From: a bacterium UBP6_UBA1177
GTDB lineage: Bacteria > UBP6 > UBA1177
DNA: 60,043 nt
Reading direction: 5' to 3'
Assembly (NCBI GenBank): GCA_002310995.1
Contig: DBYV01000044.1
Location: forward strand, 25,635 to 85,677
In this document: positions 1 to 60,043 of the stretch, piece by piece
How positions within the stretch are numbered: position 1 is the stretch's first letter
Layout: every line of letters starts with the position of its first letter
Notes under the pieces: model-generated
Told to the model about the DNA's origin: nothing
Seen by the model: the letters and a program-made list of their open reading frames with translations, nothing else
Databases searched by the model: none
Translations under genes and position numbers: made by a program

Positions 1-603
1 TTTCTCTTCTTTCGGAGCCGGTGCCGAATTCTGCTTTAGAGCTTCCTTGAAAATTTTCGGTGCAGCTTCGGGTTTTCCGCTTTTTTCTTCCGGGATTCTC
101 AGGCAGCCCTGGCACTTTCCCATCTCGCATGAAATCTGGCAGTATCTGAAAGCATCGCTTCTTTCAACCGAAACTTCATCGTAAATGACAAGTTTAAGGG
201 CGATTCCCTTGACCCACGCCGTTTTTTTCCCGTCTTTGTTCTCCTCTTTAAGCATTGTGATGATCATTCCGTCTGCATTTGAGTTTTGAATCGCGTTGAA
301 TGCGGCAAGTTTTGCAAGCGGGGAGAGCTTTTCGACATCGACTGCGGAATTTTTTGAAAAAAGATTGAGCTTCATTCCGCTAGCTTCTTCCAAACTTACA
401 GCCTCTTTTGTTTTGTTGTCGGCCTTTCCCTCGATAAAACCTTGAACCTGAAACCCGATTTCGATCGGGCGCGACCAGACATGCATCGCCTCGGGAGCGA
501 GTTTTGCTTCCTTTGAAACACTCATGGTCGAAATCTGCGAAGCGCATGAGCAGAGCATTGTGAAAATAACCGCGACAAGTGTGAATCTGAAAAATCTTTT
601 CAT
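1..603 (-). CDS. Putative lipoprotein, partial (runs off the left edge of the window)
   Basis: Not in the ORF track. Manual translation from ATG at 603 gives MKRFFRFTLVAVIFTMLCSCASQ (signal with lipobox-like Cys), with a GGAGG RBS upstream. The frame is still open at position 1. Confidence 0.7.
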   Translation of the reverse strand, partial: MKRFFRFTLVAVIFTMLCSCASQISTMSVSKEAKLAPEAMHVWSRPIEIGFQVQGFIEGKADNKTKEAVSLEEASGMKLNLFSKNSAVDVEKLSPLAKLAAFNAIQNSNADGMIITMLKEENKDGKKTAWVKGIALKLVIYDEVSVERSDAFRYCQISCEMGKCQGCLRIPEEKSGKPEAAPKIFKEALKQNSAPAPKEEK

Positions 604-786
604 CTTTTCCTCCAATAAAAAATAGTAAAAGTTGCGCTCATAACCTTTATTAAGCGCTTTTCGTAGATGTTTAACACAATGGGTTGGGCATATATCGCCC
701 GAATGCGGATTTTTTGGAGGAATATATTGCCAAATAGTGAAAAATAAGCGATAAAGCCGCCGTGTTGACCTGATTCGGAGGCATCC

Positions 787-981
787 ATGACAAAAATCAA
801 CGGAAAAACCGAGGATCTTGCCGGGCTTAACATTGCCGAAATTGTTGAAAAATTCGGCTATAACCCGGCACGTGTGGCGGTCGAGCTCAACGGAAACATC
901 GTTCCGAAAGCGAAATATGCCGAAACTGTCGCAGGAGAGGACGATGTTATTGAAATCGTAAGTTTTGTGGGGGGCGGTTAG
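787..981 (+). CDS. thiS: Sulfur carrier protein ThiS
   Basis: 64 aa, RVAVELNG motif, C-terminal VSFVGGG; first gene of a thi cluster. Confidence 0.95.
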   Translation: MTKINGKTEDLAGLNIAEIVEKFGYNPARVAVELNGNIVPKAKYAETVAGEDDVIEIVSFVGGG

Positions 982-1617
982 ATGATCCCTTCAAAAGAAG
1001 AGTTTTTCAACGGCCTTGCTGCAAAACACGGGGCAGAACTTCAGAAAAAATTCGAGGCAGCTTCTGTTGCTGTCTGCGGTGCGGGCGGGCTCGGTTCGAA
1101 TATCGCGATCGCTCTGGCGAGAGCAGGGGTCGGGCGACTTAAAATTATCGATTTCGATAAAATTGAAATCACAAATCTGAACCGTCAGCAGTATTTTGCA
1201 GACCAGATCGGTTTGTTCAAAGCCGTTGCTTTGAAAGAAAATCTCTCAAAAATCGCCCCTTACTGCGAAGTTACGGCTGAAACTGTAAAAATCACCGAAG
1301 AAAATGTTACAAAACTTCTTAAAGGTTTTCCGATAGTCTGCGAAGCTTTCGACAAGGCCGAGGCTAAGGCGATGCTCGTTAACACGGTTCTTGAAAATAT
1401 GCCTGAGACTTATCTTGTTTCGGGTTCGGGAATGGCAAGTCTCAACTCAGCCAATCTCATAAAAACGAGAAAAATTACTGACAAATTCTATCTCTGCGGC
1501 GATATGGAAAGCGATGTCGATGCAGGAAACGGCCTTTTCGGAGCGAGGGTCCTTGTCTGCGCCGCGCATCAGGCTCATACTATTCTGCGGATCATCGCAG
1601 GCAAATTTGAAGCATAA
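982..1617 (+). CDS. thiF: ThiS adenylyltransferase ThiF
   Basis: VAVCGAGGLGS nucleotide-binding motif, DFDKIEITNLNRQ; adjacent to thiS. Confidence 0.93.
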   Translation: MIPSKEEFFNGLAAKHGAELQKKFEAASVAVCGAGGLGSNIAIALARAGVGRLKIIDFDKIEITNLNRQQYFADQIGLFKAVALKENLSKIAPYCEVTAETVKITEENVTKLLKGFPIVCEAFDKAEAKAMLVNTVLENMPETYLVSGSGMASLNSANLIKTRKITDKFYLCGDMESDVDAGNGLFGARVLVCAAHQAHTILRIIAGKFEA

Positions 1618-1626
1618 GGAGGAAAA

Positions 1627-2376
1627 ATGAACGATTTCGCAAAATTCAAAAAAATCGACGCACACTCTCACATCGGCTTTTTCGGAAGCCCGTTCAATGT
1701 CAATTTCGATGCCGGGATGCTGGAAAAACAGATGTCGGACTACAACATCGAAAAAACTATCCTCTGCCCGGCGGCGCACACGCTGAACGAGGAGCTCAAC
1801 GCCGCTTTCAAAAAGATGCCGGACAAAATAATCCCGCTCTGCTGGGTCAACGCGAATCTCGGTCAGGCGGCTTACGACATGCTTGAGCATTATCTGCGCG
1901 ACGAAAAGTTCGCCGGAGTCAAGATGCAGCCTCTTTTCGACGCTTTTACAGCCGATTCGCCTATGGTCGATCCGATAATGGAGATCGCGAAGAAATACAA
2001 TAAACCTGTCTTTATCCACTGCGGTCATCCGCCGTTCTCGCTTCCGTGGCAGATAGGTCTTTTGGCCGAGCGTCATCCCGAAGTTCCGACAGTTATGATC
2101 CACATGGGACACGGTCACGGCGTTTACATCGACGGAAGCATCACGATGGCGAAAAAGTTCGACAACCTCATGCTTGAATGTTCGGGAATGCCGATGGGCT
2201 GCCAGATCAAAAATGCCTACGAAACTGTCGGCAGCGGGCGCGTGATGTTCGGTATCGATTCGCCGTTCCACCATCCGACAGTCGAGATCCAGCGCGTCAT
2301 GTCATGCGGCCTCGGCGATTCTCAGCTTGAAGATGTTTTCTACAACAATGCCGCGAAATTTATGGGAATTAAGTAG
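1627..2376 (+). CDS. Amidohydrolase family protein (Amidohydro_2-like TIM barrel)
   Basis: IDAHSH metal motif, PVFIHCG, MIHMG, VMFGIDSP; AGGAGG RBS. Confidence 0.85.
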   Translation: MNDFAKFKKIDAHSHIGFFGSPFNVNFDAGMLEKQMSDYNIEKTILCPAAHTLNEELNAAFKKMPDKIIPLCWVNANLGQAAYDMLEHYLRDEKFAGVKMQPLFDAFTADSPMVDPIMEIAKKYNKPVFIHCGHPPFSLPWQIGLLAERHPEVPTVMIHMGHGHGVYIDGSITMAKKFDNLMLECSGMPMGCQIKNAYETVGSGRVMFGIDSPFHHPTVEIQRVMSCGLGDSQLEDVFYNNAAKFMGIK

Positions 2377-2465
2377 ATTTTCCCGATTTGTTGATAAATA
2401 CAAAAAAAAGAGTGATAAAGCACCGCTGCGTGTTATCGCAGGAGATTTGATCGTTAGGAGGAAAG

Positions 2466-3239
2466 ATGAATAAAAGTGACAAACTCGTTATCGCGGGGCA
2501 TGAGTTTTCGTCCCGTTTCATTCTTGGTTCGGGCAAGTATTCGATGAAACTTATCGAAGCTGCGGTGAAGTATGCAGGTGCGGAAATCATCACGCTTGCC
2601 GTCAGACGCGCCAATTCCAAGGAACATGAAAGCATTTTAGACTATATTCCGAAAGGTGTCACGCTGCTTCCCAACACTTCGGGAGCTAGAAATGCAGAAG
2701 AAGCAGTCAGGATCGCGAGACTTGCGAGAGAGCTCGGCTGCGGCGATTTTGTCAAAATCGAGATCATGCGCGACACGAAATACCTCCTTCCCGACAACGC
2801 TGAAACGGTAAAAGCGACTGAGATCCTTGCAAAAGAGGGTTTTGTCGTAATGCCTTACATGTATCCCGACCTCAACACGGCGCGCGATCTCGTGAACGCA
2901 GGTGCCGCTTCAGTCATGCCGCTCGCTTCTCCGATAGGCTCAAACAAAGGGCTCTGCACACGCGATTTCATCCAGATCCTGATTGACGAAATAGACCTTC
3001 CGATAATCGTCGATGCAGGGATCGGCCGCCCGTCGCAGGCATGCGAGGCTATGGAAATGGGTGCCGCGGCGATAATGTCGAACACCGCTCTTGCGACTGC
3101 CGGAGACCTTCCGATGATGGCCGACGCTTTCAGAAAGGCGATAGAAGCCGGCAGACAGGCTTATCTTTCAGGTCTCGGCAGAGTTCTTTCGCGCGGCGGC
3201 GCACCCTCTGACACTCTTATCGGATTTTTGCACGATTAG
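2466..3239 (+). CDS. thiG: Thiazole synthase ThiG
   Basis: [42 protein letters not shown] motifs. Confidence 0.97.
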
Positions 3240-3248
3240 AAGGCTGAA

Positions 3249-4502
3249 ATGGATAACAACTATTTTGTAGATTCAAAAAAACTTTCAAAAGAGGCTCTTG
3301 CGAAAAAGCACGAGCTTGAGACAAATCCGGCGTCACGCGCCGATATAATGGAATATCTTCCGGGAATGGAAAAGATCGATTCCGACATTTCCGCGAAAGT
3401 TCTTGCCGAAGTCGATTCTTACGATCCCGATTCATACACAGCGGCAGATGTTAGACGCGCTCTTGACCACACAAACCGCACAGTCGAAGACTTGAAGGCT
3501 CTTCTTTCACCCGCGGCCGACAGATTTCTTGACGAGGCGGCACATCTTGCCTCAATCGAAACACAGAACCACTTCGGTAACACGGTTTACTTCTTTACGC
3601 CGCTATATATCGCAAATTACTGCGAAAATTACTGCGTTTACTGCGGTTTCAACTGCTACAACGATATCCGCCGCATGAAACTCGACATGGAGCAGATAGA
3701 GCACGAAATGAAGATAATCGCCGAGAGCGGAATGGAGGAAGTGCTCATCCTGACAGGCGAAAGCAGGTCAATGAGCAGCCTCGAATACATCGGTGAAGCG
3801 TGCAGGCTGGCACGGAAATATTTCAGGATGGTCGGCGTCGAAGTTTATCCGCTGAATGTCGATGAATACAAGTATCTCCACGAATGCGGAGTCGATTACG
3901 TCACCGTTTTTCAGGAGACTTACGACAAAGTGCGCTTCGAAAAGCTCCATCTCAGAGGTCACAAAAGGGTCTGGCCGTACCGCTTCGATTCGCAGGAAAG
4001 GGCGCTAATGGGCGGAATGAGGGGAGTCGCGTTCGCAGCTCTGCTAGGGCTTTCCGATTTCAGAAAAGACGCTCTGGCGACGGCACTTCACGCATATTTC
4101 ATCCAGAGAAACTATCCTCAGGCAGAAATTTCACTTTCGTGCCCGCGTCTCAGACCTATCATCAACAACGAAAAGATAAATCCGCTCGACGTTCACGAAA
4201 GACAGCTCTGCCAGATACTCTGCGCATACAGGCTTTTCCTGCCGTTTGCCGGGATCACCGTTTCGTCGCGTGAAAGCAAATCCTTCAGAAACGGCATCGT
4301 GAAGATCGCAGCGACCAAAATCTCGGCCGGAGTTTCGACCGGAATCGGCGACCACGAAAGCAAATACACCGGAAAAAGCGCTGAAACAGCCGAAGGCGAC
4401 GAACAGTTCGAGATCAACGACAGCCGCAGCCTCGAAAAAATGTATGAAGACATGTCGGAAGAGGGGATGCAGCCGGTTCTAAACGATTATATCTACCTGT
4501 AA
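3249..4502 (+). CDS. thiH: 2-iminoacetate synthase ThiH (radical SAM)
   Basis: FFTPLYIANYCENYCVYCGF (CxxxCxxC), VFQETY, KISAGVSTGIG; follows thiG. Confidence 0.95.
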   Translation: MDNNYFVDSKKLSKEALAKKHELETNPASRADIMEYLPGMEKIDSDISAKVLAEVDSYDPDSYTAADVRRALDHTNRTVEDLKALLSPAADRFLDEAAHLASIETQNHFGNTVYFFTPLYIANYCENYCVYCGFNCYNDIRRMKLDMEQIEHEMKIIAESGMEEVLILTGESRSMSSLEYIGEACRLARKYFRMVGVEVYPLNVDEYKYLHECGVDYVTVFQETYDKVRFEKLHLRGHKRVWPYRFDSQERALMGGMRGVAFAALLGLSDFRKDALATALHAYFIQRNYPQAEISLSCPRLRPIINNEKINPLDVHERQLCQILCAYRLFLPFAGITVSSRESKSFRNGIVKIAATKISAGVSTGIGDHESKYTGKSAETAEGDEQFEINDSRSLEKMYEDMSEEGMQPVLNDYIYL

Positions 4503-4516
4503 ATCATGAGACGTTT

Positions 4517-6454
4517 CTACGGAACGGGCTGATTTTCCGAATTTTTCTCAAGTTCGATACTTTTTTCTTCCCATTTTTCCATGAGTTCAAGAAGTTCATC
4601 CTCGATTTTGCCGAGTCTTGAGGCAAGTACAGGATCGAATGACGTGGAAATTTTGTCGCAGATCTCCTGCTTTTCCTTTTCTAATGAATCTATTTTATCC
4701 TGAAGAGTTTCGATTTCTTTTTTCAGTTTATTCATACGGTTACGGATTTCTTTCTGCTGGGCGAAGTCGATTTTTCCTTTGACTTCTTCAGTTTTGGGAG
4801 CGGCTGTTTTCGGTTTTTCCGTCGCAGTTTCTTCTGAAATCGTTTCGTGACCGTACATATCGAGATATTCGCTGTAGCTCCCTTCGAAATTGAAGATGTC
4901 ACCGCGTTTCCGGAAGTAGACTATCGAAGTCGCGAGGGAATTGATGAAGTGGGAATCGTGTGAAACAAAGATGATCGTTGCCGGAATGCTTTTCAAAGTG
5001 CTTAGAAGGATCTCTTTCGAATCGATGTCGAGGTGTGTCGTGGGCTCGTCGAGAAGGAGAAGGTTGCCCGGAATCATTATGAATTTGATGAAGGCGAGGC
5101 GCACTTTCTCTCCGCCGCTGAGAACCGCGATTTTTTTGTCCCAGTCGTCTTCGAAAAAGAGGAAACAGCTCAAAATATTTTTGATTTTTGTCATCATTTC
5201 AAAAGGAGCGATCGATTCGACAAATCCCTGGACTGTCATGTCGGCAGGAAGTTTCGAGATCTCGTGCTGCCTGAAGTAGCAGATATCGATTCCGGCGCCG
5301 ATTTTGCATATTCCTGCAGTCGGCTGAAGTTCCTGGCCGATGATATTGAGAAGTGTCGATTTGCCGAAACCGTTTCTTCCGACGAGGGCGATCCTTTCGC
5401 CGCGGCGCACGATCCTTTTGTAGTTTGAAATGACTTCCAAATCACCGAATTTATGGGTTATGCCGCTTAGTTCCGCAACGATTTCGCCTCCGCGCTTGGG
5501 TTCGGGAAGGCGGAAAGTCATGGTCGGAGCCTTCTGGGGCAGAACGATGAGCTCGCTTTTGAGTTTTTCCAGCATTTTCAGCTTCGACTGCGCAAGGGCT
5601 GCGTGAGCCGCGTTCGTGTGGTTTTTGTCGTAGTAATCCTGCAGGTCCCTGATCTCAACAAGCTGTTTCTCGCGCTGCTTTTCCAAAAGTGCGATCTTCG
5701 CTTCTCTTTCCTTGAGGTAAAAATCGTAGTTTCCCTTGTAGATCGTAATTTCGCCGTTAAAAATTTCCCAGGTCTCTTCCGCGACATCGTTGAGAAAATC
5801 CCTGTCGTGCGAAACGAGAAGGACCTGCCCGTCAAACCTTTTGAGCCAGCCGGCAAGGAAGTCGATCGTGACGATATCGAGATAGTTTGTGGGCTCGTCA
5901 AGCATGATGATGTCGGGTTCTTTGACAAGAACGCGGGCAAGGGCGATCCTCATCTGCCAGCCGCCGCTCATAGTTGAAGCCGGTTTTTCCCATTCGCTTC
6001 TTTCGAAACCAAGGTTGAGAAGAATATTTTCGACAGAGTTTTTCTGCTTTGCCTTAACTTCAAGTCTGTGAATTTCTTCAATAATTTCGTTAAGCCGGAT
6101 GAGCAGTTTCTCGTCAGGTTCTTTCGATGAATCGATCTTTTCGATTATAGCAGCCTGTTCCGAGTGGAGCGATTCAAGTCTGCTTGAATCAAGTCCTGCC
6201 GCTACTTCTTCAAAAACCGTCCCTTTGAAATGGTAGACCGCCTGTTGCGGCAGATATTCGATGACGGCATTCTTTTTGAAAGTTATTTCGCCCGAATCGC
6301 AGTATTCCGCACCCGAAATTATCTTCATCAGAGTCGATTTGCCCGATCCGTTTTTACCGACAAGAGCCGTTATGTGCTTCGAAAGCGGAAGACTTACGTT
6401 GTCGAGGATCGTCTGACCTGAAAACTGTTTTGAAATCCCTTTAAGTAAAAGCAT
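4517..6454 (-). CDS. ABC-F family ATP-binding protein
   Basis: Two ABC domains (GKNGSGKST...MSGGW...LDEPTN; GRNGFGKST...LSGGE...LDEPTT), no transmembrane segments, C-terminal coiled coil. Confidence 0.93.
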   Translation of the reverse strand: MLLLKGISKQFSGQTILDNVSLPLSKHITALVGKNGSGKSTLMKIISGAEYCDSGEITFKKNAVIEYLPQQAVYHFKGTVFEEVAAGLDSSRLESLHSEQAAIIEKIDSSKEPDEKLLIRLNEIIEEIHRLEVKAKQKNSVENILLNLGFERSEWEKPASTMSGGWQMRIALARVLVKEPDIIMLDEPTNYLDIVTIDFLAGWLKRFDGQVLLVSHDRDFLNDVAEETWEIFNGEITIYKGNYDFYLKEREAKIALLEKQREKQLVEIRDLQDYYDKNHTNAAHAALAQSKLKMLEKLKSELIVLPQKAPTMTFRLPEPKRGGEIVAELSGITHKFGDLEVISNYKRIVRRGERIALVGRNGFGKSTLLNIIGQELQPTAGICKIGAGIDICYFRQHEISKLPADMTVQGFVESIAPFEMMTKIKNILSCFLFFEDDWDKKIAVLSGGEKVRLAFIKFIMIPGNLLLLDEPTTHLDIDSKEILLSTLKSIPATIIFVSHDSHFINSLATSIVYFRKRGDIFNFEGSYSEYLDMYGHETISEETATEKPKTAAPKTEEVKGKIDFAQQKEIRNRMNKLKKEIETLQDKIDSLEKEKQEICDKISTSFDPVLASRLGKIEDELLELMEKWEEKSIELEKNSENQPVP

Positions 6455-6475
6455 GAAAACCTCCGAAAGCGAAGC

Positions 6476-6503
6476 ATTTTAAAAAAAAAAGATGCTAAAT
6501 CAA
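6476..6503 (-). promoter_or_regulatory. Sigma70-like promoter for the ABC-F gene
   Basis: TTGATT-N16-TAAAAT on the minus strand. Confidence 0.55.
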
Positions 6504-6534
6504 CTCCGTTTTCTTAATTTTGTGCTATTTTGTA

Positions 6535-6562
6535 TTTACAAATAATATGATTTAGCTAAAAT
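6535..6562 (+). promoter_or_regulatory. Sigma70-like promoter
   Basis: TTTACA-N16-TAAAAT, then aatGCGGTTTTTTT and a GAGGAG RBS. Confidence 0.6.
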
Positions 6563-6588
6563 AATGCGGTTTTTTTGAGGAGAGAAAA

Positions 6589-7923
6589 ATGAAGTTTTCA
6601 GCTTTGATTTCCGTTTTGTTTATTTGTTTCGTTTTTGCGGCATGTGCTTCTGATGAAGAAGAAGCTACTTGCGTTACTGCTTTTGACTGCCCTGACGGCT
6701 ATTCGTGTGTAGATTCTGTCTGCCAGCCTCAGTCTGCAGAATCGGATAGTGATTCCGATGATGTTTCTGACACTTCTGATACATCCGAACCTCCGTCAAC
6801 GGGTGATTCAGATGATGTTTTGCCTGGAGAAGATAGTGATGTGCCGGAAATACCGGACGATATTCAAGGTTGTCCGAATGCTTGCAGTGGTTTCGGCGAG
6901 TGTGATTTCGAAAAAGGAAAATGCGTATGCAATGAAACTCATGGCGGCGAAGATTGTTCTGAATGTGCCGAAGGTTATCATTTGGAAGCTGAAGGCGACG
7001 ATGAAGACGGAAATCCAGATGTCCGCTCATGCGTAGTCAACATGACATGCGAACCAAATCCGTGCAACAACAACGGCTGCAAAGAAGAGGGTGACACGGT
7101 TAAATGTACATGCACTGCTGCAAGCCATGCTGCAGGAAGATGGTGCGAAGAATGCGTTGAAGGTTATGCAAAAAGCAATGTCGATGGCACATGCAAAGAG
7201 GATTGTTCTAAAAAAAACTGCACGGCACCGCAAAAATGCGGAATGGATTACACAACCAATGAAGCAAGCTGTAACCAATGTGAAAACGAGTTTTATTCCG
7301 GCGCTGACTGCAAAAGCTGTGATGCGGCTCACTTCTGTAACGGTCACGGAACGGCGTGTGTTGTTGAAGGCGGTACTGAAAAATGCACTTGTGAAACTGC
7401 TTATCAAGGAGCACAATGTAATACCTGCGCTCCTGGATATGCGTTGAAAAACGGTGAGTGCGTTAAAGCTTGTACTGCAGAGCAATGTTTTACGGATTTT
7501 TCCTGTGTGCTTTCTGATAACACTTACAATGTAAAAGGGCATTGTAATATTTCGACTTGCGAATGCGAACAAGGCTGGTCAACAAAAGGTTCAGGAGAAA
7601 CTGTTAATTGCACAGACTCTACCGGTTTTCTTGTATTGGATAGCCGTAGCAATGTTATGTGTACGGTTTGCAATATAGACAATCCGCCTTTGGAATATAA
7701 CACGACAGGTTGTCCGACAGATTGTCCAAGCGGATTCTGCGACGACAACAATTTATCTTCTTTGGGATTTATTAACGGTCAATGCTACACTGAACCTGTT
7801 ACTCATAAAGTTGCATGTGATTGTTCCGTTATGGGTATGGGTATGTTTGGCACAATGGGCGGAACCGGCAGCAAATACTATGATGACAATCCGACTGGTC
7901 AGTGCGGCGGTGATTCCAACTAA
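6589..7923 (+). CDS. Cys-rich lipoprotein with EGF/laminin-like repeats
   Basis: Signal ending FAAC, acidic linker, repeats such as CSGFGEC...CVCNETHGGEDCSECAEGY. Confidence 0.8.
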   Translation: MKFSALISVLFICFVFAACASDEEEATCVTAFDCPDGYSCVDSVCQPQSAESDSDSDDVSDTSDTSEPPSTGDSDDVLPGEDSDVPEIPDDIQGCPNACSGFGECDFEKGKCVCNETHGGEDCSECAEGYHLEAEGDDEDGNPDVRSCVVNMTCEPNPCNNNGCKEEGDTVKCTCTAASHAAGRWCEECVEGYAKSNVDGTCKEDCSKKNCTAPQKCGMDYTTNEASCNQCENEFYSGADCKSCDAAHFCNGHGTACVVEGGTEKCTCETAYQGAQCNTCAPGYALKNGECVKACTAEQCFTDFSCVLSDNTYNVKGHCNISTCECEQGWSTKGSGETVNCTDSTGFLVLDSRSNVMCTVCNIDNPPLEYNTTGCPTDCPSGFCDDNNLSSLGFINGQCYTEPVTHKVACDCSVMGMGMFGTMGGTGSKYYDDNPTGQCGGDSN

Positions 7924-8008
7924 CAGTTTTATCCTCACTTCTTCTTAAGATCTTAAAAAATCAATGTTGCTTAAAATTTAAGGGTATTATTCTTTTTTAC
8001 TTTTTTTC

Positions 8009-8036
8009 TTGACCTTTTAAATTTAAGGTATATAAT
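8009..8036 (+). promoter_or_regulatory. lexA promoter with overlapping inverted repeat ACCTT-N8-AAGGT (8012-8029)
   Basis: TTGACC-N16-TATAAT; palindrome overlaps the -35 box and spacer. Confidence 0.65.
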
Positions 8037-8068
8037 CGCCTGATTTATGTTTTTTTATGAGGTGAAAA

Positions 8069-8716
8069 ATGAAAACGTCGAATCGGAACGAACTTACAGA
8101 ATCTCAGGCAAAAGTTTTAAAAACAATCAATGATTTTATTGAAGAAAACGGCTATTCTCCGACTGCTAAGGAGATTTCAGAAATTCTGCACATCACGCAG
8201 ACTTCGGTTTTTGAGCAGCTTGAAAGGCTTGAGAAAAAAAGGTATATAACCCGCCAGAAAGGTGCCGCAAGAACTATCGGTCTTCTGAATCAGCCTGAAA
8301 ATGAAAAGCCTGCCAAAAAGAGCGATGCCGTAAAACTGGTCAAGGTTCCTGTCATCGGAACTATTGCTGCCGGTGTTCCGATTTTTGCCGATGAAAACAT
8401 GGACGGCGAGATTCTTGTCGATGAAAGCAATATCGGGAAGGGGAGGTTCTTTGCTCTTCGTGTCAGAGGCGACAGTATGATAAACGCCGGAATCAACAAC
8501 GGCGATTTAGTTATAATAAAACGTCAGCCGCTTGCCGAAAACGGAGATATCATTGCTGCTCTTATAGACAGCGAGGCTACTTTGAAACGTCTTTCGCTTG
8601 ATAACGGCGAAGTATTTCTTCTTCCGGAAAACGAAAAATATTCTCCGATAAACGTGACATGTCGTGAAGATTTCAGAATTCTAGGCAAAATGGTTACGGT
8701 GGTTACTGTTTTGTAG
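8069..8716 (+). CDS. lexA: Transcriptional repressor LexA
   Basis: N-terminal wHTH (GYSPTAKEI), Ala-Gly cleavage site IAAGVP, catalytic Ser (VRGDSM) and Lys (ATLKR). Confidence 0.92.
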   Translation: MKTSNRNELTESQAKVLKTINDFIEENGYSPTAKEISEILHITQTSVFEQLERLEKKRYITRQKGAARTIGLLNQPENEKPAKKSDAVKLVKVPVIGTIAAGVPIFADENMDGEILVDESNIGKGRFFALRVRGDSMINAGINNGDLVIIKRQPLAENGDIIAALIDSEATLKRLSLDNGEVFLLPENEKYSPINVTCREDFRILGKMVTVVTVL

Positions 8717-8734
8717 TTCTCTCTTAACTTCTGT

Positions 8735-8762
8735 TTGACAACCTTATAAATATAGTTAAAAT
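8735..8762 (+). promoter_or_regulatory. Sigma70-like promoter for the porin gene
   Basis: TTGACA-N16-TAAAAT, then tagCGGTTTTTTT. Confidence 0.65.
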
Positions 8763-8791
8763 TAGCGGTTTTTTTGTGAGGTGTGACAACT

Positions 8792-10282
8792 ATGAACAGT
8801 GTTTTTAAGCATTTATTCGTTTTTATGTTGTTTTTTGTTCCCGTCTGTCTTGCAGCTGAGGAAAACGAACCTGCGGCGGAAGAGAGTAAGCCGGAAGTCA
8901 GTGATACTGTTGCGGCTTCTGCGGAAAATCCGGCTCAGGCAGAAAAGGCTGAAGAAAGCAAAGATGAGAAAAAAGATGATGGCAGAGGATTCGTTTTTGG
9001 TTCTTACGGCAGAGTCCAGCCGGCAACTGATCTTCGCGGTGGCTCTCCGAAATGGGTGAATATTGTCGGTCACGGCAGCAGGCTTGAACAGTCGAGCTAT
9101 GTCGAACTTGATTTTGCCTATCTTTTCAAGAAAATCGGTGACAACGGTCCGCTTTTTGATTTCGTTTCGACTCTTGCTTTTTCAGAATCGCTTTTCCACG
9201 ACAACGGTAAATGGATAGCTTTGAACACGGTCAGAAACCTTTTTGTCAGGGCTGAAAATGTTTTCTGGAAGCCGCTCGGTTTCTGGGTAGGAAGCAGAAT
9301 GTACCGCGGTGACGACATTTATCTTCTCGACTTCTGGCCTCTTGACGACGACAATATTTATGGTGGCGGCGTGACTCTTCACTTCGATACCTGGGCACTT
9401 GAATACTATTTCGGCTTCAACCGTCTTGAAGTTGACTGGCAGTATCAGGAACAGCAGGTTGTATCCGATACTTTCGGTTCCGAAAGCATAACATGGATGG
9501 ACAGGCAGCGCATTGTCACCGGTCTTAAATATATGCAGAGATACAATATTTCCGAAAAGCTTGGTTTAAAATGGAAGCTGATAGGAGAATTTCAGAGGAT
9601 CAGTGCCGGTGAAAAGAGTAACGATCCTTTGGATGAGGACAACTCAATCATTTATCCCGAGGATTTCGGCTGGTCTCTCGGTGCCCAGCTCGGGCTTTTC
9701 GGTTATGCAAAGAACAGTTTTACCGATATTTTCTTCAAATATTCCGGCGGTCTCGCGGCTTACGGCCTGATGAGCGTTCCGTGGGGCTTCGATTCCGATT
9801 ACAAAACGAAAGATGCGAGAGAGTTGCTTTTTGCGGTCACTTCAAACCTTGAAATCGGCTGGTTCGGCGCTATTTTCGGCGGTTATGTCCGTTCTTTCAG
9901 AGATTCCGACGGCAACAAATACGACAACGACGATTTTGTCGAATACACTTTTTCACTTCGTCCGCATTTCTTCATCCACGAAAATTTCTACCTCGCTTTC
10001 GAAGTTTCGCATCAGCTCAAGGATATGAACGGTCTGACAACGCTTAGCAACGGCGAAACCAAGAGCGCTCGTCCGCAGGTCACGAAATTTTCGCTTATTC
10101 CGATCGTAACTTACGGCGGCGGAAACTACGGCAGACCGCAGCTGCGTTTAGTTTACACTCTCGCAGTTCAGAACGACGACGCCCGCTATTCCTACAACAA
10201 AGAAGACTACCGCGCAAAACACTCGATTCTTCACTATTTCGGCCTCAGCGCCGAGTGGTGGTTCAACGTTGACCACAGATAA
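8792..10282 (+). CDS. LamB/maltoporin-like carbohydrate porin
   Basis: Signal peptide, FGSYGR near the mature start, FWVGSRMYRGDDIYLLDFW resembling the LamB conserved block, beta-strand pattern, terminal AEWWF. ATG 8792 preferred over GTG 8783 by RBS spacing. Confidence 0.7.
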   Translation: MNSVFKHLFVFMLFFVPVCLAAEENEPAAEESKPEVSDTVAASAENPAQAEKAEESKDEKKDDGRGFVFGSYGRVQPATDLRGGSPKWVNIVGHGSRLEQSSYVELDFAYLFKKIGDNGPLFDFVSTLAFSESLFHDNGKWIALNTVRNLFVRAENVFWKPLGFWVGSRMYRGDDIYLLDFWPLDDDNIYGGGVTLHFDTWALEYYFGFNRLEVDWQYQEQQVVSDTFGSESITWMDRQRIVTGLKYMQRYNISEKLGLKWKLIGEFQRISAGEKSNDPLDEDNSIIYPEDFGWSLGAQLGLFGYAKNSFTDIFFKYSGGLAAYGLMSVPWGFDSDYKTKDARELLFAVTSNLEIGWFGAIFGGYVRSFRDSDGNKYDNDDFVEYTFSLRPHFFIHENFYLAFEVSHQLKDMNGLTTLSNGETKSARPQVTKFSLIPIVTYGGGNYGRPQLRLVYTLAVQNDDARYSYNKEDYRAKHSILHYFGLSAEWWFNVDHR

Positions 10283-10360
10283 TTCTTTAAAAAATTCCTA
10301 AAAATTTAATTATGATTATAATAATGCGTTTTTTGTTGATTTAACTTAAGAAGGTGAATT

Positions 10361-10738
10361 ATGAAACTGGTTAAAAAACTACTTTTTATTTTAATTATAG
10401 CTGTGATTGCAGTTATGATTTCATATTTTGCAAGAATGAATGATACAAATGTCACTCTCAATCTGATTTTTGTCTCCGTAAAGGATATCCAGCTCTGGCT
10501 TCTTTCGCTTTTCTGCTTTCTTGCCGGGGTTATTTTTTCAGTTTTGGCTGTCTTTCTTGATATTATTTTCATGTCTGGCAAGGAAAGAAAGTTGCTTAAG
10601 GAGCTTAAAAAACTCAAATCTGAACTTTCGGCTGTCCGTAATGAAAAACTGGACAATATTGATGAGTCCGATTTGTCGGAAAACAGCGACAGACTGCCTG
10701 TGAAAGAGGAATCAAGCGAAAATAAGGAACAAAATTAG
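10361..10738 (+). CDS. LapA-family (DUF1049-like) membrane protein
   Basis: Two hydrophobic segments, N-x-x-x-V-x-L pattern, C-terminal coiled coil; precedes a LapB-like gene. Confidence 0.75.
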   Translation: MKLVKKLLFILIIAVIAVMISYFARMNDTNVTLNLIFVSVKDIQLWLLSLFCFLAGVIFSVLAVFLDIIFMSGKERKLLKELKKLKSELSAVRNEKLDNIDESDLSENSDRLPVKEESSENKEQN

Positions 10739-10747
10739 GAGTTTGTC

Positions 10748-11791
10748 TTGTGGCTTTTTGATCGCTTCAGGAAAAAAAGCAAAAAATATACTTCGACCTA
10801 CAAATTTTCACCTGAAATACAGGAATTCTTTGACGCTCTGAGGGACTGCCATCTGAATAACCGCTCGGAATATTTTGCCGAATTGAAAAAACTTTCAGGC
10901 AATTATCCTGAGGAACCTGTTTTCTGGCTTTTTGCCGGAGATATTCTGCGTGACAAAAATCCGGAAAAAGCTTTGGAACTTCACCGAGATGTCCTTTTCC
11001 GGCCTGTAACAACTGGTGTTTTCAGAGCTATGGTTCTGGAGCATATAGCACGTGATTATATTGTTCTGAAACAGAATAAAAAGGCTGTTTCTGTGCTGAA
11101 AGACGCTGTGAAATGCGCCGATTATGCTCCCGCGTCTCTTCTTCTTTCGGAAGTTTACGAAGCAGAGTGCGACTACGATGCCGCTTTGGAAGAAATCAAG
11201 AGATATATTTCGCTTACTGATCCTAAAAACGATGTTCTTCTGCACCGTTTCTACGCGAGGGCGGCAAACTGTTTCTTTAGATCAAGAACGGAAAACAAAA
11301 ACGGTGCTTTGAAATGGCTTTCGGCTTTTTCAAAAAAATGTGGTGATGAGCAGCAGTCTCTTATTGCAGATTATATCTCGGCCCTTATCAATGCAAATGC
11401 AAAGAAAAGCTCTGAATACCTTAGAAAAATTGTTGATTCAGGTGAAACTAACGAAATTCTTGCCCGCTCGCTTCTTTTGGTTTTTCAGAACGGAAGCGAG
11501 ATAAATTATGGTGCAGAAGGCGCATATAAAGAGTTGTTTCAGGTACTCTTCAACGAGAATCTCAAATACGAAAGCGGTAAATTGAATGTAGGTGAGGATA
11601 CTCTTGTTTCGCACAAACTTACTCTTAGAAATTATCTTGCCGGCGACTTTAAAATTTTAAATGTAGCGATACCTGATCATTCTTTGTTTGTTTGCAGCGA
11701 ATGCGGCAGAAATTTGACTGAAATTTCACCGGTATGTCCTCATTGTCAGAAAATAACAGGTAGAAAATTTAAAATAAATCAGGAGGCTTAA
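10748..11791 (+). CDS. LapB-like TPR protein with C-terminal rubredoxin-type metal site
   Basis: GDILR...ALELH TPR pattern; C-terminal CSECG...CPHC. Confidence 0.7.
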   Translation: MWLFDRFRKKSKKYTSTYKFSPEIQEFFDALRDCHLNNRSEYFAELKKLSGNYPEEPVFWLFAGDILRDKNPEKALELHRDVLFRPVTTGVFRAMVLEHIARDYIVLKQNKKAVSVLKDAVKCADYAPASLLLSEVYEAECDYDAALEEIKRYISLTDPKNDVLLHRFYARAANCFFRSRTENKNGALKWLSAFSKKCGDEQQSLIADYISALINANAKKSSEYLRKIVDSGETNEILARSLLLVFQNGSEINYGAEGAYKELFQVLFNENLKYESGKLNVGEDTLVSHKLTLRNYLAGDFKILNVAIPDHSLFVCSECGRNLTEISPVCPHCQKITGRKFKINQEA

Positions 11792-12955
11792 ATGAAAAAA
11801 CTGCTTTTTGTCCTTTCTCTTCTTTTGATTCTTTCTTCATGTGGAGGAAATTCAAATTCAAACGAAGATGAAACGAATAAGACTAATGAGATGGCTAATT
11901 TCTTTGCAGCATATCTTGATGCTCTTTGCAATGCATCATCAAAGTGCGCTTCAGGATTTGTAAATGCAGAGAACCTCTCTTATTGTCCGAATACAATACT
12001 TAATTCCACCAAGCCTTTTGAAGCTTTTCACAAAGGCGAGTCTGTTATTTTCAAACATAAGTATGAAATGTTAAAAAATGCCGAAGAAATGGGATGGGTG
12101 ACAGTCGATATGACGCAGGCAAAAGAATGTTTTGCACTTGTTTCAAAAATGGAACCCTGCAATCCGCTTGATGTTCAGCTTCTTGATATTCCTGAATGTG
12201 CCAAAGTTTTTAAAGGAACAAAAATTTTGAGAGATGAGTGCTTCCAGGATGAAGAGTGCAAAAACGGCTGGTGCAATATGCGCGGAAGCTTGTGTCCAGG
12301 CACATGTGTAGATTACAAACAACCGGATCAGGGCTGTAATTCATCGCTTGATAAATGCGTTATCGGATACGAATGCCGTTCTTCTGGCTGTTCGAAATCA
12401 AGCACCGGAGCTGTCAACGATCCGTGTGTGAACAACAGCGACTGCACGACTTTCCTTTTCTGCTATGTAAAAGAGGGGGATTCATTCGGAGTATGCCTCA
12501 AGAGAAAAGGCGAAGGACAGGCCTGCACAGACGCTAACGAGTGTGTCGTCGGTTTAAGCTGCGTGGACAACATCTGCACCCGTTCGAGAATAAGCGATAC
12601 CGTGGGTTCTCCGTGCGGCGTTCAGCCTGAGCAGGACGAAGACGGCAACGATATAGTTCTTGAATGCAACCGCTTCTCGAAACTTGAGTGCGGAGCCGGC
12701 AGTGTCTGCCAGAAAATGCCTTCTGATTCAAATCTCCAGTGTTCTGAATTCTGCGATACCGACAGAGGACTTTACTGTGATTCGTCATCGCATACCTGTC
12801 AGTGGCCGAAAACCGCAGGTCTTACCTGCACGAAAAACGAGCAGTGCGCATCATTTTACTGTGCAGTAGTTTCTGACGCCGCAACTGAAGGTGCCGGAGA
12901 AGTTCGAGTTTGTCAGGAGCCTCAATGTCTGCCGTTTGCTGATGAAGAAGAATAA
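11792..12955 (+). CDS. Cys-rich lipoprotein (Dickkopf-like Cys repeats)
   Basis: Signal ending ILSSCGG; repeated C-x4-5-C-x3-4-C units in the C-terminal two thirds. Confidence 0.75.
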   Translation: MKKLLFVLSLLLILSSCGGNSNSNEDETNKTNEMANFFAAYLDALCNASSKCASGFVNAENLSYCPNTILNSTKPFEAFHKGESVIFKHKYEMLKNAEEMGWVTVDMTQAKECFALVSKMEPCNPLDVQLLDIPECAKVFKGTKILRDECFQDEECKNGWCNMRGSLCPGTCVDYKQPDQGCNSSLDKCVIGYECRSSGCSKSSTGAVNDPCVNNSDCTTFLFCYVKEGDSFGVCLKRKGEGQACTDANECVVGLSCVDNICTRSRISDTVGSPCGVQPEQDEDGNDIVLECNRFSKLECGAGSVCQKMPSDSNLQCSEFCDTDRGLYCDSSSHTCQWPKTAGLTCTKNEQCASFYCAVVSDAATEGAGEVRVCQEPQCLPFADEEE

Positions 12956-13487
12956 CTTTTTTATCATTCTTACAATCCTTGTTTTTTCTTTGATTTCCTG
13001 TGCTTCTGCCGACAAAGTTCAGAATCAGGAACAGAGTGAAACTCAGACAGAGCCTGAGCCTCAACCCGTTGAATTAAAGAAGAAACGCTCTCTTGCCGAA
13101 GATATAATTGTTCGTGATATCTACACGAAAGAAGAGTATCCGTTGAGTAAAATCACAATGCATGGTACTGTTTTTATTGAACTTTCTGCAAGCTGGTGTA
13201 AAGCTTGCCCCGAAATGAAGACAACAACGACGAAACTTCTGAGTTACTTCGAAGGAAAAGTCAGTTTTGTGCGGCTTTACCAGTTGAGCGATATTCAGGA
13301 AGATAAGGAATACCGTGATGTTATACCTGAAATGGCGATTGTTTCCTCTCCAAAGGAACTTGCGCTTGAAAAAACCGATGCGATGCCGAGAGTCGTTGTT
13401 TTAAGTAATTCAGGAAGCGAAGTTGTTGCCGATATCACGGGAGTTTATCCGATTCTCTATTATTACGGATTGCTTTCTGAACTCTGA
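12942..13487 (+). CDS. Thioredoxin-like lipoprotein
   Basis: Start reassigned to MKKNNFF (in frame with track ORF 12891); signal ending LISC; WCKAC motif. Confidence 0.7.
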   Translation: MKKNNFFIILTILVFSLISCASADKVQNQEQSETQTEPEPQPVELKKKRSLAEDIIVRDIYTKEEYPLSKITMHGTVFIELSASWCKACPEMKTTTTKLLSYFEGKVSFVRLYQLSDIQEDKEYRDVIPEMAIVSSPKELALEKTDAMPRVVVLSNSGSEVVADITGVYPILYYYGLLSEL

Positions 13488-14420
13488 TTATCTGTCGAAA
13501 TCTTTTTCGAAGCCCACTTTCTGAAGAAGTCTTTCCTTGTCGAACCACTTTTCCTCGACTCTGACGAAAAGACTTAAGCCCACCTGACAGCCGTAAAGTT
13601 CTTCAATATCGTGTCTTGCTAAAGAGCCTATTTTGCCCAAAGTTGCACCTTTTTTACCTAGGACGATTCCTTTCTGGCTGTCTCTCGCGACGTGTATCGT
13701 GGCGTCGATCATCAGAATATCCTTTGTTCTGTGGTCGTGCATCCTTTCGACTGTGACTACGACGGAGTAGGGAAGTTCCTGCGAAAGTTCGAGGAACAGT
13801 TTTTCCCTGATTATTTCCGAAACGAGGAAGTTATCCTCCTGATCGGTCTCCATATCTTCCGGAAAAAGCTGCGGACCCGGCTTGCAGAACTGCTTCAGCC
13901 CTTCGAGAAGCTCTTCTATTCCTAAACCTGTTTTTGCTGAAATCGCGTAAGATGTGGCGAATTTAAAATGCTTTTTGTAAACCGCAATTGTATCGTCTAC
14001 ACGCATTGGTTTTACGGCATCGGCTTTGTTCGCAACGAGTATTACGGGTGTTTTTACGGTAAGGTTTTTAAGAATGTGAGCTTCTTCCTCTCCGATTCCT
14101 TTTTCGGGGTGCTGAGTTGAAACATCAACGAAAAACATGGTGAAATCTGAATCCTGCGCGGCCGAAAAACTGTATTTGTTCATCCAGTTGTTGAGGAGTT
14201 TGCCGAAATCGGTCGAGGTTATTCCCGGAGTGTCAGTGAAGACAATCTGCGTGTCGGGCGCGTTGTAGATCCCGCGGATTTTGTTGCGAGTCGTCTGCGC
14301 TTTCGGGGTGACAATAGAGATCTTCGACTTGACGACTGTGTTCACGAAAGTCGATTTTCCTGAGTTCGGAACGCCGATTATAGCCGCGAATCCAGAGTAT
14401 TTAAGCTCGTTACCCAACAT
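13488..14420 (-). CDS. era: GTPase Era
   Basis: GVPNSGKST, AQTTR, DTPG, NKAD, C-terminal KH domain (SQKGIVLGKKG). Confidence 0.96.
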   Translation of the reverse strand: MLGNELKYSGFAAIIGVPNSGKSTFVNTVVKSKISIVTPKAQTTRNKIRGIYNAPDTQIVFTDTPGITSTDFGKLLNNWMNKYSFSAAQDSDFTMFFVDVSTQHPEKGIGEEEAHILKNLTVKTPVILVANKADAVKPMRVDDTIAVYKKHFKFATSYAISAKTGLGIEELLEGLKQFCKPGPQLFPEDMETDQEDNFLVSEIIREKLFLELSQELPYSVVVTVERMHDHRTKDILMIDATIHVARDSQKGIVLGKKGATLGKIGSLARHDIEELYGCQVGLSLFVRVEEKWFDKERLLQKVGFEKDFDR

Positions 14421-15429
14421 TTTCGTTTTCCTTTTCGCCGGCGCAGTTTTTCATCATGAAGCGTTTGATTTCGTTGATGTCGGAGTATCTTCCCAAAGCG
14501 ACCATCATCTTGACGAGAGTCGCTTCGCGAGTCATGTCGACTGCGCTGATAAGCCCGTAGAAAGCGGCTTTGGAAGCAACTTCATAAAGTCTGAGATTGA
14601 CTTTTCCGATAGGCGACTGGCTGCAGACCGCGATAGGAACGCAGTTTTCGGCCGCATCCTTGAAAAGCTCTTCCAAACCGGGGTTGTCGCTCGGGATGTT
14701 GCCGCTGCCGTAAGCCTCGATGACGATCCCTTTGACCTTTTTGTTTCTAACCATGACCGAGAATGTCGAAAAGTCGATCCCAGGGAAAAACGGGATTATT
14801 ACGACCTCTTCCATGACTCTTGTGTCGATTTCGAATTTCTCGGCTGGCTTAGGCAGAAAGCGGTGTTTCTTGCTCTCCATGCCGATTCCGAGTTTTATGA
14901 GGGTGTTGTAGTTCGGGCTGTAGAAGGCATCAAAATCCCAAGCGTCTTTCTTTTTCGCCCTGTTTCCTCTGAAAACCGTGTGGTTGAAGAGGATTACGAC
15001 TTCGTTGAGACCGCTGTTTATCGCGACTTCCATTGCATCGACAAGGTTCATGAAAGCATCGCTGCGCCTGTCAATGAGCGGAAGCTGGGCTCCAGTCATG
15101 ACGACAGGTTTGCCTAGATTTTTCAGCATGAAAGACAGGGCTGAAGCAGTGTAGGCCATCGTGTCGGTGCCGTGGATTACGACAAAACCGTCGTATAAAT
15201 CGTAGTTTTTCGCGATATGTTCAGCTATCTGAACCCAGTGTACAGGCCTGAAAAGCGATGAATCGAGGTTGAAAAGCTGCTCCTGAACTATCTCGGCGTC
15301 AAAAAGCGGTTTGATTTTATCCGAGATGTAATCAAGTGCGTAATTTCCGGGTGTCAGAAACCCATGTTCGTTAGATTCCATAACAAAAGTTCCGCCCGTG
15401 TGGATGATAAGTATTTTTTTCTGAGTCAT
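14410..15429 (-). CDS. ansA: Type I L-asparaginase
   Basis: HTGGT, HGTDTMAYTAS, TGAQ, EAYGSGN motifs; no signal peptide. Confidence 0.9.
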   Translation of the reverse strand: MTQKKILIIHTGGTFVMESNEHGFLTPGNYALDYISDKIKPLFDAEIVQEQLFNLDSSLFRPVHWVQIAEHIAKNYDLYDGFVVIHGTDTMAYTASALSFMLKNLGKPVVMTGAQLPLIDRRSDAFMNLVDAMEVAINSGLNEVVILFNHTVFRGNRAKKKDAWDFDAFYSPNYNTLIKLGIGMESKKHRFLPKPAEKFEIDTRVMEEVVIIPFFPGIDFSTFSVMVRNKKVKGIVIEAYGSGNIPSDNPGLEELFKDAAENCVPIAVCSQSPIGKVNLRLYEVASKAAFYGLISAVDMTREATLVKMMVALGRYSDINEIKRFMMKNCAGEKENENVG

Positions 15430-15453
15430 AGCTCCCTCCTTTGCTGAAAGAGG

Positions 15454-15481
15454 AATTTATATGATATTTTTTTTATTGCAA
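15454..15481 (-). promoter_or_regulatory. Sigma70-like promoter for the asparaginase-era operon
   Basis: TTGCAA-N16-TAAATT on the minus strand. Confidence 0.5.
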
Positions 15482-15558
15482 TAGTTTGTTTCTTCAAAAA
15501 CCTTTTTTTAAAATGATTTTTCAATATACTTTCGCGTTATTTGTTTTTAGAGGTTTTG

Positions 15559-16158
15559 ATGGAACAGAAAAAAACGCTTGCGCTTTTCGATTTCGATAAA
15601 ACTATAACCGACAGGGATTCCTTCCTTCCGTTCATGCTTTTTGCATTCGGTTATTTGTGGACGATATGGATTTTTATTGTTTTTTTTCCGATGGGACTCA
15701 TCTGTTTTGCCGGCTTCATACCGCGTAAAAAATTTAAGGAGATGATTTTCAGACACACGATAAAAGGGTGGACAAAAGAGAAATTTCACGATGTTGCGCT
15801 CGATTTTTATCAGAAAAAGATGCGTTCATGGGTTAGAAAATCTGCTGCGGACGAGATAAAAAAACATCTTGAAAACGGTGCCGATGTATCGCTTGTTTCG
15901 GCTTCTCCCGAAGATTGGTTGTGGCCTTTTACCGATGAATACGGTATCAACCTGATAGGAACGAGACTGGAAATAAAAGACGGCGTCTACACTGGCAACA
16001 TTGTTGGTGGCAACTGTCGCAAAGCAGAGAAGGTGAAGAGAGTCAAAGAAGTTTACGATGTCGAAAGTTATTCAGATATCTATGCTTACGGCGATTCAAG
16101 AGGTGATAAGGAAATGCTCGAGATGTCAAACCATCCCCATTTCAGATTTTTCAATTAA
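15559..16158 (+). CDS. HAD-IB family phosphatase
   Basis: FDFDKT motif I, VSAS motif II, AYGDSRGD motif IV; ATG 15559 preferred. Confidence 0.88.
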   Translation: MEQKKTLALFDFDKTITDRDSFLPFMLFAFGYLWTIWIFIVFFPMGLICFAGFIPRKKFKEMIFRHTIKGWTKEKFHDVALDFYQKKMRSWVRKSAADEIKKHLENGADVSLVSASPEDWLWPFTDEYGINLIGTRLEIKDGVYTGNIVGGNCRKAEKVKRVKEVYDVESYSDIYAYGDSRGDKEMLEMSNHPHFRFFN

Positions 16159-17816
16159 TTTTTCTTTCTGATTTCGTCTGCGATTTTTCTTGTCATATCG
16201 ACAGGGTGGTAATTTGCGAAAATACCGGAAACTTTGAGTGCGTTTGCTGCGATAGTCGTATTTTTATCAACTGAATACTGTGAGAAAAAGTAAAAAGGAA
16301 TCTCTGAAATCTCTTTTTTGTGCTTGATTGCGGCGAGGAGACGCAGAGGAGTGATTGCTGTATTGGTCATGTCGATATCACAGAGAATAAAGCCGAGATG
16401 ATCCTTTTCTTCTTTTATTATCTGAGCGGCTTTTTCTATAGTTTTTGCTTTTATAACCTCAATATTTAATCTGCTGAACTTGTCGGCTATATCGTCAAGG
16501 TCGAATTTTTTCTGGGAGATAACAATTGATGTGATTTTTTTCAAGGAAGAATTTGCTTCAGAAATCTGTTGGGTCTGTTCAAGTGCATTTATGATTCTGT
16601 CGCTGAAGAACATCGTTTCTTTCAGCTGTTTCAGCGCATCTTTTGGCGGAATGTTTGAAATTCTAGTCATAAAGTCGTAAGTGTTGGCAAGAAGCAGAAT
16701 CTGTGAGCCGACAGGAATTTCATTCAGTTTGAGATTGCGCGGAAAACCTTGCCCGTTGTAGGTTTCGTACATATTTTCAAGGCAGTTTAGCGCAAGTTTT
16801 GAAAGCTGGACATCCGCAAAAAGTTTTGTAGCTATCTGCGAATAAGTCTTCATTTTATCTGTGTTTGTCTGATTTTTTATGTCGATAGCGGTAAGATGGA
16901 GTTTTTTGCCGACATCGTGAAGGTAAGCTGCGATCGTGAGGTCGTAAATCTCGACTTCCGAAAGGTGTATTGCTTCGCCGATTTCCTTGCAGAGGATAGC
17001 GACTCTCTGCGAGTGAGCGAAGTATGCGTCACCGTGGGTTGCTACATCGAGAAGATTGGAGAATATGCGTAGAAGTTCGATAAGCTGGTTTCCCTGTTCT
17101 CTGACCCAGCTCGGCATATTGCTCATCATCGAAGTCGTTACAGCGGTAACATCCACTTTTGTGCCAGAAAGCTCCGCCTTATTGACAATCATCGAAAATG
17201 TTTCTCTTCCTTCCTGGCGAAGTTTATCCTCATCCATCGTCGCGATATCCTGAATCCTGTTCGCCACATCGACATCGTTAGGATTATCGAGACTTATAAT
17301 CGTTTCATTAGCGAACATATTGTGATTTACCGAAACAGAATTTCTGACAAGTCTGTCGAAAGCGGTAATATCGTTGTTATACTGCTTCATAATCAAAGCT
17401 TTGATGACGTTCGAAGTAGCAACGACCGGAACGACGGTATGAACTCCGTTTAGAAGTATTTTAAGTTCATCAAAAAGCACAATGTTCTGCGGTTCGTAGG
17501 TGAGAAGTGTTAGACGGTAGTTGTTGATGCTGTATTTCAAGGGGAAAATGGTTTTGTCCATTGCCATTTTCACAGGGATAATATCGGAAGGGTTCATAAC
17601 CGCCATTTTTTCAAGCTTTTCGCTAGAGATATACTGTACATTGAACTGCTTCGAAAGATATTGCAATAGTTCTGCTTCCGGTATTTTGCCGAGTTTGAGG
17701 AGAATTTCTCCAAGGTATGTGGGGTGTGATTTCTGAAAATTCAAAGCTAACGAAATATCAGTTTCAGAAATAAGTCCTTTATCTAAAAAATATTCTCCGA
17801 CTTTCATGCCCGCCAT
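16155..17816 (-). CDS. MshEN (T2SSE_N) + degenerate HD-GYP + receiver-like signalling protein
   Basis: Tandem MshEN motifs at the N-terminus; HSQRVA...HDVGK...YETYNGQGFP; C-terminal FILCDIDM. Start MAGMKVG at 17816 with a GGAG RBS. Confidence 0.75.
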   Translation of the reverse strand: MAGMKVGEYFLDKGLISETDISLALNFQKSHPTYLGEILLKLGKIPEAELLQYLSKQFNVQYISSEKLEKMAVMNPSDIIPVKMAMDKTIFPLKYSINNYRLTLLTYEPQNIVLFDELKILLNGVHTVVPVVATSNVIKALIMKQYNNDITAFDRLVRNSVSVNHNMFANETIISLDNPNDVDVANRIQDIATMDEDKLRQEGRETFSMIVNKAELSGTKVDVTAVTTSMMSNMPSWVREQGNQLIELLRIFSNLLDVATHGDAYFAHSQRVAILCKEIGEAIHLSEVEIYDLTIAAYLHDVGKKLHLTAIDIKNQTNTDKMKTYSQIATKLFADVQLSKLALNCLENMYETYNGQGFPRNLKLNEIPVGSQILLLANTYDFMTRISNIPPKDALKQLKETMFFSDRIINALEQTQQISEANSSLKKITSIVISQKKFDLDDIADKFSRLNIEVIKAKTIEKAAQIIKEEKDHLGFILCDIDMTNTAITPLRLLAAIKHKKEISEIPFYFFSQYSVDKNTTIAANALKVSGIFANYHPVDMTRKIADEIRKKN

Positions 17817-17860
17817 AATGCAACTCCATATCAAGAATCACTTTCAAAAAATAACACAGT

Positions 17861-17888
17861 ATTATAGATATAAAAAATTTTAAATCAA
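17861..17888 (-). promoter_or_regulatory. Sigma70-like promoter for the MshEN/HD gene
   Basis: TTGATT-N16-TATAAT on the minus strand, followed by a T-tract. Confidence 0.6.
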
Positions 17889-17898
17889 GTAACCTGTT

Positions 17899-18816
17899 TT
17901 AATTATTCTCCAGGAATTTAACTGCTGCTTCATGCATTTCCATAATCAAATCCTCTTTCCCGGAACAAATAAGCATTTTGTCCGTGCCGCTTTTGAAGAA
18001 AAGTTCCGTTTTCTCTTTTGCCGAAAAGACATCAAGTGCATGCATTTCAATGTCGTCGGTCATCGAAACGCCGATGAACCCTGTATCTTTGCGGAGAATC
18101 TTGTCCCATTCCGGGGAAAGTGAAGCCGGAAGGTTGCTGATTTCCGGCAGAAGAAGATGGGCTTTCATTACAAATCCGGCAGCGTTCGCAAGTTTTCTGT
18201 AAGGGAACATATCTTCGTTGAAAAGTTCTTTGAAAGGTTTGTTTATGAGCGGAAGTTCGGAGTGGGAGTCGATTACCGTCGTTCCGTGTCCCGGAAAGTG
18301 CTTTATCACCGGAAAAACGCCGTGTTCCTGCATTTTTTTGATGTAGATTCCGGCAAAATCAACGACTGTTTCGGGATTTTCACTGAAAGACCTGTCTCCG
18401 ACTATAGAATTGTCTTCGCCGCTTCTAAGATCGACATTAGGTGCCATGTTCATATTTATACCAATTTCATTTAGTTTTTGAGCCAGAACGGCTATTTTTT
18501 CTGCGGCAATCTCTTTGCCGTAAGTTACAAGTTCTTTCATCGAAGGAAGGGAATAATCACCTTTCGGAAGTCTGCGTACTCTTCCTCCTTCTTCATCTAT
18601 CGAGTGAAATTCGATTGACTCACAGAATTTTGTTGATTTTATTAAACTTTCAAGCGATTCACAGGTTTCGACATTTCTTTTGAAATAGATTATTCCGCAC
18701 GGTGACACTTCACGCAGCATCGACATTTCGCTTTTTGTGAGCGAACTTCCGGAAAGTGAGACGAACATACGGTTCCCAGCTTCTTTTTTCAGTCTTTCAA
18801 GTTTCGGTGATATCAT
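17899..18816 (-). CDS. nagZ: Beta-N-acetylhexosaminidase (GH3)
   Basis: IDEEGGRVRR, NMAPNVD, KHFPGHG...DSH, TDDIEM; ATG 18816 with a GGAGG RBS. Confidence 0.9.
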   Translation of the reverse strand: MISPKLERLKKEAGNRMFVSLSGSSLTKSEMSMLREVSPCGIIYFKRNVETCESLESLIKSTKFCESIEFHSIDEEGGRVRRLPKGDYSLPSMKELVTYGKEIAAEKIAVLAQKLNEIGINMNMAPNVDLRSGEDNSIVGDRSFSENPETVVDFAGIYIKKMQEHGVFPVIKHFPGHGTTVIDSHSELPLINKPFKELFNEDMFPYRKLANAAGFVMKAHLLLPEISNLPASLSPEWDKILRKDTGFIGVSMTDDIEMHALDVFSAKEKTELFFKSGTDKMLICSGKEDLIMEMHEAAVKFLENN

Positions 18817-18840
18817 TTTACCCTCCAAAAAAATCTGGAA

Positions 18841-18868
18841 AATATAGCCGAAAGGATTTTCTCTGCAA
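18841..18868 (-). promoter_or_regulatory. Sigma70-like promoter for nagZ
   Basis: TTGCAG-N16-TATATT on the minus strand. Confidence 0.5.
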
Positions 18869-18980
18869 ATTTTGCGGATATATTTTGTTCTGTGATTGAA
18901 AAATTTTATCTTAGATTTGACAAATATAAATAGTTTGATAATATCTAAATTGTTTGTTGATTGCTTGTGAGGTTAAAATA

Positions 18981-20507
18981 ATGTTTACAATATTAAAAAG
19001 CGGTTCGGTTTTCGGCATAGACGGAAACGTTATAGATGTTGAAGTTGATATTTCAAAGGGAATGCCTGCGTTTTCTATCGTAGGTTTGCCTGACAATGCC
19101 GTGAAAGAGTCAAAGGAGCGCGTAAGAACGGCGGTAATCAACAGCGGGCATCTTTTTCCGCAGAACAGGATAACGATAAATCTGGCACCGGCAGGAATCA
19201 GAAAAGAAGGGGCGGGCTTCGATCTGCCGATAGCTATGGCGATAATTGCTTCGATATACAGCATTGAAACTGATAAAGTTGACGGCTACATGATAGTCGG
19301 TGAACTGGCTTTGAACGGTGAAATAAAGCCTGTGACGGGTGTTTTGAGTCTGGCTATAACCGCTAAGGAGTGCGGCCTGAAAGGGATAATTGTTCCGGAA
19401 GAGAACGGGGCGGAGGCTGCTGCTATAACCGAAATAAATGTTGTTACAGTAAAAAATCTGGATGATGTTTTTTATATTCTTAAAGAGGGACCGAAAGAAT
19501 TCTATCACTCTGAATCGAAGGCAGAAGAGAAAAAATATATCGTTGATTTTGCCGAAGTCAGGGGACACGAGCAGGCAAAAAGGGCAATAGAAATCGCTGC
19601 GGCTGGAGGTCACAATATTCTTATGGTCGGCTCTCCCGGAAGCGGAAAAACGATGCTTGCAAGGCGTATCCCGACTATTCTGCCTGAACTTGAGCGAGAG
19701 GAAAGTATAGAGACAACAAAGATTTTCAGTGTTGCCAACCTTATGCAAGGGAACGGTCTTATCAACGAGCGTCCTTTCCGTTCACCGCATTCTTCATGTT
19801 CCCATATCGCCCTTGTCGGAGGCGGCAATCCGCCGAAACCTGGCGAAGTCAGCCTTGCGCACAACGGAGTTCTTTTTCTTGACGAGCTTCCTGAATTTAG
19901 CAGAAACGCTCTTGAAGTTCTGCGTCAGCCGATGGAGGACGGTGATGTTTCGATATCGAGAGCGACTCATACCATCCGTTATCCTGCAAATTTCATGCTT
20001 GTCGCCTCGATGAATCCGTGTCCGTGCGGTTATCTGTTCGACAAAAAGAAACCGTGTGTATGTTCAACGCAGGCTGTGCAGAGGTATCAGCAGAAAATTT
20101 CCGGTCCGCTGCTCGACAGAATAGACATTTCAATCGTTGTAAATTCAGTCTCTTTCGATGATTTGAGAAGCCGTGGCACTGGTGAAACAAGTGCGCAGAT
20201 CAGGGCAAGAGTCGAGCAGGCTAGGGGCGTGCAGCGCGAACGCTTCAAAGATTCTCCGTTTTTCACAAATTCAAAGATGCAGGCTTCTGATATCGACAAA
20301 TTCTGCCGTCTTGACAATGCCGCGGAACTTCTTCTGAAAAATGCAATGGAAAAACTTAGTATTTCGACACGCGGATATTCAAGGATACTCAAAGTAGCGA
20401 GAACTGTAGCCGATATTGACGGAAAGGAGCAGATCGAATGCGCTCATATTGCTGAAGCGATACAGTACTATAACCGCTCGATGTTCAACGATATTCAGAG
20501 TGTTTAG
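18981..20507 (+). CDS. comM: YifB/ComM Mg-chelatase-like AAA+ ATPase
   Basis: VGLPDNAVKESKERV, NLAPAGIRKEGAGFDLPIA, GSPGSGKT, SLAHNGVLFLDE, SGPLLDRID. Confidence 0.93.
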   Translation: MFTILKSGSVFGIDGNVIDVEVDISKGMPAFSIVGLPDNAVKESKERVRTAVINSGHLFPQNRITINLAPAGIRKEGAGFDLPIAMAIIASIYSIETDKVDGYMIVGELALNGEIKPVTGVLSLAITAKECGLKGIIVPEENGAEAAAITEINVVTVKNLDDVFYILKEGPKEFYHSESKAEEKKYIVDFAEVRGHEQAKRAIEIAAAGGHNILMVGSPGSGKTMLARRIPTILPELEREESIETTKIFSVANLMQGNGLINERPFRSPHSSCSHIALVGGGNPPKPGEVSLAHNGVLFLDELPEFSRNALEVLRQPMEDGDVSISRATHTIRYPANFMLVASMNPCPCGYLFDKKKPCVCSTQAVQRYQQKISGPLLDRIDISIVVNSVSFDDLRSRGTGETSAQIRARVEQARGVQRERFKDSPFFTNSKMQASDIDKFCRLDNAAELLLKNAMEKLSISTRGYSRILKVARTVADIDGKEQIECAHIAEAIQYYNRSMFNDIQSV

Positions 20508-20620
20508 ATCTTTTCACCTAATTTCAGTATTAAATTTCTAACAAAAAATCTTGCCGGCGGTTGACTTATTGAAATCTGCGCTTATTTACTCTGCTGTTTT
20601 GTTAAACCGATGAGGTGAAA

Positions 20621-22996
20621 ATGAGTTCTGAAAATTTTATGATGACAGAGATTCCGGCGACTTTACCTGTTTTTGTGCTTAGAGAAGGGGTTCTTTTCCC
20701 CTTCATGCTGATGGGAATTGCGGCTCCTAACGAAAAAATTTTTGCAAATCTTCTGCGTGCCGCCGAATCGACCGGAAATTATATCGTAGTTGTTGCCGAA
20801 AAGAGGCCGACTGATGACAAAAGTATGCTTCCTAGAATTGTAAGCATGGAAAATATTTACTCAATCGGAACGGTGGCTGCGGTTGTAAGAGAAAATGGCG
20901 GAGAAACCGGACGCGGCAATATTCTCCTTAAAGGTTTGAAGAAAGTCGCTGTAAAAGGGGTCCTTTTCAATCCTGTTTTTGACATGAGTTTCGCGAGAGT
21001 CGAAGTCGTCGAAGAGAACAATTTCCTCGATGCGAAAGATGAACAGCTTCTCCGTAGCGCCGTTATTGATACGCGGGAGCTTTTCAACGCGATAGGTTCG
21101 CTTAACGCCTTTCCTCCTGCGGTTGTCAAAGAATTCAAAAATATCAATGATCCCACAAGGTTAGCCGAGTTTGTTGCTTCCAATTTCCTGCGTAATACCG
21201 GAGAGCTTCAGAAAGTTCTGGAAGAAAATTCACCGCTTAAAAAGCTGAATATGGTTCATAAAGCGCTTGAAGACGCGCTTGCTTTCATGCAGGTGAAAAA
21301 CGATATTAAACGCAAAACGATGGCGCGGCTCGACAAAGGGCAGAAAGATATGATTCTGCGCGAGCAGATGAAGCAGATCCAGAGCGAACTCGGGGAAAGT
21401 GACCCGTTTTCTGCAAGTATTCAGGATTACGAGAAAAAATTGGCTCAGAACATTCTGCCGGAATACGCCGCGACCGAAGTAAAAAAGCAGGTTGAGAGGC
21501 TTAAGAGCATGAGTCCTTTTTCGCAGGATTCATCGATGCTTTCATCGTGGATCGACTCTGTTTTCGACCTGCCGTGGAAAGATTCGACAGAGGACAACAA
21601 GGATATAAACGAGGCCGAAAAGGTTCTTCAGGCTGATCATTACGGGCTTGAAGACGTCAAAGAAAGGATTTTGGAGTTTCTGGCGGTGCGTCAGATAAAA
21701 GGCGACCAGAATTCGAAATCTCCGATTCTATGCTTCGTGGGGCCTCCCGGAGTCGGCAAGACTTCGCTCGGAAAGTCGATCGCGCGCGCTTTGAAACGCA
21801 AATTCTACCGTCTGAGTCTCGGAGGCTTGCATGACGAAGCCGAGATCCGTGGTCACAGGCGGACTTATGTAGGCGCGATGCAGGGAAAGATCCTGAAAGG
21901 GCTCACTACATGCAAGTCGAATAACCCTGTTTTCATGCTCGACGAAATCGACAAACTGGGAAAGGATTTCCGCGGAGATCCTTCGTCGGCGCTCCTTGAA
22001 GTGCTTGATCCCGAGCAGAATTTCTCGTTCCTTGACAATTATATCGGTCTTCCGTTCGACCTCAGCAAAGTCTTTTTCATCGCGACGGCGAACTGGGAAG
22101 ATACGATTCCGGAACCTTTAAAAGACAGAATGGAAATCATCCGTCTTTCCGGCTATACTGACATGGAACGTATTGAAATCGCTAAGAAATATCTGATTCC
22201 GCGTCAGCTTGAAAACAACGGTCTCGCACCTAAAGAGATCCAGTTCACAAAAGAGGCGCTTCTTTTCATTTCGAGAAGATACACCCGTGAAGCGGGAGTC
22301 AGAAACTTTGAAAGGTGCATCGGCTCGATCTGCCGCAAAACTGTCACTCTCAAAGTGCAGAAAAAGGATTTCGCGAAGAAGATCACACCGAAAGTTGTCG
22401 AGCAGTATCTCAAGCTTCCTCCTTTTTCGGAACACGATTTCGACGAGGAAAAGAGGGTAGGAGTCATTACCGGACTTGCATGGACGCAGTATGGCGGCGC
22501 GACACTCAAAATCGAAGCGAATTCGATGAAAGGAAGCGGAAACCTGCTTCTCACCGGAAAACTTGGCGAAGTCATGCAGGAATCGGCTCGCATCGCGCTT
22601 TCATTCATCCGCAGCAACGCGGCTAAATTCGGTCTTGGCGGCGATTTCACGATAAGCGACAAGGATATCCACATCCACTTCCCGGCAGGAGCTACACCGA
22701 AAGACGGACCGAGTGCCGGCATCGCGATAACTTCGGCACTTCTCAGCCTGTTTTTAGGCAAGGCGATCGATTCAAAAATCGCGATGACAGGAGAGATCAG
22801 CCTCACCGGCGAAGTCCTTCCGATCGGCGGCCTCAAAGAAAAACTTCTCGCCGCGAAACGCAACGAAGTTACCAAAGTCCTTATTCCGGAGCAGAACAGA
22901 GCCCTTTACGGCAGCATCGAAGACGAGATAAAATCGGGCATCGAAGTCGTTTTCGTCAAGGAATACAGCGACGTTTTCAAAGTTTTGTTCGGGTAG
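20621..22996 (+). CDS. lon: Lon protease (endopeptidase La)
   Basis: N-terminal LON domain, GPPGVGKTS, catalytic PKDGPSAG Ser and downstream Lys (KLLAAKR). Confidence 0.96.
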   Translation: MSSENFMMTEIPATLPVFVLREGVLFPFMLMGIAAPNEKIFANLLRAAESTGNYIVVVAEKRPTDDKSMLPRIVSMENIYSIGTVAAVVRENGGETGRGNILLKGLKKVAVKGVLFNPVFDMSFARVEVVEENNFLDAKDEQLLRSAVIDTRELFNAIGSLNAFPPAVVKEFKNINDPTRLAEFVASNFLRNTGELQKVLEENSPLKKLNMVHKALEDALAFMQVKNDIKRKTMARLDKGQKDMILREQMKQIQSELGESDPFSASIQDYEKKLAQNILPEYAATEVKKQVERLKSMSPFSQDSSMLSSWIDSVFDLPWKDSTEDNKDINEAEKVLQADHYGLEDVKERILEFLAVRQIKGDQNSKSPILCFVGPPGVGKTSLGKSIARALKRKFYRLSLGGLHDEAEIRGHRRTYVGAMQGKILKGLTTCKSNNPVFMLDEIDKLGKDFRGDPSSALLEVLDPEQNFSFLDNYIGLPFDLSKVFFIATANWEDTIPEPLKDRMEIIRLSGYTDMERIEIAKKYLIPRQLENNGLAPKEIQFTKEALLFISRRYTREAGVRNFERCIGSICRKTVTLKVQKKDFAKKITPKVVEQYLKLPPFSEHDFDEEKRVGVITGLAWTQYGGATLKIEANSMKGSGNLLLTGKLGEVMQESARIALSFIRSNAAKFGLGGDFTISDKDIHIHFPAGATPKDGPSAGIAITSALLSLFLGKAIDSKIAMTGEISLTGEVLPIGGLKEKLLAAKRNEVTKVLIPEQNRALYGSIEDEIKSGIEVVFVKEYSDVFKVLFG

Positions 22997-22999
22997 AGC

Positions 23000-24334
23000 T
23001 TACTCATGTGAAACGCATTTTTCTCCGTTCCACAGTTCACCTTCAGGACAGGGGTCGGAAGCTACGCAAGTTACGATAGCTGTATCCGTTTTGTTTATAA
23101 TCATTACAAAGTCTGAGCTTATGTTGCTACTTGAGTTGTAAACACTTGTATAAACAATGGCTTGTGTCGGGTCGCTCGTATATGAAGTCGACGACCAGCA
23201 CGGAGAGGATTTATATTGATTAAATATGAAGTAAGCTTCATTTCTGTTGGGTAGTCTCCAATTGGAAATGCCTGCATAAGTCAGATCTTCGCAATATTTT
23301 AGAGCCTTTTCCCAGTTAGTTTCTTTTTCAGAACTTTTCATAAGAAGTTTTTGAGGAAGAAGTGTGTCAATTTTGGACAATGTAATTATGGAAGATTCCT
23401 GTTTTTCCGGCAAGTCTCTTACATAACGGAAATATTCTTTTTTATGAGATTGGGTTACCGAATATGTATTGCTTTCGGTAAGAGCGGTTTCGAAATTTAT
23501 TCCTTTTACAAACCAGTATTGCTCTGGAATGTAGCGTTTTACATTATTTGTAATAAGAGGTCCGTCGTAAAGGTACATATCAGTGTAAAACAAATCGGAA
23601 GGAGTCCCTGGAAAATAAGCCTCGTTTATGGCCGGTGAAAATGTTCCGCTGTCAATTATCGAGTTGTAATCATGGAAATTTGCCATTCTCCAGTCTGAAT
23701 ATTCTCCCCAAGTTGTATTATATACGCCGTCTTGTCTTGAGAAAACTTCCTGAATCAATTCAAGACCGGAATTGTTGTCTATAACAGTGTTGCCGAATTC
23801 GTGATTTTTGATGGTGAAATTCTGCGGAAGGCACAGTCTTTTTTCAGCATAGTTTGCATCCTGTCCGAAAAAAGGTTCTCCGGCTTTAGGGCAAGGGATC
23901 TCTTTTTCGTTGTCATAGCATTTTGTCTGACCTGTGCACGACAAACCTTTGAAAGAGTTTAGGGGTTCGCAGGTTCTTTTGTTCGGGAACCAGACATAAT
24001 TTTCATCACAAACGCAGATGTAGTCTCCTGTTTTTCCTTTTGCGATACACATGCCTGTTGAATTTTCAACATTTTTGCACGGTTCTTCAAGACACGGGTC
24101 GATGAAAGGTTTTATATCATCATCTTCGTCAATGGTTTCTGTGTCATAATCAGATTTAATTCCTTCGTTATCCGTGTCGAAGTCCTCGTCTGTCAAATCA
24201 GCATCGGTATTGGAAACAGGGTCCGGTTTTGTGTTGCTGCCGCAGCCCGAAAAAAGAAAAATCGCCGCTAAAAAGATAAGAAAAAATAAAAATTTAATGC
24301 TGAACACGGTGGAAAACGGCACGATTTTTGTCAT
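23000..24334 (-). CDS. DUF1566 (Lcl-type, C-type lectin fold) lipoprotein with EGF-like repeat
   Basis: Signal ending LFSGC, DPCLEEPC EGF-like unit, FFGQDANY, WRLPNRNE, WSSTS. Confidence 0.8.
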   Translation of the reverse strand: MTKIVPFSTVFSIKFLFFLIFLAAIFLFSGCGSNTKPDPVSNTDADLTDEDFDTDNEGIKSDYDTETIDEDDDIKPFIDPCLEEPCKNVENSTGMCIAKGKTGDYICVCDENYVWFPNKRTCEPLNSFKGLSCTGQTKCYDNEKEIPCPKAGEPFFGQDANYAEKRLCLPQNFTIKNHEFGNTVIDNNSGLELIQEVFSRQDGVYNTTWGEYSDWRMANFHDYNSIIDSGTFSPAINEAYFPGTPSDLFYTDMYLYDGPLITNNVKRYIPEQYWFVKGINFETALTESNTYSVTQSHKKEYFRYVRDLPEKQESSIITLSKIDTLLPQKLLMKSSEKETNWEKALKYCEDLTYAGISNWRLPNRNEAYFIFNQYKSSPCWSSTSYTSDPTQAIVYTSVYNSSSNISSDFVMIINKTDTAIVTCVASDPCPEGELWNGEKCVSHE

Positions 24335-24466
24335 TTTGAACCTCAATTCGCAAAAAACAGAATATTATATTTAAAATTAAAATAAAAAACAGAAAAACCG
24401 GATTGACAATAAGAGTAATATTACTATATATACAGCCGTTTTTTGCTGTGTATGTTTGAGGATGCA

Positions 24467-24814
24467 ATGTTCGGCAAGTTTTTGAAATCGAAAATTCATC
24501 GCGCGGTCGTTACCGGAGCCGATATAAATTATCAGGGAAGTATTACGATCGATAAGGAGCTTATGCGTCATGCGGACTTGCAGCCGTTTGAATTTGTCGA
24601 CATCTGGGATGTCACGAACGGAGCAAGGCTTGAGACTTACGTCATCGAAGGCGAGGCTGGCTCAGGATGTATCTGTATCAACGGCGCGGCGGCTCATCTT
24701 GTAAAAAAGAACGATCTGGTGATCATCGCTTCGCACAGGTATGTTACGGAAGGCGAAAGTGTTCCCGAACCGAAAGTAATTTTTGTCGATTCACACAATA
24801 AGCCCGTTCATTAG
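24467..24814 (+). CDS. panD: Aspartate 1-decarboxylase
   Basis: [15 protein letters not shown] self-cleavage site, [16 protein letters not shown]. Confidence 0.96.
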
Positions 24815-24822
24815 AGGTTTTC

Positions 24823-25182
24823 ATGGAAAAGAAGCAAAGAGTTTTCGGCAGAGCGCCGATTTCGCTCAAAATATCTCTTTCTGAAGATACAGACGACATC
24901 AGCATCAAATTTGACACTACGAACCTGAGCATTGGGGGCATTTTTGTAAAGTCTTCGCTGCTCTGGGAGCCGGGTCAGGTTTTCAATCTTGCTTTCACTC
25001 TGCCGGGATTTGACAAGGAAATCAAAGTAAAAGGTGTTGTCGCGAGAAGTGATGACAAATACTCGATTTTTACTGAAAACGATTCTTCAATTCCAGGAAT
25101 GGGGATAAAATTCATAGATTTGAGCGAAGAAGACAGGAAAATTATAAAAGAGTTTATTTCGCAGCAAGATTCCGCAAAATAG
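24823..25182 (+). CDS. PilZ domain protein
   Basis: RxxxR (RVFGR) and NxSxGG (NLSIGG) c-di-GMP motifs, GMGIKF. Confidence 0.88.
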   Translation: MEKKQRVFGRAPISLKISLSEDTDDISIKFDTTNLSIGGIFVKSSLLWEPGQVFNLAFTLPGFDKEIKVKGVVARSDDKYSIFTENDSSIPGMGIKFIDLSEEDRKIIKEFISQQDSAK

Positions 25183-25194
25183 TTTTCTTACAAG

Positions 25195-25701
25195 GTGAAA
25201 ATGCAGGAAAATAGCAATAATAACAATTATTTGTCTGTAAGACGCAAACACTTTCTGTGGGGAACTTTTGCTCTTGTACTGTTCGGGGTGATTCTTTATT
25301 TTGCAAGTATAGCGGGCGATTACGCTGAAAAAAATGATATTGAAACATTGGAAGATGTTAAAGAAAATGTTGCCGGTATTTTGAAGCATGATTTCGCACT
25401 TTTCCCGGAAAACGATACGGCAGAAGAGGAAAAAAAGGAGATAGAAAAAGAGGAAAAATCCAAAAATATTCTCAAAGTTCCGATTCTGCTCAACTGTTCG
25501 GTGGAAGAGGGGAAAGCGGTTGTCAAAGAACCTTTCGAAGTTGCGAAAAATAAGGTAACGAACGCTGTCTTTGAACTTGCCAGTCACGGCAACACAATGT
25601 ATTCATTGAATTTTTCTTCAAAAGAAAATGCTGTTTACTGCAAAGGGACTTTGAAAGAAGGACAGCAGAAAATTTTTGTTTATTACTGCGAGAAAATATG
25701 A
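25195..25701 (+). CDS. Hypothetical membrane-anchored protein
   Basis: One N-terminal hydrophobic helix; operonic between the PilZ and CDF genes. Confidence 0.6.
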   Translation: MKMQENSNNNNYLSVRRKHFLWGTFALVLFGVILYFASIAGDYAEKNDIETLEDVKENVAGILKHDFALFPENDTAEEEKKEIEKEEKSKNILKVPILLNCSVEEGKAVVKEPFEVAKNKVTNAVFELASHGNTMYSLNFSSKENAVYCKGTLKEGQQKIFVYYCEKI

Positions 25702-26594
25702 CGGCAAACGACTGTTCAACCGAAAAAAAGATAAAAATCGTTACCGCAGTGGGACTTTTAGCCAACTTTTTTCTGACGGTTTTCAAGATCATCGCCGGAT
25801 ATTTCGGAAACAGCCAGACAGTCATCGCAGACGGTATCCACAGTCTTAGCGATTCTGTGACTGATATCGCCGTGATCGTAGGTTCCTCATTCTGGAGCGC
25901 GCCGCCTGACGAAAGCCATCCGCACGGCCACAAGAGGATCGAGACTTTTATTACGGTTATCATCGGACTCGCGCTTTTCTTCGTCGCTTACGGGATCGGG
26001 CATAACGCCGTTGTTACTTTCAATGACCCTGATGAAGCTCCGTCATGGATCGCATTCGCCGCCGCAATAGTTTCAATTCTCGTAAAAGAAATTCTTTATC
26101 AATACACTTACCGCTCGGGAAAAAAGCTGAAATCGTTGGCGGTAGTTGCAAACGCATGGCATCACAGAAGCGACGCTATAAGCTCGGTTCCTGCTGCTCT
26201 TGCGGTAATAATCTCAATGAAATTCCCTACTTATCCTTATATCGACAACATCGGTGCAATAGTGGTTTCGCTCTTTATCGTCTGGACTGCGTTCAAAATT
26301 TCATGGTCTTCTGTTCTTGAACTCACCGATGCCGGCGCGGACAAGGCCGCCTGCGAATCGATCGAAAGCGCGGCGAAGAGCGTCGAAGGGGTAAAAAGCA
26401 TTCACAAATGCAGAACGAGAAAATACGGAAGCGGAATACAGGTCGATCTTCACATTCAGGTCGACCCGAATATAACGGTCCGCGAAGGGCATGCGATAGG
26501 GCACAAAGTCGAAGACGAACTTTTCAAAAACCACGATGTCATCGATGTAATAGTCCATGTCGAGCCGGACGATGAATGTGAAAGTAATCATTAA
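25698..26594 (+). CDS. Cation diffusion facilitator family transporter
   Basis: [30 protein letters not shown]. Confidence 0.92.
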
Positions 26595-26611
26595 CAAATT
26601 CGGAGGTTTAT

Positions 26612-27160
26612 ATGTTTGAAGGAACAACGATAATCTGTGTCAGGGATAAATCGTCGGTGATAATCGCCGGAGACGGGCAGGTAACTTTCGGAAACACCGT
26701 TCTCAAAGGTAACGCCCGCAAAGTGAGGAGACTTGCAGAAGGGCGTATCGTTGCCGGTTTCGCGGGTTCCACTGCCGACGCGGTGACACTTTTCGAGATT
26801 TTTGAGGAAAAACTTAAAAAATACAACTACCAGCTGAAAAAATCGGCGGTCGAGCTCAGCAAAGCGTGGAGAAAAGACAGGGTCCTGGGCAAACTCGAAG
26901 CGCTTCTTCTTGTCGCCGACAGCGAGGAAACTTTGCTGATTTCGGGAAGCGGAGACGTTCTTGAACCTGAAAAGAATATCATCGCGATCGGTTCGGGCGG
27001 AAATTACGCCTATGCAGCGGCCGTCGCACTCAGTGAAAACACGAAACTTACGGCTCACGAAGTCGCTCTGCGTTCGCTAAAAATAGCGTCCGACATCTGC
27101 ATCTACACCAATTCCAACTTCACTTTTGAAGAAATCAAGCTTAACGGAGAAAAGAAATGA
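26612..27160 (+). CDS. hslV: ATP-dependent protease subunit HslV
   Basis: GTTII catalytic Thr, [22 protein letters not shown]. Confidence 0.96.
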
Positions 27161-28548
27161 GCAAATATTCAGTCGAAGAATTGACTCCAAAGCGCGTCGT
27201 CGAAGAGCTCAACCGCTTCATAATCGGGCAGGACGAGGCAAAAAAGGCGGTCGCGGTGGCACTTAGAAACCGCTGGAGACGCTCGAAAATAGAAGACGAT
27301 TTTCTGCGTAAAGAGATAACTCCGAGAAACATTCTCATGTCGGGACCTACCGGAGTCGGCAAGACCGAGATCGCAAGAAGGCTTGCCGAGATCTCAAACG
27401 CGCCGTTTTTAAAGGTCGAGGCGACTAAATTCACCGAAGTCGGATATGTCGGCAGGGATGTCGAATCGATGATCAAAGACCTCGTCAAACACGCAGTCAA
27501 CGAGAAAAAAAGAATCGAAACCGAAATAGTCTACAAAAAGGCGGAAAGCATTGCAGTTGATAAAATTCTCGATCTGCTCAATGTTCCGAACCCCGAAAAA
27601 CTTCCCAAAGACGATGCCGATTACGAAGAAAAATACAAAAGGCAGAGCGACTACCGTAAAAAAATGGCGGACAAGCTTGAAAACGGCAAGCTCGACGACA
27701 AAAAGGTGAGCGTTCCGATAAAGCCGAGCGCTCCTATTCCGGTTTTTGAAGTCATCAGCGGCTCCGGCGGAATAGAGGAAATCGACTCGATGATAAAGGA
27801 TATGATGAGCAACATCTTCCCGCCTAATGCGCCTCAGCAGAAAGGGAAAAAAGAGAAGACAATGCCAGTGTCAGAAGCTTTTGAATACATTCTCCAGACC
27901 GAGGCCGAAAAGTTGCTCGACCACGAAAAAATCGTCCGCGAGGCACTTGAATGGGTCGAGGAAGACGGAATTATTTTCATCGACGAAATCGACAAAATCA
28001 TCGCAAGCGGCTCAGCAAACGGCCCCGATGTTTCCCGCGAAGGCGTCCAGCGCGACATTCTGCCGATAGTTGAAGGGTGCATCGTCAATACGAAATACGG
28101 ACCTGTAAAGACAGATCACATACTTTTCATTGCGGCAGGCGCTTTCCACATGAATTCTCCCGAAGATCTGATCCCCGAACTTCAGGGGCGTTTCCCGATC
28201 AAGGCGCGCCTTCTTTCGCTCACGAAAAAGGATTTTGTGAGAATTCTGACCGATACTGAAAACTCGCTTCCGGTTCAGTATGCTGAGCTTATGAAATCTG
28301 AAAACGTCACTCTCAATTTCACTCCGTCTGGAATAGAAGAGATCGCAGCGATCGCATTCGAAGAGAACAGCACGACGCAGGATATCGGCGCAAGAAGGTT
28401 GCAGTCGGTAATGGAGATCCTGCTTGAGGATATCTCGTTTACGGCTTCCGAAAAAAGCGGCACGAAAATCAAAATCGACAAGGCTTATGTGAATAAATGG
28501 TATAAGTCTGCACGCGAAAACGAAAAACTTTCCAACTATATAATTTAA
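27157..28548 (+). CDS. hslU: ATP-dependent protease ATPase HslU
   Basis: [45 protein letters not shown]. Confidence 0.97.
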
Positions 28549-28558
28549 TTGAGGAAAA

Positions 28559-28816
28559 ATGCAGTATCAGTATGAAACGAGCGGAACCTGCTCCGAAATG
28601 ATCCTTTTCGACATCAACGAAAACAAAGTCGTCACGAATATCAAATTCATCGGCGGCTGCAACGGAAACCTGAAAGCCGTTTCCAAACTCGTTGACGGCT
28701 GGACATCAGACCAGATAGCGGCGAAACTTCTCGGCAACGAATGCGGATTCAAAGGAACTTCATGCGCCGACCAGCTTGCGAAAGCGGTTCTCGAAGCGGC
28801 GGAAAAGGTGAAATAA
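28559..28816 (+). CDS. TIGR03905-family TSCPD domain protein
   Basis: GTCS, FIGGCNGNL, CGFKGTSCADQLA. Confidence 0.85.
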   Translation: MQYQYETSGTCSEMILFDINENKVVTNIKFIGGCNGNLKAVSKLVDGWTSDQIAAKLLGNECGFKGTSCADQLAKAVLEAAEKVK

Positions 28817-28831
28817 TATCTGCGTTGAAAG

Positions 28832-28865
28832 CAAATCCGACGGCTGCTCGATGCTGTTTATCTAA
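28832..28865. repeat. 34-bp direct repeat, left copy (TA cassette)
   Basis: caaatccgacggctgctcgatgctgtttatctaa; 33/34 identical to 29469-29502. Confidence 0.95.
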
Positions 28866-28893
28866 ATTCCCGAATTTCTAAATTCACAACCCC

Positions 28894-28921
28894 TTGTTTT
28901 TAGTCTGTTTTTAACTATAAT
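28894..28921 (+). promoter_or_regulatory. Promoter of the TA operon
   Basis: TTGTTT-N16-TATAAT then ttGCCG. Confidence 0.5.
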
Positions 28922-28951
28922 TTGCCGTTGTAACTTTAATTGGAGGCAAAC

Positions 28952-29188
28952 ATGAGTTACGAAGCGTTGTTGGAACAGATAAAAGCCGCGCCGGAAGAGT
29001 GCCTTGATGAAATTTCCGATTTCATCGATTTTGTAGTGTCCAGGTATGAAAAACAAAATGAAAAGGCTGATGAAAAACCGACACCGCAGCTTGCGTCCGC
29101 GATGCTTGAAGCCTTGCAGATAAGCGGTGATTCTTCGGTAAAAGGTTTCAATTCCACAAAAGAGCTTTTTGAAGATCTGAACGCATGA
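28952..29188 (+). CDS. Putative antitoxin (DUF2281-like N-terminus, DinJ/RelB-like acidic C-terminus)
   Basis: Small acidic ORF overlapping yafQ by ATGA; ends KGFNSTKELFEDLNA. Confidence 0.65.
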   Translation: MSYEALLEQIKAAPEECLDEISDFIDFVVSRYEKQNEKADEKPTPQLASAMLEALQISGDSSVKGFNSTKELFEDLNA

Positions 29189-29466
29189 CCTACACGGTAA
29201 AAACAACTTCACAATTCAAAAAGAGCTATAAACTGGCTGTTAAAAGAGGGCTGGATGTTGCTCTTTTGGAAGATGTAATCAACAAATTGAAAGAAGACAT
29301 TCCACTTGAAGAACGCTTTCGTGATCACCAGCTTACCGGAAACATGAAATTGTTCAGAGAATGTCACATTCAACCCGATTGGCTGCTCATCTATTTAAAA
29401 CAAGAAGAAATTCTGACTCTTACACTTGTTGATACGGGGACTCATTCCGATTTATTCAGAAAATAG
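29185..29466 (+). CDS. yafQ: YafQ-family RelE-type mRNA interferase toxin
   Basis: DHQLTG, RECHIQPDWLLIY, TGTHSDLF with catalytic His. Confidence 0.92.
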   Translation: MTYTVKTTSQFKKSYKLAVKRGLDVALLEDVINKLKEDIPLEERFRDHQLTGNMKLFRECHIQPDWLLIYLKQEEILTLTLVDTGTHSDLFRK

Positions 29467-29468
29467 CA

Positions 29469-29502
29469 CAAATCCGACGGCTGCTCGATGCTGTTCATCT
29501 AA
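29469..29502. repeat. 34-bp direct repeat, right copy (TA cassette)
   Basis: caaatccgacggctgctcgatgctgttcatctaa; abuts the comF stop codon. Confidence 0.95.
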
Positions 29503-30171
29503 TCAACCGAAGTAGGGGGTTCGCCTCGCAAGTGTGAGCCCGTTCACGCTTTTCGCTCCGTTTTTTTTCAAAAGTTTCGCTATTTCTTCAATGGTTGAAG
29601 CGGTCGTGCAGACATCGTCTACGATCAGAAAATTTTCTCCTTTGACGCTTCGTGTGAGGGCGAAGGCGTCTTTCAGGTTTTTTGTCCTCTCTTCGTAGTC
29701 AAGTCCTGCCTGATGCGCGGTTTTTCGCATTTTTTTCAGTAACTTGGGGTCAAATTTCAAGTCGTGCGCTTTAGCCACTCTGTCGGCTAAAATCTCGGCT
29801 TGGTTGAAAGAACGCAGAAGTTTGTCGAGAAATCTCATCGGTGGAAAGATGACAGTGCGCTTTTCAATAAGTTTGAGAGGCGCGTTTTCTGCAAGGTATC
29901 GCCCTAAAATTTCGGCGATGCTTTTCACTTTACCGTATTTCATCTCCGAAATCAGTTTTGAAATGCTTCCGCTGTAGATAAAAAGCGAAAATATTTTATC
30001 AAAATGGAGCTTTTTCCCTTTGCAGGAACAGCATCTTTCTTCACTTGGAGTGAGGGTGAAATTCCCGCATTTAGGGCATCTTCTTTCGCAGAAAAGGGCG
30101 AATTTTGCACATTCCTTACATAAAAATTCTTTATTTTCGGTTCTGCTTCCGCAAATTAAACAGGCGTTCAT
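29503..30171 (-). CDS. comF: ComF-family protein (zinc ribbon + phosphoribosyltransferase)
   Basis: CLIC/CKEC/CPKC/CCSC, SFNQAE, LIVDDVCTTAST. Confidence 0.9.
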   Translation of the reverse strand: MNACLICGSRTENKEFLCKECAKFALFCERRCPKCGNFTLTPSEERCCSCKGKKLHFDKIFSLFIYSGSISKLISEMKYGKVKSIAEILGRYLAENAPLKLIEKRTVIFPPMRFLDKLLRSFNQAEILADRVAKAHDLKFDPKLLKKMRKTAHQAGLDYEERTKNLKDAFALTRSVKGENFLIVDDVCTTASTIEEIAKLLKKNGAKSVNGLTLARRTPYFG

Positions 30172-30278
30172 TTTTAAATATCAGATAAATTCATTTGCTT
30201 ATATATGAAAAAATATTTAAATCAATAAATTGGTTCGCAGATTTTTCGCTACGCTCAAAATGACGAAATTGTCTTTTT

Positions 30279-30306
30279 TTGACTTGCATTTTCTATACCT
30301 TATAAT
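30279..30306 (+). promoter_or_regulatory. Sigma70-like promoter
   Basis: TTGACT-N16-TATAAT then ttGCGG and a T-rich leader. Confidence 0.65.
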
Positions 30307-30337
30307 TTGCGGCTTTGTTGTTTTTAAGGAGTTTTTT

Positions 30338-32575
30338 ATGGATAAAATATCGTCAAAATCATCGTTTCATTCTTTGATTCTTGAACATCCGCGCATTTTT
30401 TTAGCTATACTTTCGGCGCTTTTCTTTCTGCCTCTGCTCGGAAGTTACCCTGTTTTAGGGCAGTGGGAGCCGCATTACGGCAGAGTCGCGATGGAAATGA
30501 TGGCGAATGGTTCGTGGGACTGGTTCCTTGATCCGGTATATCTCGGAAAGCACAACTTCTGGTCGAAGCCGATTTTCTGTTTCTGGATGGTTTTTCCGTT
30601 TATGAAGATTTTCGGCCCGACAGAACTCGCTTTAAGGCTTCCTTTCGCGATAAACGGCATATTTTTTGTTTTATTGGTCCATTTTATCGCAGAAAAAATT
30701 CTTAAAGATCCGCTGAAGGCTCTTATTGCAGCTTTTGTAACGATTTTTACACCTTACACCTACATGATTTCGAGACAATTCATGTGGGATATAACTTTTG
30801 TGACATTTTTGACCGGCGCGATAGGTTTTCTCTACATCGGGCAGCGCGATAAAGACAAAAAACTGATCCGTCTTTCGTATCTTTTCATGGGGCTCGGAAT
30901 GCTCACGAAAGGGTTGCTTGCTGTCTGCTTTCCAGTTGCGGCAATGATTCTATGGATGATTGCAACTCTTGATTATTCCAAGGGATTTAAGGCTGTAATA
31001 AAAGATGCACTTGAGTTTGTGATGTCTCTCAGACCGTTTGAAGGTGCAGCGATTTTCCTTATCGTTTCGCTTCCGTGGTATATCTACATGGGGGTAAAGC
31101 ACGGAGCACCTTTCTACAACGAGTTTTTCATGGAGCATCACTTTGGCAGGCTTGAAGGAAAGATTGACAAGCCCGACGGTCCTTTTGAATTTTACATCTG
31201 GCAGCTTTCTTTAGGAGCATTTCCGTGGGTCGCATTCCTGATTCCAGCTCTTTTTTCTGCGGCTGGAAAAGTTAGAAAAAATAAAGACTTGGCTTTTATG
31301 CTGCTCACATTTTTCTTCATTTTTCTTTTTTTCACCCTTTCTGCTACAAAGTTCCCGCACTACGTTTTCCCAGTAGTGCCTTTCATGGTGATGATTCTTG
31401 CTGAAGGTTTCGTTGATCTGCTGAGAAGCGAGCGCACGGCAAAGGTTTATCCGATTATCGGCGTTGTGTCGGCGTTTTTTCTCATTCTGATAGGGAAGGA
31501 TATTGCTACAGGTCTCAACTATGCCGACATGATTTACCTCATAACCACTCATCACGTCCAGACATGGTTCGGGCGCGTTTTTGATCCTGTCCCGGTTCTT
31601 ACTGTCTTTCTTCCGATTATGGCTCTTTTTATAGCACTGCCGGTTGTTAAACCCGACAAAAAGATTCTTTTCAATATTTCCGCAGCTGCTTTTACACTTG
31701 TTGCTGTCGTATGGTCTGGGTACATAAATTTTGTCTGGGTTCCCAATATGCTTGAAGTTTTCACGCCGAAGCACCTCGTTGAAAAATACTTTGAAATGAA
31801 GAAGCCGGGCGACAAAATGGTCGATTTTCACAACTGGAAAAACAGGTCTATGTATTTTTATCTAGGGCTTGACGAAGAACTTCACCGTTATACAAAAGTC
31901 GAGCAGATTCAGGTACTTATTGAAAAAAATCCCAATAATACTGTTTTTATAACAACAAAAAAGGATAAAGTTTCCGGACTTCGAGCGGCACTTTTGAATA
32001 AACCCGGAATTGCAATAACAAAAGTTGCCGACGATGCAGTAGACACTTACATGGAAATTGAAATGTACACAGCTTCGATGAAGGATAAAAACGCCGATAT
32101 GTCGGAAAAGTGGAAGAAAAATCTCCTCGAAGAATCGCAGATTCCGACAAATATCAAAAGAGTAAACGGAACTTTAGGCAATAACACCATTGAAATCATA
32201 GGCTATGAAATTAACAATCAGCGTTTTGACCCGGGTGATGAAATTGAGCTCACACTTTACTACAAAGTCATGAAAGAGATGGACAAGAACTGGAAAGTTT
32301 TCTTCCACTTCGATGTTTACAGCGGCGCTCTGCCACATTCGTTCAAGCTTGACGACTATCCTCAGCAGGGTTATCTGCCGACAACAAAGTGGACGCCGGG
32401 AATGATTCTGAAAGATACTTTCAAAGTTACGGTTCCAAGAGAGCATCCTGGCGGAGGAGTCAAGATATATACCGGATTTTACGAAGAAAATGACAGAATG
32501 GATGTTGATAAGGAATCATTCAATGACGGTCAGAAACGGTTTATTTTGGGAACATTCAGCGTGAATATAAAGTAA
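30338..32575 (+). CDS. ArnT/PMT_2 family glycosyltransferase (GT39-like) with C-terminal extracytoplasmic domain
   Basis: WEPHYGRVAMEM, SKPIFCFW, RLPFA, LTKG, many transmembrane segments; ATG 30338 after an AAGGAG RBS. Confidence 0.85.
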   Translation: MDKISSKSSFHSLILEHPRIFLAILSALFFLPLLGSYPVLGQWEPHYGRVAMEMMANGSWDWFLDPVYLGKHNFWSKPIFCFWMVFPFMKIFGPTELALRLPFAINGIFFVLLVHFIAEKILKDPLKALIAAFVTIFTPYTYMISRQFMWDITFVTFLTGAIGFLYIGQRDKDKKLIRLSYLFMGLGMLTKGLLAVCFPVAAMILWMIATLDYSKGFKAVIKDALEFVMSLRPFEGAAIFLIVSLPWYIYMGVKHGAPFYNEFFMEHHFGRLEGKIDKPDGPFEFYIWQLSLGAFPWVAFLIPALFSAAGKVRKNKDLAFMLLTFFFIFLFFTLSATKFPHYVFPVVPFMVMILAEGFVDLLRSERTAKVYPIIGVVSAFFLILIGKDIATGLNYADMIYLITTHHVQTWFGRVFDPVPVLTVFLPIMALFIALPVVKPDKKILFNISAAAFTLVAVVWSGYINFVWVPNMLEVFTPKHLVEKYFEMKKPGDKMVDFHNWKNRSMYFYLGLDEELHRYTKVEQIQVLIEKNPNNTVFITTKKDKVSGLRAALLNKPGIAITKVADDAVDTYMEIEMYTASMKDKNADMSEKWKKNLLEESQIPTNIKRVNGTLGNNTIEIIGYEINNQRFDPGDEIELTLYYKVMKEMDKNWKVFFHFDVYSGALPHSFKLDDYPQQGYLPTTKWTPGMILKDTFKVTVPREHPGGGVKIYTGFYEENDRMDVDKESFNDGQKRFILGTFSVNIK

Positions 32576-33063
32576 TGGAAGAGAAAAAGAATAACAAAGC
32601 AATTCATATCGCCTTATTTTCTCTTGTTATAATTGTTCTTTTGTTCAACGTATTTTCCTATTTTGGCGCGTCAATAATGCTGCCGGGACGTGAACTCCGC
32701 GAAATTTCAGGCTTAGATCCTCAGACCAACAGAAATGCTCGGATAGATCTTTCAAAAGGGACAGTTATTCTCAACATCTGGGCGACGTGGTGTGGAGCGT
32801 GCATTTCTGAAATGCCGGAACTCAACAAAGTTGCTGCAAAACATAAAGTTTTCGGCGTAATAAAACCCGTTTTCAAATACGAAGTTTACCGTGATGTAGC
32901 ACCTAAATTTAAAAGCGTAATCGCACAGGATGAATTTTTTGAAGATCTCTATATTTCCGTTCTTCCCACGACTCTTCTCATTAAGGACGGCGTGATAAAG
33001 AAAGTTCATGTCGGAACGATAACGCCAGATTTTATCGAAGAGTGGATAAAAAACGCTGAATAA
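32575..33063 (+). CDS. TlpA-like thioredoxin/disulfide reductase
   Basis: N-terminal anchor, LNIWATWCGACISEMP, LPTT. Confidence 0.85.
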   Translation: MEEKKNNKAIHIALFSLVIIVLLFNVFSYFGASIMLPGRELREISGLDPQTNRNARIDLSKGTVILNIWATWCGACISEMPELNKVAAKHKVFGVIKPVFKYEVYRDVAPKFKSVIAQDEFFEDLYISVLPTTLLIKDGVIKKVHVGTITPDFIEEWIKNAE

Positions 33064-33120
33064 GCGAATTTCATTTCAGAAATTTTCAAAATAGGTATAA
33101 TCTTCCGGTTTTATTTTGAG

Positions 33121-35049
33121 GTGTTCTTGAGATTTCCGCCGCTTTTCTTAGGTTTTTCAACGATTTTCTGGGGTTTTTGCGCCGGATGGGAAGTGTTTTC
33201 GATTGCGGCTGCTCTGATTTTTGAAGCTTCATACATTGTGAAAACGAGGTTTGACCTGCAGAAAAAGGATTTTATCCGGATCTCCGATTTAAGTTCTCTC
33301 GTTATGTTTATTCTCCTTTTCTATTCGTATGTTGAGAACGAGCCGAGGGTGATTTTTCTGAAATTCATAACGACTGTTCCGATAATTTTCATGCCGCTGC
33401 TTTTCGCACAGCTTTTCAGCACTTCTGACAAGGTTGTGATAGGAACTAAATTTGGTAAAAACATTCATGCCCATGCGCCGGTCGATATAAGGACTCTCTA
33501 TATTCTCTCTATACTTTTTGCGACTGCAGCGTCAAATATAAAAAGTGTCTGGTTTGTTGTTCTGTTTATGATTATAATATTTGTCTCTCTCTCTGGTGTT
33601 GTCAAAGATTCAAAGTCGTTGAAACGCTATATTTCTTTTTGTCTAACAGTTGTTTTTATTACGGTTTTGATAGGCGGAATAGTTGTTGGCGGTCATTTTC
33701 TCATAAGTCGAAAAATGATGCAGTGGTATAATGACTGGTATACCTCTTTATCTTCAGATCCTTTCAGAACTTCGACATCGATGGGAGAAATCGGAAATTT
33801 GAAACAGTCAGGAGAAATAGTGCTCAGAGCTTATCCTGAAGAACCTTCTTTGCCGTTGTATTTGAAGCAGTCTGATTACAATATTATAGTTGGAAATACA
33901 TGGTATTCGCGCCCGAAAAAAACGAATTCTGTTTTTCCTGCAAGCGATATGGAATGGCAGTTTTTCGGGGAAGGCGAGGGTGAAAAAAAGATGAAAATTT
34001 CGACCTGGATGAGTAAGAAACAGGGCGAAGGTGTTATCCCTCTGCCAGACGGAGCGAAAAGGGCGATTGAACTTGATGTTGCAGGTATAGAAATAAGCGC
34101 TTTGGGTGCGGTTTATGTCGAGGAAGGTCCTGAACTTCTTGAATTTACGATAACTTACGATCCTGAAAACAGTTTTGAACCTTTGCCGCACAGGTCAGAT
34201 CTTTTTATTCCGAAAGAAGAGCGGGATATAATAGACGATGTTATGCAGAAAAACGGCTTGACCGGTGTGACGCCTGAAGAAACCTTACAGAATATCGAGC
34301 GTTTTTTTGCAAGTTTCAACTATACGCTGGAACAGAAAAACAGGGCAGGGGGATCTTATCTGGATGATTTCCTTAACAATACGCACTCAGGTCACTGTGA
34401 ATACTTTGCAACAGCTACGGTTCTTATGCTCAGAAATGCCGGAATAGCAGCTAGATACCGTACTGGATTCATGCTTGACGAGTACGATAGTTTTGAAAAC
34501 GCGCTTCTTGCTAGAAAACGCGATGCTCATGCCTGGGTAACGGCTTACATCGGCGACAGATGGGTAACGATTGACACAACTCCGCCCCAGTGGAAACTTG
34601 CAGATTCTGAGGGGAAATCGTTTTTCGAACCTGTTGAAGATTTTATGGCATGGATAAAAATGAAATATGAGAACTACAGAAGAAAAAAGAGCGATGAATT
34701 TAATAAAATTCTGATTGCCGCTGCTTCGTTCCTTACTGTTTTTCTGATGGTCAGGGTTTATCTCCGTAAAAGGCGCGTTAAAAAAGATAAAGTCGTGGAA
34801 AAACAGCTTTACGAAATTACGGGCAGTGATTCACCGCTTTACGATATTCTCGATTTTTACGAAAAATCAGGCCTTAAAAGAGAGGACAACGAAACATTGC
34901 GCCGTTTCATCGCAAAAAATAAAATCGATATCGGTGAAATCGCAAAACTTCACGAGGAACTCCGCTTCGACACAGCTGCCGACAAAGCTTCTCTTATGTC
35001 AGAACTCATAAAAAAATACGAAGATTGGAAAAAATCCCAAGAAGGGTAA
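33121..35049 (+). CDS. Transglutaminase-like (TgpA-type) membrane protein
   Basis: N-terminal transmembrane bundle; triad motifs GHCEYFA, AHAWV, IDTTP; GTG start. Confidence 0.88.
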   Translation: MFLRFPPLFLGFSTIFWGFCAGWEVFSIAAALIFEASYIVKTRFDLQKKDFIRISDLSSLVMFILLFYSYVENEPRVIFLKFITTVPIIFMPLLFAQLFSTSDKVVIGTKFGKNIHAHAPVDIRTLYILSILFATAASNIKSVWFVVLFMIIIFVSLSGVVKDSKSLKRYISFCLTVVFITVLIGGIVVGGHFLISRKMMQWYNDWYTSLSSDPFRTSTSMGEIGNLKQSGEIVLRAYPEEPSLPLYLKQSDYNIIVGNTWYSRPKKTNSVFPASDMEWQFFGEGEGEKKMKISTWMSKKQGEGVIPLPDGAKRAIELDVAGIEISALGAVYVEEGPELLEFTITYDPENSFEPLPHRSDLFIPKEERDIIDDVMQKNGLTGVTPEETLQNIERFFASFNYTLEQKNRAGGSYLDDFLNNTHSGHCEYFATATVLMLRNAGIAARYRTGFMLDEYDSFENALLARKRDAHAWVTAYIGDRWVTIDTTPPQWKLADSEGKSFFEPVEDFMAWIKMKYENYRRKKSDEFNKILIAAASFLTVFLMVRVYLRKRRVKKDKVVEKQLYEITGSDSPLYDILDFYEKSGLKREDNETLRRFIAKNKIDIGEIAKLHEELRFDTAADKASLMSELIKKYEDWKKSQEG

Positions 35050-35053
35050 AAAT

Positions 35054-35087
35054 ATCTAAATTTCAAAATCGTTCAATAAAATTAGAT
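35054..35087. repeat. 34-bp direct repeat, left copy (ORF6N cassette)
   Basis: atctaaatttcaaaatcgttcaataaaattagat; 32/34 identical to 36128-36161. Confidence 0.92.
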
Positions 35088-35117
35088 AGTTAGATTTTTG
35101 TTCAAGGCGTGTTTTTC

Positions 35118-35963
35118 TCACAAAACAAGTTCAGGATTACTCAACAGATTTTCAATCAGCGGTTTATAAATAGCATTGTCTGCTGTTATTGTAATAGAAC
35201 AGACTTTGTTTCCTGCATCCTTTGACGATGCTCCGCAGTGGTAAATTTTTTCATTTTCAGTGCCGAAATCAAGAATGATGTATCGATCATGCAAAATGCC
35301 GTTTGTTTCTTTTGCTTCAGCATAAATCTGCTGATAAGCAAGATCAGCTTCGACAACTTTTCCATTTAAAAAGAGAAAATCCTTTTTTATTTCGTTGTTG
35401 CTGAAGTCTTCAATAATTTTAATAACATCGGTTTTTGTAACCATACTATCTTCAATTCCTTGAATCTTTTCGGACAGCAAATCCTGTCTGCTTTGCAGAA
35501 GTTTAAGTTCCTGATACGGAATCAGCTGGGCGTTATGCCTGACATAATGCGCGATTTCGACAAAAACATTGATAATCTGAATACTCGCCGCAATAGCTCT
35601 CGGAGTGTGTAAAACGGATGTAAGCATTGTTAATCCATGTTCGCTGTAAACAGTAGGGTTGTTGCTTCGACCACCTTTAATGCCCTTTGTCTGCATCGGT
35701 ATTCCAATTTGGAATAGCGATATTTCCTGATCAGTAGGTGTAAAACAGAAATTTTCTGGAAATCTTTCAATATTTCTGTTTTTTGCTTTATTCAGATTTC
35801 CAGTTGTAACACCGAAATATGCAGCAATATCTCTGTCTAACATAACACGTATTCCGCGAATCTCGTAAATCTGTGATTTCACTTTGTTTTTATCTATTGA
35901 CTCAAATAACTCCAGCTCGTTTTTCGAGCTAAAATTTTCATGTTCCGGCAAATTATTTTCCAT
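35118..35963 (-). CDS. ORF6N (KilA-N-like) domain protein, probably carrying an internal in-frame deletion
   Basis: IYEIRGIRVMLDRDIA...NIERFPENFCF...YSEHG; C-terminal HDRYIILD...CGASSKDAG. Confidence 0.8.
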   Translation of the reverse strand: MENNLPEHENFSSKNELELFESIDKNKVKSQIYEIRGIRVMLDRDIAAYFGVTTGNLNKAKNRNIERFPENFCFTPTDQEISLFQIGIPMQTKGIKGGRSNNPTVYSEHGLTMLTSVLHTPRAIAASIQIINVFVEIAHYVRHNAQLIPYQELKLLQSRQDLLSEKIQGIEDSMVTKTDVIKIIEDFSNNEIKKDFLFLNGKVVEADLAYQQIYAEAKETNGILHDRYIILDFGTENEKIYHCGASSKDAGNKVCSITITADNAIYKPLIENLLSNPELVL

Positions 35964-36127
35964 ATACAGTCATCCCCAAGAAACAATTTTTTAACAACAT
36001 GCTTATACTATAATTTAAGTTTTTATCAATAAATTTTGATTTTAAATTAAAAATTGTCGTCTTTTCGTGGCGACACAACGCAATCACCACTCGCATTTCC
36101 TCATTCTCCGAATCAACATTGTCTAAC

Positions 36128-36161
36128 ATCTAAATTTCGAAATCATTCAATAAAATTAGAT
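36128..36161. repeat. 34-bp direct repeat, right copy (ORF6N cassette)
   Basis: atctaaatttcgaaatcattcaataaaattagat; preceded by GTCTAAC. Confidence 0.92.
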
Positions 36162-36187
36162 GAATTCAAAAAAACTTCATTTTTTAT

Positions 36188-36215
36188 TTGCATTTCAAGA
36201 TTTTTTCTGCATAAT
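36188..36215 (+). promoter_or_regulatory. Sigma70-like promoter of the methyltransferase locus
   Basis: TTGCAT-N16-CATAAT. Confidence 0.5.
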
Positions 36216-36247
36216 TAACGAAGTGTTTTTTAGTCAGGGGATAATCC

Positions 36248-36355
36248 ATGAAAACAGCAAAACCATTTGTAAAGTGGGTCGGTGGCAAGAGCCAATTGTT
36301 GGAAGCAATAAGAACAAAATATCCCGAAAATATTGAGAAATATTAAAAGCCTTTT
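36248..36355 (+). pseudogene. 5' remnant of a Dam/DpnM-type adenine methyltransferase
   Basis: Manual translation MKTAKPFVKWVGGKSQLLEAIRTKYPENIEKY*KPF matches the Dam start (KPFxKWxGGK...YxEPF), then stops. Confidence 0.85.
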
Positions 36356-36445
36356 CGTGCTTGGTAGTTCCCCAAAATAAATTTGATAAAATATTGTTTC
36401 TGAATAGATTGGATCGTTTTTATTCATCTTTTAAGGAGTAGATGT

Positions 36446-37372
36446 ATGAATTGTTTGGCAGATAGCATATTCAGCTGTTTTAAAAATCAGCCTGAATTTA
36501 CATTGAAATCAGCTTATGAACAGTATTCAGACAAACCAAAAGAAACTGTCAGAGCTAGAATTTATGATAATTTAGGTGTTAAATTTGAGCGCGTTGCAAA
36601 AGGCCTTTATCGCACGATACAAGGAGAAGAAACCTGTGTCGTTATTGAGGGCGACGGACGAGATTTGTCTATGTTTAAAGATAAATCTATTGATTGTATT
36701 TTGACAGATCATCCATGGTTGGATTTGAAATCAAATAAAGGCGGAGACAGAGCTTTCGCGGAATACGAATGCTTTGAATATACACTTAAAGATTTTGAAG
36801 AAAAAAGCAGAATCTTAAAAGATGGTTGTTTTCTTGTTGAAATACTTCCTGCTGAAAATGAAAATAATTACAAGTACTTATACAAAATCAAAGAATATGC
36901 TGAAAAAGCAGGATTGTTTTATTATGCTAAAGTAACATGGAAAAAAGGTGACTTTGTCAGCAATACTGGTAGAAAAGCAAAGAACTCGCAGGATGTAATG
37001 TTCTTTTCCAAAGGTAAAGCTAGAAATATGCGGTTGGATGTAAAGAAAACTCAGAAATTAGGATATGATTGCTATATGAGCGGAACTTTGAAGATGTTGC
37101 CTACAATGTTTGATATTCCGCCAGTTTCCAAAAAGGATAAAATACATCAAAGCGAATTGCCTCTGACACTATGTGAAGAAATTTTGCGATATATTACTTA
37201 TCAAGGAGAGATAGTACTTGATTCTTTTGCTGGGAGCGGAGTTGTCGGAGAAGCCGCTTTGAATTTGAAGAGAAATTGCATTTTAATAGAAATTGCTAAG
37301 GAAAATATCAAAAAAATACAAAAAAGATTTTCGGAAAATATAAATTTCAGGGAAGATTTAGCGTTTTTATAA
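36446..37372 (+). CDS. Site-specific DNA methyltransferase (N6/N4, beta class) with N-terminal wHTH-like extension
   Basis: Motif IV variant ILTDHPW precedes motif I VLDSFAGSG; HQSELP. Confidence 0.85.
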   Translation: MNCLADSIFSCFKNQPEFTLKSAYEQYSDKPKETVRARIYDNLGVKFERVAKGLYRTIQGEETCVVIEGDGRDLSMFKDKSIDCILTDHPWLDLKSNKGGDRAFAEYECFEYTLKDFEEKSRILKDGCFLVEILPAENENNYKYLYKIKEYAEKAGLFYYAKVTWKKGDFVSNTGRKAKNSQDVMFFSKGKARNMRLDVKKTQKLGYDCYMSGTLKMLPTMFDIPPVSKKDKIHQSELPLTLCEEILRYITYQGEIVLDSFAGSGVVGEAALNLKRNCILIEIAKENIKKIQKRFSENINFREDLAFL

Positions 37373-37382
37373 AGGTGACAAA

Positions 37383-38138
37383 ATGAAAAAAATGACCCAA
37401 GCCGAAGCAGTAGTGCAAACATTAGAACGCTTAGGTGGAATTGCAACTTTAGGACAACTGAATCAGGAAGTTTTTTGTATTGAAGATTGTGAATGGAAAA
37501 CGAAAACGCCGTTTGCTTCAATAAGAAGAATTGTCCAAACAGATAATCGAATTTATAAAATTAAACCAGGACTTTGGGCATTGAAAACATATCGAAAACA
37601 GCTTGAACAACGCGGAATAATTACAGAAAATGAATTAAATCAAAACTCAACAGAAGTGCAGGAATTCAATCATTCATACTATCAGGGTTTGTTACTTTCA
37701 ATAGGAAATATTAAGGGATTGGGAACTTATGCACCGAATCAAGACAAAAATAAAAGTTTTGCTAACGGAAAAATAGATGATTTGCGTTCCATTCAATCAA
37801 TTCCTGCTTTTTCTTACGAGCAGCTTGTAAAAAGAAGTTCTACAATTGATGTTATCTGGTTTAATGAAAGAACAATGCCAGATTCTTTTTTTGAGGTTGA
37901 ACATTCAACGGATATTACGAATTCACTGCAAAAATATAATGATTTGCAGGATTTTCATACTAAGATGTATATCGTGGCAGATAAAAGAAGAGAGGAGGAA
38001 TTCTGGAACAAATTTGCTTATGCTTCTTTTGAGAAATTGAAAAGTGAAAATCGTGTGAAATTTTTAAGTTATGGAGAGTTGGACGATCAATATCAACAAG
38101 CTGTTAAACTTCAGTCTATAAATACTGTTATATTATGA
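37383..38138 (+). CDS. Putative PD-(D/E)xK-type nuclease with N-terminal wHTH (restriction-like)
   Basis: KTKTPFASIRRIVQ HTH-like region; IDVIW...FFEVEHS acidic active-site-like motif; sits among methyltransferase genes. Confidence 0.55.
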   Translation: MKKMTQAEAVVQTLERLGGIATLGQLNQEVFCIEDCEWKTKTPFASIRRIVQTDNRIYKIKPGLWALKTYRKQLEQRGIITENELNQNSTEVQEFNHSYYQGLLLSIGNIKGLGTYAPNQDKNKSFANGKIDDLRSIQSIPAFSYEQLVKRSSTIDVIWFNERTMPDSFFEVEHSTDITNSLQKYNDLQDFHTKMYIVADKRREEEFWNKFAYASFEKLKSENRVKFLSYGELDDQYQQAVKLQSINTVIL

Positions 38139-38590
38139 TTTCCTGCAAATTTTTTACTCATTCAACGGAATTTCTTTTGTGGGCGAGAAAAAGTAAGAAA
38201 GTATCGCATTATTATAATTATGAGTTGATGAAAGAAATCAACGGCGGAACGCAGATGCGGGATTTATGGACTCTTCCTGCTATTGCAAGATGGGAAAAAT
38301 TGTGCGGAAAGCATCCGACACAAAAGCCGTTGCCGTTGCTTGCTCGTATAATTCTTGCTTCAACGCATGAAAACGAATGGATTTTAGACCCGTTTACAGG
38401 CTCAAGCACAACAGGAATCGCGGCAAGCCTGCTTGGTCGTAAATTTGTAGGAATCGACAAGGAAAAAGAATATGTCGAACTCTCAAAAAGGCGCAGAATC
38501 GAGATCGAAGATCCTGCTAAAAGAGAGGAGTATCGCAACAGAATCGCACGATATAACAATCAACCTTTGTTAGAAATCCAAGAAATATAA
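38135..38590 (+). pseudogene. 3' half of a DpnA-type (beta class) methyltransferase
   Basis: ISCKFFTHSTE, GKHPTQKP, ILDPFTGSSTTG present; the N-terminal DPPY half is missing. Confidence 0.8.
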
Positions 38591-38670
38591 TAAAACTGCC
38601 GAAGATTTAGTTCTAAATTCTGAGCAAAAGACGACATATTGCGTTTGTATCAAATTTTTTCCACAACATC

Positions 38671-38698
38671 TTGACTTTTTCTTAAGATTATGTAAACT
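38671..38698 (+). promoter_or_regulatory. Sigma70-like promoter of the AbiTii operon
   Basis: TTGACT-N16-TAAACT. Confidence 0.55.
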
Positions 38699-38778
38699 AA
38701 CCGTAATTTAATCCATTGGAGGTGGGCATTGGAATTGAAGGTTAGTAGAGGTGTAGGATTGATTGATGGAGGCGAAAA

Positions 38779-39669
38779 ATGAGTAGCATAGTTTTGGAAC
38801 TCCAAAGAGAGGTGATAAGGGAAGGCTGCGATGTTTTAAATCTTCTAAGAAAAGCACATGTTATTGCTGCAAAACTCAACTTGGAAAAATTCGATAAGTG
38901 GGTTTTGTCAGAGTTAAATGGCTATAAAAACAAAGATTCCATACCAGAATATCGTTCTATAAACGGATCTTTAAAGGGATGGAATCCTTATCATGGTTGG
39001 CTTACGGTTACGTTGTTAGATAAAAGTTTGGAAAAAGTGCTTTGTACAAAAAAAGAAGGAGAATCTCTTGGGGCTTTAATTGAACTTGAAAAAAAATCTG
39101 ACGGCTTTTTTTTGATTTATTTCAATGCCGAATTGAACTCGATAGTAAATTCTTTACGTGAATTCCCTCTACCAACGCGATACTCGTTGCATTGTAGTTC
39201 ACATCAAATAAAATCAATAGTCGAACATGTGAAGAATACTATATTGGAATGGACAATTAGACTTGAAACGGAAGGAATATTGGGGGAAGAAATGCAATTT
39301 AATTCTGAAGAAAAAGAGTCAGCAAAACGGATTACTCAGACGATAAATATTTATGGTAGTGCAAATGTTATCAATGGTGATGCCCCAAACTCTGCAATTG
39401 TTGCTGGAAACGAAAATACAGTCACATATACTTCAAAAGTGCTGAATGCTGTTTCCGAAATTGAATCGTCCTTGAATAACGAAGATATTTCATCCGAAGA
39501 TAAAGAAACAGCAATTGAAATGATCGCAGACATCAAGGAAAAAGTATCGCAGGAGAAAAAGTCGAGTATTTTGAGATCTGCATTTATAGGTTTGTTAGAT
39601 TTCGTAAGTGGAGTAGGCGCCAGTCTTACTGCCGCGCTAATTCAATCGAAAATACAGGGATTGTTCTGA
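38779..39669 (+). CDS. AbiTii-domain protein
   Basis: IVLELQ...LLRKAHVIAAKL...WVLSELNGY...PEYRSI...NPYHGW resembles the AbiTii domain; hydrophobic C-terminal helix. Confidence 0.75.
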   Translation: MSSIVLELQREVIREGCDVLNLLRKAHVIAAKLNLEKFDKWVLSELNGYKNKDSIPEYRSINGSLKGWNPYHGWLTVTLLDKSLEKVLCTKKEGESLGALIELEKKSDGFFLIYFNAELNSIVNSLREFPLPTRYSLHCSSHQIKSIVEHVKNTILEWTIRLETEGILGEEMQFNSEEKESAKRITQTINIYGSANVINGDAPNSAIVAGNENTVTYTSKVLNAVSEIESSLNNEDISSEDKETAIEMIADIKEKVSQEKKSSILRSAFIGLLDFVSGVGASLTAALIQSKIQGLF

Positions 39670-39691
39670 GATATTACAGAGGTGTACTGCT

Positions 39692-40624
39692 ATGGCACGA
39701 AAGAAAGTTGAAACAATAGTCAAAGATAAAATAAAACCTTTTTTACTTAAAGACAAGGACAGTGACTTTTTGGATCAGTTATCTCGGCAATATTCTTATA
39801 GATTGCTTGTAAACAGCATTGATGAGGCTACAAAATATCTTGAATATGATGAGAATGGGCAAGTAATCGAAGCGTCAATACAACGATTCTTAAAAAAAAT
39901 CGATAGCATCGCTCATAATAAATCTCTTCCGCTAATTGAGCAAAAGATTGTTCATATAGATAATAAGGGAAAAAAATATATTATGGAGTGGGACTCGCAA
40001 GAAGCTTGTGTTTTGTTACAGGCTTGTGTCAAGGGATTGAAGTCATTAAGATGGTCAAACGAAAGAATAGTAAAAGAATTTCTAGAGGAAACTTTGACCG
40101 AGACGAGAAATGTAGAGTGGTCTACATGGTTCAAAAAAATTAAAAAATTTAATAATAAGATTAAGAAGTCGATAAAAAACGATAATAGAACTATCAAGCA
40201 ATCCGGAACGATTTTACCAGAAGGACTTTTTGTGGAACTGCCACATAATTTTGGTTCTATTTGTAAACAAATCAATGCAAGTTACGAAAATCATCTTTAC
40301 GATTGCACGGCAGTAATGATGCGCCATTTACTAGAAATTTTGCTAGTTTTATCTTATCAAAAAGCTAACATTGAGAATGAAATAATGGCCAGTGATGGAA
40401 AACATCATGTTCCGCTTGACTCTATGATAAAAAATGCAGTTAATAATTCAAAATTAGCTCTCTCGTTAAGCACAAAAAACGACATGAGACATTTTAAAGA
40501 TTTGGGTAATTATTCTGCACATAAAATTTGGTATAGCTGCACTAAAGGAGATTTAGAACCTCATATACTTAAATATCGAGCTATTATTGAAGAACTCTTT
40601 TATAAATCTGGGATTAAAAAATAA
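39692..40624 (+). CDS. Unknown N-terminal domain + DUF4145/HEPN-like C-terminal domain
   Basis: QINASYENHLYDCTAVMMRHLLE...LGNYSAH is typical of DUF4145. Confidence 0.65.
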   Translation: MARKKVETIVKDKIKPFLLKDKDSDFLDQLSRQYSYRLLVNSIDEATKYLEYDENGQVIEASIQRFLKKIDSIAHNKSLPLIEQKIVHIDNKGKKYIMEWDSQEACVLLQACVKGLKSLRWSNERIVKEFLEETLTETRNVEWSTWFKKIKKFNNKIKKSIKNDNRTIKQSGTILPEGLFVELPHNFGSICKQINASYENHLYDCTAVMMRHLLEILLVLSYQKANIENEIMASDGKHHVPLDSMIKNAVNNSKLALSLSTKNDMRHFKDLGNYSAHKIWYSCTKGDLEPHILKYRAIIEELFYKSGIKK

Positions 40625-40650
40625 GTTCTGGAACAAACCCAACAATCCCA

Positions 40651-40750
40651 CTCATTGAAATCAAATTCTGCGAAAGTCGAGTCCTTGAAGTTGAGCAATA
40701 AACACTTGAATTTATTTGGATATCCGTTTAAGGTCGAAATTTTTGACCTT
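40651..40750. repeat. About 100-bp degenerate direct repeat, left copy (decayed AlbA_2 mini-ORF plus palindrome)
   Basis: Ungapped alignment to 42731-42830 gives 73/100 identities by manual count. Confidence 0.85.
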
Positions 40751-40780
40751 AGACGAAGACCTATTTTTTTCTGATTTCGC

Positions 40781-40860
40781 GAGACGTTTCAGGAAACGCC
40801 TCTACCGATTTTAGGCGCCCCTGATTTCAGGGGAGCTGCCGCAAGCGGCTGAGGGGTCTG
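40781..40860. repeat. REP-like composite element (GTAG-type hairpin plus double hairpin)
   Basis: GAGACGTTTC-AG-GAAACGCCTC-TAC; CCCCTGA-TT-TCAGGGG; GCCGC-AA-GCGGC. Confidence 0.75.
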
Positions 40861-40985
40861 TAAGGATTGCAAATCCGCAGACAAAAATTCCAAAATAATC
40901 TTAAAATAAAAAACAAAAAATAATTTGACTTTCTTGATAAATACATAAATTTTGCTGAGATTGTTTGGAAACGGAGCCCAACCCG

Positions 40986-41099
40986 ATGACCCCACTCAAT
41001 AAACTCAAATCCGGCGAGAGCCGAACCCTTGAATTTAAGCGGGAACTGCCGCAGAATGCGGGAAAGAGGGGGAACGGCGATAATTTGGAGGAAATATAA
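40986..41099 (+). pseudogene. 37-aa mini-ORF encoding an AlbA_2 N-terminal fragment
   Basis: MTPLNKLKSGESRTLEFKRELPQNA...; the stop abuts the ATG at 41100. Confidence 0.7.
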
Positions 41100-42725
41100 A
41101 TGAATCTCGATATCAATCAAAAGTTGGACGAACTTCTTTCGATGAAATATGAAACTGAGACCGTTGAATTTAAAGAAGCTAAAGAGACTTTTGCTTTTGA
41201 TGATCTCGGAAAATATTTTTCAGCTTTGAGCAATGAAGCGAACCTTCACAATGAAAAATATGCATGGCTCGTTTTTGGTGTTGAAGACAAAAAACACAAT
41301 ATTGTCGGGACAAATTACAAAAATGATGACAAGTCTTTGCTGGCTCTGAAAGAGGAAATGGGAAAGCAGACTACAGGAAATTTAACTTTTGTCGAAATAT
41401 ATACTTGCCTTAGAAAAGCCAAAAATAACGAGGAAAAACGAGTTCTTGTTTTCCAAATTCCGGCTGCTCCGTGCGGAATGCCGGTTGCATTCAAAAGAAT
41501 GTATTACGGGCGTGACGGCGAGGCTCTTGTCGGGCTGAGTATCGAAAAAATCGAGAGGATCCGCGCCCAGAATGTTACGAATGACTGGAGTGCGCAGATC
41601 ATTCCAAACGCTACGTTCGAGCATCTTTCAAAAGAGGCGATTTCGCTTGCGCGGAAAATGTATGCCGAAAAGAATCCTCATCTTGCTTCTGATATTGAGC
41701 GTTGGAGCGATTCGACTTTTTTGAATAATGCACGGCTTACACGCGAAGGCAAGATCACCAATACGACGATCCTGCTTTTGGGAAAGCCAGAATCGGCAGA
41801 TTTGATTATTCCGGCTATCAGTCAAATTACCTGGATTCTGAAAGACCGTGACGGCATGGTAAGGGATTATGAACATTTTTACTGCCCGCTCATTGTTTCG
41901 GCAGAGAAAGTTCAGGCAAAAATACGAAATCTAACATCCCGTTACATGACCGGCGATTCGATTTTTCCGAAAGAAACTTTGCAGTACGATCCTTACATTA
42001 TCCGCGAGGCGTTGAACAACGCTATCGCTCATCAGGATTATTCAAAAGCGGGAAGAATCACCGTTCAGGAGCACGAAGACGACTATCTGATTTTCTGCAA
42101 CTGCGGCGATTTTATTCCGGGAAGCATAAAAAATGTTTTGAAAGCTGAATATTCTGCGAGCAATTACCGCAATCCGTTTCTTGCGACTGCAATGGTCAAT
42201 CTGAACATGATCGACACTGTCGGAAGCGGTATCCTGAAAATGTTCCTTGCTCAGAAAAAGAGATGTTTTCCTTTGCCCGATTACGATTTTTCAAATCACG
42301 AAGTACGCATGAAACTTTATGGCAAAATCCTGGATATAAACTATACCAGGCGGCTCCTGAATGAAGATTTGCCGCTTTCTGAAGTCTTCGAATTGGATAG
42401 AAAACAGAAAGAAGAATTCATTTCGCATAGAAACGATCCTGTAAAAGAACAAGTAAAGGAACAAGTAAATGTCCAAGAAAATGTCCAAGAAAATGTCCAA
42501 GAAAAAGGAGTAAATGTCCAAGAAAATGTCCAAGAAAAAACTCGAGAAGAAATGATACTAAATCTTTTGCAGAACAATAATACAATCTCGATACGAGAAC
42601 TTGCAGAGCAATTAAATATGACTGCAAAAACGATTCAGCGAGATTTAGATAAATTAAAGTCACAAAACCTTATCCGCCGCATAGGTCCGAACAAAGGCGG
42701 TCACTGGGAGGTGATTAAAAAATGA
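41100..42725 (+). CDS. Schlafen/AlbA_2 domain + HATPase_c_4 (RecG C-terminal-like) + HTH protein
   Basis: ETVEFKEA...SALSNEA...LVFGVED; IREALNNAIAHQDY; RNPFLA; GSG; C-terminal DeoR-like HTH ending GGHWEV. Confidence 0.88.
   Translation: MNLDINQKLDELLSMKYETETVEFKEAKETFAFDDLGKYFSALSNEANLHNEKYAWLVFGVEDKKHNIVGTNYKNDDKSLLALKEEMGKQTTGNLTFVEIYTCLRKAKNNEEKRVLVFQIPAAPCGMPVAFKRMYYGRDGEALVGLSIEKIERIRAQNVTNDWSAQIIPNATFEHLSKEAISLARKMYAEKNPHLASDIERWSDSTFLNNARLTREGKITNTTILLLGKPESADLIIPAISQITWILKDRDGMVRDYEHFYCPLIVSAEKVQAKIRNLTSRYMTGDSIFPKETLQYDPYIIREALNNAIAHQDYSKAGRITVQEHEDDYLIFCNCGDFIPGSIKNVLKAEYSASNYRNPFLATAMVNLNMIDTVGSGILKMFLAQKKRCFPLPDYDFSNHEVRMKLYGKILDINYTRRLLNEDLPLSEVFELDRKQKEEFISHRNDPVKEQVKEQVNVQENVQENVQEKGVNVQENVQEKTREEMILNLLQNNNTISIRELAEQLNMTAKTIQRDLDKLKSQNLIRRIGPNKGGHWEVIKK
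42441..42540 (+). repeat. Intragenic 12-nt tandem repeat (VQEN/VKEQ)
   Basis: gtccaagaaaat units encoding VKEQVKEQVNVQENVQENVQEKGVNVQENVQEK. Confidence 0.95.
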
Positions 42726-42781
42726 CCTTACTCGATGAAATCAAATCCGGCGAAAGCCAAACTCTCGAATTTAAACAGTAA
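42722..42781 (+). pseudogene. 19-aa mini-ORF encoding an AlbA_2 N-terminal fragment
   Basis: MTLLDEIKSGESQTLEFKQ*; ATGA overlap with the upstream stop. Confidence 0.75.
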
Positions 42782-42830
42782 CCATCTGAATTTATTTGAA
42801 AATCCGTTCGAGGTGCAATTTTTGCACCTC
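42731..42830. repeat. About 100-bp degenerate direct repeat, right copy
   Basis: Colinear with 40651-40750; contains the palindrome CGAGGTGCAA-T-TTTGCACCTCG. Confidence 0.85.
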
Positions 42831-42903
42831 GATGCAATCAATCTGACCAGCGCAAGATAACTCACCAAAATAATTCCCATTTACGTTCAAAAGCATAGAT
42901 GTT

Positions 42904-43060
42904 TCTACCGCTTCTTGCCTCCCATGAAGTAGGAGAGGTGTCACGCAGTGACGGAGAGGTCTGAGATGTTTCTACCGCTTCTTGCCTCCACTGAGTTTAG
43001 GTGTTTTTACCGATTCTCGGCTCCCCTGAAGTAGGGGAGCTGCCGAAGGCTGAGGGGTCT
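42904..43060. repeat. Cluster of three REP-like double-hairpin units (one partial)
   Basis: Units start t(c/t)taccg at about 42904, 42970 and 43006; CTCCCC-N7-GGGGAG, GTCAC-GCA-GTGAC, GCC-GAA-GGC. Confidence 0.8.
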
Positions 43061-43090
43061 ATTCGGTGTCATATTAACTGATAAAATTTC

Positions 43091-43118
43091 TTCACAAACA
43101 AAAGCAAGAGACTATACT
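43091..43118 (+). promoter_or_regulatory. Sigma70-like promoter
   Basis: TTCACA-N16-TATACT then ctCGCG and a T-tract. Confidence 0.55.
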
Positions 43119-43161
43119 CTCGCGTCATTTTTTTGTTTTTTATAAATTTTTGGAGGCTATT

Positions 43162-44376
43162 ATGACTACAAGACTTGAAAACGCTCTTAACAATCATGTC
43201 AACGAGCTCAAAGCAAAAGGAACGGCTAAAGGCGACGAAATGGTCATCACCAAAATTCTCCCGCCCGAAGGCGCAAACGGCCCGCGTTATGTCGTTGAAG
43301 GTTATGAACAGAAGTTTATCAAAATGAATTCAAACAGTTACCTCGGTCTTTCAATGAGAAAGGAAGTCATCGAAGCAGAGGAAGAGGGAACGAAAAACTT
43401 TGGTGTCGGTCCCGGTGCTGTCCGCTTCATTTCCGGAACCCACAAGGCTCACATCGACCTTGAAAAAAGACTCGCGAAGTTCCACGGCAGAGAATCGGCA
43501 ATGCTTTTCTCAAGCGCTTACGTCACTTCGATGGGCGTTATTTTCCCGCTTATCACCAATGAAACAGTCATCATCAGCGACGAGCTCAACCACAACTGCA
43601 TCATCAACGCGATGAAACTTTCCCGTCCGGCACTCAAACTTATATACAAACACAACAGCATGGAAGACCTTGAAGCAAAACTTCAGGAAGCTGTAGGCAA
43701 AGGCAAAAGATGCATCGTCGTAACAGACGGCGTTTTCTCGATGAGAGGCGACTTCTGCCCGTTCGACAAATTCACGGCGATCTGCAGGAAATACAACGAC
43801 AAATTCGAAGAAGGCGTAACGACTGTTGCTGACGATTCCCACGGTGTAGGCGCTTACGGCAAGACCGGAAGAGGAACAGAGGAAGTTACCGGCGCGAAAG
43901 TCGACATCCTTATCGGCACGCTCGGAAAATCATACGGCGTAAACGGCGGATACGTTGTCGCATCCAAAGCAGTAACCGAATTCTTGAGACAGACCGCTCC
44001 GATGTATATCTACTCGAACCCGATCACGGTCGGCGAAGCTTACGCAGTTCTCAAAGTTCTCGACATCCTTGAAAGCGAAGAAGGCATCAAACGCCTTGCA
44101 CACCTTGCAGAAATCACAGCAAGATTCGAAAAAGGACTCGTTGACAACGGCTTCGAGACGATCGCAGGTCCGCACCCCGTAACTCCGCTCATGGTCAGAG
44201 ACACCAAAAAGACGGCAGACATCGTTGCATGGCTCACGAAGAACGGCGTCCTCGCAACGGCTATGAACTACCCGGTAGTTCCGAAAGGCGACGAAGAGAT
44301 CCGTTTCCAGATCAACGCGGACCACACCGCAGCCGATATCGACTACGTAATCAACGTTCTGAAATCATTTAAATAA
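43162..44376 (+). CDS. PLP-dependent alpha-oxoamine synthase (Kbl/BioF family)
   Basis: NSYLGL, SDELNHNCII, DGVFSMRGD, DDSHG, GTLGK (PLP Lys); GGAGG RBS before ATG 43162. Confidence 0.9.
   Translation: MTTRLENALNNHVNELKAKGTAKGDEMVITKILPPEGANGPRYVVEGYEQKFIKMNSNSYLGLSMRKEVIEAEEEGTKNFGVGPGAVRFISGTHKAHIDLEKRLAKFHGRESAMLFSSAYVTSMGVIFPLITNETVIISDELNHNCIINAMKLSRPALKLIYKHNSMEDLEAKLQEAVGKGKRCIVVTDGVFSMRGDFCPFDKFTAICRKYNDKFEEGVTTVADDSHGVGAYGKTGRGTEEVTGAKVDILIGTLGKSYGVNGGYVVASKAVTEFLRQTAPMYIYSNPITVGEAYAVLKVLDILESEEGIKRLAHLAEITARFEKGLVDNGFETIAGPHPVTPLMVRDTKKTADIVAWLTKNGVLATAMNYPVVPKGDEEIRFQINADHTAADIDYVINVLKSFK
44335..44376. repeat. 42-bp direct repeat, left copy (3' end of the Kbl/BioF gene)
   Basis: gatatcgactacgtaatcaacgttctgaaatcatttaaataa; 39/42 identical to 45581-45622. 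Confidence 0.97.
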
Positions 44377-44393
44377 TCCCGTTTTTATCATCG

Positions 44394-44419
44394 GTAGAGA
44401 CGTCATAATACGGTGTCTC
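44394..44419 (+). repeat. Degenerate GTAG-type REP-like hairpin
   Basis: GTAGAGACG-tcataatacggt-GTCTC. Confidence 0.45.
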
Positions 44420-44462
44420 AGACCACAAAACCAGCAACAATCAAAATAGAAACTATTGTTAA

Positions 44463-44498
44463 TTATTATTGACAAAATAATTTCTTTGTTAATAATAA
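44463..44498 (+). promoter_or_regulatory. Palindromic operator overlapping the promoter of the hipBA-like operon
   Basis: TTATTATTGACAAA-N8-TTTGTTAATAATAA (13/14 inverted match); contains TTGACA-N16-AATAAT. Confidence 0.7.
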
Positions 44499-44552
44499 TA
44501 AAAGTTGTTCTTGTTTTTGGGGGTCGTTTTGAAAGGACACAGCATTATCGTT

Positions 44553-44852
44553 ATGCCTTCGACGCAGAAAATTCTTGAGCAAATGGGAGAGCAGATAAAA
44601 CTTGCCCGCCTCAGAAGAAAACTCAGCGCGGAACTTGTGGCGGAACGTGCCGGAGTAAGCCGTGTCACGCTTTGGAACATCGAAAAAGGCTCGCCGTCAG
44701 TTGCGATGGGAGCTTATGCGGCAGTCCTTCATGCAATCGGCGGAATGGACAGAGACCTGCTTTTGATTGCGAAAGACGACGAACTCGGGCGGAAACTTCA
44801 GGATCTCGGGCTTCTGCCGAAAAAACGGGCTCCGAAAAAGGAGGCTGAATAA
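44553..44852 (+). CDS. XRE-family HTH protein (HipB-like antitoxin)
   Basis: GEQIKLARLRRKLSAELVAERAGVSRVTLWNIEKG; start uncertain (TTG 44529 also possible). Confidence 0.85.
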   Translation: MPSTQKILEQMGEQIKLARLRRKLSAELVAERAGVSRVTLWNIEKGSPSVAMGAYAAVLHAIGGMDRDLLLIAKDDELGRKLQDLGLLPKKRAPKKEAE

Positions 44853-45596
44853 TGGCAGCGGGAGAGAAAAAAATATATGTTTACGAAAACTGGTCATCGG
44901 AAATTCCGCGCGAACTCGGTATTTTGTATGTCAGCAATGTCCGAGGAACGGAGACTTTTTCCTTCGAATACAACGAAGAATATCTGAAAAATCCTGTTTC
45001 GTGCAGTATAGATCCGGATCTGGAGCTTTTTCAGGGCAGACAGTTCACGTATCAAAAACCTAATTTCGGTATTTTTTCCGATTCCGTTCCGGACAGATGG
45101 GGTCGCACTCTCATGGATCGTCGTGAAAGATTCCGTGCAAAGGAAGAAGGGCGTAAACCTCGGACTCTGCTTACAAGCGATTATAAAAAACGGTGCAAAA
45201 CCAAAAGAGGATCTTACCGAACTCTGGAAAAGAATCGTTTTCAATATGGCGGTTTCCAACACAGACGATCACCTCAGAAACCACGGTTTTATCCTTTCCA
45301 AAAACGGCTGGAGGCTTTCTCCTGCTTACGATATAAACCCGAATCCTGCAGGAGAGGGACTTGCGCTGAATGTCAGCGAAAACGATAATTCAATCGATAT
45401 AAATCTCGCGCTGAGCACTCACAGATTCTATCAGCTTGAAAAAGATAAAGCTGCAAAAATCGCTTCGGAAATATGTCTTGCCGTCAGCAGAAACTGGGAG
45501 AAAATTGCTTCAAAACACGGAATCAGCCGCAGCATGATTGAACTTATGCGACCTGCGTTCAACGCAGCGGTTAAGAATAAGATATCGACTACGTAA
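44852..45596 (+). pseudogene. hipA: HipA-family kinase toxin, internally deleted and frameshifted
   Basis: N-terminal FSFEY...FGIFSDSVPDRWGR in one frame; C-terminal NTDDHLRNHG...LSPAYD in another; they meet near gattat at 45179-45184 with the central part absent. Confidence 0.85.
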
Positions 45597-45622
45597 TCAA
45601 CGTTCTGAAATCGTTCAAATAG
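45581..45622. repeat. 42-bp direct repeat, right copy
   Basis: gatatcgactacgtaatcaacgttctgaaatcgttcaaatag. Confidence 0.97.
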
Positions 45623-45758
45623 TCTTTTAAATCTCTGACTTAATCTCGCATTTTCCTTAAAATCGAGTATAATCCTCTGTTTTTTGTTACGTTTGAAATG
45701 TCTTTAAAATTGAAAATTTCGGTACAAATGAAAAGTCGGGATGTTTTTTGAGGGTAAA

Positions 45759-48700
45759 ATGAAGAAATTATTTGTTGTTTTCGCGCTTTTATGCACATTT
45801 TTTATGATTTCCTGCGGAAGCTCAAAAGATAAGGCAAAGCGCGGCGAACTTTACGGCGAATGTTATCCGGACGGAACCTGTAACGAAGGGCTTGTCTGCG
45901 ATACTGAGTATAATGTCTGCATAGAAGATCCCGATTTTGAAGATGACGAAGATAAAATTGACTCAGATGAAATAGATTCTGATTCGATTGATGACATTGA
46001 TAAATTCGATGATACTGAAAACGATGCTGAGCCGGCAGATCCGTGTGATCCTGATCCGTGCAAAGAACTTGAACATTCAAACGGAAAGTGCAAAACGGTT
46101 TCTGAATCACGTTATTCCTGCGGATGTGTTGAAGGATATTATTGGTTGGAAGAGGAAAATATATGTACTGACAGACCGACTCTCGGCAATATATGCTCGG
46201 GGCAGAAATACTGCTACGACGACGGTTTGTTGATCAGCTGTCCTTTATCTGATGAGGATTTTTACGGTCAGGATGCGCAATATGCGGAAGCCGGCACATG
46301 CATACAGCAGAATTTTACAATAAAAAAAGCTCCGGGACAGAATATCGTTGTGGACGACAATACTAGTCTTGAGTGGCAGCAGGCTGCTTCGGATAAAGAA
46401 TATACGTTCGAAGAGGCTAAAAACTATTGCGACGAGTTAGTTTACGGGGGATATTCTGACTGGCGTCTGCCTGAACCGCACGAAATTTTATCGATTGTCA
46501 ATATCGGACAGAACAATTCATTTATAAACAATAACTTCACAAATATATCGGCTGACTATGATGCAGAGTTGTGGACTTCTCACGAATCCAAGTGCTTAAG
46601 AGTTAGTGAAGGGTCATATTCTTATTGCAGTTCACGATCAAAAAATGTGCTGTGTGTTCGCGGCAGCAAAATGAAAAAAGGTCTTTTTTCATCAAAAACC
46701 ATCAATGGAGATATTGTTGTCATTGATGCGGTTACGGCTCTGATCTGGCAGAAAGATTCAGATTTCAGAAGCACTTGGAAAGAGGCTTTGAAATATTGCG
46801 AAAATCTGGATTATGCCGGCAGGCGCGACTGGCGTCTGCCCAATAAAAACGAAGTTATTTCACTGATGGATTTTGACAAATCTGAAGAGCCTTATTCTGA
46901 TTTTCCTGATATACCTGGTTGGTTATGGTCTTCCTCTAATTCTTTTTACGTGGAAGATGCATGGTGCGCGGATTTTTCCAGAGGTTATTTGTCACCGTTA
47001 TGCTATAAAAGGAGTGAGAGTTCAGTTCGTTGCGTTACCGGTGGACGCGGTGTAGATCCTGATGATCCCTGTAATCCGAATCCGTGCGTAAATATCGCCA
47101 ATTCGACAGGGGAATGCAAAAAACTCTCTCCGAAACGTTATTCCTGCGAATGTGCCGAAGGTTATTATTTGTGGGAATCGGAAAACGCCTGTCTTGAAAA
47201 AAAGCCGCTTACCGTCGGTGAGATCTGCACGGGGCAGACACAGTGTTATGACAATGCTTCGGCAGGGGACTGCCGCGAGTTGACCTGCTCCGATTTTTAC
47301 GGTCAGGATGCACAGTATGCGGCTTGGGGAGTCTGTACACCGCAGAACTTCACTGTAAAAACAGTTGACGGGCAAAATATCGTTATAGACAACAACACCG
47401 GTTTTGTCTGGCAACAGTCTCCTTCCTCCGAAGAATACTCTTGGGAAGAAGCAAAAAAACACTGTATTGATTTGAATAAATCCGGTTTTGCCGGTTTCAG
47501 TGGCTGGCGCGCTCCAACAGTGCATGAACTGCTTTCAATTGCGGACAACAGTTCATCTAGTTCCGGAATAAATCCGAATTTTACAAATATAAGTTCCTGC
47601 CTGTGGAGTTCCGAAATATACAGCGATGTAAAATGCAATGTGCTTTGTGTTCACGGAAGTGAAATGCCCAAAGCAGTTTTTATGTCAGAAATGGTAGGTG
47701 AAGATGTTATCGTTACCGATTCAACGACAGGTTTGATATGGCAGAAAAATTATGACTCAAAAAAATGGACAAAGGCTTTGAAATATTGTGAAGATCTGGA
47801 TTATGCCGGCCGCACGGACTGGCGTCTGCCAAATAAAAACGAGCTGGCTTCACTACTGAACCTCACAAAATCTGATCAGTGTTATTCCGATTTTCCAGAT
47901 ATGGACTGCCAGCCATGTGTATTCTGGTCTTCATCCGCGCCTGTCAGAGTGGACGACAATGACTATGCATGGTTTGTCGATTTCAAAAGCGGAGTAGCTA
48001 ACACCAATCGAAAGATAGAAAACTACGCAGTCCGCTGTGTTGCAGGAGGAGGCGTTATCAAACTTGAAGATCCGTGTGAGCCCAACCCGTGCGGAAATTT
48101 TTCAAATTCAACCGGAGTATGTCAGGCAAGTTCGGAAATACTTTATTCATGCGGATGTGCTGATGGATATTACTGGTGGGGAGTTGAAGCGGGATGTGTT
48201 GCTGCAAAACCTATGTCGATAGGCAAAATCTGCACGGGACAGACAAAGTGCTACGGTGAAAATCAAGTGTTTGAAACTTGTCCGGCAGAGGGAGAAGACT
48301 TTTACGGTCAGGATGCTCACTATGCGGCCTTGGGAATTTGTCTGCCGCCGAGTTTTAGTTTAGATGAAACGGTTCCTGAACAAAAACTTATTGTGGACAA
48401 CAATACCGGTCTGAAGTGGCAGCAGACACTTGACGAAAACACATACACTTGGGAAGATGCGCAGAATTATTGCAATAACCTGAATTATGCAGGCTACAGC
48501 AGTGGTTGGCGAGTTCCAACACCGATAGAATATACGACAATAAATAAGACTGATTTTACGAATATGACATCTCCGTATCTCTGGACTTCAAAAAGTTTTA
48601 ACAGTAATAATGCACGGACTTTTAACCCGTCAGGCGGAACAACTGGATATACTTCAAAACCATTCACTTATCAGGTGATATGTGTTCACGGCAGCGAAAT

Positions 48701-49079
48701 GCCAAAAGGAGTTTTTACAACAAAAACAGTGAATGACGATGTCGTTGTAAACGATCTGATAACAGGTTTGATGTGGCAGAAAGATTGGAATTCCAGAATC
48801 ACTTGGAAGGAGGCTTTAAAATATTGCGAAGATCTGGATTATGCCGGCTATACTGACTGGCGTCTGCCAAATAAAAACGAGCTTGCATCACTCATAAACT
48901 TTGATAAATCAATGGAAGTCTATTCCGATTTCCCCGATCTTATACCGTCGGATGACCGCTTCTGGTCATCTACCAACATCGGCAGTCAAGCAAATTTTAT
49001 TAGTTTTTCCGGCGGGTATGTAGGGCGCGACGGCAAAAGCTATACTTATTTCGGCAGATGCGTGAGAAACGCAGATTAA
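45759..49079 (+). CDS. Large lipoprotein with 3 x (EGF-like + 2 x DUF1566) modules
   Basis: Signal ending MISC; three DPCxPxPC units; repeated FYGQDAQY, DNNTGLxW, WRLPNKNEL, VRCV. Confidence 0.88.
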   Translation: MKKLFVVFALLCTFFMISCGSSKDKAKRGELYGECYPDGTCNEGLVCDTEYNVCIEDPDFEDDEDKIDSDEIDSDSIDDIDKFDDTENDAEPADPCDPDPCKELEHSNGKCKTVSESRYSCGCVEGYYWLEEENICTDRPTLGNICSGQKYCYDDGLLISCPLSDEDFYGQDAQYAEAGTCIQQNFTIKKAPGQNIVVDDNTSLEWQQAASDKEYTFEEAKNYCDELVYGGYSDWRLPEPHEILSIVNIGQNNSFINNNFTNISADYDAELWTSHESKCLRVSEGSYSYCSSRSKNVLCVRGSKMKKGLFSSKTINGDIVVIDAVTALIWQKDSDFRSTWKEALKYCENLDYAGRRDWRLPNKNEVISLMDFDKSEEPYSDFPDIPGWLWSSSNSFYVEDAWCADFSRGYLSPLCYKRSESSVRCVTGGRGVDPDDPCNPNPCVNIANSTGECKKLSPKRYSCECAEGYYLWESENACLEKKPLTVGEICTGQTQCYDNASAGDCRELTCSDFYGQDAQYAAWGVCTPQNFTVKTVDGQNIVIDNNTGFVWQQSPSSEEYSWEEAKKHCIDLNKSGFAGFSGWRAPTVHELLSIADNSSSSSGINPNFTNISSCLWSSEIYSDVKCNVLCVHGSEMPKAVFMSEMVGEDVIVTDSTTGLIWQKNYDSKKWTKALKYCEDLDYAGRTDWRLPNKNELASLLNLTKSDQCYSDFPDMDCQPCVFWSSSAPVRVDDNDYAWFVDFKSGVANTNRKIENYAVRCVAGGGVIKLEDPCEPNPCGNFSNSTGVCQASSEILYSCGCADGYYWWGVEAGCVAAKPMSIGKICTGQTKCYGENQVFETCPAEGEDFYGQDAHYAALGICLPPSFSLDETVPEQKLIVDNNTGLKWQQTLDENTYTWEDAQNYCNNLNYAGYSSGWRVPTPIEYTTINKTDFTNMTSPYLWTSKSFNSNNARTFNPSGGTTGYTSKPFTYQVICVHGSEMPKGVFTTKTVNDDVVVNDLITGLMWQKDWNSRITWKEALKYCEDLDYAGYTDWRLPNKNELASLINFDKSMEVYSDFPDLIPSDDRFWSSTNIGSQANFISFSGGYVGRDGKSYTYFGRCVRNAD

Positions 49080-49160
49080 CTCAATCCTTTTATTAAATTA
49101 TTTCCAGAAACTCTTCGATTTTAGTCTTAAATTTTTTCTTGAAAAATCCATTTTTTGTAG

Positions 49161-49248
49161 TTATAAGTGCGCATAATCGGAGTTTATTGGTATTTTATAC
49201 CTGCGCATAATCGGTTTTTGTGCCGTTTTTATAAGTGCGCATAATGAA
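49161..49248. repeat. Three ~20-bp direct repeats at exact 34-bp period (core TGCGCATAAT)
   Basis: ttataagtgcgcataatcgg (49161), ttatacctgcgcataatcgg (49195), ttataagtgcgcataatgaa (49229). Confidence 0.9.
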
Positions 49249-49287
49249 CGAACCCGCATGACTTTCTGTTTGTAAAAAATATTTAAT

Positions 49288-49315
49288 TTGCCAGCATCTT
49301 GAAGATGTATAAAAT
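49288..49315 (+). promoter_or_regulatory. Sigma70-like promoter
   Basis: TTGCCA-N16-TAAAAT then aCCGCagTTTTTT. Confidence 0.6.
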
Positions 49316-49351
49316 ACCGCAGTTTTTTCGGGGTCTGTTTTGGAGGAAAAA

Positions 49352-52300
49352 ATGAAGAAAATCCTTTTCTATATGCTGCTTTTTCTTGCGGTGCTTTTTC
49401 TTGCAACTGTCAGCGGATGTTCGAAAAACAACGGAAAAAAACGCGGAGAGATTTACGGCGAATGTTATCCGAACAAAACCTGCAATAAAGGGCTGATCTG
49501 TGATACAGAAGAGAATGTCTGCATACAAGATCCTGATTTTGAAAAAGATGACGAAGATAGAATTTCTTCAGATATGGATTCTGATGAGACGGATATCGAT
49601 TTGACAGACGATAATAATACAACAAATGATTCTGACAATGAGGCTGAACCAGTAGAACCGGATGAAAACAACATTACAGGCAAATTTACTCTCGGTAACA
49701 TCTGCACCGGGCAGACATTCTGCTACGACACGGCTTCATGGATGAGCTGTCCGGTATTCGGTGATGATTTTTATGGTCAGGATGCTCAATATGCTGAAGC
49801 GGGAACCTGCAAACCGCAGAATTTTACGGTGAAAACGGTTTCTGAGCAGAATATGGTTGTTGACAACAACACAGGTCTCGAGTGGCAGGAGAAAATTTCG
49901 ACAGAAACCTATACTTTTAAAGAAGCTGAAAACTATTGCAGCGAATCGGTTTACGGCGGTTATTCCGACTGGCGTGTGCCTTCGCCCCAGGAGTTGCTTA
50001 CTATAGTTGACAGCAGCAGGTTTAATCCTGCGACAAATTCTATATTTACCAATATGCCGGATGATAAAGAGATTTATTTATGGACTTCCAAAGAATCTCG
50101 TTATTTTGTCGTTGCCGAAGGATTATATTCTTATTACGGAAACAATGCAAACAGCTATAATGTGCTTTGTGTCCGCGGCAGAAAAATGCCGGAAGCTCTT
50201 TTTACGTCAGAAACAGTCAAAGGTGATATCGTTGTTACCGATTCAACAACTGATTTGATCTGGCAGAAAGATTCCGGTTATACCGGCAGTTGGAAGGAAG
50301 CCTTGAAATATTGCGAAGATCTGGATTATGCAGGTTATACAACATGGCGTTTGCCGAACAAAAATGAAGCCGCTTCCTTGTTGAACCTCAATAGAGCGGA
50401 AGCGCCTTATTCCGATTTTCCCGATATGCCGGTTGACGGGTTCTGGTCTTCCACTTCTTACGGAGAGGGGGAACTCGCATGGTGGGCTGATTTTTACAGC
50501 GGCCGTGTTTTCCGCAGTTCCAAAGATGAAAATTTCGCAGTTCGCTGCGTCACTGGCGGGAATGGTGTGAAAACAGCCAATCCGTGTGACCCGAATCCGT
50601 GCGAAAGTCTTTCCAATTCGACGGGAGAGTGCAGAACAATTTCGGAAAAACTCTATTCCTGCGGCTGTGCCGACGGATATTACTGGTGGGATTCGGAGTT
50701 GAAGTGTACCGACAAAAAGCCGCTTTCTCTCGGTGAGATCTGCACTGGACAGACGAAATGCTATGATTATCCGGAACAGGTAGAGTGCTCGGAAATGACC
50801 AATGCCAAAGCTTACGGTCAGGATGCGCAGTATGCCGGATGGGGAGTATGCGAACCTCAGAATTTTACGGTGAAAACTGTTGAAGGACAAAAGATCGTTG
50901 TAGACAACAATACAGGATTAAAGTGGATGAAGTCTCCTTCTTCAGAGACACACCATTGGATAGAGGCTCAGGTCTACTGTGATAATCTGAATCTGTCAGG
51001 TTATGCAGGTTATGACCGGGGCTGGCGTGTTCCGACACCGCAGGAGTTGCTGACTATCGTTGACAACAGCAACTATTATCCCGTTTTGGATTCAAGTTTT
51101 TCAAAACTGAACGGTAACGGTTGTTTGTGGACTTCACAGCAATGCAGCGTATATGTTGAAAATTCAGAAGAAGTGTATAGATTCGAAAATTCTTCCGGTA
51201 AAATAGTTCCTACTATAAAACAGGACAACTGTAACGCGCTTTGTGTTAACGGAAAAGAGATGGGAAAAGCTGTTTTGATGTCGCAAACAGTTGACGGAGA
51301 TGTCGTTGTCACCGATTCGACTACAGGTCTGATATGGCAGAAAGAGTATGGTAAGCAGGATTGGACAGGTGCCTTAAGATATTGCGAAGAGCTGGTTTAT
51401 GCCGGTCGTGCCGACTGGCGTCTGCCAAACAAAAACGAGCTGGCCTCGCTGCTCAACTACGACAAGACCGAACCTCCGTATTCAGATTTTCCCGATACGC
51501 CGAGCGGTTCGGACAGTAATTTCCGGACTTCGACCCCTTATCAAGACAGCGGTACAAGATATCCGAACTTTTGGGTCGTTTATTTCGAAGACGGCAGTAT
51601 CTTACCAAATCAGAGCACGACTTTGTCTGTCCGCTGCGTCACAGGAGGACGCGATCTCAAATTCGGAAATCCGTGTGATCCGAATCCGTGCGGGAATCTT
51701 GCGAATTCGACAGGAGAGTGCACTTCATTATCCGAAACACGTTATTTATGCGGATGCTCCGACGGATATTACTGGTGGGATGCTGAAAACGGCTGTGTTG
51801 ACACAAAACCGCCGAGTCTCGCTGAAATATGCACAGGGCTTACAAGCTGTTACAACGACAATCACCAGATAATCACATGCCCGTCATCTGAAGAAGATGA
51901 TTTTTTTGGTCAGGATGCTCAGTATGCGGAAGCCGGAGTCTGCAGACAGCATAGTTTTACGGTAAAAACAATCTCCGGACAGAACATCATCATGGACAAC
52001 AACACCGGATTGGAGTGGCAGCAGGAAATAACAGGAGGATATGTTTTTGAAGATGCCTTGAATTACTGTAATACTCTGAATTATGCCGGTTACAGCAGCG
52101 GCTGGCGTGTTCCTTCGCCTCAGGAACTGCTGACGATCGTTGACTATAGCAATTACCGTCCGACAATAGATACAGCGATTTTTACAAATATGACCGCTAT
52201 GACAACGGAAGATCACCAACTTTGGACTTCAAAAAGCAGGGACGGAAGTGTTGCGAGGGTATTTAATCCGGTCAACGGATCAATAAAATCCCGGGAAAAA

Positions 52301-52711
52301 TCTTCAGGAACAAAAGTAATTTGTGTTCACGGCAGCCGGATGGCTCACTCTGTTTTTGTATCAGAAACAGTGGATGGGGATGTCGTCGTGACCGATCTTA
52401 CTTCAGGTCTGATGTGGCAGAAAAAAGGCGATTTCTCAGGCAATTGGAGTACGGCACTGAAATATTGCAAAGATCTGGATTATGCCGGATATTCCGATTG
52501 GAGGCTGCCGAATAAAAACGAACTCGCTTCACTGCTGAATTACGACAGGCGGATGTCTCCGTATTCTGATTTTCCGGACATGTCGCGATACAGTGAGGGA
52601 AACCGGTTTTTGTCCTCCACCAATAACGACGGTCCGGCATGGAATGTGGATTTTTATTCAGGTATAGTGAGTAACGATAACAACAGATCAAATATCAGGT
52701 GTGTGAGATAG
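49352..52711 (+). CDS. Large lipoprotein with six DUF1566 domains and two EGF-like units (paralog of the 45759 gene)
   Basis: Signal ending VSGC; shared GExYGECYP...C...G..CD N-terminal module; three DUF1566 pairs. Confidence 0.88.
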   Translation: MKKILFYMLLFLAVLFLATVSGCSKNNGKKRGEIYGECYPNKTCNKGLICDTEENVCIQDPDFEKDDEDRISSDMDSDETDIDLTDDNNTTNDSDNEAEPVEPDENNITGKFTLGNICTGQTFCYDTASWMSCPVFGDDFYGQDAQYAEAGTCKPQNFTVKTVSEQNMVVDNNTGLEWQEKISTETYTFKEAENYCSESVYGGYSDWRVPSPQELLTIVDSSRFNPATNSIFTNMPDDKEIYLWTSKESRYFVVAEGLYSYYGNNANSYNVLCVRGRKMPEALFTSETVKGDIVVTDSTTDLIWQKDSGYTGSWKEALKYCEDLDYAGYTTWRLPNKNEAASLLNLNRAEAPYSDFPDMPVDGFWSSTSYGEGELAWWADFYSGRVFRSSKDENFAVRCVTGGNGVKTANPCDPNPCESLSNSTGECRTISEKLYSCGCADGYYWWDSELKCTDKKPLSLGEICTGQTKCYDYPEQVECSEMTNAKAYGQDAQYAGWGVCEPQNFTVKTVEGQKIVVDNNTGLKWMKSPSSETHHWIEAQVYCDNLNLSGYAGYDRGWRVPTPQELLTIVDNSNYYPVLDSSFSKLNGNGCLWTSQQCSVYVENSEEVYRFENSSGKIVPTIKQDNCNALCVNGKEMGKAVLMSQTVDGDVVVTDSTTGLIWQKEYGKQDWTGALRYCEELVYAGRADWRLPNKNELASLLNYDKTEPPYSDFPDTPSGSDSNFRTSTPYQDSGTRYPNFWVVYFEDGSILPNQSTTLSVRCVTGGRDLKFGNPCDPNPCGNLANSTGECTSLSETRYLCGCSDGYYWWDAENGCVDTKPPSLAEICTGLTSCYNDNHQIITCPSSEEDDFFGQDAQYAEAGVCRQHSFTVKTISGQNIIMDNNTGLEWQQEITGGYVFEDALNYCNTLNYAGYSSGWRVPSPQELLTIVDYSNYRPTIDTAIFTNMTAMTTEDHQLWTSKSRDGSVARVFNPVNGSIKSREKSSGTKVICVHGSRMAHSVFVSETVDGDVVVTDLTSGLMWQKKGDFSGNWSTALKYCKDLDYAGYSDWRLPNKNELASLLNYDRRMSPYSDFPDMSRYSEGNRFLSSTNNDGPAWNVDFYSGIVSNDNNRSNIRCVR

Positions 52712-52833
52712 CGTAAACACTTTCTGCAAAATAATTCCCCCAAAATTTAATAAGTAAAAAAATTACTATTTTTTTTCAGATGGCTATAATACGCCGTTTT
52801 GTTTTTTACTAACCGTTTTTTTAGGAGTTTGAA

Positions 52834-54255
52834 ATGGCAGAAAAGAAAGCGGCAAAGAAAGCCGAAAAATTCGATCCGAAGACCCTGACCTATTCCAAAA
52901 AATCAGGCTGGGACGGTATCTCCGAAGCTAAGATGAAAGAGATCATGGACTTCGCTGAAGGTTACAAAAAATTCCTCACTGACGCTAAAACCGAGCGTGA
53001 AGCTGTCAGCACGATCTTCGAACTTGCAAAAGCGAAAGGCTACAAAAACATCGAAAACGCAAAAGCAACCGACAAGAAGATTTTCATCAACTTCGACAAC
53101 GTTGCATGCGTTCTCGCTGAAATCAATCACACCGATTTCGAAAAAGGCTGGCTCATGGTCGGTTCACATATCGACACGCCGAGACTCGACCTCAAAGGCT
53201 ATCCGCTTTACGAGAAAGAGGATATGGCTTACTTCAAAACGCACTACTACGGTGGAATCAAAAAATATCAGTGGGTTACGAGAGCTCTCGCACTTCACGG
53301 CGTTGTAATCACCGAAGCAGGCAAAACGGTTAACGTTGTTGTCGGCGAAGACGAAAACGATCCTGTTTTTACAATCAACGACCTTCTTCCGCACCTCGCT
53401 CAGGAGCAGATGGAAAAAGGAGCAAGAAAGGTAATCGAAGGCGAGAATATGAACATTCTCATCGGCTCGATTCCTTATTCCTTCAAATATGACAAAGACA
53501 GCGTAAAACTCGCTATCCTTGATTTCCTCTACAAAAAATACGGCTTCAAAGAGGAAGATTTCGTTTCTGCCGAGCTTCAGCTTGTTCCGGCTGGAAAGGC
53601 AAGAGATGTCGGCTTCGACAGAAGTTTTGTCGGTGCTCACGGCCAGGACGACAGAATCTGCGCTTACAGTGCGTTGCAGGCAATTTTTGACGCAGGCAAA
53701 ACGAAAGAGAACAAGTTTGCGATGTTCTTCGACAAAGAAGAAATCGGCTCGAAAGGTAACTCCGGCGCAAACTCCAACATTCTTGAAAGAGCTGTCAACA
53801 AACTTATAAACCTTTACGGAAAAGGCGATTACAATACACTCATCAACTCTCTTGCAAACAGTAAGTTCCTCAGCTCCGACGTCAATGCGGGTGTCGAACC
53901 TGAATGGGCAGGCGCTTTTGAACCGATGAACGCAGGAAAGGTCGGCTGGGGCGTATGCCTTACAAAGTTCACCGGCGTAGGCGGCAAAGGCAACTCCAAC
54001 GAAGCACATGCTGAATTTGTTGCAAAATGCAGAGCTGCTTTCAACAAAGACGACGCACGCTGGCAGACAGCAGAACTCGGAAGAGTAGACCTTGGCGGCG
54101 GCGGCACAATCGCTATGTTCATCGCTGAATACGGAATGCAGGTTCTTGATGTCGGCACACCGATCCTTTCGATGCACAGCCCGTTTGAAGTTGCTTCGAA
54201 AGCTGACCTTTACAACACCTATCTTTCCTACAAAGCATTTTACAAATATCTTTAA
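52834..54255 (+). CDS. M18-family aminopeptidase
   Basis: SHIDTPR, QDDR, KEEIGS, SSDV, SMHSPFE zinc-ligand motifs. Confidence 0.92.
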   Translation: MAEKKAAKKAEKFDPKTLTYSKKSGWDGISEAKMKEIMDFAEGYKKFLTDAKTEREAVSTIFELAKAKGYKNIENAKATDKKIFINFDNVACVLAEINHTDFEKGWLMVGSHIDTPRLDLKGYPLYEKEDMAYFKTHYYGGIKKYQWVTRALALHGVVITEAGKTVNVVVGEDENDPVFTINDLLPHLAQEQMEKGARKVIEGENMNILIGSIPYSFKYDKDSVKLAILDFLYKKYGFKEEDFVSAELQLVPAGKARDVGFDRSFVGAHGQDDRICAYSALQAIFDAGKTKENKFAMFFDKEEIGSKGNSGANSNILERAVNKLINLYGKGDYNTLINSLANSKFLSSDVNAGVEPEWAGAFEPMNAGKVGWGVCLTKFTGVGGKGNSNEAHAEFVAKCRAAFNKDDARWQTAELGRVDLGGGGTIAMFIAEYGMQVLDVGTPILSMHSPFEVASKADLYNTYLSYKAFYKYL

Positions 54256-54272
54256 CGGCTAACGGTTTTTTC

Positions 54273-54920
54273 ATGCAAAAAATTCTTATATTTTTCATCG
54301 TTTTTCTACAGTTTTTCTCTGTTTTTGCGGCAGACGATTCTGCCAATAAAACGCAGAATGCAGAGAAGTGGAAATTCGTTGGTGAAGAGGACGGGCTTAA
54401 ACTTTACGAGCGCAACCACGAAGGTTCCGATATCAAAGAGGTCAAGGCGGTTGTCACTTATCAGGGAACAATTCAGGAAGCTGTCGATATTATGTTCGAC
54501 AGGCTTAAACATCCGCAGATATTCAAATATATAACATTTTCGGATGTTCTCAAAAAGAATGATAAATGCGACTGGTCTTATAACCAGATTTCGGTTCCGG
54601 TGGCTTCCAACCGCGATTACTACGTCAAATCTTGCAGAGTTGACAACAAAGACGGTTCTGTTTCGGTAACGTGGGTTCCGTTCGACGATCCGAAATATCC
54701 TGTGACCGACAAATTTGTCCGCGTGGCTGACAACAAGGGCTTCTACAAATTTACGCAGGTTGAGCCTGACAAAATAAAAGTTGATTACTACATTTACAAC
54801 GATCCGGGCGGCTCTCTTCCCGTTTTTGTCAAGAACATTGCGGCAAGACAAGCCGTTAAGGATACGTTGTGGACGCTCCATAAAGAAATAATGAAGCGCC
54901 GTGCGGCATCGAAAAAATAG
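54273..54920 (+). CDS. Secreted START-domain (lipid-binding) protein
   Basis: Signal peptide, WKFVGEEDGLKLY, PVASNRDY, DPGGSLP. Confidence 0.8.
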   Translation: MQKILIFFIVFLQFFSVFAADDSANKTQNAEKWKFVGEEDGLKLYERNHEGSDIKEVKAVVTYQGTIQEAVDIMFDRLKHPQIFKYITFSDVLKKNDKCDWSYNQISVPVASNRDYYVKSCRVDNKDGSVSVTWVPFDDPKYPVTDKFVRVADNKGFYKFTQVEPDKIKVDYYIYNDPGGSLPVFVKNIAARQAVKDTLWTLHKEIMKRRAASKK

Positions 54921-54959
54921 TCATCGCTTATTCAATCGTTTTATTAGTTCGGAGACGAT

Positions 54960-55274
54960 ATGTCTGATTTCTTAACAAAAAAAACGCCCAAGCGTTCGAT
55001 TGAAACAAATCTCAAACTGAAAGAACCCGATATGTACAAAGTCGTGATGCTGAACGACAACTACACAACAATGGAGTTTGTTGTCGAAATCCTGATCGAC
55101 ATTTTCGGAAAAAGTGAGGCTGAAGCCCGCAAAATAATGCTCGCAGTTCACAAACAGGGGCGCGGAGTGGCCGGAATTTACGTCTACGACATCGCTGTTT
55201 CCAAAATCGCGCAGGTTGACGAAGCGGCGAAAAAGAAAGGGTTCCCGCTCAAATGTATCGTTGAAAAGGAGTAA
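54960..55274 (+). CDS. clpS: ClpS adaptor
   Basis: YKVVMLNDNYTTMEFVV, MLAVHKQGRG, FPL. Confidence 0.96.
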   Translation: MSDFLTKKTPKRSIETNLKLKEPDMYKVVMLNDNYTTMEFVVEILIDIFGKSEAEARKIMLAVHKQGRGVAGIYVYDIAVSKIAQVDEAAKKKGFPLKCIVEKE

Positions 55275-55276
55275 CT

Positions 55277-57529
55277 ATGGCGGAAAAAGAGAATATGTCG
55301 TTGCCGTTTTCATTTGAAGTGGCTAAAATTTTCAGCATGGCAATCGAAGATGCGACCGACAACAAAGACGAGTTCGTGACTCCCGAACATCTTCTGTTTC
55401 AACTGCTTTTCAACAGGAAAGTAGTCGGACTTCTCGAACATTTTGATGTCGATGTCTCGGAAATGAGGCAGAATGTCAGGGAATATCTCGAAAAATATGT
55501 TCCCAAAAGCTCAAAAAACGGGAGAGTCGTTCCGTCCGAATACCTGAATATGTGCCTTCTCGATGCGGCGAACAACGTTTTCGGCTCGCAGAGGACTCGT
55601 GTCGAAGTGACAGATCTGATCGTAGCGATCTATGACCTCGGTGACAAATCGTATTCCTCAAGTCTGCTCAAGGCTAACAACATCAAAAGATACGACCTTC
55701 TGAGCGCGATCGCACACGGCGGATTTTCCGAAACTGAAAAACCGGAAGAGACTGAAAATGTTGAAACAACTCCTGAAGAGGCAGAAAAATTACCTTCCAC
55801 GCTTGAACTTTTTACGGTGGATCTTACTGAAAAAGCCCGTTTGGGAGAGCTTGATCCGATAATTGGTCGAGAAGAGATCATCGAGCGGACTATCCAGATC
55901 CTTCTCAGACGCAAAAAGTGCAATCCTGTTCACATCGGTGATCCCGGAGTAGGCAAAACCGCGATAACGGAAGGTCTGGCTCAGAGAATCGCGCGGAATG
56001 AAGTTCCTGCGCAGCTTTCAGGATATCGCATTCTTTCGCTCAACATTTCGCGTCTTATCAGCGAATGCCGCTTTATGGGTGATTTGGAGCGGACGATGAA
56101 CAAACTTGTATCTGCCTTGAAACAGGAAGAAAAAATCATTGTTTTTATTGATGAAATTCACAATCTTGTCGGGGCTGGGAGCGCGGGAAATTCGTCAATT
56201 GATGCGGCCAACATCCTGAAACCGGTTCTTGAAGAAGGAACTATAAAATTTATCGGCGCGACTACTGCTTCAGAATACAGAAAGTTTTTCGAAAAGGATT
56301 CGGCTCTTTCAAGAAGATTTCAGAAGATAAATGTTCCGGAGCCTTCGAAAGATGAAACTTTCATGATTTTAAAGAGCTTGGCTGAAAAATATGAGTCTTT
56401 TCACAAGGTTAAATACAGTGACGAGGCTCTCCGTGCGGCTGTGGAACTTTCCTCGCTTTACATCACCGACCGTTTTCTGCCGGACAAGGCGATAGATCTG
56501 ATCGATGAGGCCGGAGCGGCTTGTAACATGCAGGCTAAGAAAATAAAGGTTGTAAAGCCGGAGCATATTGAAAAAGTCACCGCTTTTCTCACCGGAAAGA
56601 AGGAAAAAACTGTAAATTCTGACGGAATGAAGCAGCTTAAAGGGCTCGAAACGGCTCTTTCAACTGAGATTTTTGGTCAGAACGAGGCGATTTCCGAAAT
56701 TGTGAGAGCGATAAAAAAGAGTTATGCAGGGTTCAAAAATCCCGAAAAACCGGTTGCATCGTTCCTTTTCGTCGGTTCTACCGGAGTAGGCAAAACTGAG
56801 CTCGCCCGTGTTTTAGCCGACAAAATGGAAATGCCGCTGATACGTTTCGACATGAGCGAATATCAGGAAAAACACACAGTTTCAAAGCTTTTCGGCGCGC
56901 CTCCCGGATATGTCGGATATGAAGAAGGCGGACTTTTGACTGAAGCGATAAGAAAGCAGCCGACTTCAGTTCTTCTTCTTGATGAAATCGAAAAAGCACA
57001 TGCAGACATTTACAATTCGCTTCTTCAGATCATGGATTATGCGACTCTGACTGACAATGCAGGACGTAAGGCCAACTTAAAAAACGTAATAATTATAATG
57101 ACTTCTAATGCCGGAAGCAAAGATGCCGCAAAAAAACAGGTAGGCTTTGAATCCCATTCGGAAAATACTTCCGCTTTCAAAGAAGCCGTAAAAAATACGT
57201 TTTCGCCTGAGTTTTTGAACAGGCTTGACCACATTGTTTACTTCTCACACATAACGCCTGAAATCGTTAAGAAAATAGTTAAAAAGAATGTCTCGGTGCT
57301 TGCAGAAAGGCTCGTTTCCAAAAATATTGAACTTTCAATCACCGAATCCGCTGTCGCACACTTGGCTGAACTCGGTTTTTCGACGGTTTTCGGCGCAAGA
57401 GAGACGGCGAGAGTTGTCGATAAAGAGCTTGAAAATCTTCTTCTTGACGAAATTCTTTTCGGAAAATCGAAAAACGGCGGAAAAATAAAAATCGATTTCA
57501 AAAACGGAAAACTTATAACTGTTAAATAG
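55277..57529 (+). CDS. clpA: ATP-dependent Clp protease ATPase ClpA
   Basis: Clp N-domain (TPEHLL), two AAA modules (GDPGVGKT; GSTGVGKTE), FDMSEY, PPGYVG; directly after clpS. Confidence 0.93.
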   Translation: MAEKENMSLPFSFEVAKIFSMAIEDATDNKDEFVTPEHLLFQLLFNRKVVGLLEHFDVDVSEMRQNVREYLEKYVPKSSKNGRVVPSEYLNMCLLDAANNVFGSQRTRVEVTDLIVAIYDLGDKSYSSSLLKANNIKRYDLLSAIAHGGFSETEKPEETENVETTPEEAEKLPSTLELFTVDLTEKARLGELDPIIGREEIIERTIQILLRRKKCNPVHIGDPGVGKTAITEGLAQRIARNEVPAQLSGYRILSLNISRLISECRFMGDLERTMNKLVSALKQEEKIIVFIDEIHNLVGAGSAGNSSIDAANILKPVLEEGTIKFIGATTASEYRKFFEKDSALSRRFQKINVPEPSKDETFMILKSLAEKYESFHKVKYSDEALRAAVELSSLYITDRFLPDKAIDLIDEAGAACNMQAKKIKVVKPEHIEKVTAFLTGKKEKTVNSDGMKQLKGLETALSTEIFGQNEAISEIVRAIKKSYAGFKNPEKPVASFLFVGSTGVGKTELARVLADKMEMPLIRFDMSEYQEKHTVSKLFGAPPGYVGYEEGGLLTEAIRKQPTSVLLLDEIEKAHADIYNSLLQIMDYATLTDNAGRKANLKNVIIIMTSNAGSKDAAKKQVGFESHSENTSAFKEAVKNTFSPEFLNRLDHIVYFSHITPEIVKKIVKKNVSVLAERLVSKNIELSITESAVAHLAELGFSTVFGARETARVVDKELENLLLDEILFGKSKNGGKIKIDFKNGKLITVK

Positions 57530-57539
57530 AGGTAACATT

Positions 57540-58244
57540 ATGAAATTATTGAAAAATTCTTTCGTATTCGCAATTTGTGCGCTTATGCTTCTTTCATGTG
57601 CTACGGCTTCTGTAAAAGAGGAAAAGGCTGCCGCGCAGGGAAGCGATGACGGTTCGATGACCGCAGAAGAGATTGCCTACATCAATAATCCTGAGGAAAG
57701 GCATCTTCTCCAGAATGATGTCGAAAAGGATAACGAGATTTTGAGAAAGGTTTCGATTCCTGCAAAACTCGGCGGCGAGGGCTACGATGTTCTTGAAAAT
57801 TATATGAAAGAAGCTATCGGAACCGGAGTAGGGATCGCGGCTCCGCAAGTCGGAATAAACAGGCGTCTCATCATGGTTCAGAGATTCGACAAAGAAGGAA
57901 AACCTTTTGAATTTTATTACAACGCTGTGATTAAAGAAAAAAGAGGTGAAAAGGTCGTCGGATGGGAAGGCTGCCTCTCGATTCCGGCAGGTTACGGACA
58001 GGTCGAAAGGTGGCAGGATATCGATGTCGAATACGATGTCATGAACGGCAACAAACTGGAGCGCAAAGTCGAACGCATCCAAGGTTTTACTGCTGTTATT
58101 TTTCAACACGAAACGGATCATTTAAATGGTGTTCTCTTCATCGACATAAAGACTGATGATCCTCTGATGACGGCCGAAGAATACAAAGAAATGAGAATGA
58201 AAGAAAAGGCTGAAAAAGAAGCACAGGAAAAGAAAGACGAATAA
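57540..58244 (+). CDS. def: Peptide deformylase with N-terminal lipoprotein-like signal
   Basis: GVGIAAPQVG, EGCLS, QHETDH all intact; N-terminus MKLLKNSFVFAICALMLLSC. Confidence 0.88.
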   Translation: MKLLKNSFVFAICALMLLSCATASVKEEKAAAQGSDDGSMTAEEIAYINNPEERHLLQNDVEKDNEILRKVSIPAKLGGEGYDVLENYMKEAIGTGVGIAAPQVGINRRLIMVQRFDKEGKPFEFYYNAVIKEKRGEKVVGWEGCLSIPAGYGQVERWQDIDVEYDVMNGNKLERKVERIQGFTAVIFQHETDHLNGVLFIDIKTDDPLMTAEEYKEMRMKEKAEKEAQEKKDE

Positions 58245-58264
58245 TTTGCGGTTTTAAAAGTTCT

Positions 58265-58975
58265 ATGAATCTGCTTTTACTCAATCGAAGCGATCTGATT
58301 GCTGAAAATAAAGCCGAGATTTTCGGTGAAAAAGTCAGGCACCTTAACGAAATTCTGAAGCTGAATCCCGGAAATGAAGTGAGAGTCGGAATTTTGAACG
58401 GAAAAAAAGGAAAAGCTGTGATTGAAAAAATTGAAACAGAAAAAGCAGTTCTTTCTTTTGAATTAAATGAGGATCCGTTCCCAAAAATCCCTCTTTCCGT
58501 CATCGTTGCACTTGCCAGACCGAAGGTTCTTTCTCGCCTCATTTCAGACCTCGTTTCCTACGGAGTCGAAGGAATAGAAATTATCCAGACCTATTTTGGA
58601 GACAAAGGATATTGGGAAAACGAATTGTTTACAGAATTTGGACTTGCCGAAGCTGTAGGAAAAGGGCTTGAACAGAGCATGGACACAATTCCGCCGAAAA
58701 TAAATTTAGTTAAGCGTTTTGGCCCGTATTCGAACGATATTCTGCCTGAATATCCAGCAAGATCAAACTGTTACATTGCTTTACCCGGAGATTTCAAAAA
58801 AATCGGCGAAATAGAGAAGGGCAAATCCAATATTATCGCGATCGGTCCCGAAAGAGGCTTCACCAAATACGAAGCAAACCAATTCATAAAAGCTGGTTTC
58901 CAACCCGTTTCCCTCGGAAACAGGATCATCAGGACCGAAGCCGCGGCCCATGCCTGCGCTGCACATTTTATTTAA
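58265..58975 (+). CDS. rsmE: 16S rRNA m3U1498 methyltransferase RsmE
   Basis: RHLNEILK, IGPERGF, LGNRIIRTEAA SPOUT motifs. Confidence 0.88.
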   Translation: MNLLLLNRSDLIAENKAEIFGEKVRHLNEILKLNPGNEVRVGILNGKKGKAVIEKIETEKAVLSFELNEDPFPKIPLSVIVALARPKVLSRLISDLVSYGVEGIEIIQTYFGDKGYWENELFTEFGLAEAVGKGLEQSMDTIPPKINLVKRFGPYSNDILPEYPARSNCYIALPGDFKKIGEIEKGKSNIIAIGPERGFTKYEANQFIKAGFQPVSLGNRIIRTEAAAHACAAHFI

Positions 58976-58982
58976 AGGTAGA

Positions 58983-59816
58983 TTATTTCTTATTCACCGG
59001 ACAGACTCTGACGCAGTCGCCGCATTTGATGCATTCGATCGAATTGACTTCTTTTACGGGGTCGATCCCCATGGGGCAGTGTTTTTTGCACGCTGAACAA
59101 GAGACGCATTTATTTTGATTCAATTTGATTTGTAAAAGTGAGACACGGTTAAAAAACCCCAAAATGAGTCCGAGAGGGCAGATGTAGCGGCAGAAAGCTC
59201 TTTGTTCTCTCATAACATAAATGACGAAGAAAATCGTGAGAGCGGTTTTCCACCAGAAAGTGAGTCCGATCGAAGCCCGCAAACCGGAATTTGCGGCGAT
59301 TATAGGGATGCCTGCGACGATAAGTCCGGAGGGACAAACGTATGCGCAGAAGCCCTGAGCGAGCCCGAAAGCGGGAATAAGCAAAACAAAGAAAAATAAG
59401 TTAAACCATTTTATACAGCGGAATTTCTGCGGCAATTTTGCTTCGATATTTTTCCAAGGTGAAATCGAATAAAGAATTTCCTGGAAAAATCCGAACGGAC
59501 AGACGTAAGCACAGGTTGCTCTTCCGAGTATTGCACCTGCTGCTGAGAGTGTTCCAAGTGCGAAAAACGGAATCATGGAGGCATATTTTATGACATACTG
59601 CAAAGTTCCGAGCGGACATCCGAAAGCCATCGACGGACAGCTGTAACAGTGGAGTCCGGGAGCGCAGAAAGTCTTTGTCGGGCCGTTGTAAGGTTTGCCT
59701 GAAAGGAAGTTGGAGATAAACGGGTTCTGTATTATAAGAAAGAATAATTGTATCAAATTACGTTTTAAACCTATGTTTTTTAATTTGTTTAAAAAAGAAG
59801 ACGTGTTTTTTGTCAT
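58983..59816 (-). CDS. 4Fe-4S binding membrane protein (NapH/RdxA-like)
   Basis: CYSCP, CAYVCPFG, FCRYICPLG, CVSCSACKKHCP, CIKCGDCVRVCP. Confidence 0.9.
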   Translation of the reverse strand: MTKNTSSFLNKLKNIGLKRNLIQLFFLIIQNPFISNFLSGKPYNGPTKTFCAPGLHCYSCPSMAFGCPLGTLQYVIKYASMIPFFALGTLSAAGAILGRATCAYVCPFGFFQEILYSISPWKNIEAKLPQKFRCIKWFNLFFFVLLIPAFGLAQGFCAYVCPSGLIVAGIPIIAANSGLRASIGLTFWWKTALTIFFVIYVMREQRAFCRYICPLGLILGFFNRVSLLQIKLNQNKCVSCSACKKHCPMGIDPVKEVNSIECIKCGDCVRVCPVNKK

Positions 59817-60037
59817 TCTGCCTCCTTTTTCTCTTTAATGCCGAATTTTTCGAGAATCTTTTCAAAGATGTTTTCATCGTATAAACCGATACAGCTCATA
59901 CAGATATTTTTGCCTGCAGCTTTGACTAAATCGGTCTCTTTTGTGCCGTATTCATCGATTTCGGCGGTAAAAGTACGGGCGATGAAAAGTGCCGAAACAA
60001 TGAGAATTATGAGAACGGCGATGATTCTTTTTTTCAT
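59813..60037 (-). CDS. CD1871A-like CxxC small membrane protein
   Basis: N-terminal transmembrane helix, KNICMSCIG; overlaps the start of the 4Fe-4S gene. Confidence 0.7.
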   Translation of the reverse strand: MKKRIIAVLIILIVSALFIARTFTAEIDEYGTKETDLVKAAGKNICMSCIGLYDENIFEKILEKFGIKEKKEAE

Positions 60038-60043
60038 TTTTTC

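Follow-up and report, generated by a model that had tools for sequence, protein, structure and literature searches.

A hipBA cassette between two copies of a kbl gene end, read as a recombination scar that travels with kbl

Direct repeats of a gene end around small cargo are usually read as att sites. Such a pair encloses a hipBA toxin-antitoxin cassette behind the kbl gene of the bacterium UBP6_UBA1177, within a 60,043-nt stretch of contig DBYV01000044.1 that is called the window here. The locus raises the question of how the cassette came to lie between two kbl ends, and whether it is a minimal integrative element that has no integrase, as the original prediction held. Comparison with related genomes indicates, as far as sequence can tell, that the arrangement is a recombination scar travelling with kbl and not a self-integrating mobile element. 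The specific origin that we favour, with a probability of roughly 0.6, is that this kbl-hipBA allele is a recombination product: a donor kbl with hipBA replaced the resident kbl except for a 42-nt stub, and the allele then spread by homologous recombination.

The kbl end, its repeat and the DNA between

The kbl gene (43162..44376; forward strand, as are all features below) is intact and encodes a 404-aa PLP acyltransferase of the Kbl/BioF family, matching Pfam PF00155 (Aminotran_1_2) at E=7.5e-38 and the NCBIfam glycine C-acetyltransferase/BioF family under the equivalog cut-offs. It is 89-96% identical to its counterparts in 11 congeners. REP-like units upstream of it (42896-43060) belong to a dispersed family unrelated to the kbl repeat. 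The first repeat copy, r1 (44335..44378), takes in the final 14 codons of kbl, which are functional, together with the stop and 2 nt; the second, r2 (45581..45624), is non-coding and corresponds to the last 42 nt of kbl plus 2. As originally described, the gene end recurs 1246 bp downstream, identity is unbroken over the first 32 nt, and the three differences (TCA/TCG, TTT/TTC, TAA/TAG) are all silent in the kbl frame, leaving 41 of 44 positions identical in the direct repeat. A pattern search allowing up to three mismatches found this sequence exactly twice in the window, against 0 matches expected from 100 shuffles. That the differences are silent only is explained if both copies descend from functional kbl alleles.

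Behind r1 lies a 77-nt kbl 3' flank (44377..44453) common to two congeners, G008 (to 44419) and G012. Fold prediction places a stem-loop in it at about 44393-44424, with -11.3 kcal/mol and no U tract. This hairpin belongs to the native kbl flank, since G008 has it but carries no hipBA. This flank lies outside the hipBA module, whose copies elsewhere show homology only from 44459 on; a variant contig, L025, breaks exactly at 44453. The true end of kbl is r1, the copy adjoining the gene itself, which keeps the protein intact. The idea of a purpose-built att copy held under protein selection is not supported, as r1 and its hairpin form the natural kbl 3' end seen in G012 and G008.

The module itself opens with an inverted repeat (44459..44502; 18-nt arms, 8-nt spacer), found by an inverted-repeat search, around the hipB promoter (TTGACA-16 nt-AATAAT, 44469-44496; 11/12 in the promoter scan). 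This palindrome is conserved 5' of hipB at all other loci of the same hipBA and is probably the HipB operator. The hipB gene (44530..44852) is intact and encodes a 107-aa XRE/HTH_31 antitoxin from a TTG start (Pfam HTH_31, E=2e-9; a couple_hipB-type NCBIfam match under the cut-off). Its stop is overlapped by the hipA ATG, and its product is identical to the protein adjoining intact hipA in contigs L108 and L109. The nearest relatives of this hipBA outside the genus are found in gut Clostridia, at 60-73% amino acid identity.

The hipA gene (44852..45596) is a pseudogene in two out-of-frame pieces, because 526 bp have been lost relative to intact relatives, whose HipA has 415-418 aa and whose alignment to the window leaves a gap of that length. 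As open reading frames the pieces span 44852-45388 and 45123-45596; the N-terminal piece stays in frame to about 45184, and the C-terminal piece runs from about 45180 in another frame. Pfam finds only positions 105-213 of the 213 of HipA_C in the window (86 bits), against positions 1-213 in the intact L108 allele (177 bits), and the P-loop and half of the kinase core are missing. The Couple_hipA match of the window piece scores 21.9 bits, where the Pfam cut-off is 22.5, and none is reported for L108 at E<=0.001. Alignment to both breakpoints in G012 places the joint of the deletion at 45180..45184, with a 5-nt ATTAT microhomology, and microhomology deletions act at this locus. Besides the window, G011 and G013 have a dead copy of the gene; G012 and the five contigs L108-L112 have an intact one.

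The broken hipA frame runs on into r2, ending in ISTT and a stop, and r2 sets in at the hipA stop-codon position with no gap. Nine nucleotides before r2 that had been considered a palindromic filler are in fact a native hipA tail (SAAVK/NAAVK), which G012 lacks. The earlier description of an operator, an XRE gene and hipA as the only content between the repeats thus needs amendment: the palindrome and hipB are there, but hipA is broken by the 526-bp deletion, and the 77 nt of kbl flank are present as well.

Empty sites, mosaics and the att-site question

Related genomes contain the empty site whose existence the original prediction left to be checked. In two congeners, G014 and G001, kbl directly joins the DNA that follows r2 in the window (45625..49079), consisting of a promoter region and the first Lcl_C/DUF1566 lipoprotein gene (45759-49079; Lcl_C E=1.4e-127). 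The 1246 bp are absent from both and bounded by the kbl 3' end, which bears out the view of an insertion and not of a decayed duplication of the whole gene. The end of kbl in G014 is identical to r2, along with about 88 nt of 3' flank, so r2 appears to be the older of the two kbl ends, the resident one. A different origin would be a kbl gene duplicated in tandem on the spot, with hipBA inserted between the copies and the second copy reduced to 42 nt by decay; all that speaks for it is the existence of a second kbl fragment. The empty sites are clean, tandem copies of kbl occur in no relative, r2 follows the hipA stop immediately with nothing more of kbl before it, and r2 is an allele of another clade (that of G014), flank included; such an origin is very improbable. 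The kbl core occurs in two copies in only one of 15 genus genomes (G000).

The window carries one allele of a variable locus flanked by two core genes, with kbl to the left and, to the right, an M18-peptidase gene that starts at about 52834. In G012 the space between them is taken by hipBA, in G014, G001, G007 and G002 by Lcl genes, and in the window by both. In G012, the order is kbl, hairpin, hipB and intact hipA, followed about 20 nt on by the region upstream of the M18 gene; this is the same cassette directly behind kbl, with no second repeat within 18 kb. The M18 region of the window is a mosaic too, resembling G014 at 52600-52950 and G007/G002 beyond about 53500. Exact-protein look-ups for variants of the same species returned 3-4 contigs of the same population, all of which carry the insertion.

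The five contigs L108-L112, from at least four other rumen samples, share the window's architecture and junction and encode an intact 418-aa HipA. Three of them (L110-L112) also share the TCA, TTT and TAA variants of r1. From r2 onward the five are 97.95-99.4% identical to G014, whereas their kbl reaches only 91.2% with G014, against 94-95% with G012 and with the window; the imported tract is therefore kbl together with hipBA. On this G014-like background at least 715-854 nt of foreign kbl lie 5' of the repeat, so the exchange was not confined to a core within it. In L108, 4 of the 15 mismatches to G014 fall in the first 15 nt of r2, and the imported tract thus ends inside the stub. Spread between species by homologous recombination is evident from this mosaic, as judged from the alignments, and kbl is the left homology arm that travels with the cassette. 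A mosaic analysis of the window's own kbl found no clear breakpoint, since the last 190 nt or so are conserved throughout the genus.

These contigs also bear on a Campbell-type insertion, in which a circle carrying hipBA and about 44 nt of the kbl 3' end entered the genome through one RecA-dependent crossover in that short homology and so duplicated it. Recombination between r1 and r2 in a carrier could, for example, have released such a circle. The insertion would give exactly this topology and partition the differences as seen, the identical run, at 32 nt, is close to the shortest that homologous exchange needs, and the recurrence of the repeat-flanked form would be accounted for. Yet it predicts resident-type kbl 5' of r1, contrary to L108-L112, and leaves G012 unexplained; moreover, the circle must first form and then enter as double-stranded DNA. 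We regard this course as unlikely.

The remaining alternative is close to the original proposal. A tyrosine or serine recombinase would once have integrated a hipBA element in the kbl 3' end, r1 and r2 would be attL and attR, and the att copy would restore the gene; the element would since have decayed to a state like that of CIMEs, elements that retain attL/attR but lack integration genes (PMC5704250). Direct repeats of a gene 3' end do flank the insert at both ends, and relatives have a precise empty site. In L108-L112, moreover, r2 starts with GACATCTAT, unlike every kbl allele, as an unconstrained element-side arm might. Against this, the whole visible kbl is foreign on the G014-like background, and in L108 and L110 the foreign sequence lies 5' of r1, beyond any att core. 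The same cassette sits in G012 without an attR, r1 with its hairpin is an ordinary kbl flank, and the right end coincides exactly with the hipA stop, leaving no element DNA over. Elsewhere the same hipBA (96-98% amino acid identity) has differing, ragged ends and variable hipA C-terminal tails, and is accompanied by repeats of other genes of 19-112 nt or by none.

Nor do integration functions turn up around the locus. The genome has three tyrosine recombinases, none of them on the window's contig; no integrase was found on that contig or among the ORFs 3' of kbl in G008, the two places covered by this check. No larger element occupies this site in the 15 genus genomes, and a second kbl core is absent from the 14 others. 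The degenerate 44-nt repeat, used as a pattern against JGI metagenome contigs, gave no match in a set that possibly excludes the closest records. No tRNA, tmRNA or known RNA was found as a target. An integron reading, suggested by GTTRRRY at the hipA end and an attC-like hairpin, was also set aside: the hairpin is a plain 8-bp stem that a hipBA-free genome shares, the repeat is kbl coding sequence, and the motif fails in the window itself. The interpretation of r1 and r2 as attL and attR of an integrase-less element is accordingly not sustained, and a decayed site-specific element seems decidedly unlikely.

Proposed founding joint and later spread

The favoured origin, replacement of a resident kbl by a donor kbl with hipBA, would have proceeded in two steps. 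A hipBA module would first have settled right behind kbl and its hairpin in one lineage, an arrangement that persists in G012. A segment with this donor kbl and hipBA would then have recombined into a genome having the kbl-Lcl lipoprotein order of the G014/G001 type. The left exchange would have been homologous, inside or upstream of kbl, and at the right end a non-homologous joint would have linked the hipA stop codon to the resident kbl at position -42. All of the resident gene but its last 42 nt, which remain as r2, would thereby have given way to the donor kbl. No dedicated recombinase would be involved, and the founding event would resemble homology-facilitated illegitimate recombination (HFIR).

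The founding joint happened once only, since all carriers share it, and its mechanism is therefore not readable from sequence: site-specific recombination, a circle integrating by short homology and an illegitimate joint would all yield the same topology. The joint has little microhomology, 0-4 nt (GATA) so far as one can judge. At TAA/GAYATC there is at most a GATA-type 4-nt match to the 3' flank of G012, which here stands in for the parent. A CCGATA word after the G012 hipA stop, matching kbl at -44, does not reproduce the observed junction and was rejected.

Later spread between species, which the mosaic of L108-L112 documents, used ordinary homologous recombination, with the whole of kbl as the left arm and the stub, plus flank where shared, as a short right arm. 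Homologues of the uptake genes ComEC and DprA are present. A right arm of 42 nt is short for RecA-dependent exchange, which counts against the favoured account. The first 32 nt of r2 equal those of r1 in the window but not in L108-L112, where r2 begins with GACATCTAT; to accommodate this the account has to invoke a further event, gene conversion for example. The toxin gene was lost afterwards in the lineage of the window through the deletion between ATTAT words, whereas hipB and its promoter/operator survive. Selection would still act on r1, and r1 x r2 recombination over the 32 identical bases could still delete the cassette.

Gene-end stubs elsewhere and known systems

Comparable stubs occur at four loci of the genus: at kbl, at a TSCPD gene, at an FMN_bind gene and at a lipoprotein gene around a relE/yafQ pair. 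The TSCPD-gene 3' stubs, of 62-80 nt, follow a 2.9-kb lipoprotein insert without a recombinase in three genomes (G004, G008 and G009). Across Clostridia, direct repeats bracket hipBA at 10 of 80 loci, and 14 of the 22 repeat pairs found do so, compared with roughly 5-10% estimated from locus geometry. We tentatively propose, as a possibility that we rate somewhat below even odds, that terminal stubs of neighbouring genes (19-120 nt) are a regular, recombinase-free vehicle of cassette mobility in this rumen genus and perhaps in gut Clostridia. If so, a small toxin-antitoxin, defence or lipoprotein cassette moves along with the core gene on one side of it, and its portable second homology arm is what the displaced resident gene leaves behind as a stub. 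A cassette could then enter any genome that has the core gene, whatever lies beyond it. Were the pattern general, it would help explain how integrase-less defence and toxin-antitoxin cassettes move and stack in hot spots.

The kbl-hipBA case is of an ordinary kind, yet it exemplifies that kind clearly, and what it shows may hold more widely. It illustrates that plain recombination can leave gene-end repeats as a scar and put them to work as a homology arm, a point relevant to the automatic calling of genomic islands. In addition, it is a case from nature, and one that can be dated through relatives, in which a toxin-antitoxin pair crossed between species by hitch-hiking on a housekeeping gene, the toxin gene decaying afterwards in some carriers.

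Several known systems share features with this locus. The cassette appears to follow HipBA type II toxin-antitoxin modules in that an XRE-type hipB overlaps the HipA kinase gene and the promoter lies within a palindrome, and HipA of the relatives has the full HipA_C domain (177 bits); it differs in that the window's toxin gene lacks 526 bp and its Couple_hipA match falls just under the Pfam cut-off. Like CIMEs and elements in the 3' ends of protein genes (PMC5704250), it combines gene-end direct repeats with an insert that has no integrase and a gene that stays intact. What sets it apart is that the neighbouring gene moves together with the insert, and that neither integrase-bearing relatives nor the use of a conserved att core has left any trace. 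HFIR, whose products have an illegitimate joint at 3-10 nt of microhomology beside a homologous anchor, has been described in laboratory transformation (de Vries & Wackernagel 2002; Prudhomme 2002; Meier & Wackernagel 2003, as outlined in PMC6382021). The likeness would lie in one long homologous anchor, for which kbl is supported, one non-homologous joint, and the gain of foreign DNA with loss of resident DNA (kbl up to -42); here, however, the process is read from a natural allele only, and microhomology at the joint is marginal.

The orphan module stubs of rhs/cdi toxin arrays are similar in that displaced gene-end leftovers behind an incoming module provide homology for later exchanges. 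In those arrays a toxin tip, together with its immunity gene, is what gets displaced; at the kbl locus the leftover comes from the end of a housekeeping gene, to which the cargo bears no relation. Minimal mobile elements, in the outline of Saunders & Snyder 2002 given in PMC1797815, are alternative small cassettes between conserved genes, swapped by transformation and homologous recombination. The kbl locus likewise has alternative contents at a syntenic site between the same two core genes and no mobility genes, and its mosaic tracts (L108-L112 and the window's M18 region) show exchange through the flanks. Classical elements of this kind rely on a complete gene on either side, and no stub results; at kbl, one alternative cassette is stacked on the other, and a 42-nt stub of the left core gene separates them and acts as the right arm.

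A duplicated kbl end around a broken hipBA module

The end of the Kbl/BioF-family gene kbl (43162-44376), comprising its last 42 nt plus 2 nt, is duplicated 1246 bp downstream. The functional 3' end (r1, 44335-44378) and the downstream non-coding copy (r2, 45581-45624) are identical at 41 of 44 positions, including one 32-nt identical run, and none of the three differences alters the protein read in the kbl frame, which bears out the original observation. Allowing up to three mismatches, the window has exactly two occurrences of this pattern, against a chance expectation of zero.

The probable operator, XRE gene and hipA described between the copies are present, but they are not the whole interval. 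It opens with 77 nt of kbl 3' flank carrying an 8-bp hairpin and ending at 44453, followed by an inverted repeat with 18-nt arms around a near-consensus promoter (TTGACA-16-AATAAT), hipB (107 aa, HTH_31), and hipA in two parts in different frames, the N-terminal one beginning at 44852 and the C-terminal one ending at 45596. Because the kbl 3' ends of two genus relatives (G012 and G008) carry the same hairpin, r1 and the sequence up to 44453 are ordinary kbl flank. The hipBA module proper starts at about 44454-44459, the point from which hipBA copies at other loci can be aligned with it.

The hipA gene of the cassette is in fact broken. Alignment with intact relatives reveals a 526-bp deletion with the word ATTAT common to both ends, leaving only HipA_C positions 105-213, while hipA of the same module is intact in G012 and in the database loci L108-L120. 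Two other relatives, G013 (L017, G013:C20) and G011 (L018, G011:C27), have lost hipA independently through differing internal deletions, with hipB intact.

Empty sites and an imported tract

Inspection of kbl 3' ends in a search of 40 related genomes shows that the sequence behind kbl varies. An exact empty site, in which kbl directly joins the sequence that follows r2 in the window, exists in G014 and G001, relative to which the window carries an insertion; the window's r2 region matches G014 without a difference across the 42 nt and roughly 88 nt beyond. In G012, kbl and the same hairpin are followed by hipB and an intact hipA of 415 aa. Some 20 nt past this hipA lies the upstream region of the conserved gene that the window has at 52.8 kb (its homologue is an M18 peptidase by Pfam match), and no second kbl fragment occurs within 18 kb. 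G008 has the hairpin alone in common, followed by convergent housekeeping genes, and G002, G007, G013, G004 and G006 have a small lipoprotein gene at the kbl 3' side instead. Two kbl-core copies are found only in the window's genome among 15 species representatives of the genus, and contigs from the same population all carry the insertion. The 59%-complete G002 assembly has three kbl copies (on C25, C39 and C81), two of them identical over the matched part, and probably mixes strains.

The window's exact HipB and near-identical HipA proteins led to five contigs (L108-L112) from at least four other rumen samples. All five read kbl, r1, hairpin, hipB, intact hipA (418 aa), r2, Lcl gene and M18 peptidase, and all have the joint GTTAAATAA to GACATCTATTACGT, with r2 following immediately on the hipA stop codon. 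Their identity to G014 is 97.95-99.4% across r2 and all that follows it on the contig, but drops to 91.2% in kbl (715-854 nt upstream of r1); this kbl part is closer to G012 and the window, at 94-95%. Four of the 15 mismatches between L108 and G014 fall within the first 15 nt of r2. Since the sequence is G014-like from r2 onward and G014-unlike in kbl, the tract imported into a G014-type chromosome is kbl plus hipBA, with its right boundary inside r2. Mosaicism extends to the window's own right-hand core gene, which resembles G014 at 52600-52950 and G007/G002 past ~53500.

These contigs bear directly on the proposal that the repeats are attL and attR of a minimal site-specific element. A site-specific crossover within the 32-nt core predicts host-type kbl upstream of r1, and a single crossover by a circle with 44 nt of homology would leave the same; in L108-L112 the kbl upstream of r1 is foreign to the G014-type chromosome, contrary to both. 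The element had been called integrase-less; tyrosine-recombinase genes number three in the genome (84% complete), with none on the window's contig.

Related cassettes, gene-end stubs and the adjacent island

The same hipBA (96-98% amino acid identity) also lies in front of an FMN_bind/Fer4 gene (L113-L117), where a duplicate of that gene's 5' part, 19 nt (L115) to 112 nt (L113) long, stands upstream of the cassette. In L113, 26 nt from the 3' end of hipA are present there as well. A near-identical hipBA also interrupts a thiamine operon, with an amidohydrolase gene on one side and thiG on the other (L118-L120), and no repeat at all surrounds it. Cassette ends are ragged across loci, and hipA C-terminal tails differ (VK, SAAVK, NAAVMKDK, TFTV). 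Ragged ends, varying tails, and repeats of another gene or none argue against a dedicated recombinase, as do the lack of a tyrosine-recombinase gene on the window's contig and the restriction of the doubled kbl core to one genome of the 15.

Beyond kbl, the signature of an insert with a stub of the adjacent gene recurs in the genus. In G004, G008 and G009, a 62-80-nt copy (92-98% identical) of a TSCPD-domain gene's 3' end lies 2.9 kb downstream of the intact gene (L131, G004:C68; L132, G009:C33; G008:C65:19821-19882). It comes after two inserted lipoprotein genes, a non-TA cargo, with no recombinase present. In the window, 34-nt repeats (28832-28865 and 29469-29502) flank a relE/yafQ-type TA pair (28832-29502) and correspond to the last codons (..KSDGCSMLFI and stop) of a lipoprotein gene. 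That gene fills the TSCPD-comF interval in G007, G012, G004, G009 and G006 and is gone in the window; the site is empty in G002 and G010. A 37-nt direct repeat (92%; 35051-35087 and 36125-36161), starting 2 nt past the stop of a transglutaminase-like gene (33121-35049), brackets a 1074-bp cassette whose sole gene is ORF6N-like (35118-35963, minus strand).

Among gut Clostridia HipA relatives (60-73% amino acid identity), direct repeats of 26-121 nt bracket hipBA at 10 of 80 loci (L029, L034, L053, L060, L072, L081, L083, L084, L100 and L103). Fourteen of the 22 repeat pairs found bracket hipBA, against ~5-10% estimated from locus geometry, and at several loci, including L103 and L081, the left copy covers the upstream ORF's stop codon. 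Repeat differences in L072 fall at every third base, and L060 has a small serine recombinase just past the right copy.

An 8-kb island (35057-43082) separates the transglutaminase-like gene from kbl, which are adjacent in G012 and G008. It contains N6/N4 methyltransferase pieces, an NmeDI_C-type nuclease, AbiTii, a 310-aa gene and a Schlafen/AlbA_2-HTH gene. On either side of the AlbA_2 gene (41100-42725) are 74-80% repeats (40642-40850, 40986-41046 and 42722-43050), which consist of REP-like units and of 5' stubs from an AlbA_2-type gene (MTPLNKLKSGESRTLEFK). REP-like units also occur at scattered places in the genome (contigs C8, C22 and C38), once beside a gene (C38:49099-50151) that may, going by its N-terminal sequence, encode a tyrosine transposase. 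In L025, a rumen contig from the same population, nt 1-72 equal window 44382-44453 (the kbl hairpin region) and are fused to window 40805, a REP-like unit upstream of the AlbA_2 gene; the breakpoint at 44453 falls exactly at the hipBA module's left boundary. Possible sources of this joint are a variant strain or arrangement, a chimera made by the assembler, and a tandem duplication or circle spanning 40805-44453 (3649 bp).

A probable recombination scar and its possible origin

Rather than a minimal site-specific element, the best explanation of the kbl repeat is a scar left by recombination that doubles as a portable homology arm; the site would be a hot spot for cassettes, and the decayed HipBA its cargo. 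The joint between the hipA stop and kbl position -42 is common to all carriers and so arose once. Sequence alone does not type the founding event; the simplest origin would be an import with one homologous and one illegitimate end. A G012-type segment (kbl, hairpin, hipBA) would have entered a G014-type locus (kbl, Lcl) by homologous exchange on the left and a single non-homologous joint on the right, so that only the last 42 nt of the resident kbl escaped replacement. Microhomology at this joint is 4 nt at best.

Of the two repeats, r2 is a former functional kbl end and r1 the current one, so the special selection on an att copy that had been suggested is not needed to explain why they differ only silently. 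Indeed, r2 equals the G014 allele, and the r1 variants TCA/TTT/TAA are also found in L110-L112. The first 9 nt of r2 read GATATCGAC in the window, as in r1, versus GACATCTAT in the other carriers, a difference that could stem from gene conversion of one copy by the other or from the joint having been resolved differently.

The allele later spread between species through homologous recombination, in which kbl served as the long left arm and the stub as the short right one; for RecA-dependent exchange, 42 nt is a short arm. The genome has ComEC and DprA homologues, which makes uptake of linear DNA by the host plausible. As a whole, the kbl locus behaves like a minimal mobile element site (PMC1797815), and its proposed origin gives an outcome matching the homology-facilitated illegitimate recombination reported for naturally transformable bacteria (PMC6382021).

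What the first reader, a model, noticed from the sequence alone, without database searches (positions are those of the whole stretch)
54960..58244. Lipoprotein-signal peptide deformylase directly behind clpS-clpA
Seen: all three PDF motifs are intact, but the protein starts with a basic-hydrophobic-LLSC signal like other lipoproteins here, plus a linker; it begins 10 bp after clpA. Established: PDF normally acts in the cytoplasm on nascent chains at the ribosome; ClpS/ClpA read N-terminal residues; N-formyl peptides are potent host chemoattractants. Inference: an exported deformylase acting on environmental, prey or secreted formyl-peptides (nutrient recovery or signal masking), co-transcribed with N-degron machinery.
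Basis: partly seen in the sequence, partly recalled or inferred. Interest (0 to 1): 0.63.

Follow-up and report, generated by a model that had tools for sequence, protein, structure and literature searches.

The report
Exported lipoprotein-type peptide deformylase paralogue
Besides its ordinary ribosome-associated peptide deformylase, this rumen-type spirochaete has a second, catalytically intact copy with a conserved lipoprotein export signal and no ribosome-binding tail. It therefore probably removes formyl groups from free peptides in the cell envelope, and its position behind clpS-clpA is an accident of gene order in one genus.

Summary
clpS (54960-55274), clpA (55277-57529) and a 234-aa peptide deformylase (PDF, 57540-58244) lie head to tail. 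The PDF starts 10 nt after the clpA stop, behind a GAGGT Shine-Dalgarno. All catalytic residues are intact. The N-terminus (MKLLKNSFVFAICALMLLSC) passes the lipoprotein rule.

The genome also has a canonical, signal-less def (196 aa) on another contig.

The signal-bearing copy belongs to a large clade of PDFs. This clade separates from canonical PDFs of the same genomes with 100/100 support. It occurs in 34 of 36 genomes of the order, and also in Bacteroidota, Myxococcota and others. It almost always carries a lipoprotein, SPI-type or Tat signal, and it has lost the basic ribosome-binding C-terminal helix.

The clpA adjacency is seen only within the window's genus (8 of 12 informative loci; 0 of 15 outside). 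A functional tie to N-degron machinery is therefore not supported, although co-transcription is likely.

Best reading: a Sec/SPII-exported, lipid-anchored deformylase acting on free N-formyl peptides in the periplasm, probably unblocking them for envelope peptidases and di/tripeptide uptake. Activity, location and substrate are untested. I found no paper describing exported PDFs.

The parts
52834..54255 (+). M18 aminopeptidase gene, first gene of the same-strand string
   Evidence: PF02127 at 285 bits; 17-nt gap to the next gene
54273..54920 (+). START-like protein with an SPI-type signal (MQKILIFFIVFLQFFSVFA|ADD)
   Evidence: PF01852 at 24.3 bits against a cut-off of 22; sequence
54960..55274 (+). 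clpS (N-degron adaptor)
   Evidence: PF02617 at 112.7 bits
55277..57529 (+). clpA (AAA+ unfoldase), stop TAG at 57527-57529
   Evidence: AAA_2 221 bits, AAA, AAA_lid_9, ClpB_D2-small
57529..57533 (+). Shine-Dalgarno GAGGT, 6 nt before the PDF ATG, overlapping the clpA stop
   Evidence: Read from the sequence
57540..58244 (+). Exported lipoprotein-type peptide deformylase (234 aa plus stop)
   Evidence: PF01327 at 112.3 bits; AF2 pLDDT 91.5; Foldseek TM 0.84-0.88 to T. maritima PDF 1lme
57540..57596 (+). Signal peptide, aa 1-19: n-region MKLLK, h-region, lipobox L-L-S
   Evidence: PS51257-type rule passed; modelled as helix 3-20
57597..57599 (+). Cys20, predicted lipidated first residue of the mature protein
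   Evidence: Invariant in 30 of 30 homologues
57600..57659 (+). Low-complexity tether, aa 21-40
   Evidence: pLDDT 53-72, lowest at aa 27-29; variable in length and sequence among homologues
57660..57683 (+). Clade-specific N-terminal helix (motif [LF][TS]xxExxxI; Glu44 invariant), absent from canonical PDFs
   Evidence: Alignments; helix 42-48 with pLDDT about 97
57825..57848 (+). PDF motif 1, GVGIAAPQ (Gln103 = E. coli Gln50)
57963..57980 (+). W-EGCLS: motif 2 with metal ligand Cys145, preceded by the clade-specific invariant Trp142
   Evidence: pattern WEGCLS[VI]P used
58107..58121 (+). PDF motif 3, HETDH (His190, Glu191, His194)
58173..58241 (+). Glu/Lys-rich C-terminal helix (net charge of the tail after HETDH = -4) in place of the basic ribosome-binding helix
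   Evidence: Helix 212-233; tail-charge comparison
58265..58975 (+). rsmE (16S rRNA methyltransferase), 20 nt downstream; the more widely conserved neighbour of this PDF
   Evidence: PF04452 at 87 bits; PDF-rsmE adjacency in genera g1-g4

Best explanation
The gene at 57540-58244 encodes a second peptide deformylase. It is made as a Sec-dependent prolipoprotein, lipid-modified at Cys20 by Lgt, cleaved by LspA, and tethered by about 20 flexible residues to a membrane facing the periplasm (or possibly the cell surface). There it would hydrolyse the N-formyl group of free fMet-peptides rather than of nascent chains.

It belongs to an old, distinct clade of exported PDFs that coexists with the canonical ribosome-associated Def. 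The likely physiological use is to unblock N-formyl peptides released by other bacteria in the rumen, or possibly by the cell itself. Envelope exopeptidases and the di/tripeptide (POT) transporter need a free amino terminus to process them.

Its place behind clpS-clpA reflects genus-level gene order, not a shared pathway.

Shown: the intact catalytic set, the PDF fold, the conserved export signal, the separate clade, the loss of the basic C-terminal helix, the presence of a canonical def, and the presence of lgt and lspA.

Inferred: actual export and lipidation, enzymatic activity, substrate, and physiological role.
For: (1) Catalysis. Gln103, Cys145, His190, Glu191 and His194, and the S1' hydrophobic residues, are invariant in 30 of 30 clade members. 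The AF2 model has pLDDT 91.5 and the PDF fold, with TM 0.84-0.88 and rmsd about 2.2 A to 1lme.

(2) Export. The lipobox is conserved in 103 of 121 homologues and in all 30 loci of the order. Bacteroidota members carry either lipoboxes or SPI-type '..A|Q' signals. Some representatives carry a Tat motif plus lipobox, e.g. P0127 SRRSILGLG...AGC. Of the top 148 cluster representatives, 120 have an N-terminal signal. So export is conserved while the signal type varies.

(3) Start. GAGGT lies 6 nt upstream of Met1. Met40 is not conserved.

(4) Separate clade. 54 exported and 31 canonical PDFs from the same genomes split at one branch with 100/100 support. HMM scores are bimodal: 237-348 bits against 45-117 bits.

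(5) Not ribosome-adapted. Net charge of the tail after HExxH is -2.1 (n=148) against +5.7 for canonical PDFs (n=29), p=2e-15. The window protein is -4; its own canonical def is +6 by the same count and E. coli Def is +6.

(6) A canonical def is always present: in the own genome, in nearly all relatives, and in 12 of 12 Bacteroidota/Myxococcota genomes.

(7) Core gene. It is in 34 of 36 genomes and 13 of 14 genera of the order.

(8) Machinery. LspA and four Lgt are present, and fmt is present.

(9) Plausible partners. Both S9 peptidases of the genome are lipoproteins, and a PTR2/POT transporter is present.
Against: SignalP and LipoP could not be run, so the signal call rests on a PROSITE-type rule and conservation.

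12% of this genome's ORFs pass the lipobox rule, so the single-sequence signal alone is weak.

No natural periplasmic N-formyl substrate is established. The genome lacks an OppA-type binding protein (PF00496; assembly 84% complete), which removes one obvious beneficiary of unblocking.

Gene neighbourhoods across the clade are heterogeneous (155 Pfam families among 137 neighbours) and give no functional hint.

Sec export implies metal loading outside the cytoplasm, which is untested for a PDF.

The protein falls just below NCBIfam's equivalog cut-off for def (100.5 against 103.95 bits).
Confidence: 0.72

Rival explanations
1. The PDF is functionally coupled to ClpS/ClpA (fMet or N-degron control), and co-transcription reflects a shared pathway.
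For: There is a 10-nt gap and no terminator-like site. The adjacency also appears in diverged lineages of the genus, with PDF about 50% and ClpA about 60% identical (L007, L024, L035). M18 aminopeptidase lies upstream, and Leu/Phe-tRNA-protein transferase lies about 3.3 kb downstream in the syntenic relative L005.
Against: The products are predicted to be in different compartments. The adjacency is absent in 4 of 12 informative loci of the genus, in 0 of 15 loci of other genera or families, and in other phyla. rsmE is the more stable neighbour. The operon also holds unrelated genes (a START-like exported protein, rsmE).
Confidence: 0.05
2. The exported PDF destroys N-formyl peptide chemoattractants to mask the bacterium from host formyl-peptide receptors.
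For: The chemistry fits, since deformylation abolishes FPR1 agonism (established knowledge). Many carriers are gut or rumen bacteria. Earlier notes describe this genome as a rumen spirochaete (untested here).
Against: The clade is equally present in marine Flavobacteriaceae, Saprospiraceae, soil Sphingobacterium and Chryseobacterium, and sediment Sumerlaeota and Myxococcota. A rumen-lumen commensal has little neutrophil exposure. There is no link to virulence or host-interaction genes.
Confidence: 0.08
3. It acts on other formylated molecules or works as a decoy. It could detoxify N-formylated antimicrobial peptides (leaderless bacteriocins, gramicidin-type peptides), or sequester natural PDF inhibitors such as actinonin before they reach the cytoplasm.
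For: An intact, conserved active site sits in a compartment without ribosomes. The enzyme is a core gene in dense microbial communities.
Against: The S1' pocket residues remain those of a Met-specific PDF. There is no linkage to immunity, ABC-export or resistance genes. No published precedent turned up in seven literature searches.
Confidence: 0.12
4. Mis-called start: the real protein begins at Met40 and is a second cytoplasmic PDF.
For: Met40 exists and is kept in the closest relatives (DDGSMT).
Against: There is no SD before Met40 but a good one before Met1. Position 40 is Leu in relatives of 55% identity or less. The 39 upstream codons stay open and keep a signal in all 30 loci of the order. 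The C-terminal tail is acidic.
Confidence: 0.03

Closest known systems
Canonical bacterial type 1B peptide deformylase (Def, EC 3.5.1.88; E. coli Def, T. maritima 1LME, Leptospira 1SZZ; here the 196-aa def on contig C58)
   Same: Pfam PF01327, the three motifs, metal ligands Cys/His/His, catalytic Glu and Gln, and the fold (TM 0.84-0.88).
   Different: - It has a lipoprotein signal, a tether and an extra N-terminal helix.
- Trp142 before EGCLS is invariant.
- The tail is acidic and Glu/Lys-rich instead of the basic ribosome-binding helix.
- It forms a separate clade (100/100).
- It falls below the NCBIfam equivalog cut-off.
Organellar PDFs of eukaryotes (Arabidopsis PDF1A 1ZXZ, PDF1B 3M6O; human mitochondrial PDF)
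   Same: A PDF with a cleavable N-terminal targeting sequence that moves it out of the compartment where it is made (established knowledge). The structures are among the matches.
   Different: Organelles contain ribosomes that start with fMet, so those PDFs still act on nascent chains. The periplasm has no translation.
Phage-encoded minimal PDFs (Synechococcus phage S-SSM7, PDB 3UWA)
   Same: This is the best sequence match among solved structures (139.6 bits). It also lacks the long basic C-terminal helix.
   Different: It is cytoplasmic, has no signal peptide, and has no N-terminal helix or E/K tail.
Envelope peptide-unblocking and exopeptidase systems of Bacteroidota (for example the periplasmic DPPs and acylpeptidyl oligopeptidase of Porphyromonas gingivalis; from my own knowledge, not tested here)
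   Same: Working analogy: periplasmic enzymes that prepare peptides, including N-blocked ones, for di/tripeptide uptake. This genome has lipoprotein S9 peptidases and a POT transporter.
   Different: The enzyme family and chemistry are unrelated. No direct link has been shown.

Membership tests
Peptide deformylase superfamily (PF01327) | Domain match above Pfam gathering score | tested here: met
   112.3 bits against 22.8, aa 66-202
Peptide deformylase superfamily (PF01327) | Motifs GxGxAAxQ, EGCLS and HExxH, with Cys/His/His metal ligands and catalytic Glu and Gln | tested here: met
   GVGIAAPQ, EGCLS, HETDH; invariant in 30 of 30 clade members
Peptide deformylase superfamily (PF01327) | PDF fold | tested here: met
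   AF2 pLDDT 91.5; Foldseek E 1.5e-13 and TM 0.84-0.88 to 1lme
Peptide deformylase superfamily (PF01327) | N-formyl-Met peptide hydrolase activity | not testable with these tools
   Needs an enzyme assay
Canonical Def (NCBIfam TIGR00079 equivalog / type 1B ribosome-associated) | Score above the equivalog cut-off | tested here: not met
   100.5 against 103.95 bits; NF001159 101.2 against 125. The own canonical def scores 154.8 and 169.5.
Canonical Def (NCBIfam TIGR00079 equivalog / type 1B ribosome-associated) | Basic C-terminal helix that docks on the ribosome | tested here: not met
   Tail net charge is -4, against about +6 in the own canonical def and +6 in E. coli Def. Clade mean is -2.1 against +5.7, p=2e-15.
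Canonical Def (NCBIfam TIGR00079 equivalog / type 1B ribosome-associated) | Groups with canonical Defs in a tree | tested here: not met
   Exported and canonical PDFs are separated by a branch with 100/100 support
Bacterial lipoprotein (SPII substrate; PROSITE PS51257) | Basic n-region, uncharged h-region, lipobox [LVI..][..][AGS]C with Cys at position 15-35 | tested here: met
   MKLLKNSFVFAICALMLLSC, Cys20; the same form as 223 other ORFs of the genome
Bacterial lipoprotein (SPII substrate; PROSITE PS51257) | Signal and Cys conserved in orthologues | tested here: met
   Cys invariant in 30 of 30; 103 of 121 homologues; 30 of 30 loci of the order
Bacterial lipoprotein (SPII substrate; PROSITE PS51257) | Lgt and LspA encoded in the genome | tested here: met
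   PF01252 at 115.8 bits; four PF01790 hits of 73-221 bits
Bacterial lipoprotein (SPII substrate; PROSITE PS51257) | Actual diacylglyceryl modification and globomycin-sensitive cleavage | not testable with these tools
   Needs labelling or mass spectrometry
ClpS/ClpA N-degron module (as a functional partner) | Conserved gene linkage across lineages | tested here: not met
   8 yes, 4 no, 3 undetermined within the genus; 0 of 15 outside it; none in other phyla

The most novel reading that the evidence does not exclude
Diderm bacteria of several phyla (here a rumen spirochaete; also Bacteroidota, Myxococcota and others) have a dedicated extracytoplasmic N-terminal processing step. A lipid-anchored or soluble periplasmic peptide deformylase strips the formyl group from free fMet-peptides, making N-blocked peptides usable by envelope exopeptidases and transporters. 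As a side effect it would lower the formyl-peptide output of the cell. This would be the first N-terminal protein-maturation enzyme shown to work outside the cytoplasm or an organelle.
Probability: 0.4. Interest if true: 0.72.

Novelty: new variant of a known kind. Interest (0 to 1): 0.55.

Why it matters
Peptide deformylase is a textbook cytoplasmic, ribosome-bound enzyme and an antibiotic target. A conserved clade works behind an export signal: 544 clusters at 50% identity scored E <= 1e-30. It is a core gene in this spirochaete order and widespread in Bacteroidota.

- This implies a pool of N-formyl peptides in the periplasm or environment that bacteria find worth processing.
- It bears on peptide nutrition in rumen and gut communities.
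- It bears on how much formyl-peptide signal gut bacteria present to hosts.
- It bears on the interpretation of 'def' copy number, and of PDF-inhibitor action, in these phyla.
- For annotation, these genes are currently named simply 'peptide deformylase'.

Tried and rejected
(1) Functional coupling with clpS-clpA: rejected on the phyletic pattern.

(2) Downstream start at Met40: rejected.

(3) 'Only def gene': rejected.

(4) Guilt by association across the clade. The neighbour Pfam tally gave 155 families for 137 neighbours. The only recurrences are lineage-local: mrdA-rodA upstream and gldC downstream in Flavobacteriaceae, and ruvX in a few. There was no functional hint.

(5) OppA as the beneficiary of unblocking: no PF00496 protein is in the genome. 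The hypothesis was re-phrased around lipoprotein S9 peptidases and the POT transporter.

(6) Promoter and terminator scan of 52600-60043: counts were no higher than in shuffles, so it was uninformative.

(8) Seven literature searches for exported, periplasmic, lipoprotein or Tat PDFs found nothing relevant.

(9) The PDB sequence search found no solved member of the exported clade.

The organism's name was therefore not established here.

Full report
**1. What is in the sequence**

Between 52834 and 58975 six genes lie on the + strand, separated by gaps of 17, 39, 2, 10 and 20 nt:
- an M18 aminopeptidase;
- a START-like protein with an SPI-type signal;
- clpS (54960-55274);
- clpA (55277-57529);
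- a 234-aa peptide deformylase (PDF, 57540-58244);
- rsmE (58265-58975).

The clpA stop (TAG, 57527-57529) and the PDF start (ATG, 57540) are 10 nt apart. GAGGT at 57529-57533 gives a Shine-Dalgarno 6 nt before the ATG.

The PDF domain matches PF01327 at 112.3 bits. It carries GVGIAAPQ, EGCLS and HETDH. All are invariant in 30 of 30 relatives.

The N-terminus MKLLKNSFVFAICALMLLSC|ATAS passes a PROSITE PS51257-type lipobox rule.

**2. Is the signal real?**

On its own, the signal is only moderately informative. 223 of 1792 ORFs of at least 100 aa in this genome (12.4%) pass the same rule, mostly with xxSC lipoboxes. Conservation makes the case.

- Among the 120 best database homologues plus the window protein, 103 of 121 pass the rule. 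Most failures are truncated gene calls or Bacteroidales forms with unusual lipoboxes.
- Cys20 is invariant in an alignment reaching 41% identity.
- All 30 loci recovered from genomes of the same order keep an in-frame, ATG-initiated signal.
- In Bacteroidota the same protein carries either a lipobox or an SPI-type '...A|Q' signal, as in Chryseobacterium, Elizabethkingia, Flavobacterium and Sphingobacterium.
- Some representatives carry a twin-arginine motif plus a lipobox, e.g. P0127.
- Of the 148 best cluster representatives, 66 have a strict lipobox, 54 have another hydrophobic N-terminal signal, and 28 have none. Most of those 28 are fragments or fusions.

A signal whose type changes while its presence is kept is what one expects of a truly exported protein.

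The alternative start at Met40 has no Shine-Dalgarno, and it is Leu in relatives of 55% identity or less. LspA and four Lgt paralogues are encoded in the genome. SignalP and LipoP were not available.

**3. A second, ordinary def**

The genome (2.31 Mb, 67 contigs, 84% complete) has exactly two PF01327 matches. The other, on contig C58 behind ychF, is a 196-aa signal-less protein. It scores well above the NCBIfam def cut-offs (154.8 and 169.5 bits), whereas the window protein falls just below them (100.5 against 103.95; 101.2 against 125). fmt is present. The refutation condition 'it is the only def gene' is not met.

**4. A distinct clade**

A profile of 30 signal-bearing PDFs gives bimodal scores in the relatives' genomes: 237-348 bits for one gene and 45-117 bits for the canonical def. 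34 of 36 genomes and 13 of 14 genera of the order have the high-scoring gene. The three genomes of another family of the phylum have only the canonical one.

A scan of one genome per species found the clade's signature (WEGCLS[VI]P, IFQHE.DH) mainly in Bacteroidota: Bacteroidales, Alistipes, Flavobacteriaceae, Sphingobacterium, Chryseobacterium and Saprospiraceae. It also appeared in Sumerlaeota and Myxococcota MAGs. Twelve of twelve of those genomes tested also have a canonical def.

In a maximum-likelihood tree of the core domain, 54 exported and 31 canonical PDFs from the same genomes are split by one branch with 100/100 support. In a library clustered at 50% identity, 544 clusters match the profile at E <= 1e-30, out of 21,672 PDF clusters at E <= 1e-10.

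**5. What distinguishes the clade**

- An extra N-terminal helix follows the signal and tether. Its motif is [LF][TS]xxExxxI with Glu44 invariant, and it is modelled with pLDDT about 97.
- A Trp before EGCLS is invariant.
- The C-terminus differs. Canonical PDFs end in a basic helix, which in E. coli docks the enzyme on the ribosome (established knowledge). The tail after HExxH has mean net charge +5.7 in 29 canonical PDFs and -2.1 in 148 clade members (Mann-Whitney p = 2e-15). The window protein is -4. By the same count its own canonical paralogue is +6 and E. coli Def is +6.

The AF2 model (pLDDT 91.5) has the PDF fold, with TM 0.84-0.88 to T. maritima 1lme. The signal forms a helix, aa 21-40 are disordered, and there is a long Glu/Lys-rich C-terminal helix. 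No member of the clade has a solved structure. The best sequence match is a cyanophage PDF, 3uwa.

**6. The clpS-clpA neighbourhood**

Co-transcription is likely, given the 10-nt gap and the absence of any terminator-like site. The scan as a whole did not exceed shuffles.

The linkage is not conserved.
- Within the window's genus, 8 loci have clpA directly upstream, 4 do not, and 3 are too short to tell.
- None of 15 loci from other genera and families of the order has it.
- A 66%-identical homologue keeps rsmE but not clpA.
- A 50%-identical one sits beside pepF and an MFS gene.
- A 41%-identical one sits behind a GGDEF gene.
- In Flavobacteriaceae the gene follows mrdA-rodA.
- Across 137 flanking genes of 80 loci, 155 Pfam families occur and none dominates.

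In the syntenic relative L005, the Leu/Phe-tRNA-protein transferase gene lies about 3.3 kb downstream. So the N-degron genes clpS, clpA and aat share a neighbourhood into which the PDF, rsmE and others are interleaved. Together with the predicted difference in compartment, I read the adjacency as gene-order history, not function.

**7. How it most likely works**

Shown:
- an intact active site and the PDF fold;
- a conserved export signal;
- loss of the ribosome-binding tail;
- co-existence with a canonical def;
- the lipoprotein machinery.

Inferred: the protein is exported by Sec, lipidated at Cys20, and hangs on a tether of about 20 residues in the periplasm. Surface exposure cannot be excluded. 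There it deformylates free fMet-peptides.

The most economical use is nutritional. N-formyl peptides from lysed neighbours, abundant in a rumen, are closed to exopeptidases and to transporters that need a free alpha-amino group. This genome has no OppA-type binding protein. It does have a PTR2/POT di/tripeptide transporter and two S9 peptidases, both with lipoprotein signals. That is the layout known from peptide-feeding Bacteroidota (my own knowledge).

Host-signal masking is chemically possible but unlikely as the general role, because the clade is common in free-living marine, soil and sediment bacteria. Detoxification of formylated antimicrobial peptides, or sequestration of PDF inhibitors, cannot be excluded.

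**8. Known or new?**

Seven full-text searches found no description of an exported, periplasmic, lipoprotein or Tat-dependent PDF. The library lacks most subscription journals, so absence is not proof.

Earlier notes of this scan report the same kind of gene in Bacteroidota, Myxococcota, Rickettsiales-type and other genomes, with the same reading. They are AI notes, not independent evidence. I reproduced several of their points here:
- the tandem form with a degenerate first domain;
- a Tat-plus-lipobox form;
- the rodA neighbourhood in Flavobacteriaceae.

Those notes also call this genome a rumen spirochaete. I did not verify the name.

I classify the gene as a new variant of a known kind: a PDF by every sequence and structural criterion tested, but not a canonical Def.

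**9. Verdict**

Confidence that this is an exported, catalytically competent PDF paralogue is about 0.7. The specific role of unblocking peptides for nutrition stands at about 0.35-0.4. Interest is 0.55: surprising for specialists in N-terminal processing and directly testable, but without experimental support and already seen repeatedly in this scan.

Noticed in passing
L088, L091, L100, L112 (Weeksellaceae: Chryseobacterium, Elizabethkingia); also P0216: Exported PDFs of these aerobes have EGDLS instead of EGCLS. The metal-binding Cys is replaced by Asp, while motifs 1 and 3 stay intact. This may be an oxidation-resistant metal site.
   Followed up: partly
L084 (Bacteroidales, 382 aa); P0082-P0107 group of about 385 aa: These are tandem two-domain exported PDFs. 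The first domain is degenerate (SIAAPE, NETCATLP, HAITH instead of HExxH) and the second is intact.
   Followed up: partly
L092, L098, L105 (Sphingobacterium, 408 aa); L047 (Bacteroidales, 417 aa): These are fusions of the exported PDF with an unidentified domain of about 200 aa. The extra domain is N-terminal in Sphingobacterium and C-terminal in L047.
   Followed up: no
window 54273-54920: A START-like protein (PF01852, just above cut-off) has an SPI-type signal peptide. It lies in the same gene string between the M18 aminopeptidase and clpS, and is conserved in the syntenic relative L005.
   Followed up: no
L005:9958-10653: Leu/Phe-tRNA-protein transferase (PF03588) lies about 3.3 kb downstream of the PDF in a syntenic relative. 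The window's contig ends before that point, so clpS, clpA and aat probably share a neighbourhood here too.
   Followed up: no
G000: C58:38369-39166, C35:30799-31569, C39:24037-24801, C16:4721-5413: The 2.3-Mb genome has four Lgt (PF01790) paralogues. One lies next to lspA on C35, and one lies about 1.8 kb upstream of the ychF-def (canonical) locus on C58.
   Followed up: no
G000 whole genome: No OppA-type solute-binding protein (PF00496) was found. A PTR2/POT transporter and two lipoprotein S9 peptidases are present. The assembly is 84% complete.
   Followed up: partly
L007:3534-5996: In a diverged lineage of the genus, the Clp ATPase directly upstream of the PDF (4-nt gap) is 820 aa and has no clpS called before it; PAPS reductase lies upstream instead.
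   Followed up: no
G005:C8:53990-54565 (L163): A relative of the same order has a third, weak PDF-like match (65.7 bits) inside a 505-aa open frame.
   Followed up: no
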